A stretch of 64,000 nucleotides of DNA from an uncultured Clostridia bacterium (GTDB lineage: Bacteria; Bacillota; Clostridia; Christensenellales; UBA1242): NCBI GenBank assembly GCA_947584415.1, contig CANPWN010000001.1:77216-141215 (forward strand), given 5' to 3'. The notes below the pieces were generated by a model. That model was not told the DNA's origin. It made no database searches and saw nothing but the letters and a program-made list of their open reading frames with translations. The position numbers were made by a program, and so were the translations under genes. Positions 1 to 64,000 of the stretch are shown in pieces (the stretch's first letter is position 1; every line of letters begins with the position of its first letter).

Positions 1-524
1 GGCTTAACAATGATTGGGAATTTAAGTTTTCTCGCGGCTTTGTTTAAATCAATGTTTTCGCCTGCGACATAATCACAAACCGGAACGCCATATTTCGCCA
101 GCACAATCTTTGCCGTTTCCTTATCCATACAAGTGCTGCTTGCTTGCACAGATGGGCATGTGTAAGGAATTTGACATAATTGCATAAGTCCGCTGACCGC
201 CCCATCCTCACCATTAAGTCCATGCATGCACACAAGCGCTGCAGATGGTGTGAACTTTTTTTGTTTTCTTCCTTTACAAATAAGAACTTCGCCTTTCCCC
301 AAATTAAACCTTATGTATTTCACATTTTTGACAAGTGTATAAAAATCTGAATAAATATTCACATCTGTGAGATTGTCGCCCGTGACAAACTCTCCTTCAT
401 GCGTGACATACACGGGCAAAAAATCATAAACACCACAAATACTGTTCATGGCCTGTAATGCCGTTATGATTGAAATGTCATGTTCAACACTTTTGCCACC
501 ATATAACACCAAAATTTTTTCCAT
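1..524 (-). CDS. ddl: D-alanine--D-alanine ligase, N-terminal ~174 aa (gene runs off left edge)
   Basis: Hand translation of the minus strand from ATG 524 gives MEKILVLYGGKSVEHDISIITALQAMN...HGLNGEDGAVSGLMQL...KFPIIVKP with no stop down to position 1. SD GGGGG lies upstream. Absent from the ORF track because no stop falls in the window. Sits directly downstream of murF. Confidence 0.9.
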   Translation of the reverse strand, partial: MEKILVLYGGKSVEHDISIITALQAMNSICGVYDFLPVYVTHEGEFVTGDNLTDVNIYSDFYTLVKNVKYIRFNLGKGEVLICKGRKQKKFTPSAALVCMHGLNGEDGAVSGLMQLCQIPYTCPSVQASSTCMDKETAKIVLAKYGVPVCDYVAGENIDLNKAARKLKFPIIVK

Positions 525-535
525 ACATAACCCCC

Positions 536-1957
536 TTATTTATAATTATCAGGCAAATCATTTTCAAAAAGAATAACGCTGTCCTTTGTGTGCAATGTGC
601 TCAATAGTTCTTGTTGTTGTTTCCGCGTCTGCGCAAAATGAATGTGCTCTTCTTTCATGCCCACCGACATTGCGCCTTTTAAAAGCGAAGTTTTGTTTGT
701 TTCGTTCATGATAATCAGTTCATCACAACTTTCGCCAAACATCTTGCCAAGTTTGAAATTGAGTTCATATTGTTTGTCGCCCTGTTCAACAAGACCGGGA
801 CTGACAATTATTCTTTTGCCTTTAAACAGTTTTAAACACTCACAGGCTTGCCTGCCACCCTCTAAGTTTGAATTATAAGCGTCATCAATGATGGTCATGT
901 CGCCATTTTTTAGTAACTGCAATCTGTGCGGTGCAGGCTTAAGCATTTTGATTGCTTTTAATATTTTCCTGTCATCAACTCCAAGCACACTTGCCATGGT
1001 TGCTGCAACAACAATGTCGTTTATCAATTTTTCGCCCAAAATCTCAGTTTGCACAACATGTTTTTCACCATTTAATATGAGTTTTAACTTTGCGCCATTT
1101 GAAGAGTATTGCGCGCTTTGAATATAAATTGGCCCTGAAGGGTCGCCTGCCAAATATTTTTCACCGCAAAAGCGCTTGTAAAGTTTTTTTGCTATTTCGT
1201 TCGACCCATCAAACACGGCAAGCCCAGAAGAGCCAAGTTTTTCACAGAGTTCATATTTCGTTGCAATAACCGTGTCAATGTCGCCAAATGTTTCCAAATG
1301 CTGCTCTCCAATGGCAGTGATAATTCCATATTTTGGCTTTAACATATCCATAAGTTCATTTATGTCGCCCTTATGCCTTGCCCCCATTTCAACAATAAGC
1401 ACTTCGTCAGTTGAAGATAGATGCTCGAGTGCTGTCTTACATAAACCCATGGGGGTGTTGAAATTTCGCGGAGTTATGCAAACATTATATTTTTGCTTTA
1501 ACATGACGGCAAGAAAATTTTTTGTTGATGTCTTTCCAAAACTTCCTGTTATAGCAATTTTTATCCCCTTAAAATTCTGCAGAACTTTGCAAGCCTTTTT
1601 TATGTAAAAACGCTTTATCAAGTTTTCAAAGGGCAATAAAATCAGCCCACAAATTGAAAAAATCAAATTTAGTGCCATCAATTCTATCACACAGCACAGT
1701 GCAATAAGCCACGTCTCTGAAATAAGCATAAAGCAGCACAAATTTATGCCCGCAAGCACCAAAAAGTAAAAACAAATCAGCCTTATCATGCGTTTTGTGA
1801 AAACAAGGCTATTTTTGCCCCCAAATTCATATTTGAGCATGTATGAATGTGAAAAATAAAATTTCAAGTCATATCCGCAAAGTTGAAAGTTTTTTGCCAG
1901 CGGATATGAAAGAATAAACAACAACGCAGCAAACAAAATTCCTAAAAAAATTCTCAT
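536..1957 (-). CDS. murF: Mur ligase, MurF-like (UDP-MurNAc-tripeptide--D-Ala-D-Ala ligase) with hydrophobic N-terminal region
   Basis: P-loop ITGSFGKTSTK, C-terminal DDAYNSN motif, and adjacency to ddl. Start chosen at ATG 1957 (MRIFLGILF), which forms an ATGA overlap with the upstream stop. The first ~110 aa are predicted TM helices. Confidence 0.75.
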   Translation of the reverse strand: MRIFLGILFAALLFILSYPLAKNFQLCGYDLKFYFSHSYMLKYEFGGKNSLVFTKRMIRLICFYFLVLAGINLCCFMLISETWLIALCCVIELMALNLIFSICGLILLPFENLIKRFYIKKACKVLQNFKGIKIAITGSFGKTSTKNFLAVMLKQKYNVCITPRNFNTPMGLCKTALEHLSSTDEVLIVEMGARHKGDINELMDMLKPKYGIITAIGEQHLETFGDIDTVIATKYELCEKLGSSGLAVFDGSNEIAKKLYKRFCGEKYLAGDPSGPIYIQSAQYSSNGAKLKLILNGEKHVVQTEILGEKLINDIVVAATMASVLGVDDRKILKAIKMLKPAPHRLQLLKNGDMTIIDDAYNSNLEGGRQACECLKLFKGKRIIVSPGLVEQGDKQYELNFKLGKMFGESCDELIIMNETNKTSLLKGAMSVGMKEEHIHFAQTRKQQQELLSTLHTKDSVILFENDLPDNYK

Positions 1958-2682
1958 GTTTCCTCCTCGAGTAAAAAATCTTTCACCAATTTGCAAAACT
2001 GAATATTTCTGTCCTGAAAACAAAAATGCCCAGCCTTTTCCAAAATTGAAAGTTTTGAGCCTTTTATGAGCTTATTAAGCCGCTTTGCCATGTAAATTGG
2101 TGTTTGTCTGTCATCTCTTCCAAAAACAATAAAAGTTTTGGCTTCAATAAGTTTGCAATATTGCTCAAGATGGGTGTTGACTACGCTGACAAAAGTTGCT
2201 TTCATCCCTTCGCTAAGTTTTTGATAGTCGCTTGAACCTGCGTTTTTAGGCTTTTTGCCGCATTTTTTTTGAATTTTATACCATAAAACTTTGAAATAAT
2301 ATTTTATTCCCCGTCTTGGTTTCATCCCTGCGCTGTCAATTAAAACAAGTTTTTGCACCAAGTCTTTTCTTAAAGCGGCGACAAGAATTGCAATTCTTCC
2401 GCCAAAAGAGTGGCCAAAAAAATTGGCCTTTTTTATATTCAAATGCTCACATAATGATATGACCATGTTTGCGTATGAAAAAATTGAATTGTTTTCTCCG
2501 CCCTGACTTTTCCCAAAAGGCGGCAAGTCAACAATCACATTTTGATAAGTATTTAAACTTGAAACAACATCTTTAAAACTTTCGCCACTTTGACCCCAGC
2601 CATGCAAAAATATATTGATGGGCTTATCTTTGCGCCCACAGACAGAATAATACATTTTTGTTGATGGCAGATTTAAAAACAC
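1954..2682 (-). CDS. alpha/beta-fold hydrolase
   Basis: HGWGQS oxyanion-type motif and GHSFGG nucleophile elbow (GxSxG). 242 aa. Confidence 0.7.
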   Translation of the reverse strand: MFLNLPSTKMYYSVCGRKDKPINIFLHGWGQSGESFKDVVSSLNTYQNVIVDLPPFGKSQGGENNSIFSYANMVISLCEHLNIKKANFFGHSFGGRIAILVAALRKDLVQKLVLIDSAGMKPRRGIKYYFKVLWYKIQKKCGKKPKNAGSSDYQKLSEGMKATFVSVVNTHLEQYCKLIEAKTFIVFGRDDRQTPIYMAKRLNKLIKGSKLSILEKAGHFCFQDRNIQFCKLVKDFLLEEET

Positions 2683-2828
2683 ACCTTTATTTATGTCAAT
2701 TCAATGGTGTTTGCCACATATTGACAAAAAGTGAATAAATATTGTAAAAACATTTTGATATTTTTTATATTTTTGCTAAAATAATATTAGCAAGATATTG
2801 CGAGACTGAAAAAGGAAGGTATACAAAC

Positions 2829-3098
2829 TTGAAAATCACAGATGTTAGAGTAAGACTTGTAAGCAAAGATGACGCAAAACTTAAAGCGGTTGCGTCAATC
2901 ACCATTGAGGACAGCATTGTTGTTCATGACATCAAAGTTATCAATGGAAGAGATGGCCTGTTCATTTCAATGCCAAGCCGTAAAACTCCAGATGGGGAAT
3001 TTAAGGACATTGTTCACCCAATCAACACTGAGACAAGAGAAATGGTAAAAAATGCCATACTTGCCGCTTATGAAGCTGAAGTAAACAAAGCTGAATAA
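2829..3098 (+). CDS. spoVG: septation/sporulation regulator SpoVG
   Basis: [11 protein letters not shown]...[24 protein letters not shown] matches the SpoVG family signature. TTG start is preceded by AAAGGAAGG. Confidence 0.9.
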
Positions 3099-3106
3099 AA
3101 ATAAAA

Positions 3107-3133
3107 AAACATCAGATTATCTGATGTTTTTTT
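3107..3133. terminator. bidirectional rho-independent terminator between the convergent spoVG and surface-protein genes
   Basis: aaacatcag-attat-ctgatgttt 9-bp stem, flanked by an A-run and a T-run. Confidence 0.75.
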
Positions 3134-3143
3134 GTTCAATTTT

Positions 3144-6100
3144 TTAGGCTGCAGCTTGCGCCGTAACAGTGAAGGTTAAGGTGAAAGGTTTTTCCTCGTC
3201 CCCTTCTGCTTTTAAATAATCTGATAAGATGTATTGAATAGTGCCATTGTTGTTTTTCTCTGCAATTACACCTGATGAAACAGATTCCCCTGTCACAGCA
3301 AACCCTTGGTTAACAGTCAATGTTATTGTGATATTGTTGCCTTTTGGAACTTGCACAATAAAAACATCACCTTCACCTTTAGCAGCATTTTTTGAAATTG
3401 AGCCATATTCGACTTTAACGGCTGAAGTGTTTGGTGCTGTGATTTCAAGATTATACACTTCTTCAACAACAAAAGTGAGAATTGCTGAATCAGAGATATA
3501 ATCTGAATAAGTGTAAGCGCCATCTTCAAAGGCAACAGTTCCTGAAACTGCAATCACATCTGTGATTTCATAGCCTTCTTTTGCTGTCAACTGCAATTTT
3601 ATTGTGCCACCAAGAGCAACATCAACTTTGAAGCCACCATTAATGCTTGTTATATTATTGCGATCAACAGCGTTGCCATTAACGGTTATTTTTATGCTGT
3701 CAATGTTGTTTGCATAGATGTATGCTGGATGAGTTGCTGCGCTGTTCATAAATGCTGAAACAACAACCTTTGATGCCTCTGTTGGCAAGAAGTAGCCCTC
3801 AGTGTCTTTGTTCCAAGTGTGATTGAAGTCAAACCCTGCTTCTTCAAGAGCGGCTTTGGAAGTTGAAACTTCATTAGCTTCAATTGGGAAAACATTAACA
3901 CCCAAAATAAAGAATTTTGTTTGAAGTTTTGCTTTAACACCATTTATGACAATGTCATCATCAGATAACAACGCTTTGTTGCCAATGCCACTAAGAAGTG
4001 GCTTGTATGAGCCAACAATTGCGGTGTTAGTGATTGTGCCATAGTCCATTGGAGAGCGTCTGTATTGTGACGCTGTTTCTGCATAGATGTTTGATTCTTT
4101 GCCAAAGTCATTTTGATTTGGCTTAAATTTAGGGTCAATGTAGCAGAAGTTAATCAAACTGCCCCTAAACAAGTATAAGGTCATGCCTGCTGACAAGGTT
4201 GAACCATTTAAGTTTGCCGCTGTCATGCAGTTTTCAATAACAGCACCGTCAAACAGGCTGACTGCAAAGCCACCAACATATGCACAATTAAGTGTTGTTG
4301 TGCTTGAAATGTAACTTTGTGAAATCTTTCCGCTTGCCACACCGGCAAAACCACCTGCCATTGCTGCATTGATTGTCATAGAGTCAGAAACTGAGTAATT
4401 GATAGCACTTGCTTGTGACATAATTCCAACAAAACCACCAGCGGTTGTTTTGTCGTTGTCAACAGCAAACTGGATTGTGTTTCCAGAAATTGAAGCAACA
4501 AGTGCATATTCAATTTTTCCACCATCTTGCCATCCAACAAGACCGCCCGCATAAGAGCGCCCCTTAAATTCTGTTGCAATGATGCCAAACCTGTCAACTG
4601 TAACATCTTGAGCAAAGCCTTTGCTGTAACCCATAATTCCACCAGCATAAACATTGCTAAGGTCATCCGCACCAAGTTTGATTTGCACGCCACCGCTCAC
4701 GCAATCTGAAAGTGAGCCATTATTTATTCCTGCAATGCCGCCAAGAGCAAAGCCACCAAGCGTTGCATCTGGAGTTGCTCCATCAGCAAGGCTGATTTGT
4801 GTTGATGTTAAAGAAGCACCAAATATTGTCTTTCCGCGGCCATTGATTGTTGGAAGAAAATCTGTTTCGCCTGTGTCATTTCCCATTTCGTCATAAACAG
4901 GTTGTTCTGTCAAATATTCTTCGGCATTGACTTTGCAGTTTTCAATCTTTCCGCCATCATTTATTCCAACAACACCGCCGGCAATTTGTTTTGCCTTAAT
5001 GTTGAAGCTTGAAAGATTGCAATTTGAAATATGAGCCATGCTGTTGTAACCAGCAATTGCACCGACAACTGAGCCTTTTATTTCAAAGAATTCTGATGTT
5101 TCGGAAATATCAATGCCTTCAATTTCAGTGTTTGTTCCATAAACAATTCCAAAAATTCCGCCATATCTGTTTTCCATGTTAGAGTTGATGTTCAAGTTTT
5201 TGAAAGTTAAAGTTTTGCCATCCATAGACTTGATTTTTCCAATAAATGGGCTGTCCTCTGTGCCTATTGGTTGCCACTCTGTGCCATAAACTTTGCCATC
5301 ATATACAATATCTTCTGTGATAACATAAGTCCTGTCAGCAGATGGATTGCTCCTCATCATTTGGAACACTTGGGCAACATTTTCTTTTGTTATGTTGCTT
5401 GAAGTTGTTCTTGTGGAATATGCTTGATATTCAACCACACCATCAGCATAGTCTAAGCCAAGTTGCAGGCGTTCACCTTCAACAATATGCCAAACATTTT
5501 CAAAATCAAAGTTGCATCCCTCGTAGGTTTCTGGGTTGGTTGCTTCGCTGTCCGTGATTTCCTTGACAATGATTGCTTCATCATTATAGCAATCACCATA
5601 TTTCTTTAATTTTGATGAAGTGCTGCCATATACATAATAAAGGTTGTCATAAGTTCCCCTAGATTCTCTGGTGTAAGCGCCGTTCATTGCCCCATACTCA
5701 CCAAAGATTTCATAGGTTTTTCCGCTCATTGTGTTAAGCCCTTCAATATAAACAACGCAGTTTGAAACAAATGGGTCATATATTGCTTCATAAATGTTGT
5801 TTTCATAGTCGCCAATTGCTTCATATTTGGAAATTGCGGCTATTCCACCATAGCAGAAAAATTCTTTAGATGGATTAAAGTCAAGTTTGCTTGTTTTAAC
5901 GAGGCAGTTAAATATAACACCACCATCATTTCTTCCAGCAACGCCACCAACAAAACTTTTGGAGGCAAGATTAACATCAATTGAGCAAATGTTGATTTCT
6001 GCAACTCTTGAGTCAATTCTGTTGAGAAGTCCGCAAACGCCACCAGTGTAAGCCTCAAAATCACTTGACATATCCAAATTGTTTATCACAGTGCAGTTGT

Positions 6101-6872
6101 TAAGTGAGCATTTTCCAATTGTGCCATAGCAAACGCCCGCTACAGTGCCGGCATAGAAGAAGCGCCCTTCAACTTTTGAGTTTTCAAAAACAACATTTTC
6201 AACAACTCCGCCCTTTCCAATCTTTGAAAAGAATCCAGCAGTTGAATAGTTAAGGTTGCCTTGTTCAATGTTCATATTGATGATTTTGTGTCTTGCAATG
6301 CCGCCAGAGAAAGTGCCAGTAAATTCATCAATAACAATTTTGCCTGAAGACTGATTGTCATATCTAATTTCGCCATCTTCACCATAAATTCCAATAGGCA
6401 TAAATGGTTTTGTCATCACAATGTCGTTTGCAAGTTCGTAGTGATCAGAATAATGCCATCCAAACTTGCCAATTCTGTTAAGGTCATCTTCATTTCTCAA
6501 ATAATAAGGTGTTTCAGTTGAGCCATCACCAATTTTGCAGTCAACAATAAATTCCTTTGCTTTATATTTTTCATTTGTTGATTTAAAAGTAATTCTGATT
6601 GGCCCAGGAGCAATGGCTGTCATTTTCCATGCATTAAGGTCAATTTTAACATATTTATCCCATCCGTCATCAACTGGGGCAAAGTCAGCATATTCCGCTG
6701 GATTGTCACGCTTGATTGGGATATCAAGGGTTTCATTAACATTCATATAAAAAGAATCAGTGTCTGCAACCAAACTTGTGATTGTTTCATCATCTCTGAC
6801 GACATAATAAATGGAAACGCCACATACCACAAGCACTATTGCGACCATAATGTATATTAAAAGTCTTTTCAT
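3144..6872 (-). CDS. large N-terminally anchored surface protein with many GLUG-type repeats
   Basis: Start at ATG 6872 (MKRLLIYIMVAIVLVV, TM anchor) after AAGGAGG. There are more than 12 repeats of the GG(I/V/L/F)(A/V)G...G.I..C type (GLUG motif). C-terminal region looks like Ig-like beta repeats. No LPXTG motif. Confidence 0.7.
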   Translation of the reverse strand: MKRLLIYIMVAIVLVVCGVSIYYVVRDDETITSLVADTDSFYMNVNETLDIPIKRDNPAEYADFAPVDDGWDKYVKIDLNAWKMTAIAPGPIRITFKSTNEKYKAKEFIVDCKIGDGSTETPYYLRNEDDLNRIGKFGWHYSDHYELANDIVMTKPFMPIGIYGEDGEIRYDNQSSGKIVIDEFTGTFSGGIARHKIINMNIEQGNLNYSTAGFFSKIGKGGVVENVVFENSKVEGRFFYAGTVAGVCYGTIGKCSLNNCTVINNLDMSSDFEAYTGGVCGLLNRIDSRVAEINICSIDVNLASKSFVGGVAGRNDGGVIFNCLVKTSKLDFNPSKEFFCYGGIAAISKYEAIGDYENNIYEAIYDPFVSNCVVYIEGLNTMSGKTYEIFGEYGAMNGAYTRESRGTYDNLYYVYGSTSSKLKKYGDCYNDEAIIVKEITDSEATNPETYEGCNFDFENVWHIVEGERLQLGLDYADGVVEYQAYSTRTTSSNITKENVAQVFQMMRSNPSADRTYVITEDIVYDGKVYGTEWQPIGTEDSPFIGKIKSMDGKTLTFKNLNINSNMENRYGGIFGIVYGTNTEIEGIDISETSEFFEIKGSVVGAIAGYNSMAHISNCNLSSFNIKAKQIAGGVVGINDGGKIENCKVNAEEYLTEQPVYDEMGNDTGETDFLPTINGRGKTIFGASLTSTQISLADGATPDATLGGFALGGIAGINNGSLSDCVSGGVQIKLGADDLSNVYAGGIMGYSKGFAQDVTVDRFGIIATEFKGRSYAGGLVGWQDGGKIEYALVASISGNTIQFAVDNDKTTAGGFVGIMSQASAINYSVSDSMTINAAMAGGFAGVASGKISQSYISSTTTLNCAYVGGFAVSLFDGAVIENCMTAANLNGSTLSAGMTLYLFRGSLINFCYIDPKFKPNQNDFGKESNIYAETASQYRRSPMDYGTITNTAIVGSYKPLLSGIGNKALLSDDDIVINGVKAKLQTKFFILGVNVFPIEANEVSTSKAALEEAGFDFNHTWNKDTEGYFLPTEASKVVVSAFMNSAATHPAYIYANNIDSIKITVNGNAVDRNNITSINGGFKVDVALGGTIKLQLTAKEGYEITDVIAVSGTVAFEDGAYTYSDYISDSAILTFVVEEVYNLEITAPNTSAVKVEYGSISKNAAKGEGDVFIVQVPKGNNITITLTVNQGFAVTGESVSSGVIAEKNNNGTIQYILSDYLKAEGDEEKPFTLTFTVTAQAAA

Positions 6873-6974
6873 TTTATCCTCCTTAGGCAATCAAAACCCA
6901 TAAGGTTTATTACAAACAACCTAATTATACAATCAATCATTTCAAATGTCAATACCCAAAAATTTGATAAAATG

Positions 6975-7004
6975 AAAAAAGTGCTTAAAAAAGCACCTTT
7001 TTTT
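6975..7004 (-). terminator. rho-independent terminator after ypeB
   Basis: gtgctt-aaaa-aagcac stem with a T-run on the minus strand. Confidence 0.55.
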
Positions 7005-7021
7005 CGCTAATTTTTTCGAAA

Positions 7022-8401
7022 TTACATCAATTTACTGCCATCATCAGTGTCAATGACTTTCAGCACATTTTCCTGTTCGCCAGAGTCTGCGTTTAAATAA
7101 AAGTAATAAGTGCTGCCATCTTTTTGGCATTTATATTCAAAGCAAACAACCTCTCTGCCATAATCCAATGGAGCAAGGACAAGCCTTTTGCTCAAAATTT
7201 GAAAGCCTGAAGGGACTTTGTTTTTAAAATCATTAACATTTTTACTTGGCGTTTTTAAGGCTCTTGGTATATGATTTAAGAAGTAATTTGTTGAATCATA
7301 ACCAATGACTGTCCCACTGGACATGTCAACTTTGACTTTCACCAAATCAGGATAAAGCACAATTCCATTTTCCGTTGGAGCAATGTTAAGATAAATGTTG
7401 TTTTGCAAAACATCTTGCCACACTATCTCTCCCTTTTCAATGCCATTTTCGGCGGCAAAATCTAAGGCAATCTTTTTTGCATCATCTTCCGTTATGTTTC
7501 TTTCTGAATTTGACGAACCTTGGCCGCTGACAGTCAAAATATGCCCTCCAATTTTTGAAACCTGAACAAAAAGCCTTTGACTATCCGTGTTTGTCACATG
7601 AAAAGTGTATGTTTCAAATCTGGAGTTTATTTCACCTGCATAATCAATGTCTGCGTAGTTTTTAAAGGTTTTTTCTATCTCCTTTCTGCACTCTTCTTTG
7701 TTAAGTTCTGCACCTTTAAGTCCTTTAACAGTCATGTCAAGTTCTGCGTCTGAAAATGGACCGTCATATATCATTGCAGGATAATCAACATCCTCACCTC
7801 GCATCTTACCCAAATCTATTGTAAAATTATTAAAATCACCGTCTAAATTCATGCTCTGGTCCAAAATGGAATAGTTTTTTTGCACTTTTCGGACAAAATC
7901 ATTGATTTCATTTTTCATATCCACAACACTTTCATGTAAGCGCTGAAGGGTTGAAAGGTCAGTTGAATCAAGTTCTCCACCCTTGGCAAGTTTGTCGGCA
8001 AGTGTTGAAGTATAACCGCTCATTTGATTTATAAATTTAACTCCGTCTGCAAGTTCATTTTGTGAAATTGGCAAAGATGATATGCAGTTTTGTGCAAGTG
8101 ATGAATTTTGTGACACTTCCATAAGCGTCTTTTTTTGAAATTCGCTTGAATTTGACGCCAAAATTTTGCCAAGTTTAATTTCTGTGTTGTTGACGCTTTC
8201 AACCAAATCATACAAATTCTTTTGATAAACATTTTCAAGTTGAACGCCATAATCATTGGCCATTTGCTGCGTATGAGCATATACGCATGCAAGCGCAATT
8301 GTTGAAGCACCCAAAACGCCAACTGCAATAGATAGCCCAATTATTGCCCCTTTTGCTCTTTTTTTTCTGCTATGATTGACACTTAAAACATCTTCTTTCA
8401 T
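7022..8401 (-). CDS. ypeB: germination protein YpeB
   Basis: N-terminal TM segment. The C-terminal end (LVLAPLDYGREVVCFEYK...YYFYLNADSGEQENVLKV) parallels the B. subtilis YpeB PepSY-like end. Lies immediately downstream of sleB. ATG 8401 follows GGGGGAAAG. Confidence 0.85.
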   Translation of the reverse strand: MKEDVLSVNHSRKKRAKGAIIGLSIAVGVLGASTIALACVYAHTQQMANDYGVQLENVYQKNLYDLVESVNNTEIKLGKILASNSSEFQKKTLMEVSQNSSLAQNCISSLPISQNELADGVKFINQMSGYTSTLADKLAKGGELDSTDLSTLQRLHESVVDMKNEINDFVRKVQKNYSILDQSMNLDGDFNNFTIDLGKMRGEDVDYPAMIYDGPFSDAELDMTVKGLKGAELNKEECRKEIEKTFKNYADIDYAGEINSRFETYTFHVTNTDSQRLFVQVSKIGGHILTVSGQGSSNSERNITEDDAKKIALDFAAENGIEKGEIVWQDVLQNNIYLNIAPTENGIVLYPDLVKVKVDMSSGTVIGYDSTNYFLNHIPRALKTPSKNVNDFKNKVPSGFQILSKRLVLAPLDYGREVVCFEYKCQKDGSTYYFYLNADSGEQENVLKVIDTDDGSKLM

Positions 8402-8409
8402 CTTTCCCC

Positions 8410-9081
8410 CTATATAGCAAACACATGATTGCCTATTGTGACGACAGTTGTTCTTGAATAAATCCATTTGCTTGTTGCAGTTGAAGCGTTGTAATAATAC
8501 AAACATCCATATGTAGGGTCCCAACCGTTCATGGCATCTCGTGCTGCATTGTAAGCAGTTTGATTTGGCTCTAAGTTAATCTGTCCATCATTGACAGCAG
8601 TAAATGCCCATGGCTGATAAACAACGCCCGCTATTGTGTTTGGGAACTGAGCGCTTTTAACTCGGTTAAGAATGACCGCTGCCACCGCGACCTGTCCTTC
8701 ATAAGGCTCACCTCTTGCCTCAGCATAAACGCATTTTGCAAGCACATAAAGGTCACTGCTGGACTGAGCGCTGGCTTGTGTGTTTAAGGAAATGCCAAGT
8801 GCTTTTGCAGTTTTTGGGCCAACAATGCCGTCAGCAACCAGACCTCTTGCTTTTTGAAAAGAAATAACCGCACTGCGCGTGCCTTTGCCATAAATTCCGT
8901 CAACTGAGCCTTTGTAATATCCGAGTTCTTTCAATTTTTGCTGAACGGCTTTGTTTTCACTGACCGACAACGCTTGTGACACACTTGGAACATCTTGAAC
9001 AAAACTTGTCCCAACAATTGTCATAGATGCGGTTGTAACAAGCAAAATCAAGCATAGCATTGAAACAAAAAAATTTTTCAA
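8410..9081 (-). CDS. sleB: spore cortex-lytic enzyme SleB (PG-binding domain plus Hydrolase_2 domain)
   Basis: Signal peptide; LKELGYYKGSVDGIYGKGTRSAVISFQ (PG_binding_1); VYAEARGEPYEGQVAVAAVILNRV (cell wall hydrolase 2). TTG start follows GGAGG. Confidence 0.88.
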   Translation of the reverse strand: MKNFFVSMLCLILLVTTASMTIVGTSFVQDVPSVSQALSVSENKAVQQKLKELGYYKGSVDGIYGKGTRSAVISFQKARGLVADGIVGPKTAKALGISLNTQASAQSSSDLYVLAKCVYAEARGEPYEGQVAVAAVILNRVKSAQFPNTIAGVVYQPWAFTAVNDGQINLEPNQTAYNAARDAMNGWDPTYGCLYYYNASTATSKWIYSRTTVVTIGNHVFAI

Positions 9082-9159
9082 AACAAACCTCCTTTGGTTT
9101 AAAGTTCAGGTTTATTATGAACAATTTTCAAAAAATAAAACAAAAAATGACATTTTTTA

Positions 9160-9681
9160 TCATTTTTTGATACTATTTATGATTTGCCAGAGTTTTGAAG
9201 TGTAATGCACATCTTTTTTTATATCTTTAAAACAAAACGCGGGATAAACCAAACACCACCAATTATCACCCTCGCCACTCCCTAATGACACAATCAGTGC
9301 GTCATACTTGCCCGCCGGCAAAGTCAAATTGTCATACGCCCGTGTTGGGAAGTCTTCTTCGCAAATTGATGCTTTTGAAGTGTAATTGACCCCTTTTGTT
9401 TGAAGAGCGGCATTTGCGACTTCGACTATAAATTTCATGTTTTTTGAAATGATATCCATTGCCTCTTGTTTTGTGTCCGCATCCTTTATGATGTCTGACA
9501 AGGCTTCAACAAGCACATCTTTTACAAAATATTTGACTTCCTGGTCAAATTGTGTGTTTGAATTTGCCCTCACATGAATTCTTAGATATTCTTCATTTGG
9601 CTTAACCGAGCCTGCAAATGAAAAATATATCATAATAATGCTCAAAATAACGCCCGCTCCACCACAAACAAACCACTTCAT
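9160..9681 (-). CDS. spoIIR: stage II sporulation protein R
   Basis: YLRIHVRANSNTQFDQEVKYFVKD...GEGDNWWCLVYP matches the SpoIIR signature. Confidence 0.9.
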   Translation of the reverse strand: MKWFVCGGAGVILSIIMIYFSFAGSVKPNEEYLRIHVRANSNTQFDQEVKYFVKDVLVEALSDIIKDADTKQEAMDIISKNMKFIVEVANAALQTKGVNYTSKASICEEDFPTRAYDNLTLPAGKYDALIVSLGSGEGDNWWCLVYPAFCFKDIKKDVHYTSKLWQIINSIKK

Positions 9682-9737
9682 AAAAAAACTCCTCCATCTT
9701 TGATAGAGAAGTTTTTGACAAAAAGGGGAAAGTTAAA

Positions 9738-11249
9738 CTATTTATTTTGATAAAAAATGATGATTTGTTGATTTTCTTGCAGAGGGAATATCACATTAGG
9801 GTTTTGCTCGGCAATAACATTTTCTTTGACGCGGTTCATCTTTGCAACATCCCAAAGCGTTGCTCCCTGCCCTGCAAAAACAAGTTGCATTGCATAATCA
9901 CGCTCATTTAATGCCTCGCCTTCTTTTGCATCTGAGATGACTGCGGAAACTTCATCCTCGCAAATTTGGACAATTGCCCGCACTTTGCCATCAAAGAACA
10001 ATTCTCTGCCTTTCTTTGCAACAACATCAACATCTGTCAATATTGCACTGCTAAGCAAAGTTGCATTTTCTGACGCTTTGGTCTTTTCAGAAATTTGAAA
10101 TGGAACTTCAATTTCAACTGAATTTTGCGAACCCTCATCATCATTTAAATAAACAACACATGTTTTTGCAATTCCTTCCAGTATAAGTTCATCACCACTC
10201 ACATAAGTGTTTGTGATTTGTGCAGATGAGCCAAAGGTGAACAAAATTTTGTCAATTCTTGGCTGTTCTTGGTCAATGGTCAAAGAGCCATCAATCTTCC
10301 CTTCAATGCACTCCATAACTTTTGGTCTTGACATATTAAAACTTTCAGTGCTAACTTCAATTTCATTTTGTGTGCTGTAAAGGTCAACCACCATGTTTAG
10401 TCCGCTCTCTTCAAAGGCATAAGCGGTGATTTCAAAAGTTGTGCTAACCGAAATTTTGCCACCTTTGTCGTCATTGTCAACACTAACTTTAACATTATCT
10501 GCGTTGACAAAACTTGTTGCTTCAACAAAACTATCTCTGCTCACGCCCTCAATTTCAATCTCTTCTTTGAAGGCGTCATAGACTTGTATGGTGGAAAATT
10601 TGTCATTTTCATCAATATAAAGCACATTTGTCACAACATCTCCGCTCACTGCAACAAAATTTGTTGACGGCTCTGCCTCTTTGACAATGACACTTGTTTG
10701 GCTTCCAAGCACCTTTTTTACTTTCTCACGAGTGCCCCTTTCTGCAACTTCCTGAGCCTGTGCTGACCCTGAACCAATATAGCGGACAATGGAAAGTTCT
10801 TCTTCTTTTGCGCAAATGTTTTCATCATTGCACCCAATTGAGTTCACATCCACTGTCTCAATCAAAACGCCAGACTGCTCCAAAGTGACATTGATTGTCA
10901 CTTCGCTGCCAGATATGGCCTCAATTTCATGGTCGACCTCTTTCAAACTGATGATTGCTTTTTCTCCTGTCGAAATTGCTTTGTCCTCAAATTTGGAGGT
11001 GAAAGGACAAGATGATGACGCGCTGTCAATTTCGTCATTATCAAGTTGATAAATCATGCAAATGTCAAGTTTTCCATTGTAACTTACTTGCCCTGGAGTG
11101 ATTTCTTGTGTTGACGCAAGTGCGTTAAATGACAAAGCAAAAACTTTTTTTACTTCGCCATCTGCGGCAATTTTGCATGTCAAACTAATCTCTCCGTTTG
11201 GCAAGCGTGTTTTTTTCAACACCTTAAAACTTTTGTTTTCAAACGCCAT
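9738..11249 (-). CDS. SPOCS/DUF3794-like repeat protein (hypothetical)
   Basis: Acidic beta-rich repeats. Start at ATG 11249 follows AGGGGGAAAT. The family call rests on general resemblance and the sporulation-gene context only. Confidence 0.4.
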   Translation of the reverse strand: MAFENKSFKVLKKTRLPNGEISLTCKIAADGEVKKVFALSFNALASTQEITPGQVSYNGKLDICMIYQLDNDEIDSASSSCPFTSKFEDKAISTGEKAIISLKEVDHEIEAISGSEVTINVTLEQSGVLIETVDVNSIGCNDENICAKEEELSIVRYIGSGSAQAQEVAERGTREKVKKVLGSQTSVIVKEAEPSTNFVAVSGDVVTNVLYIDENDKFSTIQVYDAFKEEIEIEGVSRDSFVEATSFVNADNVKVSVDNDDKGGKISVSTTFEITAYAFEESGLNMVVDLYSTQNEIEVSTESFNMSRPKVMECIEGKIDGSLTIDQEQPRIDKILFTFGSSAQITNTYVSGDELILEGIAKTCVVYLNDDEGSQNSVEIEVPFQISEKTKASENATLLSSAILTDVDVVAKKGRELFFDGKVRAIVQICEDEVSAVISDAKEGEALNERDYAMQLVFAGQGATLWDVAKMNRVKENVIAEQNPNVIFPLQENQQIIIFYQNK

Positions 11250-11375
11250 ATTTCCCCCTATTAAGCCTTTTTGTCGTGGCTTTTTCATGAAGTATTCTAT
11301 TTGCAGCAGATGACAAGTATTCCAAAATGTTTAAAATTCTTTTTTATTGGCAAAAAAGAAAAAAAAGGAGAAAGT

Positions 11376-11606
11376 ATGAAAAGAGACACCGGAGAATTGC
11401 AGTTTATTAAAGATAAAATTAAATCTCTTAAAGGCGTGACCGTGGAGATGAGCATAAACCGTGGCAGAAGAAAGGTTGATGTTGTCAGCGCAATTGTCAA
11501 AGATGTTTATCCTTCTGTTTTTACTGTGAGCATTGCAAACGCAAGACAACCCCTTCAAACTTTTTCATATTTTGATGTGCTGTGCGGAAATGTTGTGATA
11601 GAATAA
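11376..11606 (+). CDS. veg: Veg (biofilm/sporulation-associated small protein)
   Basis: IKDKIKSLKGVTVEMSINRGRRKVDVVSAIVKDVYPSVFTV...FSYFDVLCGNV parallels B. subtilis Veg. ATG 11376 follows AAAGGAGAAAG. Confidence 0.85.
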   Translation: MKRDTGELQFIKDKIKSLKGVTVEMSINRGRRKVDVVSAIVKDVYPSVFTVSIANARQPLQTFSYFDVLCGNVVIE

Positions 11607-11634
11607 AAAAATGCAGAATTTTGGCTTATTTTGT

Positions 11635-11663
11635 TTGTTAAAAAGATAATTTTAAATTATACT
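11635..11663 (+). promoter_or_regulatory. sigma-A-type promoter TTGTTA-17-TATACT ending 6 nt before the MFS ATG
   Basis: Hexamers and spacing read directly from the sequence. Confidence 0.5.
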
Positions 11664-11669
11664 TAAATC

Positions 11670-12893
11670 ATGAATTCACAAGCACAAAAAAATAAGCGCA
11701 AAGTTTTCTTTTTTTTGACATATAAGGCTTTGGCAATAGATTACTTTTTGTTTTTTGCCATAGACACCATGTTTTTAAACGAAATCAAAGGCTTGTCTTT
11801 TTCAATGATTTCGCTTTTGATAACTGTGTTTGCGCTAAGTTACCTCCTCTTTTCAATTCCAGCCGTGAGAATTGTGAGAAAAATTGGCACTGCAAACGCG
11901 ACAAGAATTGGTGTGACATGCATGATGATTTCTCTTGCGCTGGTTTGTTTTGACCCATGGCTGATTTTTATTTCAAAAGTGTTTTATGCACTTGGATATG
12001 TGCTGAAAGGTGTGGCTGAGCCAAAACTTTTGAAAGACAATTTGAAAATGTATGGCTTAAGTGATAACTTTACAAAATACACAGCACTTGCCCGAGTTGC
12101 CTATAACATTATTGACGCAGTAACTTGCATTGCCGCCGGATTTTTATACACAATTTGGCCTTATGCACCAATCATACTTGGCACAAGCATTTTGTTTGTG
12201 GCAGTTATAATGTCCATCTTTATTAAAAACGAAAAAGAAGTTTACAAAAAAACTCATCATCTGCCGCCACACAATGTGCAGATGGAAAAATTTGAATACA
12301 TAAAACTTTTTAAATACAAAACAACCTGGCTCTTGTTGTTCTTTGCGGCGCTTTTCTTTTCTTTGATAAACTGCTCAGTAGACATCAACAAAATGGTCTT
12401 TCAGGACTTAGGTTACACCGCAATCATGATATCTGTGACGGTCGGACTTGTCAGAGTTTTTCGTGCGGTTACAACGCTCGTCTTTGAAAGAATATATCAC
12501 AAATTTGGCTTCAAAAGCATCTATGTTGCGGTCACTCTTGTCAGCGTTGGCATATTGGCAATTGGACTTGGAGGAATTTTCTTAAGCGGCTACACTGGAC
12601 TGGTTGTGCTTGGAATTGGAACGGCGTTTTTGTTCGCAAGTTATGACATGTATGACCTAGTGCGAGTGGATTTCGTCATGAACAGCCACGGCCTAACAAA
12701 ACGGCAATCTTTGCTTGTCATCACAAACATGGGAAACTATGGCGGCAGGATGCTCGTCTCCCTCGCCGTGAGTGGACTGTTGACAGTTCAAAGTGCGGCA
12801 GTAACAAATTTGATTTTGCTTGGGTGTCTTCTTCCGTTTTTGATTGTTATTTGCATTTTATTGGATAGAAAAAAGAAGATAAATAAATATTAA
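11670..12893 (+). CDS. MFS transporter
   Basis: 407 aa, about 12 hydrophobic segments, typical MFS loop spacing. Confidence 0.7.
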   Translation: MNSQAQKNKRKVFFFLTYKALAIDYFLFFAIDTMFLNEIKGLSFSMISLLITVFALSYLLFSIPAVRIVRKIGTANATRIGVTCMMISLALVCFDPWLIFISKVFYALGYVLKGVAEPKLLKDNLKMYGLSDNFTKYTALARVAYNIIDAVTCIAAGFLYTIWPYAPIILGTSILFVAVIMSIFIKNEKEVYKKTHHLPPHNVQMEKFEYIKLFKYKTTWLLLFFAALFFSLINCSVDINKMVFQDLGYTAIMISVTVGLVRVFRAVTTLVFERIYHKFGFKSIYVAVTLVSVGILAIGLGGIFLSGYTGLVVLGIGTAFLFASYDMYDLVRVDFVMNSHGLTKRQSLLVITNMGNYGGRMLVSLAVSGLLTVQSAAVTNLILLGCLLPFLIVICILLDRKKKINKY

Positions 12894-12922
12894 AAAAAAA
12901 CAAGGTTAGGCCTTGTTTTTTA
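12893..12922. terminator. bidirectional terminator hairpin (overlaps rpe stop codon)
   Basis: aaaaaaacaagg-ttagg-ccttgtttttt. Confidence 0.6.
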
Positions 12923-13574
12923 ATAATTTAACTGCTTTTCCTCGGTCTGGGCTTTTGTAAACAAAACTTCCACTCACAAGAATATCTGCCCCAAGTTCGT
13001 TTAATATTGGCGCATTTTTATCATTTATTCCGCCGTCAATTTCAATTTTAAAATTAAGGCAATTGTCCTTTTTAAATTTGTTGAGTTGACTGACCTTTTC
13101 AAATGTTTCATCCATGAACTCCTGCCCGCTTTTGCCTGGCTCAACTGACATCAAAAGTACAATATCAGGATAAAACAGAAAACTTTTGATGTCATTTATT
13201 GTGGTTGATGGCTTAAAACTAAGTCCAGCAAGCACACCTTTTGATTTGATATATGATATTGCCTGCAAAATTTGATTTTTGTTTTTGAAAGCCTCATAAT
13301 GCACAGTCAATATGTTTGCCCCTGATTTAATGTATTCTTCAAGCCTATCTAAAGGCTCTTCCGTCATCAAATGCACATCAAGTGGCAATAAAGTTTGAGC
13401 GTTGATGACTTTGACAAATTTGTAATCATATGTTTTGTTTTTAACAAATTTTCCATCCATCACATCACAATGCAATAAATCCGCAAAATTTTGCACCGAC
13501 TTTGCATAATCAATAATCTCCTGCAAATCTTTCATTGGGTCAGTGGAAAGAGCAATATCAACCTTTTTTTTCAT
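12906..13574 (-). CDS. rpe: ribulose-phosphate 3-epimerase
   Basis: HCDVMDGKFV, DVHLM and IEIDGGI motifs. Conserved position after rsgA. Confidence 0.9.
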   Translation of the reverse strand: MKKKVDIALSTDPMKDLQEIIDYAKSVQNFADLLHCDVMDGKFVKNKTYDYKFVKVINAQTLLPLDVHLMTEEPLDRLEEYIKSGANILTVHYEAFKNKNQILQAISYIKSKGVLAGLSFKPSTTINDIKSFLFYPDIVLLMSVEPGKSGQEFMDETFEKVSQLNKFKKDNCLNFKIEIDGGINDKNAPILNELGADILVSGSFVYKSPDRGKAVKLLKNKA

Positions 13575-14406
13575 AATTTTTTCTCCCTTTCAAACTTTCA
13601 TATATTTTTTTATAACTTTCATATCTTTCCAAAGATATTTTGCCCTCGCTCACGGCTTTTTTAACCTCACAATCTTTTTCTTTGATGTGAGAACATGAGG
13701 AGAATTTGCATTTTGCAATATAGGGCAAAAACTCTGAAAAATAATTGCAAAGCGACCTTTCATCTATGCCAAGCAGACCTTCGTCAAGTTTTGAAAAGCC
13801 TGCCGTGTCTGTCACAAGAACTCCCTTTTCAAGTTCATATATTGAGCAAACTCTTGTTGTCTGTTTTCCTCTGTCAACGCGCCTGCTGAGCGACCCAACA
13901 AGTTCCTTTTCCTCTTTGCAAAGAACATTTATTAACGAACTTTTTCCAACTGCACTTTGCCCTGCGAAAGCGCACACCCCTTTTAAGCACTTTTTTAATT
14001 GTTCAGCGTCATTGTTTTTTGCCGAAACAAAGCAAATTTTTAATATTTTTGAATAAACTCTTTCAATTTTTTCTTTTAATTTTTCATCCAAAACATCAGT
14101 TTTATTGACGCATAAAATGGGTTTTACTTCATTTTTAACACAGAACGCAATAATCTTGTCAACAAGCACAAAATCAGGCTTTGGAACTGGAGAAATCACA
14201 ATAATCATCCTGTCCAAATTTGCAAGAGGCGGGCGGATAAACAAATTTTTTCTTTCACAGACTTTTTCAATTATCTTTTCTTCATTATTATACTCAACAA
14301 TGTCACCAACAAAAATTCCATTTTCCTTCAAGCCGCCACGAGCAACACATAACTGCCCATCAACAAGAAATTTGTCAGCAATTTTTTTTGTCACTCTTCC
14401 CCTCAT
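13558..14406 (-). CDS. rsgA: ribosome small-subunit-dependent GTPase A
   Basis: Circularly permuted GTPase motifs (NKTD ... GQSAVGKSSL ... DTAG) and a C-terminal CxxCxHxxxxxC zinc motif. ATG 14406 forms an ATGA overlap with rlmN. Confidence 0.9.
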   Translation of the reverse strand: MRGRVTKKIADKFLVDGQLCVARGGLKENGIFVGDIVEYNNEEKIIEKVCERKNLFIRPPLANLDRMIIVISPVPKPDFVLVDKIIAFCVKNEVKPILCVNKTDVLDEKLKEKIERVYSKILKICFVSAKNNDAEQLKKCLKGVCAFAGQSAVGKSSLINVLCKEEKELVGSLSRRVDRGKQTTRVCSIYELEKGVLVTDTAGFSKLDEGLLGIDERSLCNYFSEFLPYIAKCKFSSCSHIKEKDCEVKKAVSEGKISLERYESYKKIYESLKGRKNYEKKG

Positions 14407-15431
14407 GCCTTCTCCTTTTGCATTTGACTTCTCAGTTGCCCGCACGCTCCGGCAATATCATCACCCATTGTTCTTCTCTTTGTTGCGGCAACGCCCTTTT
14501 GATTTAGCCTTTCAACAAACGCATACGCCTTTTTGATGTTAACACCCTTGTAATCTCTCTCTTGAACTTTATTAAGCGGGATGACATTTATGTGGCACGG
14601 CAAACCTTTGACAAGTTCCGCAAGTCTGTCCGCCTCTTCCAGCGAGTCATTTTCACCTTCAATCAAAGTGAACTCAAAACTAAGTCTTCTTCCAGTTTTA
14701 TCAAAATAATATTTGCAAGCCTTTAAAATTTCTTTTATGGAATAAGCGTTTGCAATGGGCATGATTTGTTTGCGCTTTTCATCACTGCTTGCATGAAGTG
14801 ACACGGTTAATGTGACGGAAAAGCCATCATCTGCAAGTTTATAAATTTTAGGAACAAGACCGCAAGTTGAAAGAGTGATGTTCCTCTGGCTAAGGTTAAG
14901 TCCGTCTTTGCTGCTAACGAGTCTTAAAAATTTCGTCACTTCATCATAGTTGTCAAGCGGCTCGCCCATACCCATCAAAACAATGTTTGTCACCGCTCTT
15001 TTTTTGCTTGTCCCACCGTTTTCGCGGTTGACAAGCAGCACTTGTCCCAAGATTTCACCGGCAGTGAGATTTCGAACGAGGCCATTGATTGTTGACGCAC
15101 AAAATTTGCAACCCATTCTGCATCCAACCTGCGAGGACACGCAAATTGTTGAGCCATAACTATATTTCATAAGCACGCACTCGACCATTTCGCCGTCACC
15201 AAGTTTAATCAAAAATTTGGTCGTGCCGTCACGAGAAACAAGTTTTTTTGCAATTTCAAAATGCGGATAATCTGTTGCAATTTTTTCTTTGACTTCTTTT
15301 GGGATGGAAGTGGCCTCTTCCAAATTTTTTGCTTGCATCATTGCATCAAAAATTTGCTTTCCACGAAACGCAGGAAAACCAAGCGCCTTTACATAAGCAT
15401 CAAGTTCTTGCTTAGATAAATCTAAAAGCAT
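14403..15431 (-). CDS. rlmN: 23S rRNA/tRNA (adenine-C2)-methyltransferase, radical SAM
   Basis: CRMGCKFC radical-SAM cluster and the MGMGEPL and GACGQL motifs. ATG 15431 follows AAAGGGTGG. Confidence 0.9.
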   Translation of the reverse strand: MLLDLSKQELDAYVKALGFPAFRGKQIFDAMMQAKNLEEATSIPKEVKEKIATDYPHFEIAKKLVSRDGTTKFLIKLGDGEMVECVLMKYSYGSTICVSSQVGCRMGCKFCASTINGLVRNLTAGEILGQVLLVNRENGGTSKKRAVTNIVLMGMGEPLDNYDEVTKFLRLVSSKDGLNLSQRNITLSTCGLVPKIYKLADDGFSVTLTVSLHASSDEKRKQIMPIANAYSIKEILKACKYYFDKTGRRLSFEFTLIEGENDSLEEADRLAELVKGLPCHINVIPLNKVQERDYKGVNIKKAYAFVERLNQKGVAATKRRTMGDDIAGACGQLRSQMQKEKA

Positions 15432-15432
15432 T

Positions 15433-16338
15433 TCAGTCCACCCTTTCAATGTTTCTTAAGCCGTTTAAAAATGCCTTTCCATCCATAGTTTTGCCACTTG
15501 GACTTATCAGCGTCAAAATTTCCAAACTTGACATGTTACACTCAATCAAAAAGTGATTTTTATCCTTAATTATTTGCTTTGGAAGATAAAGCATGTTGTC
15601 TTCGCAAACTCTTGCACTTAGCACCTTAACCCTTTGCCCGTTAATTTCAAAATAACATCCGGGGTTATGAGCAAGCGCCCTAACTACGCCATAATTTTCA
15701 AGTGCTGAGCGCGTGAAATCAAGCCTTCCATCCTCTTTTGTGATAAGTTTTGTAAATGTTGGCGTGCCCTCTTGCTTAACAAAAGTTGCATGGCCTTTTT
15801 CAATCTTATCAAGTGCGCGCAAAAGAAGTGTTACACTTAGTTTTGCAAGTCTCTCTTCCAGACTAACATAATCATCTTGCGGCAAAATTTCAAGTTTTTC
15901 CTGCTCAATAATTTCGCCGGCATCAACCTCATACGCCATCTTTTGAATTGTCACACCGGTAACGCTCTCATTTTGCATGAGCGCAGTTTGAATTGGCGTT
16001 GGTCCTCTAAAAAGCGGCAAAAGAGAAGGATGAACATTAAGCCCAAGCCCAATATTTAAAAACTCACGCGACAAAATCTGCCCAAAAGATGCTGTGACAA
16101 AAAGGTCAAAGCCAAGCGCTTTGATTTCATCAATATGTTTGTTTACGCTGTCAAATTGCAGCACCTTTATGCCTTTTTCAAGTGCAAAAATCTTTGTATC
16201 TGGCATCTGTAATTTTTGTCCGCGGCTTGCAGGTTTATCAGGCTTGCAAATGACCGCAGCTACTGAATATCCTGCGTTTAAAATGCCTTCAAGCACAATT
16301 TTAGCAAATTTGGGTGACCCTAAAAACAATATTTTCAT
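15433..16338 (-). CDS. fmt: methionyl-tRNA formyltransferase
   Basis: MKILFLGSP..., HPSLLP motif, def-fmt ATGA overlap. Confidence 0.92.
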   Translation of the reverse strand: MKILFLGSPKFAKIVLEGILNAGYSVAAVICKPDKPASRGQKLQMPDTKIFALEKGIKVLQFDSVNKHIDEIKALGFDLFVTASFGQILSREFLNIGLGLNVHPSLLPLFRGPTPIQTALMQNESVTGVTIQKMAYEVDAGEIIEQEKLEILPQDDYVSLEERLAKLSVTLLLRALDKIEKGHATFVKQEGTPTFTKLITKEDGRLDFTRSALENYGVVRALAHNPGCYFEINGQRVKVLSARVCEDNMLYLPKQIIKDKNHFLIECNMSSLEILTLISPSGKTMDGKAFLNGLRNIERVD

Positions 16339-16808
16339 TTTTTACCATGCTTTTCAATATATTCTTTTCCGTGTTCGCTCTTATCAATAAACAAGATGCC
16401 ATCAAGATGGTCCATTTCATGGCAGACACATCTTGCAAAATACTTTTCACCGGTGATTTCGTATTTGTAACCAAGCCTGTCCTGAGCCCGAACGGTGATT
16501 TTGTAAGGTCTTGTGACTTTGTCCGAAAAAGAGCCAACACTAAGGCAACCTTCATCATCTGTTTGGCTGCCTTCCTCGGCAATAATTTTTGGGTTGATAA
16601 GTTCAAAATAGCAGCCGTTGATATCCATCACAATTGCACGAATAAGCACTCCAACTTGTGGCGCTGCAAGACCCATACCATTATTGGCATACATTGTCTC
16701 ACGCATATCATCCAACAAACTGTTAAGTTCATCATCAAAATCAGTGACTTCTTTGGACTTTTTGCGCAGACGCTCATCAGGAAATTTTAAAACTTTTCTT
16801 TTTGCCAT
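16335..16808 (-). CDS. def: peptide deformylase
   Basis: GLAAPQVG, EGCLS and HEMDH motifs. Confidence 0.95.
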   Translation of the reverse strand: MAKRKVLKFPDERLRKKSKEVTDFDDELNSLLDDMRETMYANNGMGLAAPQVGVLIRAIVMDINGCYFELINPKIIAEEGSQTDDEGCLSVGSFSDKVTRPYKITVRAQDRLGYKYEITGEKYFARCVCHEMDHLDGILFIDKSEHGKEYIEKHGKK

Positions 16809-16816
16809 TTTTCCTC

Positions 16817-18988
16817 CTAAGACATATTTTCTGGGTTGACCTCGAAAAAGACGCTGCTTTTCAAGGCATCTTTTGTGCAGTCAAAGATTTCGTCCTCAAT
16901 TTGTTTGCTTGCGGACTTAATTCTGATGACAATCTGATAGCGAAAAGAACTTTTAATTCTTTTTATTGGCGACTTCATGGCGTCCATGTAAATGATGTCA
17001 TCAATATACTTTTCTCGCACCTGTAACAGCCTATTATAACACGATTTAAGTTCATCTTTAACAACATTTTCATCAGTATTTGAAAAAAGTATGCGAATTA
17101 TCTTTGAAAATGGTGGGAATTTTGCTGTTGCGCGGATATTTGCCTCTTTTTTAAAAAAGCCTTTGTAATCATAATTTGCAGCAAACTTGTAAACATAGTG
17201 GCGCGGCGAATAGGTTTGCAAATCAACTTTGCCCTCAAATTGACTTCTTCCCGCCCTGCCAGAAACTTGGGTGATAAGCGAAAAACACCTTTCTGTGCTG
17301 CGATAATCAGAGCGATACAAACTCTGGTCAGCGTCAACAATGCCAACAAGCGTAACATTTTCAAAATCATGACCTTTGGCAATCATTTGCGTGCCAACCA
17401 AAATGGCAGGAAGAGTTGAAGCAAATTGTTCCAAAATCTTTTGATGAGAGTTCTTTTTTGACACAGTGTCATTATCCATCCTCAAAATTTTGACATCTGG
17501 GAAGATTTTTTGAAGTTCACTGACAATTCGCTCTGTGCCAACGGCCCCCTGCTTAATTTTGTCTGAGCCACAATTTGGACATCTGTCAAGCACTTTGTAT
17601 TGCTTGCCGCAGTAGTGACATTTAAGGCGGTTGTCCTCGCGGTGATAAACCAGACTGACATCACAGTCTTTGCACTTTGCAAGATATCCGCACTCACGAC
17701 ACATCATAAAGGAACTATAACCTCTGCGGTTGATGAAAAGCATGGCTTGTTTTTTGTCATTTATAACTTTTGCGAGGTCAGATAAAAGTTGAGTTGAAAA
17801 AATCCCACCATTGCCTGCACGAATTTCATTGAGCATGTCAATAATTTGAATTTTTGGGAGAGGCCTGCCATTTGCTCGCACAGGCATTTCAAGAAGTTGA
17901 ATTTCGCCCGTCACCGCTTTTTGATAATCCTCAATGCTTGGAGTCGCGCTGCCAAGCACAAGCGGGCAATGATTAAACTTTGCCCTAAACAAAGCAACCT
18001 CTTTGGAGTCAAAACGCGGGTTAGACTCGGAAATATATGACTGCTCGTGTTCCTCATCAACAATGATTATGCCCACATTTTCAATAGGCGCAAAAATGGC
18101 ACTTCTCGCACCAACCACCACTTTGGCGTCACCCGAAAAAATTCTGCGCCACTCGTCAAAGCGCTCTCCGGCTGAAAGGCTGGAGTGAATAAGAGCAATT
18201 TGCTCTCCAAAGCGTGCCTTAAATGTTGACATCACTTGTGGCGTCAAGGAGATTTCCGGCACAAGCATAATTGCCGTCTTTCCTTGGCTGAGGGCTTTGG
18301 AGATAAGATGCATATAAACTTCAGTTTTTCCGCTGCCCGTCACCCCGTGCAAAAGATAGGTCTTTGGCTGACAAATTGTTTTGATGGCGTTATCTTGCTG
18401 AGGATTCAAGGTGATTTTTTTGTCAAAATGCTCACTAAGATATGGTTTTCGAAAAACTTGCTCCTTTTCTAAAAGAATAAAGCCTTTATCAAGCAGCGCT
18501 TTAACGGCACTTGCCCCAAACTCATTTTTAAGTTCAGAAAGTCTAATTCTTTTGTAAATTTCAAGTTTTTCAACAATAATTTGCTGTTTTATTGCTCTTT
18601 TTAGGCTGTTTTTATCAATATTTTCGCTCAAAACCGCATATTTTTCAAAAAGTTCTTTAACTTTCCCCTCTCGAATTTCACTCGGAACGAACAGCCTTAA
18701 AACTGAAGTCTGCCTTAAATGAAACTCGCTGCACATGTATTGCATCAGGATAAGCATCTCTTCTTTTATCACCGGTTGCTCGTCAATAATTGAGATGATT
18801 GGCTTAATTTTGTTTGGAGTAAGTTCGCTTTTTTCTTTAAGTCCAATGACAAAACCTTGCAAAGTCCTCTTGCCAAACGGGACATAAACACGCATACCCT
18901 TCTTCACATCCATGTCGCCCGCAATGGCATAATCAAAAACTTTGTCAAGCGCCTTCACATCTTGGTCTATTATCACTTCTGCAAACAT
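16817..18988 (-). CDS. priA: primosomal protein N' (replication restart helicase)
   Basis: HGVTGSGKT Walker A, DEEH box, and Cys-rich zinc insert (CRECG...CKDC...CHYCG...CPNCG). Start MFAEVIID is at 18988. Confidence 0.92.
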   Translation of the reverse strand: MFAEVIIDQDVKALDKVFDYAIAGDMDVKKGMRVYVPFGKRTLQGFVIGLKEKSELTPNKIKPIISIIDEQPVIKEEMLILMQYMCSEFHLRQTSVLRLFVPSEIREGKVKELFEKYAVLSENIDKNSLKRAIKQQIIVEKLEIYKRIRLSELKNEFGASAVKALLDKGFILLEKEQVFRKPYLSEHFDKKITLNPQQDNAIKTICQPKTYLLHGVTGSGKTEVYMHLISKALSQGKTAIMLVPEISLTPQVMSTFKARFGEQIALIHSSLSAGERFDEWRRIFSGDAKVVVGARSAIFAPIENVGIIIVDEEHEQSYISESNPRFDSKEVALFRAKFNHCPLVLGSATPSIEDYQKAVTGEIQLLEMPVRANGRPLPKIQIIDMLNEIRAGNGGIFSTQLLSDLAKVINDKKQAMLFINRRGYSSFMMCRECGYLAKCKDCDVSLVYHREDNRLKCHYCGKQYKVLDRCPNCGSDKIKQGAVGTERIVSELQKIFPDVKILRMDNDTVSKKNSHQKILEQFASTLPAILVGTQMIAKGHDFENVTLVGIVDADQSLYRSDYRSTERCFSLITQVSGRAGRSQFEGKVDLQTYSPRHYVYKFAANYDYKGFFKKEANIRATAKFPPFSKIIRILFSNTDENVVKDELKSCYNRLLQVREKYIDDIIYMDAMKSPIKRIKSSFRYQIVIRIKSASKQIEDEIFDCTKDALKSSVFFEVNPENMS

Positions 18989-19054
18989 CTTTACTCCAAA
19001 AAAAATACTATTGCTTTGCAGCAATAGTATATCATATTTGAAAAATACAATCAA

Positions 19055-19252
19055 TTAAAAATTTGATGGAACAATCTTGTTTTGATAAACTTCTTCACAA
19101 GCAAGGCTGATTGCCTTTTTGTCCTGGTCAGCAAGTTCACTGTGGCGCACGGTTTCAATTTCCTTTGCGCGTTTGATAATCAAATTGCAAAGCACATAAA
19201 CATTGCCATTTGTCTTTCTGATAAGTTCATCAATTGGTGGATAAAGCATCAT
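19055..19252 (-). CDS. rpoZ: DNA-directed RNA polymerase subunit omega
   Basis: 65 aa; MLYPPIDELIRK...IIKRAKEI is omega-like; located upstream of priA. Confidence 0.75.
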   Translation of the reverse strand: MMLYPPIDELIRKTNGNVYVLCNLIIKRAKEIETVRHSELADQDKKAISLACEEVYQNKIVPSNF

Positions 19253-19349
19253 AACAGTTTACCTCTCTTTTAATTTGCACACATATTTTAGCACAAAACA
19301 TTTTTTTTGTAAACTATTTTTGCTTAGAGAAAAACTTTCAACCTTTTAC

Positions 19350-21326
19350 TTATTCAAGTGCTACTGCAAAACCTTTGCCTTTTAAAAACGTTTCAACCGA
19401 GGTCGTTGTGATGTTGCCGCCTGCCCATGTGTTCCACCGTAGCGCTGGATAGCCATTGTTGATTGCGCCGCATATCCATTCGCTGTCGGTAAAGCCAGTG
19501 GCATACACTTTCTTTTCCGCACTTGTGTCATATAAATATACACCTGCATATTTTGTAAGGCTGCTTACTGACAAATAGCCAAAAAGAATTTGGTCATCAG
19601 TGTCACTCTGTGATTTTAACTTTCCAACCGCAAAGGAATCAGTTATCGACACATTACTTGCGTAAACTGCTGTCGGAAACCGCCTTCCAGCAAACGCTGA
19701 CGGATAATATCCCTCCATTCCTGTGGAGACAAAGCCGCAACCTTGTATTGTAATATTACTGTAGCCAACAGAAGAGCGCCCTCCACAGAAAAAGCCCGCT
19801 ACAATTCCGTCATAATCACCTGTTTGCATTGAAGAGCCTTCCCTATACACATTTTGTAACGTGCATTCGTTAAATGCACAAAATATCATCCCCGCAAAAT
19901 TCCCTGCCGTTGTATTCATATCTATAAAATTTACATTTTTTATTGTGGCATTTTCCATTATAAAAATGAAGCAACTTATTTTGCCATCATGAAGCGAAAG
20001 TTCATCATTTGACAATATGGTTTCTTTTGGGTTTAAATTAAAAATTGTATGTCCCTGCCCGTCAAAAGTGCCAGTGAAATGTTTGATAGTTGTAAATGTT
20101 TTGCCAGCACAGTCAATGTCATTATCAAGGAAGAATTTGGCAGTCGAATTAAATTTTCCACCCGCATTTGTATAGGCTTCCATCGCTTGCAGCCCAGTAA
20201 AATCTGTGATATGGTATGAGCCATCTTTTGCTTTATAAATGCCAGGATAAGTTTGAATAAAAATATCAAATGGGGATGATAAAATTTCACTGTTTACGCA
20301 ATTTAATATCATACATGGACGGAAACCAAAATTATCATTAAGCACATGGTCACTGTCATAAAGTGTGCCATCATCTATGACAAAAGTTCCTAAAAAAGAA
20401 AATAACCCAGCAGAACGCAACCAATAAAAACCTGTTTCATTACGATAATCAGAGCCTGATGTAAATAAACTAAATGCATTGTTTGACAAAGCAAAATCTG
20501 ATGGCGATGCCGTTCGAGACTCTTCTGCTGTAGAACCACGATGAGAGCGAAGATAATATATGCCTTCTGCGTCTGTGGCTGGACAAAAAGTTTCGCTCAT
20601 TTCATAATAAGATGGAAGCCAAACATAATCCTGCGTTTGCGTTCCTTTCCCATCTGAATCAGGATTTGTGTAATCACCGGTTATGTTATTCTTGATTTTA
20701 GCCAATTTGATAAAATCCAAAGTATTGAGATTGGATTTTTCATAAAACTCTTCATTTGCAAATGCACGAATCTCTGAATCTGCCCAACTATTACCATCTG
20801 GGTCCGTTGCGTTAAAATGAACATATGAAGTGAGTAAAACATCAGAAATGACTGTAACTTCTTTTGCTAGTGTAGGTTCTTTCCCGTCAATTATCCACCA
20901 TTTAATTGGCTCAACCTTAAACCATCTTATTAAACCACTTTCTCCAATAACCGTGCCATCTTGATAAGTATATTGAGCAGAATTAGTTATTTGCTCACCT
21001 CTAACATATTTAGTGCCATTATAAGTGTATTCTGTCCACTCATTATCATAAATTGTATATACTTTGCCAGTTGTTTGAGCAGTGCCAGATGTAACGGCAG
21101 AATTTAATGTTTGTTCCATTGAACTTCCAACATATGTCTGTGGCCATTCACCCAAATTTGTATAATAATATTCATGATTATTTAAATTTACTTTCACCCA
21201 CTTTATTGTTGTATCTCCTACCGCAGTGATTGTGGATGGAGTTGAAGAAGTTATAAGATTTGAAATGTTTGGAAAACAGAAGAGTGAAAAGATAAAAGCC
21301 AAGACTAATGAAAAAGTTGTTTTCAA
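19350..21326 (-). CDS. secreted protein: N-terminal (Y)WLRS-type domain (DUF6273-like) plus C-terminal GLUG-like region. The 5' end is probably disrupted or phase-switched by the G10 tract.
   Basis: Signal peptide KTTFSLVLAFIFSLFCF and FTGTFDGQGHTIFNL. The annotated TTG start has no SD. The frame stays open upstream to 21431, and an SD+ATG at 21412 is one G out of frame. Confidence 0.65.
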   Translation of the reverse strand: MKTTFSLVLAFIFSLFCFPNISNLITSSTPSTITAVGDTTIKWVKVNLNNHEYYYTNLGEWPQTYVGSSMEQTLNSAVTSGTAQTTGKVYTIYDNEWTEYTYNGTKYVRGEQITNSAQYTYQDGTVIGESGLIRWFKVEPIKWWIIDGKEPTLAKEVTVISDVLLTSYVHFNATDPDGNSWADSEIRAFANEEFYEKSNLNTLDFIKLAKIKNNITGDYTNPDSDGKGTQTQDYVWLPSYYEMSETFCPATDAEGIYYLRSHRGSTAEESRTASPSDFALSNNAFSLFTSGSDYRNETGFYWLRSAGLFSFLGTFVIDDGTLYDSDHVLNDNFGFRPCMILNCVNSEILSSPFDIFIQTYPGIYKAKDGSYHITDFTGLQAMEAYTNAGGKFNSTAKFFLDNDIDCAGKTFTTIKHFTGTFDGQGHTIFNLNPKETILSNDELSLHDGKISCFIFIMENATIKNVNFIDMNTTAGNFAGMIFCAFNECTLQNVYREGSSMQTGDYDGIVAGFFCGGRSSVGYSNITIQGCGFVSTGMEGYYPSAFAGRRFPTAVYASNVSITDSFAVGKLKSQSDTDDQILFGYLSVSSLTKYAGVYLYDTSAEKKVYATGFTDSEWICGAINNGYPALRWNTWAGGNITTTSVETFLKGKGFAVALE

Positions 21327-21348
21327 AAATCTTGGCTTATTTTGAAAA

Positions 21349-21357
21349 TGTGGATAA
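21349..21357. promoter_or_regulatory. perfect DnaA-box 9-mer (TTATCCACA on minus strand)
   Basis: tgtggataa read on the plus strand, 23 nt upstream of the TTG start of the secreted-protein ORF. Confidence 0.5.
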
Positions 21358-21380
21358 TTTTTAGTTAGGCAGTAAGGCTG

Positions 21381-21390
21381 CCCCCCCCCC
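21381..21390. repeat. C10/G10 homopolymer tract
   Basis: ggctg-cccccccccc-ggtggg, an uninterrupted 10-mer in an otherwise AT-rich region. Confidence 0.95.
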
Positions 21391-21438
21391 GGTGGGTAAC
21401 AAAATGTTGCATACTTCCCTCGCTTGAAGTTTTATCAC

Positions 21439-21447
21439 TGTGGATAA
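21439..21447. promoter_or_regulatory. perfect DnaA-box 9-mer (TTATCCACA on minus strand)
   Basis: tgtggataa within tgtggataactt, just downstream of a TTGTTA-16-TATAAT promoter-like element on the minus strand (about 21462-21489). Confidence 0.5.
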
Positions 21448-21550
21448 CTTACATTTTTATTATAAGCATTTTTTTGCAATTAACAAAATAAAATCATATA
21501 AAAATCACAAAAATCAGTGTAAAATTGACAAAAATTTGAATATTTAAACA

Positions 21551-21578
21551 AAAAAAACTTCAAGGGCGTGCCTTGAAG
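21551..21578 (-). terminator. rho-independent terminator after ppdK
   Basis: cttcaagg-gcgtg-ccttgaag 8-bp stem with a T-run on the minus strand. Confidence 0.8.
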
Positions 21579-21599
21579 TTTTGATTCTCTTCCAATAAA

Positions 21600-24227
21600 T
21601 TACTTTCTTGGATTCTTAATTGCAGCCTGTGCAGCAGCAAGCCTTGCTATTGGAACACGGAAAGGTGAGCAAGAAACATAGTTAAGCCCAACATTGTGGC
21701 AGAACTCAACACTTGATGGGTCACCACCATGTTCGCCGCAGATTCCAAGTTTGATGTCTGGGCGAGTGCCTCTTCCAAGGTCAGCAGCCATCTTAACAAG
21801 TTTGCCAACGCCAGTTGTGTCCAAACGAGCAAATGGGTCAGACTCAAAAATCTTTTTCTCATAGTATTCGTCAAGGAATTTGCCAGCGTCATCACGGCTA
21901 AAGCCAAATGTCATTTGTGTAAGGTCGTTTGTTCCAAAAGAGAAGAATTCCGCACTCTTTGCAACTTCGTCAGCAGTGAGCGCTGCACGAGGAATTTCAA
22001 TCATTGTGCCAATTTTGTAATGAAGGTCGGCTTTCTTCTTTGCAATAACTTCGTCTGCTTTTGCAGCAACAATATCGCGAACATATTTGAATTCGTGGCT
22101 GTCGCAAGTGAGAGGTATCATGATTTCAGGAACAATGTTGTAACCTTTTGCTTTCTTAACTTCAATTGCAGCCTCAATAACAGCCTGTGTTTGCATTTCA
22201 GCAATTTCAGGGTATGTCACAGCAAGTCTAAGTCCACGGTGACCCATCATTGGGTTGAACTCGTGAAGGTCAGCAACTGTTTGTTTGAGTGATGCAGCAG
22301 AAATTCCAAGGTCTTTTGCAAGAGTTTTGATTTCAGCATCAGTGTGTGGCAAGAATTCATGAAGAGGTGGGTCCAAGAAACGAATTGTAACAGGTTTGCC
22401 CTGCATTGCAGTGTAAAGACCTTTAAAGTCTTTCTTTTGCATTGGGAGAAGTTTTGCAAGGGCTTTCTTTCTGTCCTCAACATTTGTTGCAACAATCATT
22501 TCACGCATAGGCATAATTCTGTCAGCGTCAAAGAACATGTGTTCTGTTCTGCAAAGTCCAATTCCCTCTGCACCAAAGTCAAAGGCAACTTTTGCATCTC
22601 TTGGGTTGTCGGCGTTTGTGCGAACTTGAAGTTGACGATATTTATCCGCCCACTTCATGATTGTTGCAAACTCACCTGCAATTTTTGCTGGTTCTGTTGC
22701 AATTTCGCCGGCATAAATCTTTCCTGTTGAACCATCAAAGGAAAGAATATCTCCTTCTTTGAAGGTGTGTTTGCCAATTGCAAATGATTTTCCATCTGGA
22801 GCAAATTTGATTGCACTGCATCCGGCAACGCAAGCAGTTCCCATACCTCTTGCAACAACGGCAGCGTGAGAGGTCATACCTCCGCGAGCAGTCAAAATGC
22901 CTTCTGATGCCATCATGCCTTCAATATCTTCTGGAGAGGTTTCAAGGCGAACAAGAACAAGTTTTTCTCCCTGTTCTTTAAGTTCTTTTGCTCTCTCTGC
23001 TGTGAAAACAACTTTTCCGCAAGCAGCCCCTGGAGAAGCAGGAAGTGCTTCAGCAATTGGAGTTGCTTTTTTAAGTGCAGCAGCCTCAAATTGTGGGTGC
23101 AAAAGTGCATCAAGTTGTTTTGGGTCAATTGAAAGAAGGGCTTCTTTTTCAGTGAGCATCTTTTCTTTCACAAGGTCAACAGCAACTTTAAGAGCAGCAC
23201 GTGCTGTCCTCTTTCCGTTTCTTGTTTGAAGCATATAGAGTTTGCCTTTTTCAATAGTGAACTCCATATCCTGCATGTCGCGGTTGTGTTTTTCAAGTGC
23301 TTTTGTGATGCGAACAAACTCTTCATAAACCTTTGGGTTTTGTTTTTTGAGTGTTGAAATTGGAAGTGGTGTTCTTATTCCGGCAACAACATCTTCGCCC
23401 TGTGCGTTCATAAGATATTCACCATAAATTTCATTCTCGCCTGTAACAGGGTTTCTTGAGAAGGCAACACCTGTTCCAGAGTCCTCAGAAAGATTTCCGA
23501 AAACCATCATTTGAACATTGACTGCTGTTCCCCACTCATAAGGGATGTCATGTTCACGGCGATAAATGTTCGCTCTCTTGTTATCCCATGACCTAAAAAC
23601 GGCTTTAACTGCTTCTGTCAGTTGAACACGAGGGTCTTGTGGAAACTCTACGCCAAGCCCTTTCTTGTAAAGGTCTTTGAACATCTTAACGATATCTTTA
23701 AGGTCTTCTGCTGAAAGGTCTTTGTCAAACTTAACGCCTTTCTTTTCTTTCACTTGGTCAAGAATTCTCTCATATTTTGATTTGTCCTGTTGCATAACAA
23801 CATCTGAGAACATTTGGATAAATCTTCTGTATGAGTCATAAGCAAAACGAGGGTTGTTTGTCAGTTTTGCAAGTCCTTCAACAACCTTATCATTGAGGCC
23901 GAGGTTTAAAACTGTGTCCATCATGCCAGGCATTGAAACTCTTGCGCCTGAACGAACTGAAACAAGAAGTGGATTGTTTATGTCGCCAAACTTTTTGCCT
24001 GTCACTTTTTCAAGTTCAACAAGTTTTGTTTCAATCTGCTTTTCAATGTCAGCATTGATTTTTCTGCCATCTGCATAATACTGTGTGCAGGCTTCGGTGG
24101 TGATTGTAAAGCCTTGTGGCACAGGCATGCCAAGTTTTGTCATTTCTGCAAGGTTTGCTCCTTTCCCACCAAAAAGAGCCTTGTTGCTTCCGTCTGCTTC
24201 TTTAAAAGAATAAACAAATTTTTTCAT
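21600..24227 (-). CDS. ppdK: pyruvate, phosphate dikinase
   Basis: MKKFVYSFKEADGSNKALFGGKGANLAEM..., phosphohistidine region GGMTSHAAVVARGMG, and C-terminal PEP-utilizer domain. ATG 24227 follows AAGGAGAAG. The upstream part of the track ORF looks like non-coding read-through. Confidence 0.95.
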   Translation of the reverse strand: MKKFVYSFKEADGSNKALFGGKGANLAEMTKLGMPVPQGFTITTEACTQYYADGRKINADIEKQIETKLVELEKVTGKKFGDINNPLLVSVRSGARVSMPGMMDTVLNLGLNDKVVEGLAKLTNNPRFAYDSYRRFIQMFSDVVMQQDKSKYERILDQVKEKKGVKFDKDLSAEDLKDIVKMFKDLYKKGLGVEFPQDPRVQLTEAVKAVFRSWDNKRANIYRREHDIPYEWGTAVNVQMMVFGNLSEDSGTGVAFSRNPVTGENEIYGEYLMNAQGEDVVAGIRTPLPISTLKKQNPKVYEEFVRITKALEKHNRDMQDMEFTIEKGKLYMLQTRNGKRTARAALKVAVDLVKEKMLTEKEALLSIDPKQLDALLHPQFEAAALKKATPIAEALPASPGAACGKVVFTAERAKELKEQGEKLVLVRLETSPEDIEGMMASEGILTARGGMTSHAAVVARGMGTACVAGCSAIKFAPDGKSFAIGKHTFKEGDILSFDGSTGKIYAGEIATEPAKIAGEFATIMKWADKYRQLQVRTNADNPRDAKVAFDFGAEGIGLCRTEHMFFDADRIMPMREMIVATNVEDRKKALAKLLPMQKKDFKGLYTAMQGKPVTIRFLDPPLHEFLPHTDAEIKTLAKDLGISAASLKQTVADLHEFNPMMGHRGLRLAVTYPEIAEMQTQAVIEAAIEVKKAKGYNIVPEIMIPLTCDSHEFKYVRDIVAAKADEVIAKKKADLHYKIGTMIEIPRAALTADEVAKSAEFFSFGTNDLTQMTFGFSRDDAGKFLDEYYEKKIFESDPFARLDTTGVGKLVKMAADLGRGTRPDIKLGICGEHGGDPSSVEFCHNVGLNYVSCSPFRVPIARLAAAQAAIKNPRK

Positions 24228-24254
24228 AACTTCTCCTTTTTTTGATACGAGTAT

Positions 24255-24283
24255 ATTATAGCGAAATGGCAAATTTTTTCCAA
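24255..24283 (-). promoter_or_regulatory. candidate ppdK promoter TTGGAA-17-TATAAT
   Basis: Hexamers read on the minus strand, about 28 nt upstream of the ATG. Confidence 0.45.
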
Positions 24284-24380
24284 ATAAAATGACAGATAAA
24301 ACTAAAATTTTTTGCATGAATTTTTTTGATGAAAAATGTATTTGTTTTTTTCGAAAACACAACAAGCAAACAATTTTAAT

Positions 24381-24503
24381 CTTCAAAGAAAATACCCTCA
24401 CCCAATCTCGAAAAAATGCTTGTCATTTTTTCGAAAACAAAAAAAACAAGCGCTCCTCGAGTGATTGCGAATAGCAACCCGAGTAAAAGCGCCGCTTTTT
24501 TTG
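24381..24503. repeat. single copy of the tRNA-flanking hairpin element (same family as 30052-30454)
   Basis: cgaaaaaatg-cttgt-cattttttcg (24409-24433) followed by ttgc-gaata-gcaa (24465-24477). Same order and loop sequence as the units at 30268 and 30359. Confidence 0.6.
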
Positions 24504-24578
24504 TGGCTGGGGTGGCAGGATTTGAACCTACGAATGCAAGAGTCAAAGTCTTGTGCCTTACCGCTTGGCGACACCCCA
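24504..24578 (-). tRNA. tRNA-Gln (anticodon UUG)
   Basis: Hand-folded cloverleaf: acceptor TGGGGTG/CACCCCA, anticodon loop CTTTGAC, T-loop GGTTCAAATCC, encoded CCA. Confidence 0.88.
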
Positions 24579-24597
24579 ATGTTAAAAATGCATTGAC

Positions 24598-24626
24598 ATT
24601 TTAGCAAATTTGACAAGTTATGTCAA
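24598..24626 (-). promoter_or_regulatory. promoter TTGACA-17-TAAAAT for tRNA-Gln
   Basis: Consensus -35 and exact 17-nt spacing. The -10 ends about 20 nt before the tRNA 5' end. Confidence 0.7.
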
Positions 24627-24643
24627 CGATTTTTAAAAAATTC

Positions 24644-25399
24644 TTAAATACAAGTGGTGTCTGTCCTGTTATCAGCGGCCACATAAAGTTCTTCTGTTGG
24701 CATCTTTCCCATCACTCTTGTAAGGGTTCTGTCATTATCTCTGCCCACGACATATTGTGCATTTGTTGTTGCAAAGCAAGGGTCCATGCAAAGAACAGGG
24801 TTCTGATTAAAAATCTGCTCAACGCTAAGGCCAAATCGCCTGCCCATGATATAAAGTGCTTTTGTTTGCTCGTCAGTCAAAGTGACAGGCATGTTAAACT
24901 GATTATATTCATATTTGTCAAGCCACTTTGAGCGCAAAGAAGCAAAATTATTGTCGCGAGTTGTTTCATCATGGTCATAACCTGGCACAATACTAAAAAG
25001 CCCATGCTGATTTTTGTCTGAAGGAGGAAAATATCTGACGCGAAGACTATCACGCAAACTTATGCCATTATATTTCAGCCATGCAGCAGTTTCATAATGT
25101 CTCGACCCTTTTTCTGGAAGCGCATAAATTGTGCCGTCACTTAAAATAAGCACTGCATGCGGCATTTTTGGATATTTTGTCAATTTGTCAAGAGTGAAAT
25201 ATGTTTTACCATCTTGAGATGGCGAAAAATAATCATCAGGATATTCATCTTCTGAGAAAAACTCAACCCTCTTGCCCTGAACGGTCAAAGCCCAGTCGTC
25301 AAGGCCCTCAGCCATTTTATCTTCATGCCTTGCATCAATCAATTTAAGTCCTGCATCCAAATATTCTTCAATTCTTTGTGTCGCTGGAATAATTGCCAT
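24644..25399 (-). CDS. hypothetical protein (251 aa)
   Basis: Long ORF with AAGAGG SD. No recognisable motif. Confidence 0.55.
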   Translation of the reverse strand: MAIIPATQRIEEYLDAGLKLIDARHEDKMAEGLDDWALTVQGKRVEFFSEDEYPDDYFSPSQDGKTYFTLDKLTKYPKMPHAVLILSDGTIYALPEKGSRHYETAAWLKYNGISLRDSLRVRYFPPSDKNQHGLFSIVPGYDHDETTRDNNFASLRSKWLDKYEYNQFNMPVTLTDEQTKALYIMGRRFGLSVEQIFNQNPVLCMDPCFATTNAQYVVGRDNDRTLTRVMGKMPTEELYVAADNRTDTTCI

Positions 25400-25497
25400 A
25401 TTTTACCTCTTTATATTTATATTATATCATAATTCAACATTAAAATAAAGAGAAAAATGAAAAAAGTGCCTGATTTTCAAGCACTTTTTATGAAATT

Positions 25498-26193
25498 TTA
25501 GGCTTTTGTCACAGTGAAGATGTTGCCGTCACTTTCAGAAACCTTATAGCCTTCAGCAAGATATTTCCCGTCACCATTGTTGTCCTTGGAAGCATCAAAG
25601 CCATAATATGTGCCGCCCATAACACTTATTGTTGCTGTGCCACGGTTTTGGTCAATGACATTGAGCATATATTTTGTGCCATATGTGACGTTTGTTGGGT
25701 CAAGTTTGAATGTTCCGCCCTTAATTTCTGCCGCGCCATGCACAACTTGAACAGCTGTAAGTTGCGTTTCAAAAGTTCCGCTTTCAATCGTCACTTTGGC
25801 AGTCCTGTCTTCACTTGTTCCGCCGTCAACATTGATAAGATAAACATCATTGCTCTTCATCTTGCCGTTGCCGACAATAGTCAGGTCTCCGCCGTTTTCC
25901 ACTTGAATCATGGTGATGCCATTTGGCTTTTCACGTTCAGTCTTGCTCCAAGTCAGCTCTTCTGTGAGCGTCTTGCCATTGAGATTGAGTCTGACGCTCT
26001 TCCCTATTTTGAGAGTTTGGTCAAGCGTGATGTCTTTGTCAAGCACAACCTCCCCGCCATTTTGAACGGCACTGACAAGCTCCGCCGCTGTGGACACATG
26101 GCTCTCTTGTCCTCCGCCGCCGCAACCAGCCATTGTCAGTCCGCACGCAGCAATAAGTGAAGTTGCTGCAAGCACTTTTAATGTTTTTTTCAT
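25498..26193 (-). CDS. lipoprotein, probable beta-helix fold
   Basis: Lipobox LTMAGC after a signal peptide. Repeating G.G....G beta-strand periodicity. Confidence 0.6.
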   Translation of the reverse strand: MKKTLKVLAATSLIAACGLTMAGCGGGGQESHVSTAAELVSAVQNGGEVVLDKDITLDQTLKIGKSVRLNLNGKTLTEELTWSKTEREKPNGITMIQVENGGDLTIVGNGKMKSNDVYLINVDGGTSEDRTAKVTIESGTFETQLTAVQVVHGAAEIKGGTFKLDPTNVTYGTKYMLNVIDQNRGTATISVMGGTYYGFDASKDNNGDGKYLAEGYKVSESDGNIFTVTKA

Positions 26194-26263
26194 GTTTTTT
26201 CTCCTTTTTTATAGGTTTTTAACCTAAATTCAAAGTTAGTATGTGAGAAAAAATGAAAATTAT

Positions 26264-26291
26264 TAAAAAAAAACAAGGTCATTTGCCTTGT
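26264..26291 (-). terminator. rho-independent terminator after degV-family gene
   Basis: acaagg-tcatttg-ccttgt with a long T-run on the minus strand. Confidence 0.7.
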
Positions 26292-26292
26292 T

Positions 26293-27120
26293 TTATTTAT
26301 TTGCCACGAAGATGAGTCCGTATGCGTTTGGGCCCCAGTGTGCCGCAATGGCTGGGTCAAGTTCGTCATAAACGCGGATGAGAGGAAGATATTTTTGGTC
26401 GACCATGCTGACAAGTTCGTCCAAATTTTTGCGCGAATATGTGTAAGATGCAATGATGTTATAGTTTGTGTCGCAATCAAGTTCTTTGAGTGCGTTTGCG
26501 ATGTAACTCATGGAGTTTTTTGTGCCCATCTTTTTTGCATGGACATGAACATTGCCGTCCTTAAAGCCAATGATTGGTCTGATTTTCAGCATGCTGCCAA
26601 TTATCCACTCAAGTCTTGCAAGTCTGCCGCCGCGGAAGAGATATTCAAGCGTTTCAGGAATTGCCATGATTTTTATGCGAGGGATAAGTGCGTTGACCTT
26701 CTCGACAATTTCATCCAAACTTTTATCTCTGTTTCTGTTGATTTCGTCAACCATAAGCCTCATGCCACCAACTGCCATGCGACTGTCAATGACGCGGACA
26801 TGTGGGTTGTTTTCAAACATCTTTGTTATTGATTCGTTTGTGCTTGAAATTTTTGATGAAATTGTGATAATGATAACATCATCACCCTTGTCTGTGCAAG
26901 CAAGCACATTTTTTTCAAGTTCAACAAGGTTTGGGAGCGAAGTTTTTGGAAAAATCTTTTCGTCCACAAGAGCATGATAAAACTCTTCCATGCTCAAATT
27001 TACGCCGTCCAAATATTCCTTTTCGCCAAGCATAATCTGAAGAGGAATTATGTCCACTTTGTATTTTTCAGCCTCATCTTGCTTTATGCTGCTGCCTGAA
27101 TCAATGAAAACTTTTAACAT
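26293..27120 (-). CDS. DegV family fatty-acid-binding protein
   Basis: MLKVFIDSGSSI... N-terminus and overall DegV layout, 275 aa. Confidence 0.8.
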   Translation of the reverse strand: MLKVFIDSGSSIKQDEAEKYKVDIIPLQIMLGEKEYLDGVNLSMEEFYHALVDEKIFPKTSLPNLVELEKNVLACTDKGDDVIIITISSKISSTNESITKMFENNPHVRVIDSRMAVGGMRLMVDEINRNRDKSLDEIVEKVNALIPRIKIMAIPETLEYLFRGGRLARLEWIIGSMLKIRPIIGFKDGNVHVHAKKMGTKNSMSYIANALKELDCDTNYNIIASYTYSRKNLDELVSMVDQKYLPLIRVYDELDPAIAAHWGPNAYGLIFVANK

Positions 27121-27214
27121 ACCTCTCCTTTTTAGTTATAAGTATATTTCATTATATCTATGAAAATGAAAAAAGTCAAATGAATAATCTCATTTGGGGT
27201 AAAATTAGCCACCC

Positions 27215-27952
27215 TTATTTTTTCACTGCTTTGATAATAAGAAAGTTCGGCTTATGATAACGCCTTTTTAGTTTTGGCTCTTTTTTAATTGCCGCCTTTG
27301 ATGGAAGGGGCTCTAAAACTCTTTCCACTTTAAATCCAGCATCAATCAGTGCATTGATAACTTCTGAAAAAGTCCTGTGATACATGATAACATCTTCCAC
27401 AAGCCAATTAACTTTGCGCTTGCCACTTAAGGCGTAATCAGAAAGGTTGTAAGCAACCGTCTCACCCTTTTCATTTTTAATCCATTTTGGGCCATCAATT
27501 GGAGCGGTTGAAAAAGGATGCTCTTGTGAAAAGATAAATTCACCGCCCTTTTTTAATATAGCGAAAACCTGCTTCGCCAAAGAGTTAAAATCCTTTATAT
27601 AATGAAGTGTCAACGAACTGAACACAACATCATATTTTTTATGCACAAACGACAGGTCGCTTATGTCCGCCCTCACAAACTTAATGCCCGGATTTTCTCT
27701 TTTCGCAACTTCCAACATTTTTTCAGAAATATCAACACCAACAACCTCTTTTGCTCCCATTTTTTTGAAATGTGCGCAATGTTCAGCATAGCCGCACCCC
27801 AAATCTATCACATCTTTTCCGTGTAAATCTGGAGCAAGCGAATATATTGCAGGCATTTCCTCCAAAATATTTGCACTCTGCTTGTCCTGTCTTATTTTTT
27901 TGTAACCTTCAAAAAAAGTTTCGTTATCATAGATGTTTTGTGTTTTTCCCAT
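27215..27952 (-). CDS. class I SAM-dependent methyltransferase
   Basis: VIDLGCGYAEH motif I and DVVFSSLTLHY. ATG 27952 follows GGAGGGG. Confidence 0.8.
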   Translation of the reverse strand: MGKTQNIYDNETFFEGYKKIRQDKQSANILEEMPAIYSLAPDLHGKDVIDLGCGYAEHCAHFKKMGAKEVVGVDISEKMLEVAKRENPGIKFVRADISDLSFVHKKYDVVFSSLTLHYIKDFNSLAKQVFAILKKGGEFIFSQEHPFSTAPIDGPKWIKNEKGETVAYNLSDYALSGKRKVNWLVEDVIMYHRTFSEVINALIDAGFKVERVLEPLPSKAAIKKEPKLKRRYHKPNFLIIKAVKK

Positions 27953-28076
27953 AACCCCTCCATGAAAAATTATAGCACATCTTCCAAACAAATAAAAAGA
28001 AAACCACCTTATTTTTCAATCAATCTTGACATAAGCCTTGCCGACATGTTATAATCATAAAAACTTGGAGGAAAAA

Positions 28077-28784
28077 ATGGATAACAAAACAAATGAACAA
28101 TCTTTGCCAAATTATTGGGACTTATTGAAAAGCCTAACTTTTTCTATTAGTAATGTTGAAAAAATATTCAGTCAAACTGGCTCTATCCTCAGCCAAAATG
28201 AACGCATGGCAGAAGTTTTTGCGCCACTCAATGAATTCAAAACAAAATTAAATAGCGCTTTTGCAAAAATTTTTGATGAAGTCGCGTCTTTGCAAATTCA
28301 TGATTGTGATGAGCAGGCTTTTTCTCAATTTATGACAGAATTCAATAAAGCAAATTCCCTTTTGGAAGAAAGCAAGACAAAAACTCCACTTTATCACAAA
28401 TACGCTGAAATTCTCACCGACCCAAATGTAAATTTGGACGTTGATGCGTTGCAACTTAGTGAATTTGCAGACAAAGTAAATGCTGATTATCAAGAAAATG
28501 CAATATTTGTGAGCAACTTTGGCTTAACTTATGACGAAGGCACACAATATGGCGGGATGCTTTCAAATTATCAAGAAAATATGCAAAAAGCAGAGGCAAA
28601 TGCCAAAATATGCAAAGAACTTGCAGAAAATCCTTTGCAAAACCGCTTAGATTATGCAATTCAAATTGTTGACCATGACGACCAAACACGCTCTTTGCGA
28701 AACAGCATGGAATATTACAAATACACTTTGGAAAGCCCATATTATGATGATGACGGATATGATGGTGACGGGATAGATTATTAA
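28077..28784 (+). CDS. hypothetical helical protein with acidic Y/D-rich C-terminus
   Basis: ATG 28077 follows GGAGGAAAAA. Ends in YYDDDGYDGDGIDY. No known motif. Confidence 0.5.
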   Translation: MDNKTNEQSLPNYWDLLKSLTFSISNVEKIFSQTGSILSQNERMAEVFAPLNEFKTKLNSAFAKIFDEVASLQIHDCDEQAFSQFMTEFNKANSLLEESKTKTPLYHKYAEILTDPNVNLDVDALQLSEFADKVNADYQENAIFVSNFGLTYDEGTQYGGMLSNYQENMQKAEANAKICKELAENPLQNRLDYAIQIVDHDDQTRSLRNSMEYYKYTLESPYYDDDGYDGDGIDY

Positions 28785-28796
28785 AAAAAGTGCTTT

Positions 28797-29594
28797 TCAG
28801 CACTTTTTTTGTTTAACAAATTCACTCACACAATCAATCATAAGGCGGATAACTGCCGTTTTTAATTCATGCCTGTTTTCGTTCCAACTCCAACCTTCCT
28901 GTTTGACAGCATCTGAAAAATATAAAAGTTGGGCAAATTTTAATCCGCGGTATTTTGCCACCGCCGCCCATGACGCACACTCCATTTCAACACTGACCGC
29001 ACCTTGTTTGACGCGTTTTGCAGTTGCCGTTGGGGTTTCGCGATAGAACGCATCCGTTGTCCAAGTTGTTCCTAGTTCAAACTCATGCCCTGTTTTTTGC
29101 AAATATGAGGCAATAAAATCCCTCAGCTCCTTGTCCGTTTCAACATACACTGAAGGTTTCATATAATGATAGCTTGTCCCCTCATCACGAATTGCTCTGT
29201 CCACAAGCACAAATTTTGTGCCGTCAAAAGAGTTGTCGACCTGCCCCGCCGAACCACAAGCAAAAAAGTTTTTGATGCCATAAAAAGAGAGACCAACCAT
29301 CATGCCATCAGCAGCAGCGGGCCCACCAACTGGACAAAGCGCTAACACAAATTTCTTGTTGTAAAGATAAATTTTGTAGACACATGAAATTGCCTCCCAC
29401 TCTGAAATTACTTCCAAAAGTTCAGGCCTTTTTACATCTGCAAAAATATCACGCGTGAATATAAGAAGCGCAGTGTCAATTTTTCTCTTTTTTAACATTT
29501 TTTCAACTTCTTGATGCTGAGGAGCCATTTTAAAAAATGTTTCCTTATTTATGTTTCCCTCATCTTTATAAAATTCCAAAATTGGCACTTTCAT
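28797..29594 (-). CDS. nucleoside phosphorylase (PNP/UDP family, uridine-phosphorylase-like)
   Basis: RDEGTSYHY, TTDAFYRET and VEMECA motifs. Confidence 0.7.
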   Translation of the reverse strand: MKVPILEFYKDEGNINKETFFKMAPQHQEVEKMLKKRKIDTALLIFTRDIFADVKRPELLEVISEWEAISCVYKIYLYNKKFVLALCPVGGPAAADGMMVGLSFYGIKNFFACGSAGQVDNSFDGTKFVLVDRAIRDEGTSYHYMKPSVYVETDKELRDFIASYLQKTGHEFELGTTWTTDAFYRETPTATAKRVKQGAVSVEMECASWAAVAKYRGLKFAQLLYFSDAVKQEGWSWNENRHELKTAVIRLMIDCVSEFVKQKKC

Positions 29595-29683
29595 AGTGTT
29601 TCTCCTTTGTTAGTTCATTTTAACATATCAAGTTTATCTTTCCAAATAAATTAAAGAGCCGTGAAAAACTTTAAGTTAAATAA

Positions 29684-29712
29684 TTGACAAAAATTTTCCT
29701 TTATGATATAGT
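29684..29712 (+). promoter_or_regulatory. promoter TTGACA-17-TATAGT (with TGn extended -10) for the tRNA operon
   Basis: Read directly; the -10 ends 18 nt before tRNA-Gly. Confidence 0.75.
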
Positions 29713-29730
29713 TACATAGTCGCTTAGCGT

Positions 29731-29804
29731 GCGGGTGTAGTTCAGTGGTAGAACCCCAGCCTTCCAAGCTGGTTGCGAGGGTCCGATTCCCTTCACCCGC
29801 TCCA
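29731..29804 (+). tRNA. tRNA-Gly (anticodon UCC)
   Basis: Acceptor GCGGGTG/CACCCGC, anticodon loop CTTCCAA, encoded CCA. Confidence 0.88.
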
Positions 29805-29807
29805 CGG

Positions 29808-29884
29808 GCTTCCATAGCTCAGTTGGATAGAGCAGTGCCCTTCTAAGGCAAAGGTCGAAGGTTCGAATCCTTCTGGGAGCACCA
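29808..29884 (+). tRNA. tRNA-Arg (anticodon UCU)
   Basis: Acceptor GCTTCCA/TGGGAGC, anticodon loop CTTCTAA, T-arm GAAGGTTCGAATCCTTC, CCA. Confidence 0.85.
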
Positions 29885-29888
29885 ATGT

Positions 29889-29965
29889 GGTGGTCGTAGT
29901 TCAGTTGGCAGAACGCTAGATTGTGGCTCTAGAGGTCAAGGGTTCGATTCCCTTCGATCACCCCA
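29889..29965 (+). tRNA. tRNA-His (anticodon GUG) with G-1
   Basis: Extra 5' G pairs with C73. Anticodon loop TTGTGGC. CCA encoded. Confidence 0.85.
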
Positions 29966-29976
29966 CAAAATTTTAA

Positions 29977-30051
29977 TGGGGTGTCGCCAAGCGGTAAGGC
30001 ATTGGACTCTGACTCCAACATGCGTAGGTTCGAATCCTACCACCCCAGCCA
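29977..30051 (+). tRNA. tRNA-Gln (anticodon CUG)
   Basis: Near-identical body to the 24504-24578 tRNA, with anticodon loop CTCTGAC. Confidence 0.88.
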
Positions 30052-30454
30052 GCAAAATTTGTCGCCCTAAAATTCACTTTTGCTGTTGCAAAAGTTCAGC
30101 GGGCGGGCGGAAATTTTGCTTAAATGAAAATCATTGCGATTTTCATTTGGAATTTGCGAAAGCAAAGCATTCTAAGAGAGCGTGACTCCCGTGCGAAGAA
30201 GAAATTCTAAGCAAAAATTCGATTGTTTTCAAAACACCAAAAACTTCGTAGGGTTGCTTTCAAACCTCACAAAAATGCTTGTCATTTTGTGAAAAAGGAG
30301 CGACCAAGCGAATCCCCGAACACAAGGATAAAACTTCGAAGAACCGCTTGCTTACCTTCCAAAAATGCTTGCCATTTTTGGAAAAGAGGAGCAGCCAAAT
30401 GAGGCCGGGAGCGATTGCGGTAGCAATCCGTTAACCGAATGCAGGCTGCGACGA
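30052..30454 (+). repeat. ~400-nt highly structured spacer of degenerate ~90-bp hairpin units inside the tRNA operon
   Basis: Hairpins at 30077-30094, 30122-30148, 30153-30166, 30268-30291, 30359-30381 and 30413-30428, plus a long-range pairing 30052-60/30111-19. No ORF, and no conserved RNase P, tmRNA or SRP motifs seen. Confidence 0.6.
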
Positions 30455-30530
30455 GGTCCACTAGCTCAGTCGGTAGAGCACTTGACTTTTAATCAAGGGG
30501 TCCCGGGTTCGAGCCCCGGGTGGGCCACCA
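30455..30530 (+). tRNA. tRNA-Lys (anticodon UUU)
   Basis: Acceptor GGTCCAC/GTGGGCC, anticodon loop CTTTTAA, T-arm CCGGGTTCGAGCCCCGG, CCA. Confidence 0.88.
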
Positions 30531-30537
30531 AAAAAAA

Positions 30538-30560
30538 CCAACCATCAGGTTGGCTTTTTT
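30538..30560 (+). terminator. rho-independent terminator of the tRNA operon
   Basis: ccaacc-atca-ggttgg followed by cTTTTTT. Confidence 0.75.
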
Positions 30561-30699
30561 CATTTCCCGGGGCTCTTAAGGATTCGCGTTGACTTATAAC
30601 TTCATTCAAAGACTGTAAAATTCCGAAGTTATACTACCCTCTTTGTCAAACGTATTGTTGCACCTCGATATATTAAATTTTTTGTGCCTAAATACTAAA

Positions 30700-32976
30700 C
30701 TATAAACAAGTGTTTTTTAAAGAGCTAATTTCCTTTATCAACTCATTTACGCTTAACGAATTAAGATTTTTCTGAAACATTGCTGTATCATAGAAACTGG
30801 TTTGGGATATATCTCCATTTGAAGTGTTGACTTTAAAAACAGAAATCACAATGGGTTGATTAAAAACATTTTGCTTACTAAAATATTCTCTATATGCCTC
30901 TTGCAGCATCTCCGTCTTCTCCGGGTTAATATCTTTTTCATCTTTAACTTCAATATATAAGCAAACCTTATTTTTAAACTTAATAATGAAATCAAAATAA
31001 CTATGTCTCAAATTGTTAAATTTGTCTAAATAAGCACCATTCACATTGCTAGTAGTAAAGTTTTTGCCCCAAACACTAATGCATTCTTCATTATAATCTA
31101 TGTCACTTATTTTATCAAAAACAAAAACTTCTGGGCTTCTATCATTTTCACCTATTGGCTGATAATTATTTTTGTCTCCCAATTTTGTTTCAAAAAGATA
31201 AGAGTGCATTCGAATGCTTTCATCATGAGAAACACTTGTGTAAAACTCAGTGTACATTTGCGGTGTATAAGGACTAGAAACAACCCTATATCTGGGTTTA
31301 TATAATTTGTTTTTATTTATGAAGTTTAATAAGTCTTTCTTACATTTTTGGATAAGCGTAATATAAAACATTTCTTTTGTATAAGGAAAATTTTCATATA
31401 ATTTTTTATCTTTAAAGTTAACTTTCCAAAAACTAAATAAAAGATTTTCACATTTTTCAAATATTTCTCTATTAGCTTCTCTTAATTTTAAATATAATTT
31501 AGTAAATTGAAATATGTTGCTAATCTCAGAATAATATTCCCCGCCTGCAATAGAAATATGAGTGTCTTTATAAATTAATTGTTTGTTTTTTAACGCAAAT
31601 ATTGTTTTACTTAACTGAAATATTTTATCTTTATTAGTATTTAAATATTTGTTTATATCTTCTTGCAATCCCTGTTCGTTAATATTTTGGGAGCAATCTT
31701 TAACATTTGTAATTTCTATAGACATAAACTCTTCTTGCAAAAATTTTTCTTTAACTCTGGCATTAAAGACTATAAAATTATTGTCCTGCGGAGCATTTGA
31801 ATATATATAATATTTATCTGTTGTTTCATTTTTTTCTAAATTTTTATAACAATTTCTTTTTATTCTTCCAAGAGTCTGTATGTTTAAGCCTTCAGAACAA
31901 ACATTTCTTAACTGTAATAATAAACATGCTCGAGGAATATCCCAACCCGTTGCGGGGCCAATTTTAAAAATAATGACATCAAAATCACTTTCATTTTTAG
32001 ATAATTCATTTAAGCTGAACATGTCTTTATATATTGTGTTGCTAAATTTTTCATTTTCTCCAAAATATCTAGCATAAGAAAGCCCCGCATCGTTTAACTT
32101 TTTTTCAATTAAATTTAATGTAGCTTGAAACTTTTGACTTTTATCTAAATCTGTTTTAGAATCATTGTCAACTTGGATAAGCATTGCTGGGCGAATATAA
32201 ATCCCCTCTTTTTCTAATTCTTTATATTCCTTCTTGATTCCTTTAAATTTGCTGATAGCATCCTTTAACATCTCTTCGTCATTCATAGAGCCTTCCAGCA
32301 ATGTTATTGCTTGAGTTTTTAATAAGTATTTCCCTTCATTTTTTATTGGATTGTTAAGGTCCTCTTCGGTTAAAATAACTTTGTGTATTGAAGCGTCACT
32401 ATAGTTTGGAGTGGCCGTCATTCTTATTACCATATCAGCATTATTTTGCATAAGAAATTCAAAGTTTTTATCTTCATTTGGCTCTCCGCCTATATGTGCT
32501 TCATCTCTAATATAAATCAATTTATAACCTTCATCTTTAGTTATATTTACAAAATCATCAATAACATGCCTCGTTGTTAATATTCTGTCCTTGCCAAAAC
32601 TGCTTTTACCAAAAATATAAACTTTGTTTGCTTCTGGGATAATCCTAACAGTGCCATCTGTTTTGGGCGCGCGTTTAGCATTTTCACTAGGACTTTTAAT
32701 ATGTTCAACATCAAACTTTGAAAAAGGTAAATCTTGTTTATATGTCAATATTTTCTGTTCAAAAGAAAATGGCAAATCAGAAGACGAAGGTGTGGCAATT
32801 ACAAACACAAATTTTTCTGTCGTATATCGAGACATTAACTCTGAAATAAAGGCTGTGGCCATCAATGTTTTTCCGCTACCGGTAGGTGCCTTAAAATCTA
32901 TTTTTATTGGAACTTGCGAATTATATAATGATAATAGCTCATCTACCTTTTCTTTTTGTAAATTGGTCAATTCCAT
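30700..32976 (-). CDS. res: Type III restriction enzyme Res subunit (SF2 helicase plus PD-(D/E)xK nuclease)
   Basis: APTGSGKT Walker A, IRDEAH box, and C-terminal D-x12-IEVK nuclease motif. Stop/start abuts mod. Confidence 0.8.
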   Translation of the reverse strand: MELTNLQKEKVDELLSLYNSQVPIKIDFKAPTGSGKTLMATAFISELMSRYTTEKFVFVIATPSSSDLPFSFEQKILTYKQDLPFSKFDVEHIKSPSENAKRAPKTDGTVRIIPEANKVYIFGKSSFGKDRILTTRHVIDDFVNITKDEGYKLIYIRDEAHIGGEPNEDKNFEFLMQNNADMVIRMTATPNYSDASIHKVILTEEDLNNPIKNEGKYLLKTQAITLLEGSMNDEEMLKDAISKFKGIKKEYKELEKEGIYIRPAMLIQVDNDSKTDLDKSQKFQATLNLIEKKLNDAGLSYARYFGENEKFSNTIYKDMFSLNELSKNESDFDVIIFKIGPATGWDIPRACLLLQLRNVCSEGLNIQTLGRIKRNCYKNLEKNETTDKYYIYSNAPQDNNFIVFNARVKEKFLQEEFMSIEITNVKDCSQNINEQGLQEDINKYLNTNKDKIFQLSKTIFALKNKQLIYKDTHISIAGGEYYSEISNIFQFTKLYLKLREANREIFEKCENLLFSFWKVNFKDKKLYENFPYTKEMFYITLIQKCKKDLLNFINKNKLYKPRYRVVSSPYTPQMYTEFYTSVSHDESIRMHSYLFETKLGDKNNYQPIGENDRSPEVFVFDKISDIDYNEECISVWGKNFTTSNVNGAYLDKFNNLRHSYFDFIIKFKNKVCLYIEVKDEKDINPEKTEMLQEAYREYFSKQNVFNQPIVISVFKVNTSNGDISQTSFYDTAMFQKNLNSLSVNELIKEISSLKNTCL

Positions 32977-32978
32977 AA

Positions 32979-34553
32979 TTAATCCTCACTTTTAGATTTA
33001 TAAGGAGTTAAAGATGAAAGGGTGTTGTAAATATTTATGTTATTCTGAATATAATTTGGGTCTAATTTTTTAAAATTCTCTTCTGCCTCATTTTTTATTC
33101 TTTCAGATTTTTCTATTTCTGTTATATTAAGTTCTTCTTTCACAATATCAAAAACTCTTAGTGAATTGTTTTCTAAATTCTTTTTTTCTTTTGAATATGA
33201 CCAATCTAGTTCTTCTCCTTTTGACCCCTTACCCTTTATAACTCTATACAATCTTTCCCATGTAACACCTTTTGCGATGTTGTTTTCATTGTTGGTAACC
33301 AAAATAAATTTTCTATTTCCACCATCTTCTTCGTTTAATTCCATCACAGCTTGGCCCGTTGTTCCAGACCCTGCAAAAAAATCCAAAATTTTAATATCTT
33401 TGTTTTTATTATAACTTAATAGTTTCTTTATAAAACATACAGGCTTTGCATAATCAAAAACGCTCATTCCAAAAATACTATTTAATTCTTTGGTCGCCAC
33501 TTGATTCATAAATTCATTTTTGCATGTATCTAATGAATTTAATAAAGAATTTTGGCTTCTTAATTCATTTTTGAATGATTTGAAAATAAAGCCTCTTTGG
33601 TTTTTTGATTTTTTTTCTTTGAATATAATAGTTCCATCGGAAATTAGTTGTGCTAATTTTTCTTCGGTGAATAGCCACCCTCGTCCCATTGGCGGATAAT
33701 CAAGTTGGTTGGTGTAGGGATTTTTAATTGGAAAAATGTTTTTTGACCCTTTCATAGTTGGGTCGGATGGCTTCCAATCTCCGCGCGGATCATTATCTGG
33801 ATTTTTATATTTATTTAAATTTTTTTCATCTCCGCAAAGATTAAACATGTTAGCATTTCTGGCATAGACTAAACAATATTCATGTTGTGTATTATAATCT
33901 TGTGCCATGGCTCTTTGGGTTACTGTTTTTCTAATATGACAACCTATAAAATTATCTTCGCCAAAAACTTCATCACACAAAACTTTCAAATATGCTTGTT
34001 CGTTGTCATCAATAGACACAAACATCACTCCATTATCTGTCAAAAGTTTTTTTGCTAATTTTAATCTTTCATTCATCATGTTAAGCCAACCATCTCTTGT
34101 GTATTTATCACGATAAATGAATTTTTTGCTTTCAACTTGTTCCTTGTAATCATTCCCTTCTTTTTTACTTTTTTCTGTTCCATATGGTGGATCAATATAA
34201 ATCAAATCAATAAGCCCTTTACCTTGCTTATCAGTATAAATAGCAATTAAATTTTTTAATGCATCATAATTTTCGCCAATAATCAAAACATGCTCTGTTG
34301 CGTTATGATTGCTTAAGTTTATTCCTAACGACTTATTCTCCTTGATATATGCAACACTATTATGATTAATTTCTGGTGCTTCATCAAAAACAAAACCTGT
34401 TTTTACCCTTTGGCTAATAAACCCCCAGACTGCATCTAAATCATTTACATCAACAGAATCAATAAGTTTTTTTGCTATCTCTTTTTGTTCTAAATTAAAA
34501 CTCTCTTTTGCTATCATATCTATTCTTTGTTTAAGAAATTCTTTTTTATCCAT
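32979..34553 (-). CDS. mod: Type III DNA methyltransferase Mod subunit (beta-class N6A/N4C)
   Basis: IYIDPPYGT (motif IV) precedes DFFAGSGTTG (motif I), which is the permuted order typical of Mod. Confidence 0.82.
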   Translation of the reverse strand: MDKKEFLKQRIDMIAKESFNLEQKEIAKKLIDSVDVNDLDAVWGFISQRVKTGFVFDEAPEINHNSVAYIKENKSLGINLSNHNATEHVLIIGENYDALKNLIAIYTDKQGKGLIDLIYIDPPYGTEKSKKEGNDYKEQVESKKFIYRDKYTRDGWLNMMNERLKLAKKLLTDNGVMFVSIDDNEQAYLKVLCDEVFGEDNFIGCHIRKTVTQRAMAQDYNTQHEYCLVYARNANMFNLCGDEKNLNKYKNPDNDPRGDWKPSDPTMKGSKNIFPIKNPYTNQLDYPPMGRGWLFTEEKLAQLISDGTIIFKEKKSKNQRGFIFKSFKNELRSQNSLLNSLDTCKNEFMNQVATKELNSIFGMSVFDYAKPVCFIKKLLSYNKNKDIKILDFFAGSGTTGQAVMELNEEDGGNRKFILVTNNENNIAKGVTWERLYRVIKGKGSKGEELDWSYSKEKKNLENNSLRVFDIVKEELNITEIEKSERIKNEAEENFKKLDPNYIQNNINIYNTLSSLTPYKSKSED

Positions 34554-34744
34554 TTGTTTCTCCTTGCCAAAACTTTATTAGATTATAACATATATTTTTT
34601 AATTTTGCAGGCATTTTTCATTTGTTTTTTCAAAATATTTTTGAAACGTTAATAACGAAGGAGAATTGATATGATACGCGTGGCAGAAAGTCACCATTTT
34701 GCAATCATAAATTTGATGGGAGTAAATAAACAAAAATCAAAATA

Positions 34745-34780
34745 ACAAAAAATTCCGAAAATAATAGGCATTTTCGGAAT
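34745..34780 (-). terminator. rho-independent terminator after pfkA
   Basis: attccgaaaat-aataggc-attttcggaat 11-bp stem with a T-run on the minus strand. Confidence 0.8.
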
Positions 34781-34834
34781 TAAGTTTGCGCAATTTTAAC
34801 GAATAAAGTGCAAGTTTAATAAACAAATTTTTTA

Positions 34835-35704
34835 TTAAATCTTTTTAAGTATTGTGTGACCGGCACGGAGCATAACGGCAATTGGAAGAGCGTCTGTGCC
34901 AATGGCTTTGATTGTGCCGTGTGCAAATTTATGAGCAACGCTCAAATCTTTGGCTGAAGGTTGTGAACCCCTTTGCAAATGGCCAACTACAAAACTTTTA
35001 ACCTCCGCCGGTGCTACAACTTTTGCCAGCCTTGTTGCAAGTTTTGCAATATCACAGATGTTTTCTTTTATCACAATGAGGGTTGCAAGATTTTTTTCAT
35101 ATCTAGTTTTTATTAAAGACGCAAGCGCCTCTTCATCAAGTTGTTCTTTTTGTGTGATTATAACTTCAGCGCCAAGTTTTTTGCCCGCCGCTAAAGCAAT
35201 TTCGCCGCAATTTCTGCCCATAGTTTCAACAATAACTGCTCTTGTGTGCGACCTCATGCTTGGCATAAGCCCGTTGACAGCGTTCACAACGCTTGTAACT
35301 GCAGTGTCAAAACCTATGCTTGTGGCACTCTCCTCAACATCATTGTCAATGGTTCCTGGAACAAAAACTGCTCTCACACCATTATCCGCCAAAGCGCGAA
35401 CACCCCTCTTTGACCCGTTACCACCCAAGACAACAACAGCATCAAAGTTTTTAGCGTTTTGAACAGCAACCTCAAAATACTTCTTTTCCTTAAATTCTGG
35501 GAATCTGCAGGCATAGATGCAACATCCTGGCTCATTTTCATGTTTTAATGGCTTAAAATGAGAAGCAGGAAAAATCTCGTTTTCATAAAGTCCCTTAAAG
35601 CCACGGCAAGCATACAAACTTTTGCCATATTTTTTATAAAGGGTTGCAATAAACTTGTTCATCCCTGGTGCGTCACCACCACTTGCTAAAACTAAAACTT
35701 TCAT
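34835..35704 (-). CDS. pfkA: ATP-dependent 6-phosphofructokinase
   Basis: MKVLVLASGGDAPGMN, PGTIDND, ETMGR and GHLQRG. ATG 35704 follows GGAGGAATA and overlaps the dnaE stop (TAATG). Confidence 0.9.
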   Translation of the reverse strand: MKVLVLASGGDAPGMNKFIATLYKKYGKSLYACRGFKGLYENEIFPASHFKPLKHENEPGCCIYACRFPEFKEKKYFEVAVQNAKNFDAVVVLGGNGSKRGVRALADNGVRAVFVPGTIDNDVEESATSIGFDTAVTSVVNAVNGLMPSMRSHTRAVIVETMGRNCGEIALAAGKKLGAEVIITQKEQLDEEALASLIKTRYEKNLATLIVIKENICDIAKLATRLAKVVAPAEVKSFVVGHLQRGSQPSAKDLSVAHKFAHGTIKAIGTDALPIAVMLRAGHTILKKI

Positions 35705-38700
35705 TATTCCTCCTTCTTTTTCCCGCAAATCTTTACATTGCCTTGACCTATTATACCATATAATTCATTTAAAAGATAGTTATTTATATCAATTTTTTGA
35801 TTGTATGCAAACGCTTTGTCCAAACTTGTGCATTTGATTATCACTTCAGCGTCACCTGGGTAAGCGTTTAAGGTTGATTTGATTTTATTGAAAACATCAA
35901 TGTTTTTTGTGTCAAATCTAAGATAAAGTTTTTCCGTCTTTTCAACTTCCCCGCTTTCGCCTCGTTTTTTCCATGGGATAATCTCTTGTGCGTTGACAGA
36001 TGGTGAACCATTGCGCATGGAAATTCTGCCTTTGATTGTCACAAGCGCGTCCTCTTCAACAATATGTTTGTATTTTGGAAAAACATTGCCAAACAGCGAA
36101 ACTTCAAAGGTTCCATACAAATCTTCAATTTTCAAAAATGCAAATTCTTTTCCATCTTTGCTAAGTTTGCGTTTTTTCTCAACAATAATTCCGCCGCAAG
36201 TCACTGGCATGCCGTCTTGAACTTGCTCGTAAACTTTTTCTGCCGGCTCTTCCTCGCCTTCTTCTTCCATCTCCTCAGAAGGTTGCATCATGTCAGATGT
36301 CAAGTTGAAGCCATCATATAAGTCAAGATAATCATTGAGCGGGTGACCTGAAAGATAAATGCCGACAACATCTTTTTCATATTTTAAAAGACTTTCTTTA
36401 TTAAATTCCTTCATATCTGGCCATGCAAGTGCGTTTATGCTGGAATTATCATCCGTCATTGAGCCAAACATTGAGATTTGTCCTGATTGATTTGTTTTGT
36501 GGTCTTTGATTGCCCTGTCAACTGCAATAGGATAAACTGCCATAAGTTGACTTCTAAACTTGCCAAAGCAGTCAAATGCGCCGCTGACAATAAGGCTTTC
36601 AAGCACACGCTTGTTGAGGCATTGGATGTCAACTCTGGAAACAAAGTCTTCAAAACTCTTAAATTCGCCATTTTTCTTTCTCTCGTTTATGATAAGATCA
36701 ATAACCGCCGAACCAACACCTTTGAGTGCTGCAAGCCCAAACCTAATATTGCCATCCTCCGTCTTAAAATATGTCACCGACTTATTAATATCTGGCGGAA
36801 GCACTTTGAAGCCTTCCTTTTTGGCATAGGTTGTGTATTTTTTAATTTCATCTGAGTTTGTTATTCTGTTATTCAGAACAGCGGTCAAAAATTCAACTTC
36901 ATAATAGGTTTTTAAATATGCAGTTTGATAGCCGACATAAGCGTAAGCCGCTGCGTGCGACTTGTTAAAGGCATACTTTGCAAATTCTGCCATGCGGTCG
37001 AATATTTTTTCTGCAACCGCCCTATCATGCCCAAGTTTGACTGCCCCAGGGATAGATGCTTTGCCTGTTGGGTCAACCCAACCTTCAACAAACTTGACCT
37101 TTTCCGCGGCAATTTTGTCAACCTTTTTCTTGCCCATAATTCGGCGAATATTGTCCGCCTGACCGAGTGAATAGCCCGCCATCTCCTGCACAATTTTCAT
37201 AACCTGTTCTTGATAAACAATGCACCCATAGGTGACATCCAAAATTGGCTCTAAGCATGGGTCATCATAAACAACAGCAGACGGGTCTTTTTTACATTTT
37301 ACAAATTGTGGGATAGAGTCCATAGGACCAGGCCTGTAAAGTGAAATTCCGGCAATAATGTCGTCCATGCATGTTGGCCCGAGGTCCTTCATAAAGCGTT
37401 TCATACCTCCGCTTTCAAGTTGGAACACCGCATCAGTGTTGCCTGATGAAATGAGTTCAAACACCTTCGGGTCATCATATTCCATATTATAAAAGTCAAT
37501 ATCAATGCCATGATTTTCCTTGATGTAATCAAGCGCCTTTTTGATGTCAGTCAGCGTTCTAAGCCCCAAAAAGTCCATCTTTAAAAGTCCAAGATGTTCA
37601 ATTTCAATCATATCAAATTCTGTGACAATTTCATCCCCGTTTCTTGCAAGCGGAACAAAGGTGTCAACAGGCTCAGGCGCAATTAAAACACCTGCTGCGT
37701 GCATAGAACAGTTGCGCGGCACACCTTCAAGTTTGATTGCAATATCCACCACCTTGCGAACAAGTTCGTCATCTTCGTAGGCTTTTTTAAGGTCAGGAAT
37801 TATGTATTTTTCATCTTCTGGATTTTTTGACTTACCAAAATAATATTTTAAAACCGGCTTATCTTTTTTAAGTCCATCAGGCGGAAAATTTGGAATTTCT
37901 TTGCACAATTTGTCAACTTCAGAAATAGGAAGTCTAAGCACTCTTCCAACATCACGAATTGCGTTTTTTGCCTTCATGCAACCAAATGTCACAATGCCGG
38001 CAACATGGTCAGGGCCATATCTACGTTTTGTGTATTCAATAACTTCGCCACGCCTGTCCATGCAAAAGTCAACATCAAAGTCGGGCATGGACACACGCTC
38101 TTTGTTGATAAACCTTTCAAAGAAGAGATGATATTTGATTGGGTCAACCTTGGTGATGCCAATGCAATATGCGACCAAACTTCCTGCGCCCGAGCCTCTT
38201 CCCGGCCCAACAGGGATGCCGTTTTGACGCGCATAGTTGATGTAGTCCCACACAACCAAGAAATATTCAACAAAACCCTGCTCTCTTATGGTGTCAAGTT
38301 CCATCTTCATGCGGTCTTCAAGTTCCTGTGTGATGACTGGATAAAGTTTTTTAAGTCCCTCATACGCCATCCTCTCCAAAAATTGATAACTTGTTTCGCC
38401 TGTGTCTGGGATATAAGGAGGGATATAGTTTTTGTTCGCCGGCAATTTGTAAATTTCGTCAACATTAGGGTTTTCCGCCAGTGATTTCGTCTTTATGACA
38501 ACATTGCACTTGTTTGCAATTTCAATGGTGTTGTCAAGCGCCTCTTCATATCCTGGAAGGGCCTCCAACATTTCTTCATAGGTTTTGTAATAAAACTCGT
38601 CCGTTTCAAACTTCATGCGGTCTGGGTCGTCAACAAATTTGTGCATTTGCACGCACATGAGGGCGTCTTGTAAGATGGCGTCCTCTTTGTTGAGATAATG

Positions 38701-39309
38701 CACATCATTTGTCGCCACCATTTTTATGCCAAGTTCCTTTGCAAGCTCAGTTTGAAAAGCAAGGACAGGCTTGTCCTCAGCCAAGAAGTGATTTTGAATT
38801 TCAATGTAATAGTCATCACCAAACACTTCTTTATGCCACTTTGCGCACTCCCTCGCCTCGTCAAAACGGCGCTGCAAAATAAGCCTCTGCAGATGCCCAG
38901 CAAGACAAGCAGAAAGACATATAAGCCCTTTTGAGTATTTTTTTAAAAGTTCATAGTCAATTCTTGGCTTGTAATACATCCCATCAACATGTGCAATGGA
39001 GATAAGTTTTAAAAGGTTGTGATAACCTTCATTGTCTTTTGCAAGCAAAATAAGGTGGCCAATATCATCTTTTGTCGTTCTCGCTTTGTGGTCGCGGGCT
39101 ATATAAAATTCGCAGCCAATGATTGGCTTTATACCATTCGTGATGCAGGCTTCATACATTTTAAGTGTGCCAAACATGTTTCCATGGTCGGTGATAGCAA
39201 CCGCCTTCCAACCGCGCTCTTTTGTTATTTCCACAAGTTTTTCAATTCGGGCTAGACCGTCCAAAAGGCTGTATTCAGTGTGAAGATGTAAGTGGACAAA
39301 CTCTTTCAT
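35704..39309 (-). CDS. dnaE: DNA polymerase III alpha subunit (DnaE-type)
   Basis: N-terminal PHP domain HLHLHTEYSLLDG, PDFDVDF catalytic motif, 1201 aa. Confidence 0.95.
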   Translation of the reverse strand: MKEFVHLHLHTEYSLLDGLARIEKLVEITKERGWKAVAITDHGNMFGTLKMYEACITNGIKPIIGCEFYIARDHKARTTKDDIGHLILLAKDNEGYHNLLKLISIAHVDGMYYKPRIDYELLKKYSKGLICLSACLAGHLQRLILQRRFDEARECAKWHKEVFGDDYYIEIQNHFLAEDKPVLAFQTELAKELGIKMVATNDVHYLNKEDAILQDALMCVQMHKFVDDPDRMKFETDEFYYKTYEEMLEALPGYEEALDNTIEIANKCNVVIKTKSLAENPNVDEIYKLPANKNYIPPYIPDTGETSYQFLERMAYEGLKKLYPVITQELEDRMKMELDTIREQGFVEYFLVVWDYINYARQNGIPVGPGRGSGAGSLVAYCIGITKVDPIKYHLFFERFINKERVSMPDFDVDFCMDRRGEVIEYTKRRYGPDHVAGIVTFGCMKAKNAIRDVGRVLRLPISEVDKLCKEIPNFPPDGLKKDKPVLKYYFGKSKNPEDEKYIIPDLKKAYEDDELVRKVVDIAIKLEGVPRNCSMHAAGVLIAPEPVDTFVPLARNGDEIVTEFDMIEIEHLGLLKMDFLGLRTLTDIKKALDYIKENHGIDIDFYNMEYDDPKVFELISSGNTDAVFQLESGGMKRFMKDLGPTCMDDIIAGISLYRPGPMDSIPQFVKCKKDPSAVVYDDPCLEPILDVTYGCIVYQEQVMKIVQEMAGYSLGQADNIRRIMGKKKVDKIAAEKVKFVEGWVDPTGKASIPGAVKLGHDRAVAEKIFDRMAEFAKYAFNKSHAAAYAYVGYQTAYLKTYYEVEFLTAVLNNRITNSDEIKKYTTYAKKEGFKVLPPDINKSVTYFKTEDGNIRFGLAALKGVGSAVIDLIINERKKNGEFKSFEDFVSRVDIQCLNKRVLESLIVSGAFDCFGKFRSQLMAVYPIAVDRAIKDHKTNQSGQISMFGSMTDDNSSINALAWPDMKEFNKESLLKYEKDVVGIYLSGHPLNDYLDLYDGFNLTSDMMQPSEEMEEEGEEEPAEKVYEQVQDGMPVTCGGIIVEKKRKLSKDGKEFAFLKIEDLYGTFEVSLFGNVFPKYKHIVEEDALVTIKGRISMRNGSPSVNAQEIIPWKKRGESGEVEKTEKLYLRFDTKNIDVFNKIKSTLNAYPGDAEVIIKCTSLDKAFAYNQKIDINNYLLNELYGIIGQGNVKICGKKKEE

Positions 39310-40259
39310 TTTAACTCCTCTGCAATTCTAATAAGTTTGTTAAGCCTGTGATTAAGCCCGCTTTTTGAAAGTTTGATTGATGAAAGTGACAAAAGCCCTT
39401 CCAAACTTTCCTCAGGGTTGGCAAGTCTGAGCATGGCAACCTCTTGCAACTCATCATCCAAACAATCAAGTCCAATTGTTGAAATGATGGTGTTTATGGC
39501 GTCAGTTTGCTTTATGCTTGCTTCAACAGTTTTTGAAATATTAGCGTTTATACAGTTGACTTCGCGGTTTATTTGATTGCGTTTTTCACGACGTATCATC
39601 TCGTTTGAAAGCGCAAGCACTGCTTCGTTTGCACCAATAAGTGCCAGCAAATCTTTGATTGCCTCCGCCTCTTTCAAATAAAGCACATAATTGTTTTTTC
39701 TCTCAACAAGTTTGGAAAATATGTTAAATTCACTTAAAATTGAGGCTAAATCACTCAAAAATTCATAATTATGGCTTGAAAATTCCAAATGATAGCCGCT
39801 GGTTGTCTTTTCTTCTTCCCTCTCGCTCAGTCTTATTGAACTTGTCCCGCAGCCTATGTAAGCACCTCTAATGAGTGCCGCTTTAGTCTCTTCACTGTTT
39901 GCAATATTCAGGTCAATGCCATTGATAAGTTCATTTGACATGTTTAACACTCCGCAGTCAGAGAGAAGTTGCATGGCGCAAGTTGATGGCACGGTTATGC
40001 GATAATAATCAGTTTTGTTGATGACATAATCATTTTCAAGACTTAAACTCAGTGTGTCACCATACATCATCTTAACAATTGTGCTTAAGGTTTCAAAAAG
40101 TTGCTTGATATCCGTGATAATTGACACCTCAAACCCATTTTTTGTCCTTTCAAGTTGGCCTGACGCATGCAAAAGACCAGCAAGAAAAGCAAAGGCAGTG
40201 TCCGCTGTCTCCAAATGAGAATTTATGATTTCCATCTTGCTAGACTTTGAAAAACTCAA
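39306..40259 (-). CDS. whiA: DNA-binding protein WhiA
   Basis: MSFSKS... N-terminus, degenerate LAGLIDADG domain (FLAGLLHASG), C-terminal HTH (SKSGLNHRLNKL). TTG start follows AGAGGGG. Confidence 0.88.
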   Translation of the reverse strand: MSFSKSSKMEIINSHLETADTAFAFLAGLLHASGQLERTKNGFEVSIITDIKQLFETLSTIVKMMYGDTLSLSLENDYVINKTDYYRITVPSTCAMQLLSDCGVLNMSNELINGIDLNIANSEETKAALIRGAYIGCGTSSIRLSEREEEKTTSGYHLEFSSHNYEFLSDLASILSEFNIFSKLVERKNNYVLYLKEAEAIKDLLALIGANEAVLALSNEMIRREKRNQINREVNCINANISKTVEASIKQTDAINTIISTIGLDCLDDELQEVAMLRLANPEESLEGLLSLSSIKLSKSGLNHRLNKLIRIAEELK

Positions 40260-40262
40260 TTT

Positions 40263-41021
40263 TTATCCCCTCTTGTGAAAATTGACAGGTTTGTCCAAAT
40301 TGACTATCAAACTTGTTGGAATCCCAAGTCTGTATGCCTGATTGAAGGCAATATTACACTCTCCAACCTTATCAGGGCAATGTGCATCAGAGTTGATGAT
40401 AAACTTTACGCCCTCTTCAGCCATTGTCAAAAGTTCCTCGTCAGTGAAATGTTGACGCTTTCCGTTAATTTCAACATATATGCCCTTTTGCTTTGCAAGT
40501 TTTGCAACCGCAAGAGTATCCGTTGGGCAGCCATAATTTAAGTGTGTGATGATGTCAATAGGATATTTGTCAAGTGCACGCAAAAATGCAGTGGTGTTTC
40601 TTGCAAGGCGCTCTTTGCTAGGGCGAAAAGGCGAGCCAAACATGTTGGCATATTGCAAACTCATCCTATCTCTTGCAGAGGCCATTTTGACAAGTTTATG
40701 ATGTCCCATGAGTATTATGTCCAGATTTTCATAATCTTGCTCTTTAAGGTCAATTTCGCCTGAAAGAGAAATTAAATTTGCCTCAACCCCAAGCAAAATA
40801 TCAATGCCAGTGACTTCTTTGGCATTTAAAATGTCCTCTTTGACTGAAGGAATATCCTTCCTTTTTACGCCAAAAAGCAGATGATTGAATCCATGGTCTG
40901 TTATGGCAATTTGTTTTAATCCCTTATCTGCCGCAACCAAAGCGTTTTGCAAAACTGTGCCTTTGCCATGATTGTGTCTGGAATAAATCGTGTGGGTGTG
41001 ATAGTCGCCGTAAAGAATCAT
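40263..41021 (-). CDS. PHP-domain metal-dependent phosphoesterase
   Basis: DYHTHT N-terminal motif and ITDHG, 252 aa. Confidence 0.7.
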   Translation of the reverse strand: MILYGDYHTHTIYSRHNHGKGTVLQNALVAADKGLKQIAITDHGFNHLLFGVKRKDIPSVKEDILNAKEVTGIDILLGVEANLISLSGEIDLKEQDYENLDIILMGHHKLVKMASARDRMSLQYANMFGSPFRPSKERLARNTTAFLRALDKYPIDIITHLNYGCPTDTLAVAKLAKQKGIYVEINGKRQHFTDEELLTMAEEGVKFIINSDAHCPDKVGECNIAFNQAYRLGIPTSLIVNLDKPVNFHKRG

Positions 41022-41088
41022 TACTTCTCCTTATACAATAAAGTATATCAACAATAAAAAACTTTTGCAAGCAAACTGCCTCATGCCC

Positions 41089-41931
41089 CTAGACGATTTT
41101 TATCTCTCTTTCAAACTTATAGCCATAATTTTCGGCAATATTTTCTATAATTTCAATTAACGACAAAACATCCTTCGCTGTTGCACCGCCATTGTTGACA
41201 ATAAACCCTGCATGTTTTCGGCTCACCTGTGCGCCGCCAACTTTTATTCCTTTAAGTTGCCACTCATCAATAAGTTTGGCTGGGATGATATCTCCACTTC
41301 TTTTAAACACACTCCCAAGTGAAAGTGCTGCAAAGGGCTGAGCGGCCTTTCTTAAATTTAATATTTGCATTTGTTTTGCCAAAATTTCATCATTTTTTGC
41401 TTTATTTAATGCAAAAACCACTTCAAGCAGTATTTCACCTTCAAGAGGTCCTTTGCGATAAGAATAAGTTAAATTCGTCTTTTCATAAATTTCACCGTCT
41501 TTGAACACCAAAATCTTTTCAATATGTTCACATATCTCTCCGCCATAAGCCCCAGCGTTCATAACCACTGCACCGCCAACACTTCCCGGAATACCATACA
41601 AAAACTCCAAGCCGCCAAACTGATGATTTGCGCAAAAAGAACAAAGTTGAAATAGCCCAACCCCACTTTCACAGATAATTTTATCGTTTTCGATGAAAAT
41701 ATTGCAAAAATTCTTCATAGAAATGATTTTCCCCTTGAAATTATCTGTGAATAAAATGTTTGAGCCATTCCCTAAAATTAAATAATTTATGTTTTTCTTA
41801 TTAAAATATTGTGTTAAATATTTTAATTCCATGAAATTGCAAGGAAAATAAATGTCTGCTTTTCCACCAATTTTTATTGTGGAATAATTTTTTAAGTCTG
41901 CATTTTTTATTTTTTTAACTTTTATTTTCAT
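41089..41931 (-). CDS. murB: UDP-N-acetylenolpyruvoylglucosamine reductase
   Basis: LKNYSTIKIGGKAD, LGNGSN, and GGLEFLYGIPGSVGGAVVMNAGAYG. Start at ATG 41931 has no clear SD. Confidence 0.88.
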   Translation of the reverse strand: MKIKVKKIKNADLKNYSTIKIGGKADIYFPCNFMELKYLTQYFNKKNINYLILGNGSNILFTDNFKGKIISMKNFCNIFIENDKIICESGVGLFQLCSFCANHQFGGLEFLYGIPGSVGGAVVMNAGAYGGEICEHIEKILVFKDGEIYEKTNLTYSYRKGPLEGEILLEVVFALNKAKNDEILAKQMQILNLRKAAQPFAALSLGSVFKRSGDIIPAKLIDEWQLKGIKVGGAQVSRKHAGFIVNNGGATAKDVLSLIEIIENIAENYGYKFEREIKIV

Positions 41932-41947
41932 ATATATAAAATATATG

Positions 41948-41973
41948 AAAAAAACTCTCAAATGAGAGTTTTT
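41948..41973 (-). terminator. rho-independent terminator after rplQ
   Basis: actctc-aaat-gagagt with a T-run on the minus strand. Confidence 0.65.
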
Positions 41974-41976
41974 TAA

Positions 41977-42486
41977 TTAAACTAATTCAATGATTGCCAT
42001 TTCGGCTGCATCACCTCTGCGATTGCCAAGTTTGATGATGCGTGTGTAACCGCCACCCTGTCCAAGTTTTTCTTTGCGCTCAGCATACTTTGGGGCATAC
42101 ACATTGAAAATCTTTTCAAGAAGTGGATGATTAATTCCCTTAACTCTTGCATCAAAGGCAGGCTTTGATTCTTTTTCACCGCGCTGTTCTTGTCTGTCAT
42201 AAACATAAGACATGATTTTTCTTCTTGCTGCGAGTTTTTTAGGTCCATCATTAACAACTTCTGTTTTAACTTTCACACCTTTCTCGTCTTTGATTTCCTT
42301 TGTCACTTTAACGGTGTCATTGTAAGAGTTGATTGCTGCAGTCAAAAGTTTTTCAGCAATAGATGAAACAGACTTTGCCTTTGCAACGGTTGTTTCAATT
42401 TTTCCATACCAAAGAAGGTCGCTCACAAGTCCACGGAGCATAGCATCTCTTTCTTTGGATGGTCTTCCAAGTTTGTCGTTAGCCAT
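41977..42486 (-). CDS. rplQ: 50S ribosomal protein L17 (with ~45-aa internal insertion)
   Basis: KLGRPSKERDAMLRGLV...GGYTRIIKLGNRRGDAAEMAIIELV. Confidence 0.93.
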   Translation of the reverse strand: MANDKLGRPSKERDAMLRGLVSDLLWYGKIETTVAKAKSVSSIAEKLLTAAINSYNDTVKVTKEIKDEKGVKVKTEVVNDGPKKLAARRKIMSYVYDRQEQRGEKESKPAFDARVKGINHPLLEKIFNVYAPKYAERKEKLGQGGGYTRIIKLGNRRGDAAEMAIIELV

Positions 42487-42498
42487 TTTGTTCTCCTT

Positions 42499-43452
42499 TT
42501 ATTCTTCTTCTTTGCGAAGTGAGAGACCATAACTTTCAAGTTTTTGAACAACCTCGTCAATAGATTTAATTCCAAGGTTTTTAACTTTAAGCATGTCTGC
42601 CCTTGATTTCTTCACAATGTCCTCAACTGTGTTGACACCAGCACGCTTGAGACAATTATATGACCTAACAGAAAGGTCCATCTCTTCAATAGGAAGTTCC
42701 AAAATTTTAACTTGTTTGTCCTCTTCTTTGGAAACAAGCACATTAACATTTGCCATTTCTTCACAAAGTTCAACAAAAAGTCCAACATGCTCCATCATAA
42801 TCTTTCCTGCAAGAGAAACAATTTCCGTTGCTTTTGTTGTTCCATTGGTTTCAACTTCCAAAACAAGTTTGTCAAAATCAACGCTCTGTCCAACACGAGT
42901 TGCTTCAACAGAGAAGTTTACTTTCTTAATTGGAGAGAAGATGCTGTCCATTGCAATAAAGTCAATGTTGTCAAATTTTGTTTTGTTGATTGTGCTTGGA
43001 ACATATCCTCTTCCATTTCCAATCATAACATCCATGTCAAGCACTGCGCCTTCATCCATTGTGCAGATATGAAGGTCTGGGTTGAGAATTTCAACCTCAT
43101 CATTTGGTTCAAAATCTTTTGCTGTGATTTCGCCAGCACCATGCTTGCGAAGTCTCAAAAATGTGATGAAATTGCGGTCGCGGTTTGTTGCCTTAACATA
43201 CAAAGATTTAAGGTTTAAGATGATGTCCACAACATCTTCTGCAACGCCTCTGATTGTTGAAAATTCATGAGGCACACCAGCGATTCTAACAGCGATAGGT
43301 GCTGAGCCTGGAAGTGAAGACAAAAGCGTTCTTCTCATGCAGTTTCCAAGAGTAATGCCATAGCCTTTTTCAAGTGGCTCAACAATAAATCTTGCAAAAG
43401 CACCACCTTCAACTTCTTCACAAACAATTTTTGGTTTTTCCATTTCCATCAT
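42499..43452 (-). CDS. rpoA: DNA-directed RNA polymerase subunit alpha
   Basis: Family-typical sequence; C-terminal domain LSVRSYNCLKRAGVNTV. Confidence 0.95.
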   Translation of the reverse strand: MMEMEKPKIVCEEVEGGAFARFIVEPLEKGYGITLGNCMRRTLLSSLPGSAPIAVRIAGVPHEFSTIRGVAEDVVDIILNLKSLYVKATNRDRNFITFLRLRKHGAGEITAKDFEPNDEVEILNPDLHICTMDEGAVLDMDVMIGNGRGYVPSTINKTKFDNIDFIAMDSIFSPIKKVNFSVEATRVGQSVDFDKLVLEVETNGTTKATEIVSLAGKIMMEHVGLFVELCEEMANVNVLVSKEEDKQVKILELPIEEMDLSVRSYNCLKRAGVNTVEDIVKKSRADMLKVKNLGIKSIDEVVQKLESYGLSLRKEEE

Positions 43453-43469
43453 AATTTATTTTCCTCCCA

Positions 43470-44096
43470 TTATCTTGAATACAACTCGATTACAAGACGC
43501 TCTTTGATATCTGCATCAACATCATCTCTCTGAGGAAGAGCAATAACCTTTCCTTTAAGAGTTTCTGAGTTGAATTCGAGCCATTTTGGCATAACAATCT
43601 TCATGCCTTTAAGGGCTTTGATAAGAGTTTTGTCAAGTTTGCTTTCCTTAACAGCAATCTCATCTCCAACCTTAACGATGTATGAAGCAATGTCAACTCT
43701 GCGTCCGTTCACAGTTATCATGCCATGGTTAACCATTTGACGGCTCTGCTTTCTGCTTGCACCAATGCCCATCCTGTAAACAACATTGTCAAGTCGCCTT
43801 TCAATGAGTGAGAGCATATTTTCACCGGTAACACCTTTCATCCTTTCTGCTTCTTCATAATAAGAACGCATCTGGTTTTCCAATATGCCATAAATTCTTT
43901 TGATTTTTTGTTTTTCACGAAGTTGTGAGCCATATTCAGTGAAGGTCACACGTCTGCGTGATGAACCGTGTTGTCCAGGAATAACAGGACGGCGTTCCAT
44001 GGCACATTTTTTGGAAGTGCATCTTTCACCTTTAAGGAAAAGTTTGCATCCCTCGCGTCTGCACTGACGGCAGTCAGGTTCAATTGTTCTTGCCAT
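43470..44096 (-). CDS. rpsD: 30S ribosomal protein S4
   Basis: CRQCRREG zinc-type N-terminus and S4 domain. Confidence 0.95.
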   Translation of the reverse strand: MARTIEPDCRQCRREGCKLFLKGERCTSKKCAMERRPVIPGQHGSSRRRVTFTEYGSQLREKQKIKRIYGILENQMRSYYEEAERMKGVTGENMLSLIERRLDNVVYRMGIGASRKQSRQMVNHGMITVNGRRVDIASYIVKVGDEIAVKESKLDKTLIKALKGMKIVMPKWLEFNSETLKGKVIALPQRDDVDADIKERLVIELYSR

Positions 44097-44109
44097 AACT
44101 TTTCTCCTT

Positions 44110-44520
44110 TTAAACTCTTCTTACCTTTGGAGGTCTGCAACCGTTGTGAGCGATTGGTGAAACATCCTTGATAAGAGTAACATTAAGTTCACAGTTTTGA
44201 AGAGCCCTGATTGCAGCCTCTCTTCCGCTGCCAGGACCTTTTACATAAACTTCAACTGTTGTAAGTCCATGTTCTTTTGCCACCTTTGCTGCCTCTTCAA
44301 CACAAGTTTGAGCAGCAAATGGAGTGCTTTTCTTTGAGCCTTTAAGCCCAAGTTTTCCAGATGAGCACCATGACACAACATTGCCCGCAGCATCTGAGAA
44401 GGTCACAATGGTGTTGTTAAAAGAGGTTTTAATATGAACTTGTCCCTGAGAGATATTTTTTGAAACTCTCTTTTTAACTCTGGTTGTTGTTTTTTTGGTA
44501 TTAGTTTTTGTCGTTGCCAT
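44110..44520 (-). CDS. rpsK: 30S ribosomal protein S11
   Basis: [15 protein letters not shown]...[12 protein letters not shown]. Confidence 0.95.
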
Positions 44521-44531
44521 ATTTTATCTCC

Positions 44532-44909
44532 TTATTTACCCTTCTTTGATGAGCCAGCAACTGCCCTTCTTGGGCCCTTTCTGGTGCGGCAGTTGTTTCG
44601 TGTGTTTTGTCCACGCACAGGAAGTCCCTTGCGGTGACGAATTCCACGGTAGCAACCCATTTCGTTCAACTTTTTGATGTCAAGGCTAACTTTCTTTCTA
44701 AGGTCACCTTCAACGCTAAGGTTGTGTTCAATATAAGAACGCAACTTTGCAACTTGGTCATCAGTCAGGTCCTTAACTCTGATGTCTGGGCTGATTTTTG
44801 TTTCAGCACAAATTTTACCGGCCGTAACTTGACCGATACCGTAAATATAGGTTAGTCCTATTTCCAATCTTTTTTCTCTAGGAAGGTCTACACCTGCAAT
44901 TCTTGCCAT
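44532..44909 (-). CDS. rpsM: 30S ribosomal protein S13
   Basis: [14 protein letters not shown]... Confidence 0.95.
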
Positions 44910-44928
44910 ATTTTTTTCTCCTTATTTT

Positions 44929-45045
44929 TTAGCCCTGAGTTTGTTTGTGTTTGGCACTCTTAGGGCAGATAACCATAACTTTTCCGTTTCTTTTAATAAC
45001 CTTGCATTTGTCACAAATAGGTTTAACGGATGCTCTTACTTTCAT
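44929..45045 (-). CDS. rpmJ: 50S ribosomal protein L36
   Basis: Hand translation gives [38 protein letters not shown] (38 aa). Too short for the ORF track. Confidence 0.92.
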
Positions 45046-45059
45046 GATTTACTCCTCTT

Positions 45060-45281
45060 TTAACCCTTATCTCTCCATGTGATGCGACCTTTTGTAAGGT
45101 CATAAGGGCTCATTTCGACTTTTACTTTATCCCCTTCAACAACTCTGATGCAATGCACTCTGAGTTTGCCAGAGATGTAAGCGATTATGACATGTCCGTT
45201 GATTAAACGAACTTTGAAAGTGGAGTTTGGAAGAAGTTCCTCAACAACGCCTTCAAACTCAATCACATCCTCTTTTGACAT
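45060..45281 (-). CDS. infA: translation initiation factor IF-1
   Basis: [13 protein letters not shown]...GRITWRDK. Confidence 0.95.
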
Positions 45282-45532
45282 ATCCTCTCCTTTTCATTTC
45301 GCAAAAATTTTCGCACAGCGGCGTCCGTTTTTATGTCCTTAAAGGCATCCTCGCCAAGCAAAAATCTGTTTTTTGAAACTTTTTCAATGTGTTTCACATT
45401 TTTCTTTTTTGGTTTTAAAACTGAAAGGCGTTTGCCGTCGGCTATGTAAACATAGTTTTCTTCAGTTTTGACAACCACAAAGATTTGCTCTTTTTCCTTT
45501 CCTGCAGTGGCTCTTACTACATCTCCAACCAT
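45263..45532 (-). CDS. KOW-domain RNA-binding protein (clostridial spc-operon gene between map and infA)
   Basis: [22 protein letters not shown]-like motif, plus its position. Confidence 0.6.
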
Positions 45533-45540
45533 AGTTTCAC

Positions 45541-46284
45541 CTACAAAGTCAGAATTTCAACACCGCTGGTCGTAATCAGCACAGTGTTTTCGTAGTGTGC
45601 AGAAGGAAGATGGTCTCTTGTGACAATTCCCCAGCCGTCACGCAGCATATAGATTTCCTTTTTGCCCATGTTGACCATTGGTTCTATTGCCAGGCACGCG
45701 CCGTCCGTCACAATTGGCCCGTCAGTTTCTTTGCCATAATTTGGAATATTTGGCGGCTCATGCATTTTTCTGCCAATGCCGTGCCCAACAAGTTCCCTCA
45801 CAACTGAGTAACCGTTTTTCTCAGCATAGGTTTGAATTGCATGTGAAACTTTGCCAAGTCTTTGTCCCACTTCCAAGTGTTTAATTCCTTCGAAAAAACT
45901 TTGTTTTGTCACTTCAATAAGTCTTGCTTTTTCAGGAGAAATTTTTCCAACTGGAAAGGTCCTTGCAGCGTCTCCGTTGTAGCCCTTGTAAATGACCCCA
46001 ACATCAATGCTGATTATGTCGCCTTCTTTCAAAATAATTTCCGCCGAAGGTATACCATGCACAACCATTTCGTTGACGGATGCGCAGATGCTTCCTGGAA
46101 ATCCCTCATAGCCGAGGAAGGAAGGCGTGCCACCACTATCAATTATAAACTTTTTTACCAAAGTGTCAAGTTCCAATGTTGAAATGCCCGGCTTAATCAG
46201 AGTTTCAGCATAGTTCAATGCATCTCTCGTCATTGCCCCCGCCTTTCGCATAAGAACAAGTTCCGCTGGAGTTAAATGATTCAA
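45541..46284 (-). CDS. map: type I methionine aminopeptidase
   Basis: Metal ligands are in typical context (DIGVIYKGYNGDAA, GHGIG, EPM). Confidence 0.93.
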   Translation of the reverse strand: MNHLTPAELVLMRKAGAMTRDALNYAETLIKPGISTLELDTLVKKFIIDSGGTPSFLGYEGFPGSICASVNEMVVHGIPSAEIILKEGDIISIDVGVIYKGYNGDAARTFPVGKISPEKARLIEVTKQSFFEGIKHLEVGQRLGKVSHAIQTYAEKNGYSVVRELVGHGIGRKMHEPPNIPNYGKETDGPIVTDGACLAIEPMVNMGKKEIYMLRDGWGIVTRDHLPSAHYENTVLITTSGVEILTL

Positions 46285-46913
46285 TTTTTCTCCTCCAACT
46301 TTTTCAAAAAAGTTTTCACAGGTGCATAAGTTTCATCAGGTGAGCCAGCACTTGAAACATTGAACACCTTATCACCGTAGAAGCCTACAAGTGGTGCATT
46401 GTTCTTTTTGTAAGCCTCCAGACGAACTTTTATTGCTTCAGGTTTATCGTCATCACGCTGAAACAGTTTTTCTCCGCATTTTCTGCATTTACCTGTGTAA
46501 CCCGGATAATTGACATTGTCAATATCTCCGCACTTTGCACATTGTCTCCTTGAAACCAGTCTTCTTTCAAGTTCATCAAAAGGAAGATTAACACTGATGA
46601 CCGCGTCCACTTTGGTGAGTTTATCCAAAAGTTGTGCCTGAGCAAGCGTGCGAGGATAACCATCCAAAATGTAACCTTTTTTGCAATCCTTTTGTGACAA
46701 TCTGTCTTTCAAGACCTCAAAAGTGATTTCATCTGGAACTAAAATCCCCTTATCAATCAAACTTTTAACTTTTCTTCCAAGTTCGCTTTCTGTTTTCACA
46801 ATGGCTCTAAAAAGGTCACCTGTTGAAATTTGAGGAATTCCAAAGTCCTGCGTAATTTTTTTTGCAAGAGTTCCTTTTCCGCTGCCTGCGGCTCCGAGAA
46901 GAATAAGTTTCAT
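46281..46913 (-). CDS. adk: adenylate kinase (zinc-lid type)
   Basis: MKLILLGAAGSGKGT P-loop; lid CAKCG...CRKCG. ATG 46913 follows AAAGGAAG. Confidence 0.93.
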   Translation of the reverse strand: MKLILLGAAGSGKGTLAKKITQDFGIPQISTGDLFRAIVKTESELGRKVKSLIDKGILVPDEITFEVLKDRLSQKDCKKGYILDGYPRTLAQAQLLDKLTKVDAVISVNLPFDELERRLVSRRQCAKCGDIDNVNYPGYTGKCRKCGEKLFQRDDDKPEAIKVRLEAYKKNNAPLVGFYGDKVFNVSSAGSPDETYAPVKTFLKKLEEKN

Positions 46914-47030
46914 AAGTCTTCCTTTTAAGGGATTTATTTGTCCCATTTTTTGCAGTGTTCTGCGAATTTTTGTGTGGTTTTTAAGCCACTATGCTCACAG
47001 CGGGGCTTTTGCCCCACTGCTAAAGCCGTG

Positions 47031-48338
47031 TTAGTTTAAGAAACCTTTGTAGTTTCTCATCAGCATTTGCGCCTCAAGTTGCTTGTCAAATTCAAGCGCA
47101 ACACTAACCAAAATCATAAGCCCCGTTGAACTAAATGCGTTAATAAGAACGCTCCATCCAATTGAATCACCAATTGCTTTAAATGCAAGTGATGGGATGA
47201 GGGCAATCAAAGCCAAGAAGATTGCACCGAAAAGGGTTATTCTTCTTGAAATTTTCTTCAGATAATCTGCCGTTGGTTTGCCGGCACGAATTCCTGGGAT
47301 GAACCCGCCTTGCTGCTGAATTCTTTTTGAAACATCTTCTGGGTTAAATGTGATTTGTGCATAGAAGAACGAAAATGCCAAAATGAGAAGTGCAAGCAAA
47401 ACAATGTAAAGCCAACTGTTTGTTCCCATATATTGCTGATACCAAGTGCTTTCAGGCCAGAAGATTGAAATGATGAGTTGTGGGAAAGTTAAAAGTGCAC
47501 TTGCAAAGATGATTGGGATAACACCCGAACCATTAACCCTGATAGGTATAAAGGTGCTTTGTCCACCATACATCTTTCTGCCCTTAATTTGTTTTGCATA
47601 CTGAATTGGGACTCTGCGTTCTGCCCCATCCACAAAGACGATAAGTCCAAAGATGAGAATAACGGCAACAATATAAAGCACAATTGTCCAAACCATAGTG
47701 ATATCTTCAATTGCAAGTTCAATTGCTGTTTTGATTGAATTTGCGCTTGATGATAAGATACCAACAAAGATGAGCATGCTCATCCCGTTTGCAACGCCGA
47801 GGTCTGTGATTCTTTCCCCAAGCCAAACGGTGAACATACCACCAGCAACAAGAATAAGCACAACGCCAACTCCAATAAGCCAAGTTGGAGCGCCACTCCA
47901 AAGTGCGTTGCCTGCATCAAGTCCATCTTTATATGACACGACAATGCCGACAGCCTGCGCTATTGAAAGCACAAGGGCGGCAATTCTTGTATAGAGGTTG
48001 ACTTTTCTTCTGCCGTCTTCCCCTTGTTTTGACAACCTTTCAAGCGATGGAATTGCAACTGTTAAAAGTTGAATTACAATGCTTGCTGTAATGTAAGGAG
48101 AAACGCCAAGTGCTAGCACTGAACAATGCTCTAATGCACTTCCGCTTATCATATTCATGATTCCAAAAATGCTGAAAGAGTTTGTGAAATTGTTTTCACC
48201 TTCCAAAATCTTTGAAATATCAAAGCCTGGAATAGGCAGCCAGCATCCAAGACGATAAACAAGAAGAAGAAGTAATGTTAAGAGCAGTTTTCTTCTTATA
48301 TCTTTTATCTTAAAAGCGTTGAAAAGGGTTTTAAACAT
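47031..48338 (-). CDS. secY: preprotein translocase subunit SecY
   Basis: 435 aa, 10 TM segments, family-typical sequence. Confidence 0.95.
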   Translation of the reverse strand: MFKTLFNAFKIKDIRRKLLLTLLLLLVYRLGCWLPIPGFDISKILEGENNFTNSFSIFGIMNMISGSALEHCSVLALGVSPYITASIVIQLLTVAIPSLERLSKQGEDGRRKVNLYTRIAALVLSIAQAVGIVVSYKDGLDAGNALWSGAPTWLIGVGVVLILVAGGMFTVWLGERITDLGVANGMSMLIFVGILSSSANSIKTAIELAIEDITMVWTIVLYIVAVILIFGLIVFVDGAERRVPIQYAKQIKGRKMYGGQSTFIPIRVNGSGVIPIIFASALLTFPQLIISIFWPESTWYQQYMGTNSWLYIVLLALLILAFSFFYAQITFNPEDVSKRIQQQGGFIPGIRAGKPTADYLKKISRRITLFGAIFLALIALIPSLAFKAIGDSIGWSVLINAFSSTGLMILVSVALEFDKQLEAQMLMRNYKGFLN

Positions 48339-48343
48339 ACCTT

Positions 48344-48790
48344 TTACTCCTCAATAATTTTTCCGCCTGCTTTTTCAATTTTCTCTCTAGCGGCAGCAGT
48401 CACTTTGCTCGCTTTAACAGTTAGTGGCTTTGTCAGTTCGCCTTTGCCAAGCACTTTAAGTCCATATTCCTCAATCTTGCCGACAAAACGGTTTTCATAA
48501 AGAAATTCGATATCAACTTCAGTGTTTGGTTCAAGAACTTCCAAGTCACCAACATTAACACAAGAGTATCTCTTCTTAAAGTTGTTGTTATTAAATCCTC
48601 TGATAGGGATTTTTCTGATCATAGGGATATTTCCGCCTTCAAATCCGGCTTTAACCCCTCCGCCACTTCTGGCATTTTGACCTTTGTGGCCTTTTCCACT
48701 TGTTTTGCCAATGCCGCTTCCAATTCCGCGACCGACCCTAACCTTTTTGGTTGTAGCGCCGTCAGCAGGTTTAAGTTCGCCAATTTTCAT
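48344..48790 (-). CDS. rplO: 50S ribosomal protein L15
   Basis: RVGRGIGSGIGKTSGKGHKGQ. Confidence 0.95.
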   Translation of the reverse strand: MKIGELKPADGATTKKVRVGRGIGSGIGKTSGKGHKGQNARSGGGVKAGFEGGNIPMIRKIPIRGFNNNNFKKRYSCVNVGDLEVLEPNTEVDIEFLYENRFVGKIEEYGLKVLGKGELTKPLTVKASKVTAAAREKIEKAGGKIIEE

Positions 48791-48799
48791 CTTTACCTC

Positions 48800-48982
48800 C
48801 TACTCTTCCACTTTAAGCAAATGCTTAACACGGAAAATGCTTCCTCTTATGCTTGCATTGTCAGGCAAAACTCTGGTTTGACCAAGTTTTTTGAAACCAA
48901 GCGCCTCAATGATTTTTGCTTGATTTTTGTTGTAACCGATTGTGCTTCTTATCCAAGTCACTTTAATTGTTTTCTCTGCCAT
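48800..48982 (-). CDS. rpmD: 50S ribosomal protein L30
   Basis: MAEKTIKVTWIRSTIG. ATG 48982 follows AGGAGG. Confidence 0.92.
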   Translation of the reverse strand: MAEKTIKVTWIRSTIGYNKNQAKIIEALGFKKLGQTRVLPDNASIRGSIFRVKHLLKVEE

Positions 48983-48992
48983 AGTTTGCCTC

Positions 48993-49538
48993 CTATATTT
49001 CCTCAGGGTTCTTGCCACGGCGAGCGGCAATTTCCTCTCTGGTGCGAAGAGAAATAAGACCGTTCATGGTTGCTTTAACAGCATTGATTTTGTTTGTTGA
49101 ACCATGAATTTTGGTAACAATATCTTTAATTCCTGCAAGTTCAAGCACTGCACGAGCGCTTCCGCCTGCAATCACACCAGTTCCGGGTTTGGCTGGGAGC
49201 ATTAAAATCTCTGATGAGCCAAATTTGCCGATAACTTCGTGAGGGATTGTGCCATCAACAACACGAATAAGGTGCATGTTTTTTCTTGCAATGTTTGTTG
49301 CTTTGTCAATGGCAGCTGGAACTTCGGCTGACTTGCCAATTCCAATTCCAACATTGTGTTTTCCATCACCAACAACAACCAAGGCTGAGAAACGAAGAGT
49401 TCTTCCGCCTTTAACAGTCTTGTTGACTCTGCGAACGCAAACAAGTTTCTTGTCAAACTCGCTCTCTTCTCTAGGAGCGCGGCGGTTTTCTCTAGGTTTT
49501 TGTTCGGTTTTCTTGTCTTTTTTGATTTCTTCCATCAC
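48993..49538 (-). CDS. rpsE: 30S ribosomal protein S5
   Basis: [24 protein letters not shown]. Confidence 0.95.
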
Positions 49539-49547
49539 GCTTTCCTC

Positions 49548-49916
49548 CTAAAATTTCAGACCGGCACTTCTTGCGCCTTCTGCGAGAGCCGCAACACGCC
49601 CTGTGTAAATGTAGCCACCTCTGTCAAACACAACTTCAGTGATTTTTGCTTTCTTTGCTCTTTTTGCAAGTTCCTCACCAACAAGTTTTGCTTGTTCGGT
49701 TTTGTTTTTGCCTGCAAGGGCTGGAGCAAGTGCTTTTTCAAGTGAAGATGCACTCACAAGTGTCACTCCCTTTTCATCATCTATGATTTGTGCATAAATC
49801 TTATTGAGTGACCTGTAAACGCAAAGTCTAGGCCTTGCAGAAGTTCCAGAGAGGTTTTTTCTGACTCTTGCATGACGAACTTTGCGCTCTGTGTTTTTAT
49901 CTTTTACGCCTATCAT
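49548..49916 (-). CDS. rplR: 50S ribosomal protein L18
   Basis: [23 protein letters not shown]. Confidence 0.95.
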
Positions 49917-49926
49917 GATTTACTCC

Positions 49927-50475
49927 TTACTTTTTGCCTTTGCCTGCGGCTTTTCCGACTTTTCTGATTACAACCTCATCACTGTATTTAACACCATATG
50001 CGTGATATGGCTCAACAGGACGAAGGTCGCGAATGTTTGATGCGAATTGACCAACTCTTTGCTTGTCAATTCCTGTGATTTTGATTTCTGTGATTGATGG
50101 GCAAACGGCGTTCAAATCTGATGGAATTTCCACTTCAATAGGATGTGAATATCCAAGGTTTAAAACGACTTTTCTGCCGTTTACTTGTGCTTTGTAACCA
50201 ACACCATTGATAACAAGTGTTTTTTCAAAGCCATCATGAACACCTTTAACCATGTTTGCAACAAGCGCTCTGTAAAGTCCTTGTTTTGCATCAGTTTCTT
50301 GCTCATTGTTGTTTTTGATGAAGTGGATGTGTCCATCTTCAATTTTCAAAGTGATTTCTTTATCAACAACCTGAGTCAGTGTTCCTTTTTGTCCTGAAAC
50401 AGTGACAACTCCGTTTGCGAAATTTACATTAACGCCCTGTGGAATTATAACTGCCCTATTTCCAATTCTTGACAT
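49927..50475 (-). CDS. rplF: 50S ribosomal protein L6
   Basis: MSRIGNRAVIIPQGV. ATG 50475 follows GGAGG. Confidence 0.95.
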   Translation of the reverse strand: MSRIGNRAVIIPQGVNVNFANGVVTVSGQKGTLTQVVDKEITLKIEDGHIHFIKNNNEQETDAKQGLYRALVANMVKGVHDGFEKTLVINGVGYKAQVNGRKVVLNLGYSHPIEVEIPSDLNAVCPSITEIKITGIDKQRVGQFASNIRDLRPVEPYHAYGVKYSDEVVIRKVGKAAGKGKK

Positions 50476-50485
50476 CTTTGCCTCC

Positions 50486-50887
50486 TTACCACACGAACGC
50501 AAGCACTTCACCACCGACATTAAGATTCCTTGCAATCTTGTCGGTAACAATGCCTTTGTTTGTTGAAATTATTGCAATTCCGAGGCCGCTGATAACATAA
50601 GGAATTTTGTCAGCAGGAGCATAAACTCTAAGACCTGGCTTTGAAATTCTCTTCAAGCCTTGGATTATGCTTTGTCCTTCCTCGTCATATTTGAGGGTTA
50701 TAACAATGTCATTAAATTTGCCGTTTGGCTTTACCTCATAAGAGGTGATGTAGCCTTCTTCAAGGAGAATTCGAGCAATTTCTGTTTTTTCTTTTGACGC
50801 AGGAACAACAACATCAGCATGCTTTACTTTGAGAGCATTTCTGATTCTTGTGAGCATATCTGCGATTGCATCTGTTGAACTTACCAT
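50486..50887 (-). CDS. rpsH: 30S ribosomal protein S8
   Basis: [16 protein letters not shown] 50887 follows AAGGAGGAG. Confidence 0.95.
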
Positions 50888-50900
50888 TATTCTCCTCCTT

Positions 50901-51086
50901 TTACCAACTTGCCTTTTTAACACCAGGAATTTCACCCTTGTTTGCAAGTTCTCTGAAGCAGATTCTGCAAATGCCGTATTTCTTCAGCACTGAGTGAGGT
51001 CTGCCACAAATACTGCAACGAGTGTATTCTCTGGTCTTATACTTTGCAGGTTTTTGTTGTTTTTGAATAAGTGATTTCTTTGCCAT
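50901..51086 (-). CDS. rpsN: 30S ribosomal protein S14 type Z (zinc form)
   Basis: 61 aa; CSICGRPH...CRICFRE. Confidence 0.95.
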
Positions 51087-51095
51087 ATTTCACCT

Positions 51096-51647
51096 CTATC
51101 TGCTAAAAGGCATCCCAAGTGCCTTAAGCAATGCTTTGCTTTCTGCATCAGTTTTTGCAGTTGTCACAAAGCCAATATCAAAACCTCTGATTTTTTCAAT
51201 TTTATCATAAGAGATTTCTGGGAAGATAAGTTGTTCTTTGATGCCAAGTGAATAATTTCCTCTGCCATCAAAGGCTTTGTCTGACACGCCATGGAAGTCT
51301 CTAACTCTTGGAAGAGCAATTGAAACAAGGCGGTCAAAGAATTCATACATTTTCTCGCCACGAAGCGTAACTTTTGCGCCAACTTTCTGTCCTTCCCTGA
51401 GTGAGAAGTTTGAAATTGATTTTTTAGCAACAGTTGCAACTGGCTTTTGTCCTGTGATAACTGCAAGTTCATCAAGGGCAATATTAAAACTCTTTGAGTT
51501 GCTCTTTACATCACCAAGTCCAGCATTGACAACAATTTTGACAAGTTTTGGAACTTCATTGATGTTTTTGTAACCAAACTCTTTGATAAGCTCGGGAACA
51601 ACTTCTTCTTTATAGAGTTTTACTAATCTATTTTGTTCTTTTGCCAT
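51096..51647 (-). CDS. rplE: 50S ribosomal protein L5
   Basis: Family-typical sequence, 183 aa. Confidence 0.95.
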
Positions 51648-51658
51648 TGTGTTTTCTC

Positions 51659-52312
51659 CTACTTAGAGCCTTCAGTGGTTTTCGACTTTTTAGGTGCGGT
51701 TTTTGTTGTTGCTGTTTTATTCGCCGCTGACTTTGTCGCAGTGGTCTTTGTTGCTGCAGATTTTGTTGCCGGCTTTGTTGCTGTGGTTGTTGTTTTAGCA
51801 GCAGCCTTTGTCGCTGGCTTTGCATTTGTGTTCTTTGCAGCAGGTTTTGTCGCCTTCACTTCTTCCGCCTTTGGAGCAGTTTTTGTTGTCTTAGTCTTTG
51901 CCTTAGTTTCAGGCGCTTTTTCTTGTGCAACTTGCTTATTTTCCGCTTTTTGTGCTATTTTTTCAGCTTTTTTAGCCTCTTTTTTAACTGTTTTTGCAAA
52001 TTCTTTGTCGAGGCTTGCTCCACACTTCTTGCAAGCACGAACATTTTTGCCTTCAATTTGCTTGTGGCTAACTCTTGTTGCCTTTCCGCAATTTGGACAA
52101 ATTATCATAACATTTGATGCCTCAATAGGTGCAGTCTTTTTGATAATGCCGCCTTTATCTTGTTGAGATTTTGGTTTTTGATGTTTTGTCACAATATTAA
52201 CATTTTCAACTGTGATTTTGTTTGCTTTTGGGCTTGTTTCAAGAACTTTCCCGCTCTTGCCTTTATCCTTTCCAGCAATAACCAAAACATTGTCACCTTT
52301 TTTGATATTCAT
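51659..52312 (-). CDS. rplX: 50S ribosomal protein L24 with Cys4 motif and long K/A/T-rich C-terminal extension
   Basis: [26 protein letters not shown] core; then CPNCG...CKKCG; then about 110 aa of low-complexity tail. 217 aa, versus about 100-105 aa usually. Confidence 0.9.
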
Positions 52313-52323
52313 ATCTCTCTCCT

Positions 52324-52692
52324 TTAAATAACCTCAGGAGCAAGGGAAATGATTTTCATGTAGCCCTTGTCACGAAGTTCTCTGGCAATAGGCCCGAAAA
52401 CACGTGTTCCTTTTGGTTGTTTTTGATTGTCAATGATGACAGCGGCATTGTCATCAAATCTGATGTGTGACCCATCTGGACGGCGAAGACCTTTGCTTGA
52501 ACGAACAATAACAGCCTTCACAACATCACCTTTCTTAACTGAGCCACCAGGAATTGCTTTTTTAACAGAAGCAACGATAATGTCACCAATATTTCCACTT
52601 CTTCTAAAAGAACCACCAAGCACTCTGATGCACATGATTTCTTTTGCACCAGTGTTGTCGGCAACTTTTAATCTTGTTTGAGGTTGAATCAT
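52324..52692 (-). CDS. rplN: 50S ribosomal protein L14
   Basis: [18 protein letters not shown]. Confidence 0.96.
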
Positions 52693-52701
52693 ATTTGCCT
52701 C

Positions 52702-52962
52702 CTACTTTGCTTTCTCAATGATTTTAACAAGACGGTAATACTTGTCTTTGGAAAGAGGTCTGGTTTCCATAATCAAAACTCTGTCACCAATTCCGCACTC
52801 GTTATTCTCATCATGAACTTTGAATTTTTTTGTTTTATGAACGACTTTTTTATAGATTGGGTGATTAACACGAGAGGTTATTTTAACAACAATGGTTTTA
52901 TCCATTTTTCCTGCACTTACAACCTCACCAATTCTTGTAAGTCTTGAATTTCTATTTTCCAT
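52702..52962 (-). CDS. rpsQ: 30S ribosomal protein S17
   Basis: [17 protein letters not shown]...[16 protein letters not shown] 52962 follows GGAGG. Confidence 0.93.
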
Positions 52963-53170
52963 TGTGACCTCCGTTTGCAGAAGCAAGTTGTTTTTCTCTG
53001 ATAACCGTTTTAACTCTTGCAATTTCTCTTTTCACATTTCTGATTTCAACAGGGCTTGCAAGGTTTCTTGAAGCGTTTGAAAAACGAAGATTGAAAAGTT
53101 GCATATTAAGTTCTTTGAGTCTTGCATTAAGTTCAAGTTCAGATAATGTTTTAATTTCACTTATTTTCAT
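52952..53170 (-). CDS. rpmC: 50S ribosomal protein L29
   Basis: [21 protein letters not shown]... Confidence 0.92.
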
Positions 53171-53603
53171 CGCTCTCACCACCTTCAACTGGTATTTCTT
53201 CCTTCTTCACAAACTTTGTTTTGCAAGGAAGTTTGTGTCCAGCAAGTCTGATTGCTTCACGGGCGACATCTTCTGGAATTCCTTCAATTTCAAAAAGAAT
53301 TCTGCCCGGTTTCACAACTGCAACCCAAAATTCAGGTGCTCCCTTACCGGAACCCATACGCGTTCCAAGAGGTTTCTTTGAAACAGGTTTGTCTGGGAAA
53401 ATTTTAATCCAAACTTTACCGCCACGCTTGATGTGACGCGTCATGGCAATTCTGGCTGCTTCAATCTGATTTGATTTTATCCAGCATGGCTCAAGTGCCA
53501 TAATGCCATATTGTCCGTAAGCAACAGTGTTGCCGCGTGTGGCTTTGCCTGTCATCCTGCCTCTGAAAACTCTTCTTCTTTTAACTCTCTTTGGCATTAA
53601 CAT
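53157..53603 (-). CDS. rplP: 50S ribosomal protein L16
   Basis: [17 protein letters not shown]... Confidence 0.96.
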
Positions 53604-54271
53604 TATTCTTGTCCTCCTTTTTCAGACGACTTTACAGGAAGGATATCACCTTTATAAATCCAGCACTTAACACCAAGTTTGCCATAGTTTGTGTAGGCCG
53701 CTGCTGTGCCGTAATCTATATCAGCCCTGAGTGTATGGAGAGGAAGAGTTCCTTCCATATAATGCTCTGACCTGTGGAGTGTGTTTGCACCATCAATAAC
53801 ACCGCCAACCTGAACTTTGCATCCCTTTGCGCCGGCTTTCATAACTCTTTGCAGAGCCATTTTAAGCGCTCTTCTCCACTGAACACGCTTTTCAAGTTGA
53901 GAAGCAATGCTTTCAGCAACAAGTGTTGCATCAAGGTCAGGCTTTTTAACTTCCTTAACATTAAGGATAAGTTGCTTTGTAGGTCTGATGATTTTTGTGA
54001 TTTCTTTCTTAATTCCTTCAATACCAACACCTTTTGCACCAATAATCATGCCTGGCTTTGCTGTGAAGATGTTGATTACAAGTTTGCCCTCTGTCCTTTC
54101 AGTTGTAACTCTGGAAATTCCGCAAGCATTGTATTTTGATTTGATAAATTTCTTAACTTTTTGGTCTTCCAAAAGATTTGGAGCAAAATCTTGTTTTTTT
54201 GCATACCAAGTTGCGTTCCATTCTTTGTTCACGCCAAGTCTAAATCCAATTGGACTAACTTTCTGTCCCAT
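53603..54271 (-). CDS. rpsC: 30S ribosomal protein S3
   Basis: [18 protein letters not shown]. Confidence 0.96.
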
Positions 54272-54282
54272 TTTGCTCCTCC

Positions 54283-54669
54283 TTACTTTCTTTCATCCAG
54301 CACAATTGTAATGTGCGAAGATTTCTTTAAAATTCTGTCTGCTGAGCCCTTTCCTCTTTGCATAATTCTCTTAAGAATTGGTCCTTGGCAAACATACGCT
54401 TCTGCAACAAACAAATTGTCTGCACTAAGCCCTTTGTTGTTTTCAGCATTTGCAATTGCACTTTTAAGCACTTTCAAACTTACTTCTGCTGCTGCATTAG
54501 GCATGTTTTCAAGTATTGCTGATGCTTCTGAAACATTTTTGCCTCTAATAAGGTCGAGGACAATTCTAACTTTTGAAGGACTCATCCTGATGTATCTTGC
54601 CTTTGCAAAAGGGCGTGTGTCCTTTTCTTTGGCTCTTTTTTCAGCCTTTTGTCTTATTCTTGTAGCCAT
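54283..54669 (-). CDS. rplV: 50S ribosomal protein L22
   Basis: [21 protein letters not shown]. Confidence 0.95.
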
Positions 54670-54682
54670 TTTTCACCTCACC

Positions 54683-54967
54683 TTATTTCTTAACAGCCGT
54701 TTTGGCTGCCTTCTTTGCAGCGTGGCCTTTGTAAGTTCTTGTTGGAGAAAATTCACCAAGTTTGTGTCCAACCATATCTGCTGTGCAATAAACAGGGATG
54801 TGTTTTTTGCCATTGTGAACAGCAAATGTGAAGCCAACAAACTCAGGATAGATTGTTGAAGACCTAGACCAAGTTTTGATAGGCTTTTTAACCCCAGACT
54901 CTTGCATTTGTTTTACTTTTTTAACAAGAGATGGATGCACATAAGGTTTTTTTACTTCTTTCTGCAT
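54683..54967 (-). CDS. rpsS: 30S ribosomal protein S19
   Basis: [23 protein letters not shown]. Confidence 0.95.
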
Positions 54968-54978
54968 ATTACTTTCTC

Positions 54979-55806
54979 CTAATTAACTCTCTTAACCATC
55001 AAGCGGTTAGAAGAATTTTTTCTCTTTCTAGTCTTAAGACCAAGTGCAGGTTTGCCCCATGGAGTCATAGGTGACTTCATGCCGACTGGGCTCTTTCCTT
55101 CACCACCACCATGTGGGTGGTCGTTAGGGTTCATTGCAACACCACGAACTGCAGGTCTAACGCCCATGTGACGCTTTCTTCCTGCCTTTCCAAGTGAAAC
55201 AAGTTCATGGTCAAGATTGCCAACTGTTCCAATTGTTGCACGGCAAGTTAAAAGAACTTTTCTCATTTCGCCGCTAGGCAAACGAAGTGTTGCATATTTG
55301 CCTTCTTTTGCCATAAGTTGAACAGCACTTCCAGCACTTCTTCCAAGTTGTCCACCCTTTTTTGGTTGAAGTTCAATGTTGTGGATGATTGAACCAACTG
55401 GGATGTTTGCCATTGGAAGAGCGTTTCCTGTTTTGATTTCAACATTTTCACCACTCATAACACTGTCGCCAACTTTGAGTCCAAGTGGAGCAATGATGTA
55501 TCTTTTTTCGCCGTCTGCATAAGAAAGCAAAGCAATGTAACAGGTTCTGTTTGGGTCATATTCAATGCCAACAACGCGTGCAGGGATATCATCCTTGTTG
55601 CGTTTGAAGTCAATGATACGATATTTTTGTCTGTTTCCGCCACCTTGATGACGAACAGTTATTCTGCCTTGAGCATTTCTGCCGGCATTTTTCTTCTTAA
55701 CAGCAAGGAGAGATTTTTCAGGCGTCTTTTTTGTGACTTCATCAAAGTCTAAAGTTGTATAAAATCTTCTTCCGGCTGATGTTGGTTTTGATTTTACGAT
55801 AGCCAT
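54979..55806 (-). CDS. rplB: 50S ribosomal protein L2
   Basis: [17 protein letters not shown]...[12 protein letters not shown]. Confidence 0.97.
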
Positions 55807-55821
55807 TTTATCCTCCTTTTG

Positions 55822-56124
55822 TTATGACAGGCTTTCAAAATAAGCGATTGACTTTGAGTCCTTTGTCAAAGTTACGATTGCTTTTTTGAAATCACTTGTT
55901 TTGCCGACCGACCTTCCGGCTTTTGTGTTTTGAACTTTTGTTTGTCCTTTCACAATCATTGTGTTAACTTTTTCTACCTTAACTCCGAACAATTCTTCAA
56001 CTGCTTTTTTAATTTCAGTTTTGGTTGCCCTTTTATCAACAACAAAAGAATAAACTTTTGCTTGAATTCCTGAGTAACTTTTTTCAGTAAGGAGTGGTTT
56101 TTTGATGATTTTGTAACTTTCCAT
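55822..56124 (-). CDS. rplW: 50S ribosomal protein L23
   Basis: IIKKPLLTEKS... Confidence 0.93.
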   Translation of the reverse strand: MESYKIIKKPLLTEKSYSGIQAKVYSFVVDKRATKTEIKKAVEELFGVKVEKVNTMIVKGQTKVQNTKAGRSVGKTSDFKKAIVTLTKDSKSIAYFESLS

Positions 56125-56750
56125 TATTCTGCGTAAGCCTCCTCTATTGATTTAATAGCCCCGCTTGTAAGGAGAACTGTTTTGTTTGCAACAACTTCGT
56201 AAGTTGAAAGTGTTTTAACATCTTCAACATTGAGAGAAGAGATGTTTTTAACAGCACGAAGTGTTTCTGCATGGTTGTCTTGCCCAACAACAAGGGTTTT
56301 GCCTGTCAGACCAAATGCTTTAAGGAAGGCATTTGCGTCCTTTGTTTTTCCAGAAGCAATTTCAAAGTTTTTAAGCACAATAATCTGTCCGAGTTCCAAT
56401 TTTCTTGAAAGCGCTGTAAGAAGAGCCAATCTTTTTGCAGTTTTGTTCATCTTCTTGGAAAAATCTCTTGGTTTTGGTGCGAAAACAACTCCGCCACCTG
56501 TGTATTCTGGAGACTTTGTTGAACCATGACGAGCACGGCCGGTCTTTTTCTGCCTCCAAGGTTTCTTTGCGTGTCCCCTAACTTCACTTCTTGTGAGAGT
56601 GGACTTGTTGCCCTGCCTCTGATTTGCTTCATAGGCAACGACTGCTTCGTGAATAAGAGGTTCGTTGTAAGGAAGAGCGAACAATTCGTCATTGAGTTCG
56701 ATTTCGCCAACAACGCGCGCAGTCATATCATAAACTTTAACTTTTGCCAT
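56124..56750 (-). CDS. rplD: 50S ribosomal protein L4
   Basis: PWRQKKTGRARHGS. Confidence 0.95.
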   Translation of the reverse strand: MAKVKVYDMTARVVGEIELNDELFALPYNEPLIHEAVVAYEANQRQGNKSTLTRSEVRGHAKKPWRQKKTGRARHGSTKSPEYTGGGVVFAPKPRDFSKKMNKTAKRLALLTALSRKLELGQIIVLKNFEIASGKTKDANAFLKAFGLTGKTLVVGQDNHAETLRAVKNISSLNVEDVKTLSTYEVVANKTVLLTSGAIKSIEEAYAE

Positions 56751-56753
56751 TTG

Positions 56754-57389
56754 TTACTCTCCTTTTACAGCCTCGCGGATTGTCACAACTGAGCCCTTAG
56801 GTCCAGGCACGCAACCCTTCACAAGCAGAACGTTACGCTCTGCGTCGACTTTGACAACTTCAAGATTTTGAATTGTAACTCTTTCGCATCCATAATGTCC
56901 CGGCATGTGTTTGTTTTTGAACACTCTTGATGGAGTTGAGTTAGCGCCCATAGAACCAACCTCTCTGTGAACAGGTCCTGTTCCGTGAGTCATTTTCAAG
57001 CGTTGGTTGTTCCACCTTTGAATAACACCGGTGAAGCCACGCCCTCTTGTGATGCCAATTGCATCAACTTTGTCACCTTCAGCGAAAATTCCGCATCCAA
57101 TGACCTGACCAACATTGTAGTCAGAAGTGTTTTCAAATCTCAGTTCCCTAAGAATTCTGCAAGGTTCAACGCCTGCCTTTTTGAAAACACCAAGTTTTGG
57201 CTTGTTGAGGCGGTTTTCTTTTTGCTTTCCGAAAGCAACAACAACTGCATCATAGCCATCTTTTTCTTGCGACTTGATTTGAACAACACTGCAAGGACCA
57301 GCCTCAATCACGGTCACAGGAATAACAGTTCCGTTTGCACTAAAAACTTGTGTCATACCAAGTTTTTTGCCTATAATTGCTTTTTTCAC
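56754..57389 (-). CDS. rplC: 50S ribosomal protein L3
   Basis: [12 protein letters not shown]...[12 protein letters not shown]. Confidence 0.96.
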
Positions 57390-57401
57390 TTAAGTGCCTC
57401 C

Positions 57402-57710
57402 TTACAGTTTAATCTGGATGTCCACACCTGCAGGAAGGTCAAGCTTCATCATAGCGTCAACGACCTTTGTGGATGGACTGATTATGTCAATTAATCTCTT
57501 GTGAGTCTTGGACTCAAATTGTTCACGACTGTCCTTGTGCATGTGTGGTGAACGAATAACGGTCACGATTTCTCTGTCCGTTGGAAGTGGGATTGGACCA
57601 GCAACTTTTGCACCATTTTTTTCAGCAGCCAAGATGATTCTTCTGCAAGCCTCATCAATCAGCGCATGTTCAAATGATTTAAGTTTAATCCTGATTTTCT
57701 TTGTTGCCAT
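57402..57710 (-). CDS. rpsJ: 30S ribosomal protein S10
   Basis: [17 protein letters not shown]... Confidence 0.96.
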
Positions 57711-57916
57711 TGTTTTTCCTCCTAGTTTTGGCTATACTGCCTTATTCCACTGCCTTGAAACACCTCTTATACACGCATCCGGGTGTTTCATGCTGTCAGG
57801 CATTAAAAAATGTGGTTTTCAGGTCAGCCGCCTGTGTCATGCACAGACTTGTCCGCTTAAGTTCTCTTTGATTGCCGGTAACCAAAGTAACCTTAGGCAT
57901 CAACCCAATTACACAG
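57711..57916 (-). promoter_or_regulatory. ~205-nt structured 5' leader of the S10 operon
   Basis: Distance between the predicted promoter and rpsJ. Internal hairpins include GAAACACC-N16-GGTGTTTC (57758-57789) and CTGTG-N5-CACAG (57832-57846). Confidence 0.45.
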
Positions 57917-57923
57917 CATAGTT

Positions 57924-57952
57924 ATATTAACATATTAAGGATTTTAAGTCAA
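57924..57952 (-). promoter_or_regulatory. promoter TTGACT-17-TAATAT for the S10 operon
   Basis: Hexamers and exact 17-nt spacing read on the minus strand, preceded by an A-rich tract. Confidence 0.65.
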
Positions 57953-57995
57953 GCATTTTTCAAAAGAAAAATTAAGTTTTTTATAGTTCAAAATC

Positions 57996-58004
57996 TGTGG
58001 ATAA
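57996..58004. promoter_or_regulatory. perfect DnaA-box 9-mer (tgtggataa within tgtggataactt)
   Basis: Lies about 20 nt upstream of a TTAACA-17-ATATAT promoter-like element (58025-58053) preceding the 166-aa gene. Confidence 0.5.
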
Positions 58005-58073
58005 CTTTTTTCTAAACATAGGTTTTAACAAATTTTTGGCGAAGTGAATATATAGGAAGAAAAGGAGATTTGT

Positions 58074-58574
58074 ATGCCTTGCATTAATGACAATAATAAC
58101 GGCTTTTACACAGGCCCTTATTATCCAAGACCATTTTTTATTGCACCAGAAAATCAAAGTGGCTCAAACAATGTTGTCAACCCTGCCCGCTCGGAAGAAT
58201 GGGGCTTTTTTGTTGGTCTGCCAACAACGGTCGCAAATGGCGGAACTGTTCCATTAACATTAAACGCAAGCACAGGAACTGCAGTCAGCCAACAAAACGC
58301 TGGGGTTGTCAGCATAACAACGGGCAGTTATCAAGTGTCTTACAACATCACCGCATCCTCCGCCACCGACCCAATGCAATTTGGAGTTGAACTTAACGGC
58401 ACAATCCTTCCATTCACAGTGGTGACTGCAACAAGCGGCGGCTCAGATGTCACGCTTTCAAACTCTGTCATCATCACCGCGCCATCAAACTCGACATTAA
58501 GACTTGTCAACTTGACGGCAGGAAATGCAGATGTGGCAATATCGTCAATGGCGGTGACAAAACTTTTAAATTAG
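58074..58574 (+). CDS. small protein with BclA-C-terminal-like (C1q/TNF-like jelly-roll) domain; possible spore-surface protein
   Basis: The pattern ...VPLTLNASTGTAVS...GSYQVSYNITA...VELNGT...TLSNSVIITAPSNSTLRLVNLT...SSMAVTKL parallels the BclA CTD strand pattern. No collagen GXX repeats. SD AAAGGAG present. Confidence 0.5.
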   Translation: MPCINDNNNGFYTGPYYPRPFFIAPENQSGSNNVVNPARSEEWGFFVGLPTTVANGGTVPLTLNASTGTAVSQQNAGVVSITTGSYQVSYNITASSATDPMQFGVELNGTILPFTVVTATSGGSDVTLSNSVIITAPSNSTLRLVNLTAGNADVAISSMAVTKLLN

Positions 58575-58662
58575 TCAAAATTCTCTTTCATTTTTTGCGG
58601 CGGCAGAGTATAATGAAAATGAAAAAGGCATAGCCTAAATATATCAAAAGGAGGGACAAAGT

Positions 58663-58809
58663 ATGGACTTGGGTGAATTCAGAGATTTTAAAGAAGCATA
58701 TTGGAAAATGTTTGAAGAATCCGGAGATATAAATCTTGCGCGTCTTTTGATTGAAGAAGAGGGCTATGCCAAGCAAAGAGAACCTCACGAGGAGGAATTA
58801 TTTAGATAA
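58663..58809 (+). CDS. yqzL: YqzL-like small protein (48 aa)
   Basis: Hand translation gives MDLGEFRDFKEAYWKMFEESGDINLARLLIEEEGYAKQREPHEEELFR. Strong SD AAAGGAGGG. Position immediately upstream of recO matches Bacillus. The W-K-x-F-x2-S/T-G motif is present. Confidence 0.6.
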   Translation: MDLGEFRDFKEAYWKMFEESGDINLARLLIEEEGYAKQREPHEEELFR

Positions 58810-58810
58810 A

Positions 58811-59521
58811 ATGGCAAGCACAAAAGTCAAAGCCCTTGTGATTGAAGCCAAGGACAGCAAAGAAAAGGACAAGCAGGTCACCCTTTATTCCCTTGAAGAA
58901 GGCAAACTTTATGTATATTTTAAAGGTGTGCGCGGTGACAAAGCCAAGATGAAAGCAGGCAAAGAGATTTTCACCTTCGGCGAATTTGTCGTGGAAGAAG
59001 GAAAGGCAAATAATATTGTGACCGAAGCGAACATAATTGACAGCTTTCTCCCCTTGCGTGAAAATTTGGACAAATATTATGAGGCCTGCTCTTGCATCGA
59101 CATTTTGAAAAAGATATCAAACACATCAGACCCTGTCCTGTTTTTAGAGACCATCAAAACGCTCAAAGCCATCTCTTATGACAATTCGCCAAAATATTAT
59201 GCACTTATAAAATATCTGCTTTCTATTTTCAAAAACATGGGCTACAATTTGGATTTTAACACCTGCTCAAGTTGCCACGCAAAATTGACAGGGAAAAAAT
59301 ATCTCAACCTTGACTATGGCGAAATAGTTTGTGCAAATTGCAGACGCGCCACCTCAGTAGAAGTCAAAAATGAAGCGCTCTCCGCCATGAAGCTTATCTT
59401 AAACACCGACTACGACCGACTTCACACACTCAAACTTGGTGGCAACGGCGAAGTCAAAGCCCTCAATATTCTCTCAGAAAACTTTGAGTGGCGATTTAAT
59501 ACAAGCTTCTTTATGGAATAA
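58811..59521 (+). CDS. recO: DNA repair protein RecO
   Basis: OB-fold N-terminus and zinc motif CSSCH...CANCRR. ATG 58811 lies right after the yqzL stop. Confidence 0.85.
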   Translation: MASTKVKALVIEAKDSKEKDKQVTLYSLEEGKLYVYFKGVRGDKAKMKAGKEIFTFGEFVVEEGKANNIVTEANIIDSFLPLRENLDKYYEACSCIDILKKISNTSDPVLFLETIKTLKAISYDNSPKYYALIKYLLSIFKNMGYNLDFNTCSSCHAKLTGKKYLNLDYGEIVCANCRRATSVEVKNEALSAMKLILNTDYDRLHTLKLGGNGEVKALNILSENFEWRFNTSFFME

Positions 59522-59525
59522 AAAA

Positions 59526-59549
59526 ACAAGGCTTATTTGCCTTGTTTTT
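59526..59549. terminator. terminator hairpin between recO and a convergent small ORF
   Basis: acaaggc-ttattt-gccttgt plus a T-run. Confidence 0.65.
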
Positions 59550-59646
59550 GTTGTTTTTTTGCTTTCTTGTAAGTCTTGAGGACAAAATCTTTGTTTTGTT
59601 TGTAATCCTCATCCAAGATATCCATTAATTGTTCTGTGCTTATCAT
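59533..59646 (-). CDS. possible 37-aa basic-tailed small protein
   Basis: Hand translation gives MISTEQLMDILDEDYKQNKDFVLKTYKKAKKQQKQGK. Strong SD TAGGAGGTCGAT; sits 10 nt after the stop of the 169-aa gene. Confidence 0.35.
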   Translation of the reverse strand: MISTEQLMDILDEDYKQNKDFVLKTYKKAKKQQKQGK

Positions 59647-59655
59647 ATCGACCTC

Positions 59656-60165
59656 CTATATATCCAGTTTATCGAGAGTATCGCCAACGACGTCTTTGCT
59701 TATGCCAAGGATCTTTTGCATAGCGATTGTAGGCACTTCTGCTTGAATGGCGCCGCTCATATTTTGTGCAAGACTTTCCACTTTTTCAGGCATAGAGCCA
59801 ATTATGTATCGAGACATCTTTTTAATGTGAGGCAATGCGTTTCTAACCTGTTCGGCGGTTTGAATACCCATTTTGTCCAAGTCCGTTGCAAAAGTTTCTA
59901 CCATTTTGGCATAAGTCACAGAATGCCTTGCATTCTCTGGACCTAACATTGACAACGCTAAGTTTACTGAGGTATAACTTATAGCAGCGCTTAATGTGCC
60001 ATCCAGATTCAGAAGCATCTTCATTGGCAAAGTTCCAAATTCCGACGTGCTGGTTTGACCATTTTTTAGAATGTCTTCTTGCACTTCGGTAAACTTTGCA
60101 CTTTTGCTAAGCAGCTCCAAAACCTCCTCTCTTTCTTCTTCGCTTTTCCACCATTGTTCTGACAT
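59656..60165 (-). CDS. hypothetical protein (169 aa)
   Basis: ATG 60165 (MSEQWWKSEEE) follows AAAGGAGGAAAAACAC. No known motif. Confidence 0.55.
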   Translation of the reverse strand: MSEQWWKSEEEREEVLELLSKSAKFTEVQEDILKNGQTSTSEFGTLPMKMLLNLDGTLSAAISYTSVNLALSMLGPENARHSVTYAKMVETFATDLDKMGIQTAEQVRNALPHIKKMSRYIIGSMPEKVESLAQNMSGAIQAEVPTIAMQKILGISKDVVGDTLDKLDI

Positions 60166-60198
60166 GTGTTTTTCCTCCTTTTGCAAATTTACTTGATT

Positions 60199-60217
60199 TG
60201 TGGATAACTTATCCACA
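60199..60217. promoter_or_regulatory. 19-bp perfect palindrome made of two inverted DnaA-box 9-mers
   Basis: TGTGGATAA-C-TTATCCACA, located in the 5' UTR/operator position of the 169-aa gene. Confidence 0.6.
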
Positions 60218-60242
60218 TTTCTTTGCTTTTTGCCACAAAAAT

Positions 60243-60275
60243 AGTATACTCCAGCCAGCCAGCCAGCCTTGTCAA
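60243..60275 (-). promoter_or_regulatory. TTGACA / TATACT promoter hexamers separated by a 21-nt spacer
   Basis: Minus strand reads TTGACA-AGG(CTGG)4AG-TATACT. Confidence 0.5.
60251..60268. repeat. tetranucleotide repeat (CCAG)4.5 / (CTGG)4
   Basis: ccagccagccagccagcc read directly. Confidence 0.95.
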
Positions 60276-60381
60276 GGTTTTTTTTGAAAATTTTTTAAAT
60301 TTTTGTTATGTCCAAATTGTGGAAAACTTTTTTGTATGCAAATGTATTTTTTTGTCCATAAATTTCATGGAGGAAAATTGT

Positions 60382-61629
60382 ATGAACCCATTAAAAGTTA
60401 AAACAAAAGAAGTCGACAAAAACAATATTGATTTTGAAAGGATGTATCCAAAGGCTTACAATAAAAATAAAACAAGTCCCTACACAAAAACACGTGTCAT
60501 TTTGCTCAACGGGACAGAATACGAAAGTGTATGGTTTTTGCATCAATTTGCAAGACACTGCAATAATGATGAAATCAAACGCGCAATTTCAGTTGTCCGA
60601 AATCAAGAGCAGCAACAACAAAAGCGCATCGCCTGTCTTAAGCCCCTCAACGAAAGCATTTTGGAAACGACAATTGCTTATGAGCAACTTGCAATCGACT
60701 TGACTGCGACACTTGCTCAAAATGATGTGAGCAAGAACAATCGTGAAGCCTTGAATTTTGCACTTTTGGAGGACTTTGACCACCTTTATCGCTTCAGCAA
60801 TCTTATGCTTTTGGATGTCAAAGGCGCAAAGCCTGATTTTTTAGTCGGCAAATTCACGGAAATCACACCCGGCAGGCCGACTCTTGCACATTATCGCTAT
60901 CCTATGGATAATGTCAAAAAACCTATGACGGCAGAAAAAAGCGACCTATACTCATGCCTTGTTGCAAACATTATTACTGCTGCCGAACAACAGACAATGA
61001 ACTATTATATGAATATCAGTCAGTGGTATAAAAATGATTTAGGTAGACGCCTTTATGCTGAAATTGGGATGGTCGAAGAGGAACATGTCACACAGTATGA
61101 AAGTTTGAAGGACCCAACCCTGACCTGGCTTCAACAATGGGTGCTGCACGAATACACCGAGGCATATTTATATTTCAGCGCTCTTTCCGAAGAAAAGGAC
61201 AATTATATCAAGAAAATTTGGCAAGAGCATTATGAAATGGAGTGCGCTCACCTCGCCCTCGCCTGCAAAATGCTGACCAAGTTTGAAAAAACTTCTGTTT
61301 ACTCACTTGTTGGCAACGGCGAATTTCCAAAACTTTTAACGCTCGGCACAAATAAGCAATATGTTCGTGATGTTTTGGAAAGAACCATTTTGCTAACCGG
61401 CGACAGACAAAGCTATATTGACATCATGCACCTAAAACCGAACGCCGATTTTTTCCTTTATCAAGATGAAATGATAAAAAATGATAAAAAAATTGCCAGC
61501 CATGAAGTTATTGCAAAAGTGATTGAAAAATTCGGAACTGACTATCGCTATGAGGACAGCCCTAACCCAGTGAAAGCCCTGCAAAACCGCAAAAAAGACA
61601 ACACAACTTTGGCAAGAAAACAAAAATAA
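60382..61629 (+). CDS. ferritin-like (di-iron carboxylate four-helix-bundle) domain protein, 415 aa
   Basis: ATG 60382 follows GGAGGAAAATTGT. Paired E...ExxH motifs are present (LEDFDHL; AAEQQT...VEEEHV). Exact family not recognised. Confidence 0.55.
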   Translation: MNPLKVKTKEVDKNNIDFERMYPKAYNKNKTSPYTKTRVILLNGTEYESVWFLHQFARHCNNDEIKRAISVVRNQEQQQQKRIACLKPLNESILETTIAYEQLAIDLTATLAQNDVSKNNREALNFALLEDFDHLYRFSNLMLLDVKGAKPDFLVGKFTEITPGRPTLAHYRYPMDNVKKPMTAEKSDLYSCLVANIITAAEQQTMNYYMNISQWYKNDLGRRLYAEIGMVEEEHVTQYESLKDPTLTWLQQWVLHEYTEAYLYFSALSEEKDNYIKKIWQEHYEMECAHLALACKMLTKFEKTSVYSLVGNGEFPKLLTLGTNKQYVRDVLERTILLTGDRQSYIDIMHLKPNADFFLYQDEMIKNDKKIASHEVIAKVIEKFGTDYRYEDSPNPVKALQNRKKDNTTLARKQK

Positions 61630-61648
61630 CCGCTTAAAGCGGTTTTTT
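61628..61648 (+). terminator. rho-independent terminator after the ferritin-like gene
   Basis: accgc-ttaaa-gcggt plus TTTTT. Confidence 0.65.
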
Positions 61649-61658
61649 GGTTTGCCCT

Positions 61659-61702
61659 GACGCAGTTGCATCTTCCACCAGACGCGTTGCAACGCAACAC
61701 AT
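61659..61702 (+). repeat. 44-bp direct repeat, copy 1 (contains palindrome GCGTTGCAACGC)
   Basis: gacgcagttgcatcttccaccagacgcgttgcaacgcaacacat; 42/44 identical to copy 2. Confidence 0.85.
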
Positions 61703-61884
61703 GAGGCTATATCAAGCCGGGCGAGTTTGCTTGCAAGGACGAGCCTCGGTGTAGATATATCTTCCACCAAATCGCTTGCAACTGCAAGCCTTTTGCTGAA
61801 AGCAAAAGAAAAACACGGCAACAAAAAAAGTTTGAAGTGGAAGTATTAGACAAGGAGAAAAATCTTGCTTGCAAGGGATTTTTC

Positions 61885-61928
61885 GACGCAGTCGCATCTT
61901 CCACCAGACGCGTTGCAACGCAACGCAT
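61885..61928 (+). repeat. 44-bp direct repeat, copy 2
   Basis: gacgcagtcgcatcttccaccagacgcgttgcaacgcaacgcat. Confidence 0.85.
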
Positions 61929-61941
61929 TTTTGCCAAATGC

Positions 61942-61968
61942 AAAAAAAAACACGGCGTTGCCGTGTTT
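61942..61968 (-). terminator. rho-independent terminator after tRNA-Val
   Basis: aaacacggc-gtt-gccgtgttt with a 9-T run on the minus strand. Confidence 0.8.
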
Positions 61969-61971
61969 GTC

Positions 61972-62047
61972 TGGTGGAAGTTATAGGGCTCGAACCTATG
62001 ACCCTCTGCTTGTAAGGCAGATGCTCTCCCAGCTGAGCTAAACTTCC
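61972..62047 (-). tRNA. tRNA-Val (anticodon UAC)
   Basis: Acceptor GGAAGTT/AACTTCC, anticodon loop CTTACAA, T-arm ATAGGTTCGAGCCCTAT, CCA. Confidence 0.88.
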
Positions 62048-62065
62048 ATTTGGGAATGCATGAAT

Positions 62066-62094
62066 AATATATCAAATTAAAAAATCTTTGTCAA
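62066..62094 (-). promoter_or_regulatory. promoter TTGACA-17-TATATT (TGn extended -10) for tRNA-Val
   Basis: Read on the minus strand; the -10 ends about 18 nt before the tRNA. Confidence 0.7.
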
Positions 62095-62111
62095 CAGATT
62101 TTTCAAAAAAA

Positions 62112-62138
62112 ATAAAAAAGCCTCTATTAAAAGAGGCC
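62112..62138 (-). terminator. rho-independent terminator after the surface-protein gene
   Basis: gcctct-attaaa-agaggc with a T-run on the minus strand. Confidence 0.65.
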
Positions 62139-62149
62139 CTTTATATTTT

Positions 62150-64000
62150 TTAATCAGCAAGTGTTATTGAAATATCCAAAACAATTTGTGCTTCAGTTTG
62201 AATTGATTTTGCGTATGTTGCCATAATCGCTTCCAAAGTGAAGTTCTTGTAATCTGCTGCAACGCCATTGTATGGTCTGTTATCTCCTGTCACACCTGTT
62301 CCAGAAATGTTAAGTGTGTAAGATGTAATTTCTTTTCCAACAGTAAACTCTTTGATTAAATCTTCCATTTTTATGGTTGAAAGCATTGTGTTGTCGTCAA
62401 TAACCTTTGTATCATTTCCGCCGCTAATTATATTCCAGTTGATTGTCAAGGAAGCAAATGTCCACTCCCAAACGCCATCAACTTCAACATCAATTGTGCC
62501 AGTCACGCCTTTGTTTGCAAGAACAGCATTTAAACCAGTGTTTGCTTTTTCTGCATCAACAAAGAAGTTATCTTTGAACTTGTAGGTCTGTCCATCAAGT
62601 TTAATTCCAACAAGTTTATAGAAGGACATTACATGGTTTGGAAGTTTGTCTTTATCAAAACCAGTGATAACATTGTAAACAAATTCGTTTGAAATGTCTT
62701 CAGTGTGTTGTGCGTCCTTAACAATAAACTTATATTTTGCTTGTTTTTGTTGTTCAAATTTAACTGGAACAATCTCAAAATTCAAAGTGATTTCTGCATC
62801 TTTTTCAATTGCAGTTGTCACTGAAGTCAACAAGGTTTCCAAGTTGGTGGTTTGATAGTCGCCCGCCAAAGAAAAGGTTCTCTCAGTTGATGTTACACCT
62901 GTTCCAGAAGCAGAAACAGTGATTGAAGCAACTTCACCAAGACCTGGGATTTCTGCGAAAATGTCGCTAACTGTTTTTGTTGTGAGCATTGTGTCTTTGT
63001 CAATTGGAATAACATCATTATTGCCACCTCTTACATTCCAAGTGCAGTTAAGAGATTTGATGTTCCACTCCCAAATGCCTTCAACATTAACATTAACAAT
63101 ATCTCCCATGCCCTTTCCTGCAAGAACTTTGTTAATGCCGCTTTCATCACTTGCGCCTTCAAATTTATTTTCATTGAACCTGTAGGAAACTCCGTCCAAC
63201 TTTATGCCAACAAGTTTGTATAAGGAATCATACTTGTGTTTTGGAAGAGTTTGAGCATCAAAACCGCTCAAGCAGTTGTAATCAAAGGTGTTAGGAGTTG
63301 TTCTGGAATCTGTAACACTGAACTTGTAATTTGTGTTTTTCTGTTCAATGTATTTTGCAGTGAATTCATAGTTTCCAGCACCAAGAGTAAGTTTATCTCC
63401 CGGCTTATAGTCTTTTCCACCATTGGTCCAGCCGTTAAATTTATTCCAGCCATCTTTGTAATAATCACTGCCAGTTTCCAAAGCGCTGCCAAATTTTGCT
63501 TCTGAAACAGTTCTTGTAACTCTTTCGCTTGTAGCACTCTTTTCAACATAGGTTATGTTATATCTAATCAAACTAAACTTTACTGTAAGTGTAACATCCT
63601 CAGTAAGTTTTCCGCTGAAGGTGTATGATGTGGAATTAGGCACTGTTTGTGAAGAATCAATCCAAGTTGGAACATTGTAGCCAACGCCTGGAGTTGCATC
63701 AAAACGAACGCCGCTGATATCCTTTCTCACATACCAAACATTTCCATTGTGGTTTACTAAATTTGCAAAATTGTCATTAACTTTGATTGTTGCTTCAGTA
63801 GCCCCTGCTGCTGCAACTTCGCTGACAGGAACATCATATTCAACATTGATTGTTACAGAATAAGAATCATAAGGTTTGAAATTAGCAACAACATTTAATT
63901 CCTTTGCATTAGCATTAAAGCTTTCACCTTCAATTGGTTGGCCATTTAAAGTCCAGCCAGTAAAATCATATAAGGTTGTTGCGGCAATTTCAGGCTTTTT
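62150..64000 (-). CDS. large surface/secreted repeat protein, C-terminal part (gene continues beyond right edge)
   Basis: The frame stays open from 63730 to 64000 by hand translation (...YDFTGWTLNGQPIEG...VNHNGNVWYVRKDISG), so the track M at 63730 is an internal GTG. Contains Listeria-Bacteroides-type repeats (F.GW...G..Y.PGD...) and two ~195-aa tandem modules. Confidence 0.7.
   Translation of the reverse strand, partial: KKPEIAATTLYDFTGWTLNGQPIEGESFNANAKELNVVANFKPYDSYSVTINVEYDVPVSEVAAAGATEATIKVNDNFANLVNHNGNVWYVRKDISGVRFDATPGVGYNVPTWIDSSQTVPNSTSYTFSGKLTEDVTLTVKFSLIRYNITYVEKSATSERVTRTVSEAKFGSALETGSDYYKDGWNKFNGWTNGGKDYKPGDKLTLGAGNYEFTAKYIEQKNTNYKFSVTDSRTTPNTFDYNCLSGFDAQTLPKHKYDSLYKLVGIKLDGVSYRFNENKFEGASDESGINKVLAGKGMGDIVNVNVEGIWEWNIKSLNCTWNVRGGNNDVIPIDKDTMLTTKTVSDIFAEIPGLGEVASITVSASGTGVTSTERTFSLAGDYQTTNLETLLTSVTTAIEKDAEITLNFEIVPVKFEQQKQAKYKFIVKDAQHTEDISNEFVYNVITGFDKDKLPNHVMSFYKLVGIKLDGQTYKFKDNFFVDAEKANTGLNAVLANKGVTGTIDVEVDGVWEWTFASLTINWNIISGGNDTKVIDDNTMLSTIKMEDLIKEFTVGKEITSYTLNISGTGVTGDNRPYNGVAADYKNFTLEAIMATYAKSIQTEAQIVLDISITLAD

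What the first reader, a model, noticed from the sequence alone, without database searches (positions are those of the whole stretch)
21326..21434. G10 tract separates a good SD+ATG from the 658-aa secreted-protein ORF: candidate slipped-strand ON/OFF switch
On the minus strand the region reads GCGAGGGAAGT-ATG CAA CAT TTT GTT ACC CAC C-(G)10-CAGCCTTAC... As given, the ATG at 21412 opens a 15-codon ORF (MQHFVTHRGGGSLTA*). The 658-aa ORF frame is open upstream all the way to a TAA at 21434-21432. Within it, the only start after the tract is a TTG at 21326 with no Shine-Dalgarno.

With one extra G (G11, or G8/G14), the SD-preceded ATG reads without a stop into the ORF. This adds MQHFVTHRGGGQPYCLTKNYPHFQNKPRF in front of LKTTFSLVLAFIFSLFCF, which would be a long n-region plus the signal peptide. 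A 10-nt G/C homopolymer is highly atypical in this AT-rich genome. Its position in the 5' coding end of a surface or secreted protein is the classic contingency-locus layout. The alternative is a homopolymer-length assembly error.
Basis: partly seen in the sequence, partly recalled or inferred. Interest (0 to 1): 0.75.

Follow-up and report, generated by a model that had tools for sequence, protein, structure and literature searches.

The report
Poly-G on/off switch in surface-protein gene
A run of ten G's just after the start codon puts a secreted or surface protein gene of an uncultured spore-forming Clostridia-like bacterium out of frame, and four relatives carry the same leader in frame, so this is most likely an ordinary slipped-strand on/off switch in a bacterial group where such switches are little documented.

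Summary
A pure G10 tract lies on the minus strand at 21390-21381. It is the only G or C run of 6 or more in the 64-kb window (38.6% GC). It sits 22 nt after an ATG (21412) that has a normal Shine-Dalgarno sequence and its own promoter-like site.

With G10, translation stops after 15 codons. With G8, G11 or G14 the ATG reads into a 686-688-aa protein with an N-terminal hydrophobic signal or anchor, a DUF6273 domain and a GLUG/M26-N-like C-terminal domain.

The decisive new evidence is four database proteins (P0001, P0002, P0021, P0022). They start with almost the same leader, M(Q/K)HFVTHRGGGQPYCLTK(N/S)YPHF..., in frame. Their leaders are 65-83% identical to the window's, while the mature parts are only 34-48% identical. 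They are probably paralogues from the same genome.

The downstream TTG has no Shine-Dalgarno sequence. Codon usage makes CGG-GGG-GGG-GGG about 1e-5 likely by chance.

The best reading is a translational slipped-strand contingency locus, caught OFF or miscounted by one G. Tract-length heterogeneity itself could not be tested.

An unexpected extra: perfect DnaA-box 9-mers flank the tract and recur at distant homologues.

This is a new member of a known kind, of moderate interest.

The parts
21554..21582 (-). Intrinsic-terminator-like hairpin plus T-run ending the upstream ppdK gene (21600-24227). It isolates the locus as its own transcription unit.
   Evidence: 12-bp stem, T-tail; ppdK ORF
21459..21486 (-). 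Promoter-like site TTGTTA-16 nt-TATAAT (10 of 12 matches), about 47 nt upstream of the ATG.
   Evidence: a consensus match only, not shown to be functional
21439..21447 (-). Perfect DnaA-box 9-mer TTATCCACA, between the -10 hexamer and the Shine-Dalgarno sequence.
   Evidence: 5 perfect boxes in the window against 0.63 expected
21414..21421 (-). Shine-Dalgarno sequence GAGGGAAG, 5 nt (GAGG core) before the ATG.
   Evidence: duplex energy with the anti-SD is -7.9 kcal/mol, within the range of the window's genes
21365..21412 (-). 15-codon ORF MQHFVTHRGGGSLTA* as assembled. It is the 5' end of the real gene in the OFF frame.
21391..21399 (-). Degenerate DnaA-box-like 9-mer TTACCCACC (2 mismatches) abutting the tract. 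It encodes part of FVTH.
   Evidence: significance uncertain
21381..21390 (-). G10 homopolymer (C10 on the + strand): the proposed slipped-strand switch. G8, G11 and G14 are ON; all other lengths are OFF.
21327..21380 (-). Post-tract leader in the main ORF frame, QPYCLTKNYPHFQNKPRF. It is conserved in P0001, P0002, P0021 and P0022.
21349..21357 (-). Second perfect DnaA-box 9-mer TTATCCACA, read as (N)YPH(F) within the leader.
19350..21326 (-). Main ORF (658 aa from the TTG at 21326; 687 aa if the tract is G11). It has an N-terminal hydrophobic signal or anchor (LKTTFSLVLAFIFSLFCF), a DUF6273 domain at aa 177-342, and a C-terminal domain related to GLUG / Peptidase_M26_N regions.

Best explanation
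The locus is a translational contingency (phase-variation) switch. The gene is transcribed from its own promoter and translated from the SD-preceded ATG at 21412.

Eight codons later comes a run of G's that is prone to slipped-strand mispairing during replication. With 11 G's (or 8, or 14) the ribosome reads through a 30-residue basic leader into the hydrophobic signal or anchor and the DUF6273 / GLUG-like protein, which is then exported. With 10 G's, as assembled, translation stops after 15 codons and the protein is not made.

Gain or loss of one G flips the state reversibly, at a rate far above the point-mutation rate. The same leader cassette, tract included, heads at least four other divergent family members. 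These are probably paralogues in the same genome, so a cell population would display changing combinations of these surface proteins.

What is shown:
- the anatomy of the locus;
- the frame arithmetic;
- the strength of the Shine-Dalgarno sequence;
- the rarity of the tract;
- the in-frame homologues.

What is inferred:
- that the tract actually changes length;
- that the protein is surface-exposed;
- that the homologues are paralogues carrying pure G tracts.
For: - **Anatomy:** terminator, then promoter-like site, then SD, then ATG, then G10.
- **Frame test:** only G8, G11 and G14 give a long ORF.
- **In-frame relatives:** P0002 and P0021 start MQHFVTHRGGGQPY..., P0022 starts MKHFVTHRGGGQPY..., and P0001 starts MKKLFVTKYHRGGGQPY.... 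All have three Gly, as G11 would give. They were found with no word index in 1.84 billion representative proteins, as the only 4 hits.
- **Leader conservation:** the leader and signal region are 65-83% identical, against 34-48% for the whole proteins.
- **Start codon:** the SD energy is -7.9 kcal/mol for the ATG and -0.5 for the TTG. 22 of 26 window genes have -7 or stronger.
- **Tract rarity:** the tract is unique in 64 kb and about 1e-5 likely from codon usage.
- **Assembly quality:** A/T runs of 8 inside seven long open frames do not break the frame, so there is no sign of general homopolymer error.
- **Intact body:** the 677 codons after the tract carry no stop.
- **Product type:** it belongs to classes usually found on the cell surface. 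DUF6273 appears in papers on diversity-generating-retroelement targets and phage receptor-binding proteins (titles only). The C-terminal domain matches GLUG / M26-N proteins.
- **Independent parallel:** a Treponema DUF6273 lipoprotein gene has a G10 tract in its promoter spacer.
- **Same-genome inference:** an NCBI-only control protein (P0026) is on record in the contig index. P0001, P0002, P0003, P0021, P0022 and the window's own P0024 are not. P0003 shares the window protein's contig length, 142,531 bp. None was found in the species-representative genome scan.
Against: - No direct evidence that the tract varies. No reads were available.
- No DNA could be retrieved for any leader-bearing homologue, so their RGGG may not be written as a pure G run.
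- The four metagenome contigs of the same strain stop short of the tract.
- Exact look-ups of the hypothetical G11 and G8 products found nothing.
- All four homologues are in frame and only the window copy is not. A one-base miscount in the assembly would give the same picture.
- Surface location is predicted only. There is no recognised lipobox, sortase motif or wall-binding domain, and the structural search gave no significant match.
Confidence: 0.7

Rival explanations
1. Assembly or sequencing miscount. The real tract is G11, the gene is simply in frame in the sampled population, and the apparent OFF state is an artefact.
For: All four leader-bearing homologues are in frame with three Gly, as G11 would give. 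Long G/C homopolymers are error-prone for sequencers and assemblers (general knowledge). Related metagenome contigs have only about 2x coverage.
Against: A/T runs of 8 in seven long open frames are frame-correct. Even if the true length is G11, an 11-G coding tract is intrinsically hypermutable in every bacterium where this has been tested. That would change the observed state, not the nature of the locus.
Confidence: 0.13
2. A recent frameshift pseudogene. One member of a redundant paralogous family was lost by a one-base deletion, with no adaptive switching.
For: The gene is disrupted as assembled. Several similar family members exist that could compensate.
Against: There is no second lesion in 677 downstream codons. 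The 11 residues before the frameshift are identical to P0002 and P0021. The promoter-like site and SD are intact. A deletion inside a G11 run reverts at high rate, which in practice is phase variation.
Confidence: 0.07
3. Programmed recoding. With G10 fixed in the DNA, RNA-polymerase slippage on the G run, or a -1 ribosomal shift on G GGG GGG, makes some full-length protein. The tract would then set a low constitutive expression level instead of an ON/OFF state.
For: A -1 shift inside the run yields exactly HRGGGQ (frame arithmetic). Homopolymer runs of 9 or more are known to cause transcriptional slippage (general knowledge, mostly for A/T runs).
Against: The homologues are in frame at the DNA level as annotated, so recoding is not required in the family. 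The leader RNA has no stimulatory structure: fold z-score -0.82. There is no Rfam match.
Confidence: 0.06
4. The true start is the TTG at 21326 or 21302. The ATG plus G tract is a short upstream ORF or 5'-UTR element, and the tract is irrelevant to the reading frame of the protein.
For: The database protein for this gene (P0024; source given as NCBI) starts at the TTG at 21302. MKTTFSLVLAF... could by itself pass as a minimal signal peptide.
Against: Neither TTG has an SD, in a genome where nearly all genes have a strong one. The start at 21302 truncates the hydrophobic segment. Four homologues have the leader fused in frame. The distant subfamily also starts at an SD-preceded ATG about 15 codons before the hydrophobic segment.
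Confidence: 0.04

Closest known systems
Gardnerella piotii nanH3 poly-C tract (Kurukulasuriya et al., bioRxiv 10.1101/2020.09.16.300947)
   Same: Both have a G/C homopolymer of 8-14 about 100 nt or less from the start codon of an exported protein gene in a Gram-positive bacterium. Only every third length gives the full-length protein; the other lengths give a peptide of about 40 aa or fewer.
   Different: In nanH3 the tract follows the signal peptide and length variation was shown by cloning. Here the tract precedes the hydrophobic segment and variation is untested. The protein is a DUF6273 / GLUG-like protein, not a sialidase, and the tract-bearing leader is shared by several divergent family members.
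Neisseria opa genes (CTCTT repeats in the signal-peptide coding region of a paralogous family); my own knowledge
   Same: The repeat lies in the leader-coding part of the gene. The 5' cassette is conserved across a multigene family of surface proteins with divergent mature parts. Each copy can switch independently by frame.
   Different: The repeat there is a pentanucleotide, not a homopolymer, and the host is a proteobacterial pathogen. Here the multigene, same-genome status is inferred, not shown.
Campylobacter jejuni / Helicobacter / Neisseria lgt poly-G contingency genes; my own knowledge, general background in PMC3025981 and PMC5084427 (titles and abstracts)
   Same: Intragenic poly-G tracts of 8-13 in AT-rich genomes, strongly over-represented relative to composition, giving translational ON/OFF switching.
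   Different: Those are mostly glycosyltransferase, capsule, flagellar-modification or restriction-modification genes in Proteobacteria and Campylobacterota. This is a spore-forming Clostridia-like bacterium with a single such tract in 64 kb.
Listeria monocytogenes inlA 5' poly(A) tract (Orsi et al. 2010, PMC2831843)
   Same: A homopolymer at the 5' end of a surface-protein gene in a member of the Bacillota, giving reversible frameshift inactivation.
   Different: That tract is poly(A) of about 7, with a lower expected switching rate. It is not a family-wide cassette.
Treponema pallidum tpr poly-G promoter tracts (my own knowledge), and the Treponema sp. UBA4377 DUF6273 lipoprotein locus L029 found here
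   Same: A poly-G tract of about 10 controls a surface-protein gene. L029 shows this in the same protein superfamily.
   Different: There the tract lies between the -35 and -10 hexamers and acts on transcription through spacer length. In the window it lies inside the coding region and acts on the reading frame.

Membership tests
Simple-sequence-repeat contingency locus (translational, intragenic homopolymer) | Long uninterrupted homopolymer, at or above the roughly 7-8 G/C generally taken as hypermutable | tested here: met
   Pure G10 at 21390-21381
Simple-sequence-repeat contingency locus (translational, intragenic homopolymer) | The tract lies between the real start codon and the body of the ORF, so length changes of one unit toggle the frame | tested here: met
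   G8, G11 and G14 give 686-688 aa; other lengths give 14-18 codons. The ATG has an SD and the TTG does not. Homologues are in frame.
Simple-sequence-repeat contingency locus (translational, intragenic homopolymer) | The tract is over-represented relative to genome composition and codon usage, implying it is maintained by selection | tested here: met
   The only G/C run of 6 or more in 64 kb, with expectation about 0.01. P is about 1.2e-5 from codon usage, and 0 of 70 Gly-Gly pairs are written GGGGGG.
Simple-sequence-repeat contingency locus (translational, intragenic homopolymer) | Tract length is polymorphic within populations or between strains | not testable with these tools
   No reads. 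Same-strain ENA contigs stop at 20049. No DNA could be retrieved for the homologues. The only indirect hint is that the window is 10 nt long while the homologues are 11-nt equivalents.
Simple-sequence-repeat contingency locus (translational, intragenic homopolymer) | The product is exposed to the host, phage or environment (surface or secreted) | tested here: inconclusive
   An N-terminal hydrophobic segment is conserved across the family. There is a DUF6273 domain and a GLUG/M26-N-like C-terminal domain. No anchoring motif was recognised and there was no significant structural match.
Simple-sequence-repeat contingency locus (translational, intragenic homopolymer) | Reversible ON/OFF expression observed | not testable with these tools
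   Needs culture or reporter fusions
DnaA-box cluster / DnaA-regulated promoter | Several consensus 9-mers TTATCCACA clustered within about 100-250 bp | tested here: met
   Window: two perfect boxes 90 nt apart plus one with 2 mismatches. L038 and L039: four perfect sense-strand boxes each, the only ones in 8.3-8.5 kb.
DnaA-box cluster / DnaA-regulated promoter | DnaA binds and changes transcription or titrates DnaA | not testable with these tools
   Needs ChIP, EMSA or reporter assays

The most novel reading that the evidence does not exclude
The five or more family members share a composite 5' control cassette. An array of DnaA boxes straddles the promoter, the start codon and the leader. 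This array is conserved as DNA, in different reading frames, between subfamilies only 31-35% identical in protein sequence. Onto it the window's subfamily has added a hypermutable G tract.

Expression of these surface proteins would then be gated twice. DnaA would gate it deterministically, according to replication or growth status, or entry into or exit from sporulation. The tract would gate it stochastically, copy by copy. This would be a combinatorial surface-variation system in spore-forming gut Clostridia, where only invertons and epigenetic switches are well known.
Probability: 0.2. Interest if true: 0.7.

Novelty: new member of a known kind. Interest (0 to 1): 0.5.

Why it matters
Slipped-strand contingency loci are textbook in Neisseria, Haemophilus, Campylobacter, Helicobacter and mycoplasmas. 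To my knowledge they are rarely described in uncultured, spore-forming Clostridia-like bacteria, where known phase variation in related gut organisms is mostly by DNA inversion or methylation.

If confirmed, this locus and its leader-sharing relatives would show that such organisms also vary a family of DUF6273 surface proteins by homopolymer slippage. DUF6273 is a domain also named in work on diversity-generating retroelements in gut phages and bacteria.

There are two practical consequences:
- **Annotation:** the database protein for this gene (P0024) starts inside the signal segment, so the gene is mis-called.
- **Metagenomics:** tract-length mixtures at this site would be a ready marker of within-host population heterogeneity.

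The DnaA-box array at these genes is an independent lead on how they are regulated.

Tried and rejected
**Searches for the homologues' DNA or for other strains' tract lengths**
- Exact look-ups of contigs for P0001, P0002, P0003, P0021, P0022, the window's 650-aa product and ppdK all returned "not on record".
- The rpoZ look-up found four 100%-identical ENA contigs, but they end at window position 20049, 1.3 kb short of the tract.
- A degenerate back-translated leader pattern found nothing in JGI metagenome contigs.
- The genome-contig scan found no relative closer than 31% identity.
- Exact look-up of the hypothetical G11 and G8 products, and of two OFF-state products, found nothing.

**Searches that gave no usable result**
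- A word-indexed search with the three-leader alignment returned nothing, not even P0001 and P0002. That search is uninformative, not negative.
- Rfam: no family matches the region.
- RNA folding of the 5' UTR plus leader gave z = -0.82, so no evidence for a structured element.
- Structure: the AlphaFold2 model has mean pLDDT 77.7. Foldseek against the PDB gave no match below E = 0.08, only weak beta-solenoid adhesin and tailspike resemblances. No function is assigned from the fold.
- NCBIfam: no family for the protein or its relatives.
- No paralogue of the gene or its leader exists elsewhere in the window.

**Ideas considered and rejected**
- The tract as an Illumina poly-G read-end artefact. 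It is embedded in conserved flanks, and the homologues have GGG at the same place.
- The leader as a known extended signal-peptide motif. Pfam and NCBIfam give no hit there.
Full report
**1. The observation**

On the minus strand the region reads GCGAGGGAAGT ATG CAA CAT TTT GTT ACC CAC C (G)10 CAG CCT TAC TGC C TAA. The G10 tract occupies 21390-21381. The ATG at 21412 opens MQHFVTHRGGGSLTA*.

The frame of the 658-aa ORF (19350-21326) is open upstream to the TAA at 21434-21432. It has no start codon before the TTG at 21326.

I replaced the tract with 6 to 15 G's. Lengths 8, 11 and 14 give a continuous ORF of 686, 687 and 688 aa. Every other length gives 14-18 codons.

The tract is not a chance feature.
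- The window is 38.6% GC and has no other G or C run of 6 or more. The i.i.d. expectation for a run of 10 or more is about 0.01.
- Dinucleotide-preserving shuffles give a mean of 0.38 G8 matches.
- It is not a side effect of coding for Arg-Gly-Gly-Gly. In 29 ORFs of the window, GGG is 10.4% of Gly codons and CGG is 1.1% of Arg codons. CGG GGG GGG GGG would therefore arise with probability about 1.2e-5. None of the 70 Gly-Gly dipeptides is written GGGGGG.

**2. Anatomy of the locus**

The upstream gene is pyruvate phosphate dikinase, read from its sequence. It ends with a terminator-like hairpin at 21582-21554.

A promoter-like site, TTGTTA-16-TATAAT, lies at 21486-21459. Then come GAGGGAAG (21421-21414), the ATG, and eight codons later the tract.

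The duplex energy between the upstream region and the anti-Shine-Dalgarno sequence is -7.9 kcal/mol for the ATG. The median for 26 ATG-started genes of the window is -9.15, and 22 of the 26 are at -7 or stronger. The TTG at 21326 scores -0.5. This genome relies on strong Shine-Dalgarno sequences, and the TTG has none.

The database protein for this gene (P0024; 650 aa, source given as NCBI) starts at a further TTG at 21302. That start lies inside the hydrophobic segment. This is the kind of mis-call expected when a caller meets a frameshifted 5' end.

**3. The protein**

Pfam finds DUF6273 at residues 177-342. The C-terminal 300 residues match proteins carrying Peptidase_M26_N and GLUG domains.

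The N-terminus has a hydrophobic stretch of about 16 residues. This stretch is conserved in the family, as ...AFVLSLFCFPNIS....

An AlphaFold2 model (mean pLDDT 77.7) is confident for residues 40-440. Foldseek against the PDB found nothing better than E = 0.08, only weak beta-solenoid adhesin and tailspike resemblances. An exported, probably surface-associated binding protein is therefore a prediction, not a result.

The organism is a spore-former. YpeB and SipL domains are present in the window. The nearest DNA-level relative of the gene family in reference genomes is an uncultured Clostridia MAG with the same GC content.

**4. The decisive comparison**

The closest full-length homologues, P0002 (708 aa) and P0001 (922 aa), begin MQHFVTHRGGGQPYCLTKSYPHFQNKPSLLKTIFS... 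and MKKLFVTKYHRGGGQPYCLTKNYPHFQKQPGLLKIFFS....

I then ran an exhaustive HMMER search of 1.84 billion representative proteins with the 55 residues that follow the tract. It found exactly four proteins. Two were P0001 and P0002. The other two were P0021 (MQHFVTHRGGGQPYSLTKSYPHFQNKPRR...) and P0022 (MKHFVTHRGGGQPYCLTKNYPHFSKQPGL...). All four have exactly three Gly, which is what G11 gives.

Over the leader and signal region these proteins are 65-83% identical to the window. Over the whole protein they are only 34-48% identical. P0021 and P0022 have different N-terminal domains.

A conserved 5' cassette, with the RGGG position included, therefore heads a set of divergent proteins.

**5. Are these paralogues in one genome?**

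The evidence is indirect.
- The window's own product (P0024) and P0003 sit on contigs of the same length, 142,531 bp.
- None of P0001, P0002, P0003, P0021, P0022 or P0024 is on record in the contig index. An NCBI-only control protein from another MAG, P0026, is on record.
- None appeared in the species-representative genome scan, although the scan patterns match them.

The simplest reading is that they all come from the one genome that is withheld here. I put this at about 65%. If it is right, the assembly shows four copies ON and one OFF, which is what a contingency gene family looks like in a consensus assembly.

**6. Mechanism**

The best explanation is slipped-strand mispairing in the G run, toggling translation of the full-length exported protein (confidence 0.7). 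Section 8 sets out the known systems it resembles. The rivals are these.
- **One-base assembly miscount (0.13).** All homologues are in frame, which fits. However, seven A/T runs of 8 within long open frames are frame-correct. A real G11 coding tract would still be hypermutable.
- **Recent pseudogene (0.07).** There is no other lesion in 677 codons, and the upstream 11 residues are identical to P0002 and P0021.
- **Recoding by transcriptional or ribosomal slippage on a fixed G10 (0.06).** No structured element was found and there is no Rfam match.
- **TTG start with the tract in a uORF or 5' UTR (0.04).** The TTG has no SD, and the homologues are fused in frame.

**7. An unexpected extra: DnaA boxes**

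The perfect DnaA-box 9-mer TTATCCACA occurs five times in the window, against 0.63 expected. Two copies flank the tract on the sense strand.
- One lies between the -10 hexamer and the SD (21447-21439).
- One lies in the leader (21357-21349), where it is read as (N)YPH(F).

A version with two mismatches, TTACCCACC, abuts the tract.

A distant subfamily, 31-35% identical in protein sequence, was fetched as L038 and L039. There the DUF6273 gene lies after gmk and before spoIIE. In each locus it has four perfect sense-strand boxes, and these are the only boxes in 8.3-8.5 kb.
- Two boxes lie upstream of a promoter-like TTGACT-18-TATACT.
- One lies between the promoter and the SD.
- One lies in codons 8-10, read as L-S-T.

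The box downstream of the start codon is in a different reading frame in the two subfamilies. What is conserved between them is therefore the DNA motif, not the peptide.

Some annotated N-terminal extensions in that subfamily (...NFYPQRGENV......TYPQ...LTYPQF...) appear to be translated 5' UTR containing these boxes.

The boxes are not universal. The rabbit-gut homologue L001 has neither boxes nor tract, and L038 and L039 have no G/C run of 6 or more. The tract therefore looks like an addition specific to the window's subfamily, placed on an older box-bearing control region. Whether DnaA acts there is untested.

**8. Comparison with known systems, and verdict**

The locus works like these known systems.
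- **Gardnerella nanH3 poly-C switch.** The tract is 8-14 C's, the gene is ON at 9 or 12, and the tract lies about 100 nt from the start.
- **Campylobacter and Neisseria poly-G genes.**
- **Listeria inlA 5' poly(A) tract**.
- **Neisseria opa genes.** Having the repeat inside a conserved leader of a divergent family resembles these. This comparison rests on my own knowledge.

It meets the sequence-level criteria of a contingency locus. Length polymorphism and reversible expression could not be tested.

This is a new member of a known kind in an under-studied group, with a side lead in the DnaA-box array. Interest is 0.5.

Noticed in passing
window 21439-21447(-), 21349-21357(-), 21391-21399(-); L038 3123, 3177, 3291, 3334(+); L039 2888, 2942, 3057, 3100(+): Perfect DnaA-box 9-mers (TTATCCACA) cluster in the 5' control and leader region of DUF6273 genes in two subfamilies only 31-35% identical in protein sequence. 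The box after the start codon is read in different frames (NYPHF against KLSTF), so the DNA motif is what is conserved. The function is unknown; it could be DnaA-dependent regulation or DnaA titration.
   Followed up: partly
window 57996-58004(-), 60199-60207(-), 60209-60217(+): Three more perfect DnaA boxes. One lies about 70 nt upstream of a small ORF (58074-58574) with a weak, sub-threshold BclA_C match. The other two form a tail-to-tail palindrome, TGTGGATAAcTTATCCACA, between the divergent ORFs 59656-60216(-) and 60223-61629(+). No dnaA gene was recognised there: the 468-aa ORF has no Pfam hit.
   Followed up: partly
L029 741-770 (Treponema sp. UBA4377, DGRX01000010.1): A G10 tract lies between TTGACA and TAATAT, giving a 19-nt spacer, upstream of a DUF6273 lipoprotein gene (MKKFGKIAALVAALGLALSFMGCSNN, ATG at 803). 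This is a promoter-spacer type poly-G switch candidate in the same protein superfamily in another phylum. G8 or G9 would give the optimal 17-18 nt spacer.
   Followed up: partly
window 21302 (TTG): The database protein for this gene (P0024, 650 aa; source given as NCBI) starts at the TTG at 21302, inside the hydrophobic signal segment. The gene is probably mis-annotated because of the frameshift. P0004 (587 aa) likewise lacks any signal segment as annotated.
   Followed up: partly
L038 3241-3258 against L039 3003-3020 (approximate): The promoter spacer of the L038 homologue contains a short GCGA tetranucleotide repeat (aagaGCGAGCGAGCGAGa). The close relative L039 has gaGAACGAACGAAa at the same place. 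This may be repeat-driven variation of the spacer.
   Followed up: no
P0029, P0032, P0033 (L039 3001-, L038 3001-): The annotated N-terminal extensions of these proteins (...NFYPQRGENV|KKVKSK..., ...TYPQRNAKK...LTYPQFNKTK...) run through the upstream terminator, promoter-like site, DnaA boxes and SD. The real start is most likely the SD-preceded ATG or GTG giving MKKVKSKLSTF.
   Followed up: partly
L034-L037 (ENA ERZ27249433, ERZ27249236, ERZ27060014, ERZ27249426): Four short, roughly 2x-coverage metagenome contigs are 100% identical to window 16787-20049. The same strain is therefore present in several public samples whose reads could be used to count tract lengths.
   Followed up: partly
window 30700-34553(-): Adjacent ORFs with a ResIII helicase-type domain (30700-32976) and an N6_N4 DNA methylase domain (32979-34553), probably a Type III-like restriction-modification pair. 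No G/C run of 6 or more lies within them; other repeat types were not examined.
   Followed up: no
window 3144-6890(-), 60223-61629(+), 62150-63730(-): Three large ORFs (1248, 468 and 526 aa) have no Pfam family. The 1248-aa one is rich in xxGG(I/V/F)A repeats, which suggests a beta-helical surface protein.
   Followed up: no
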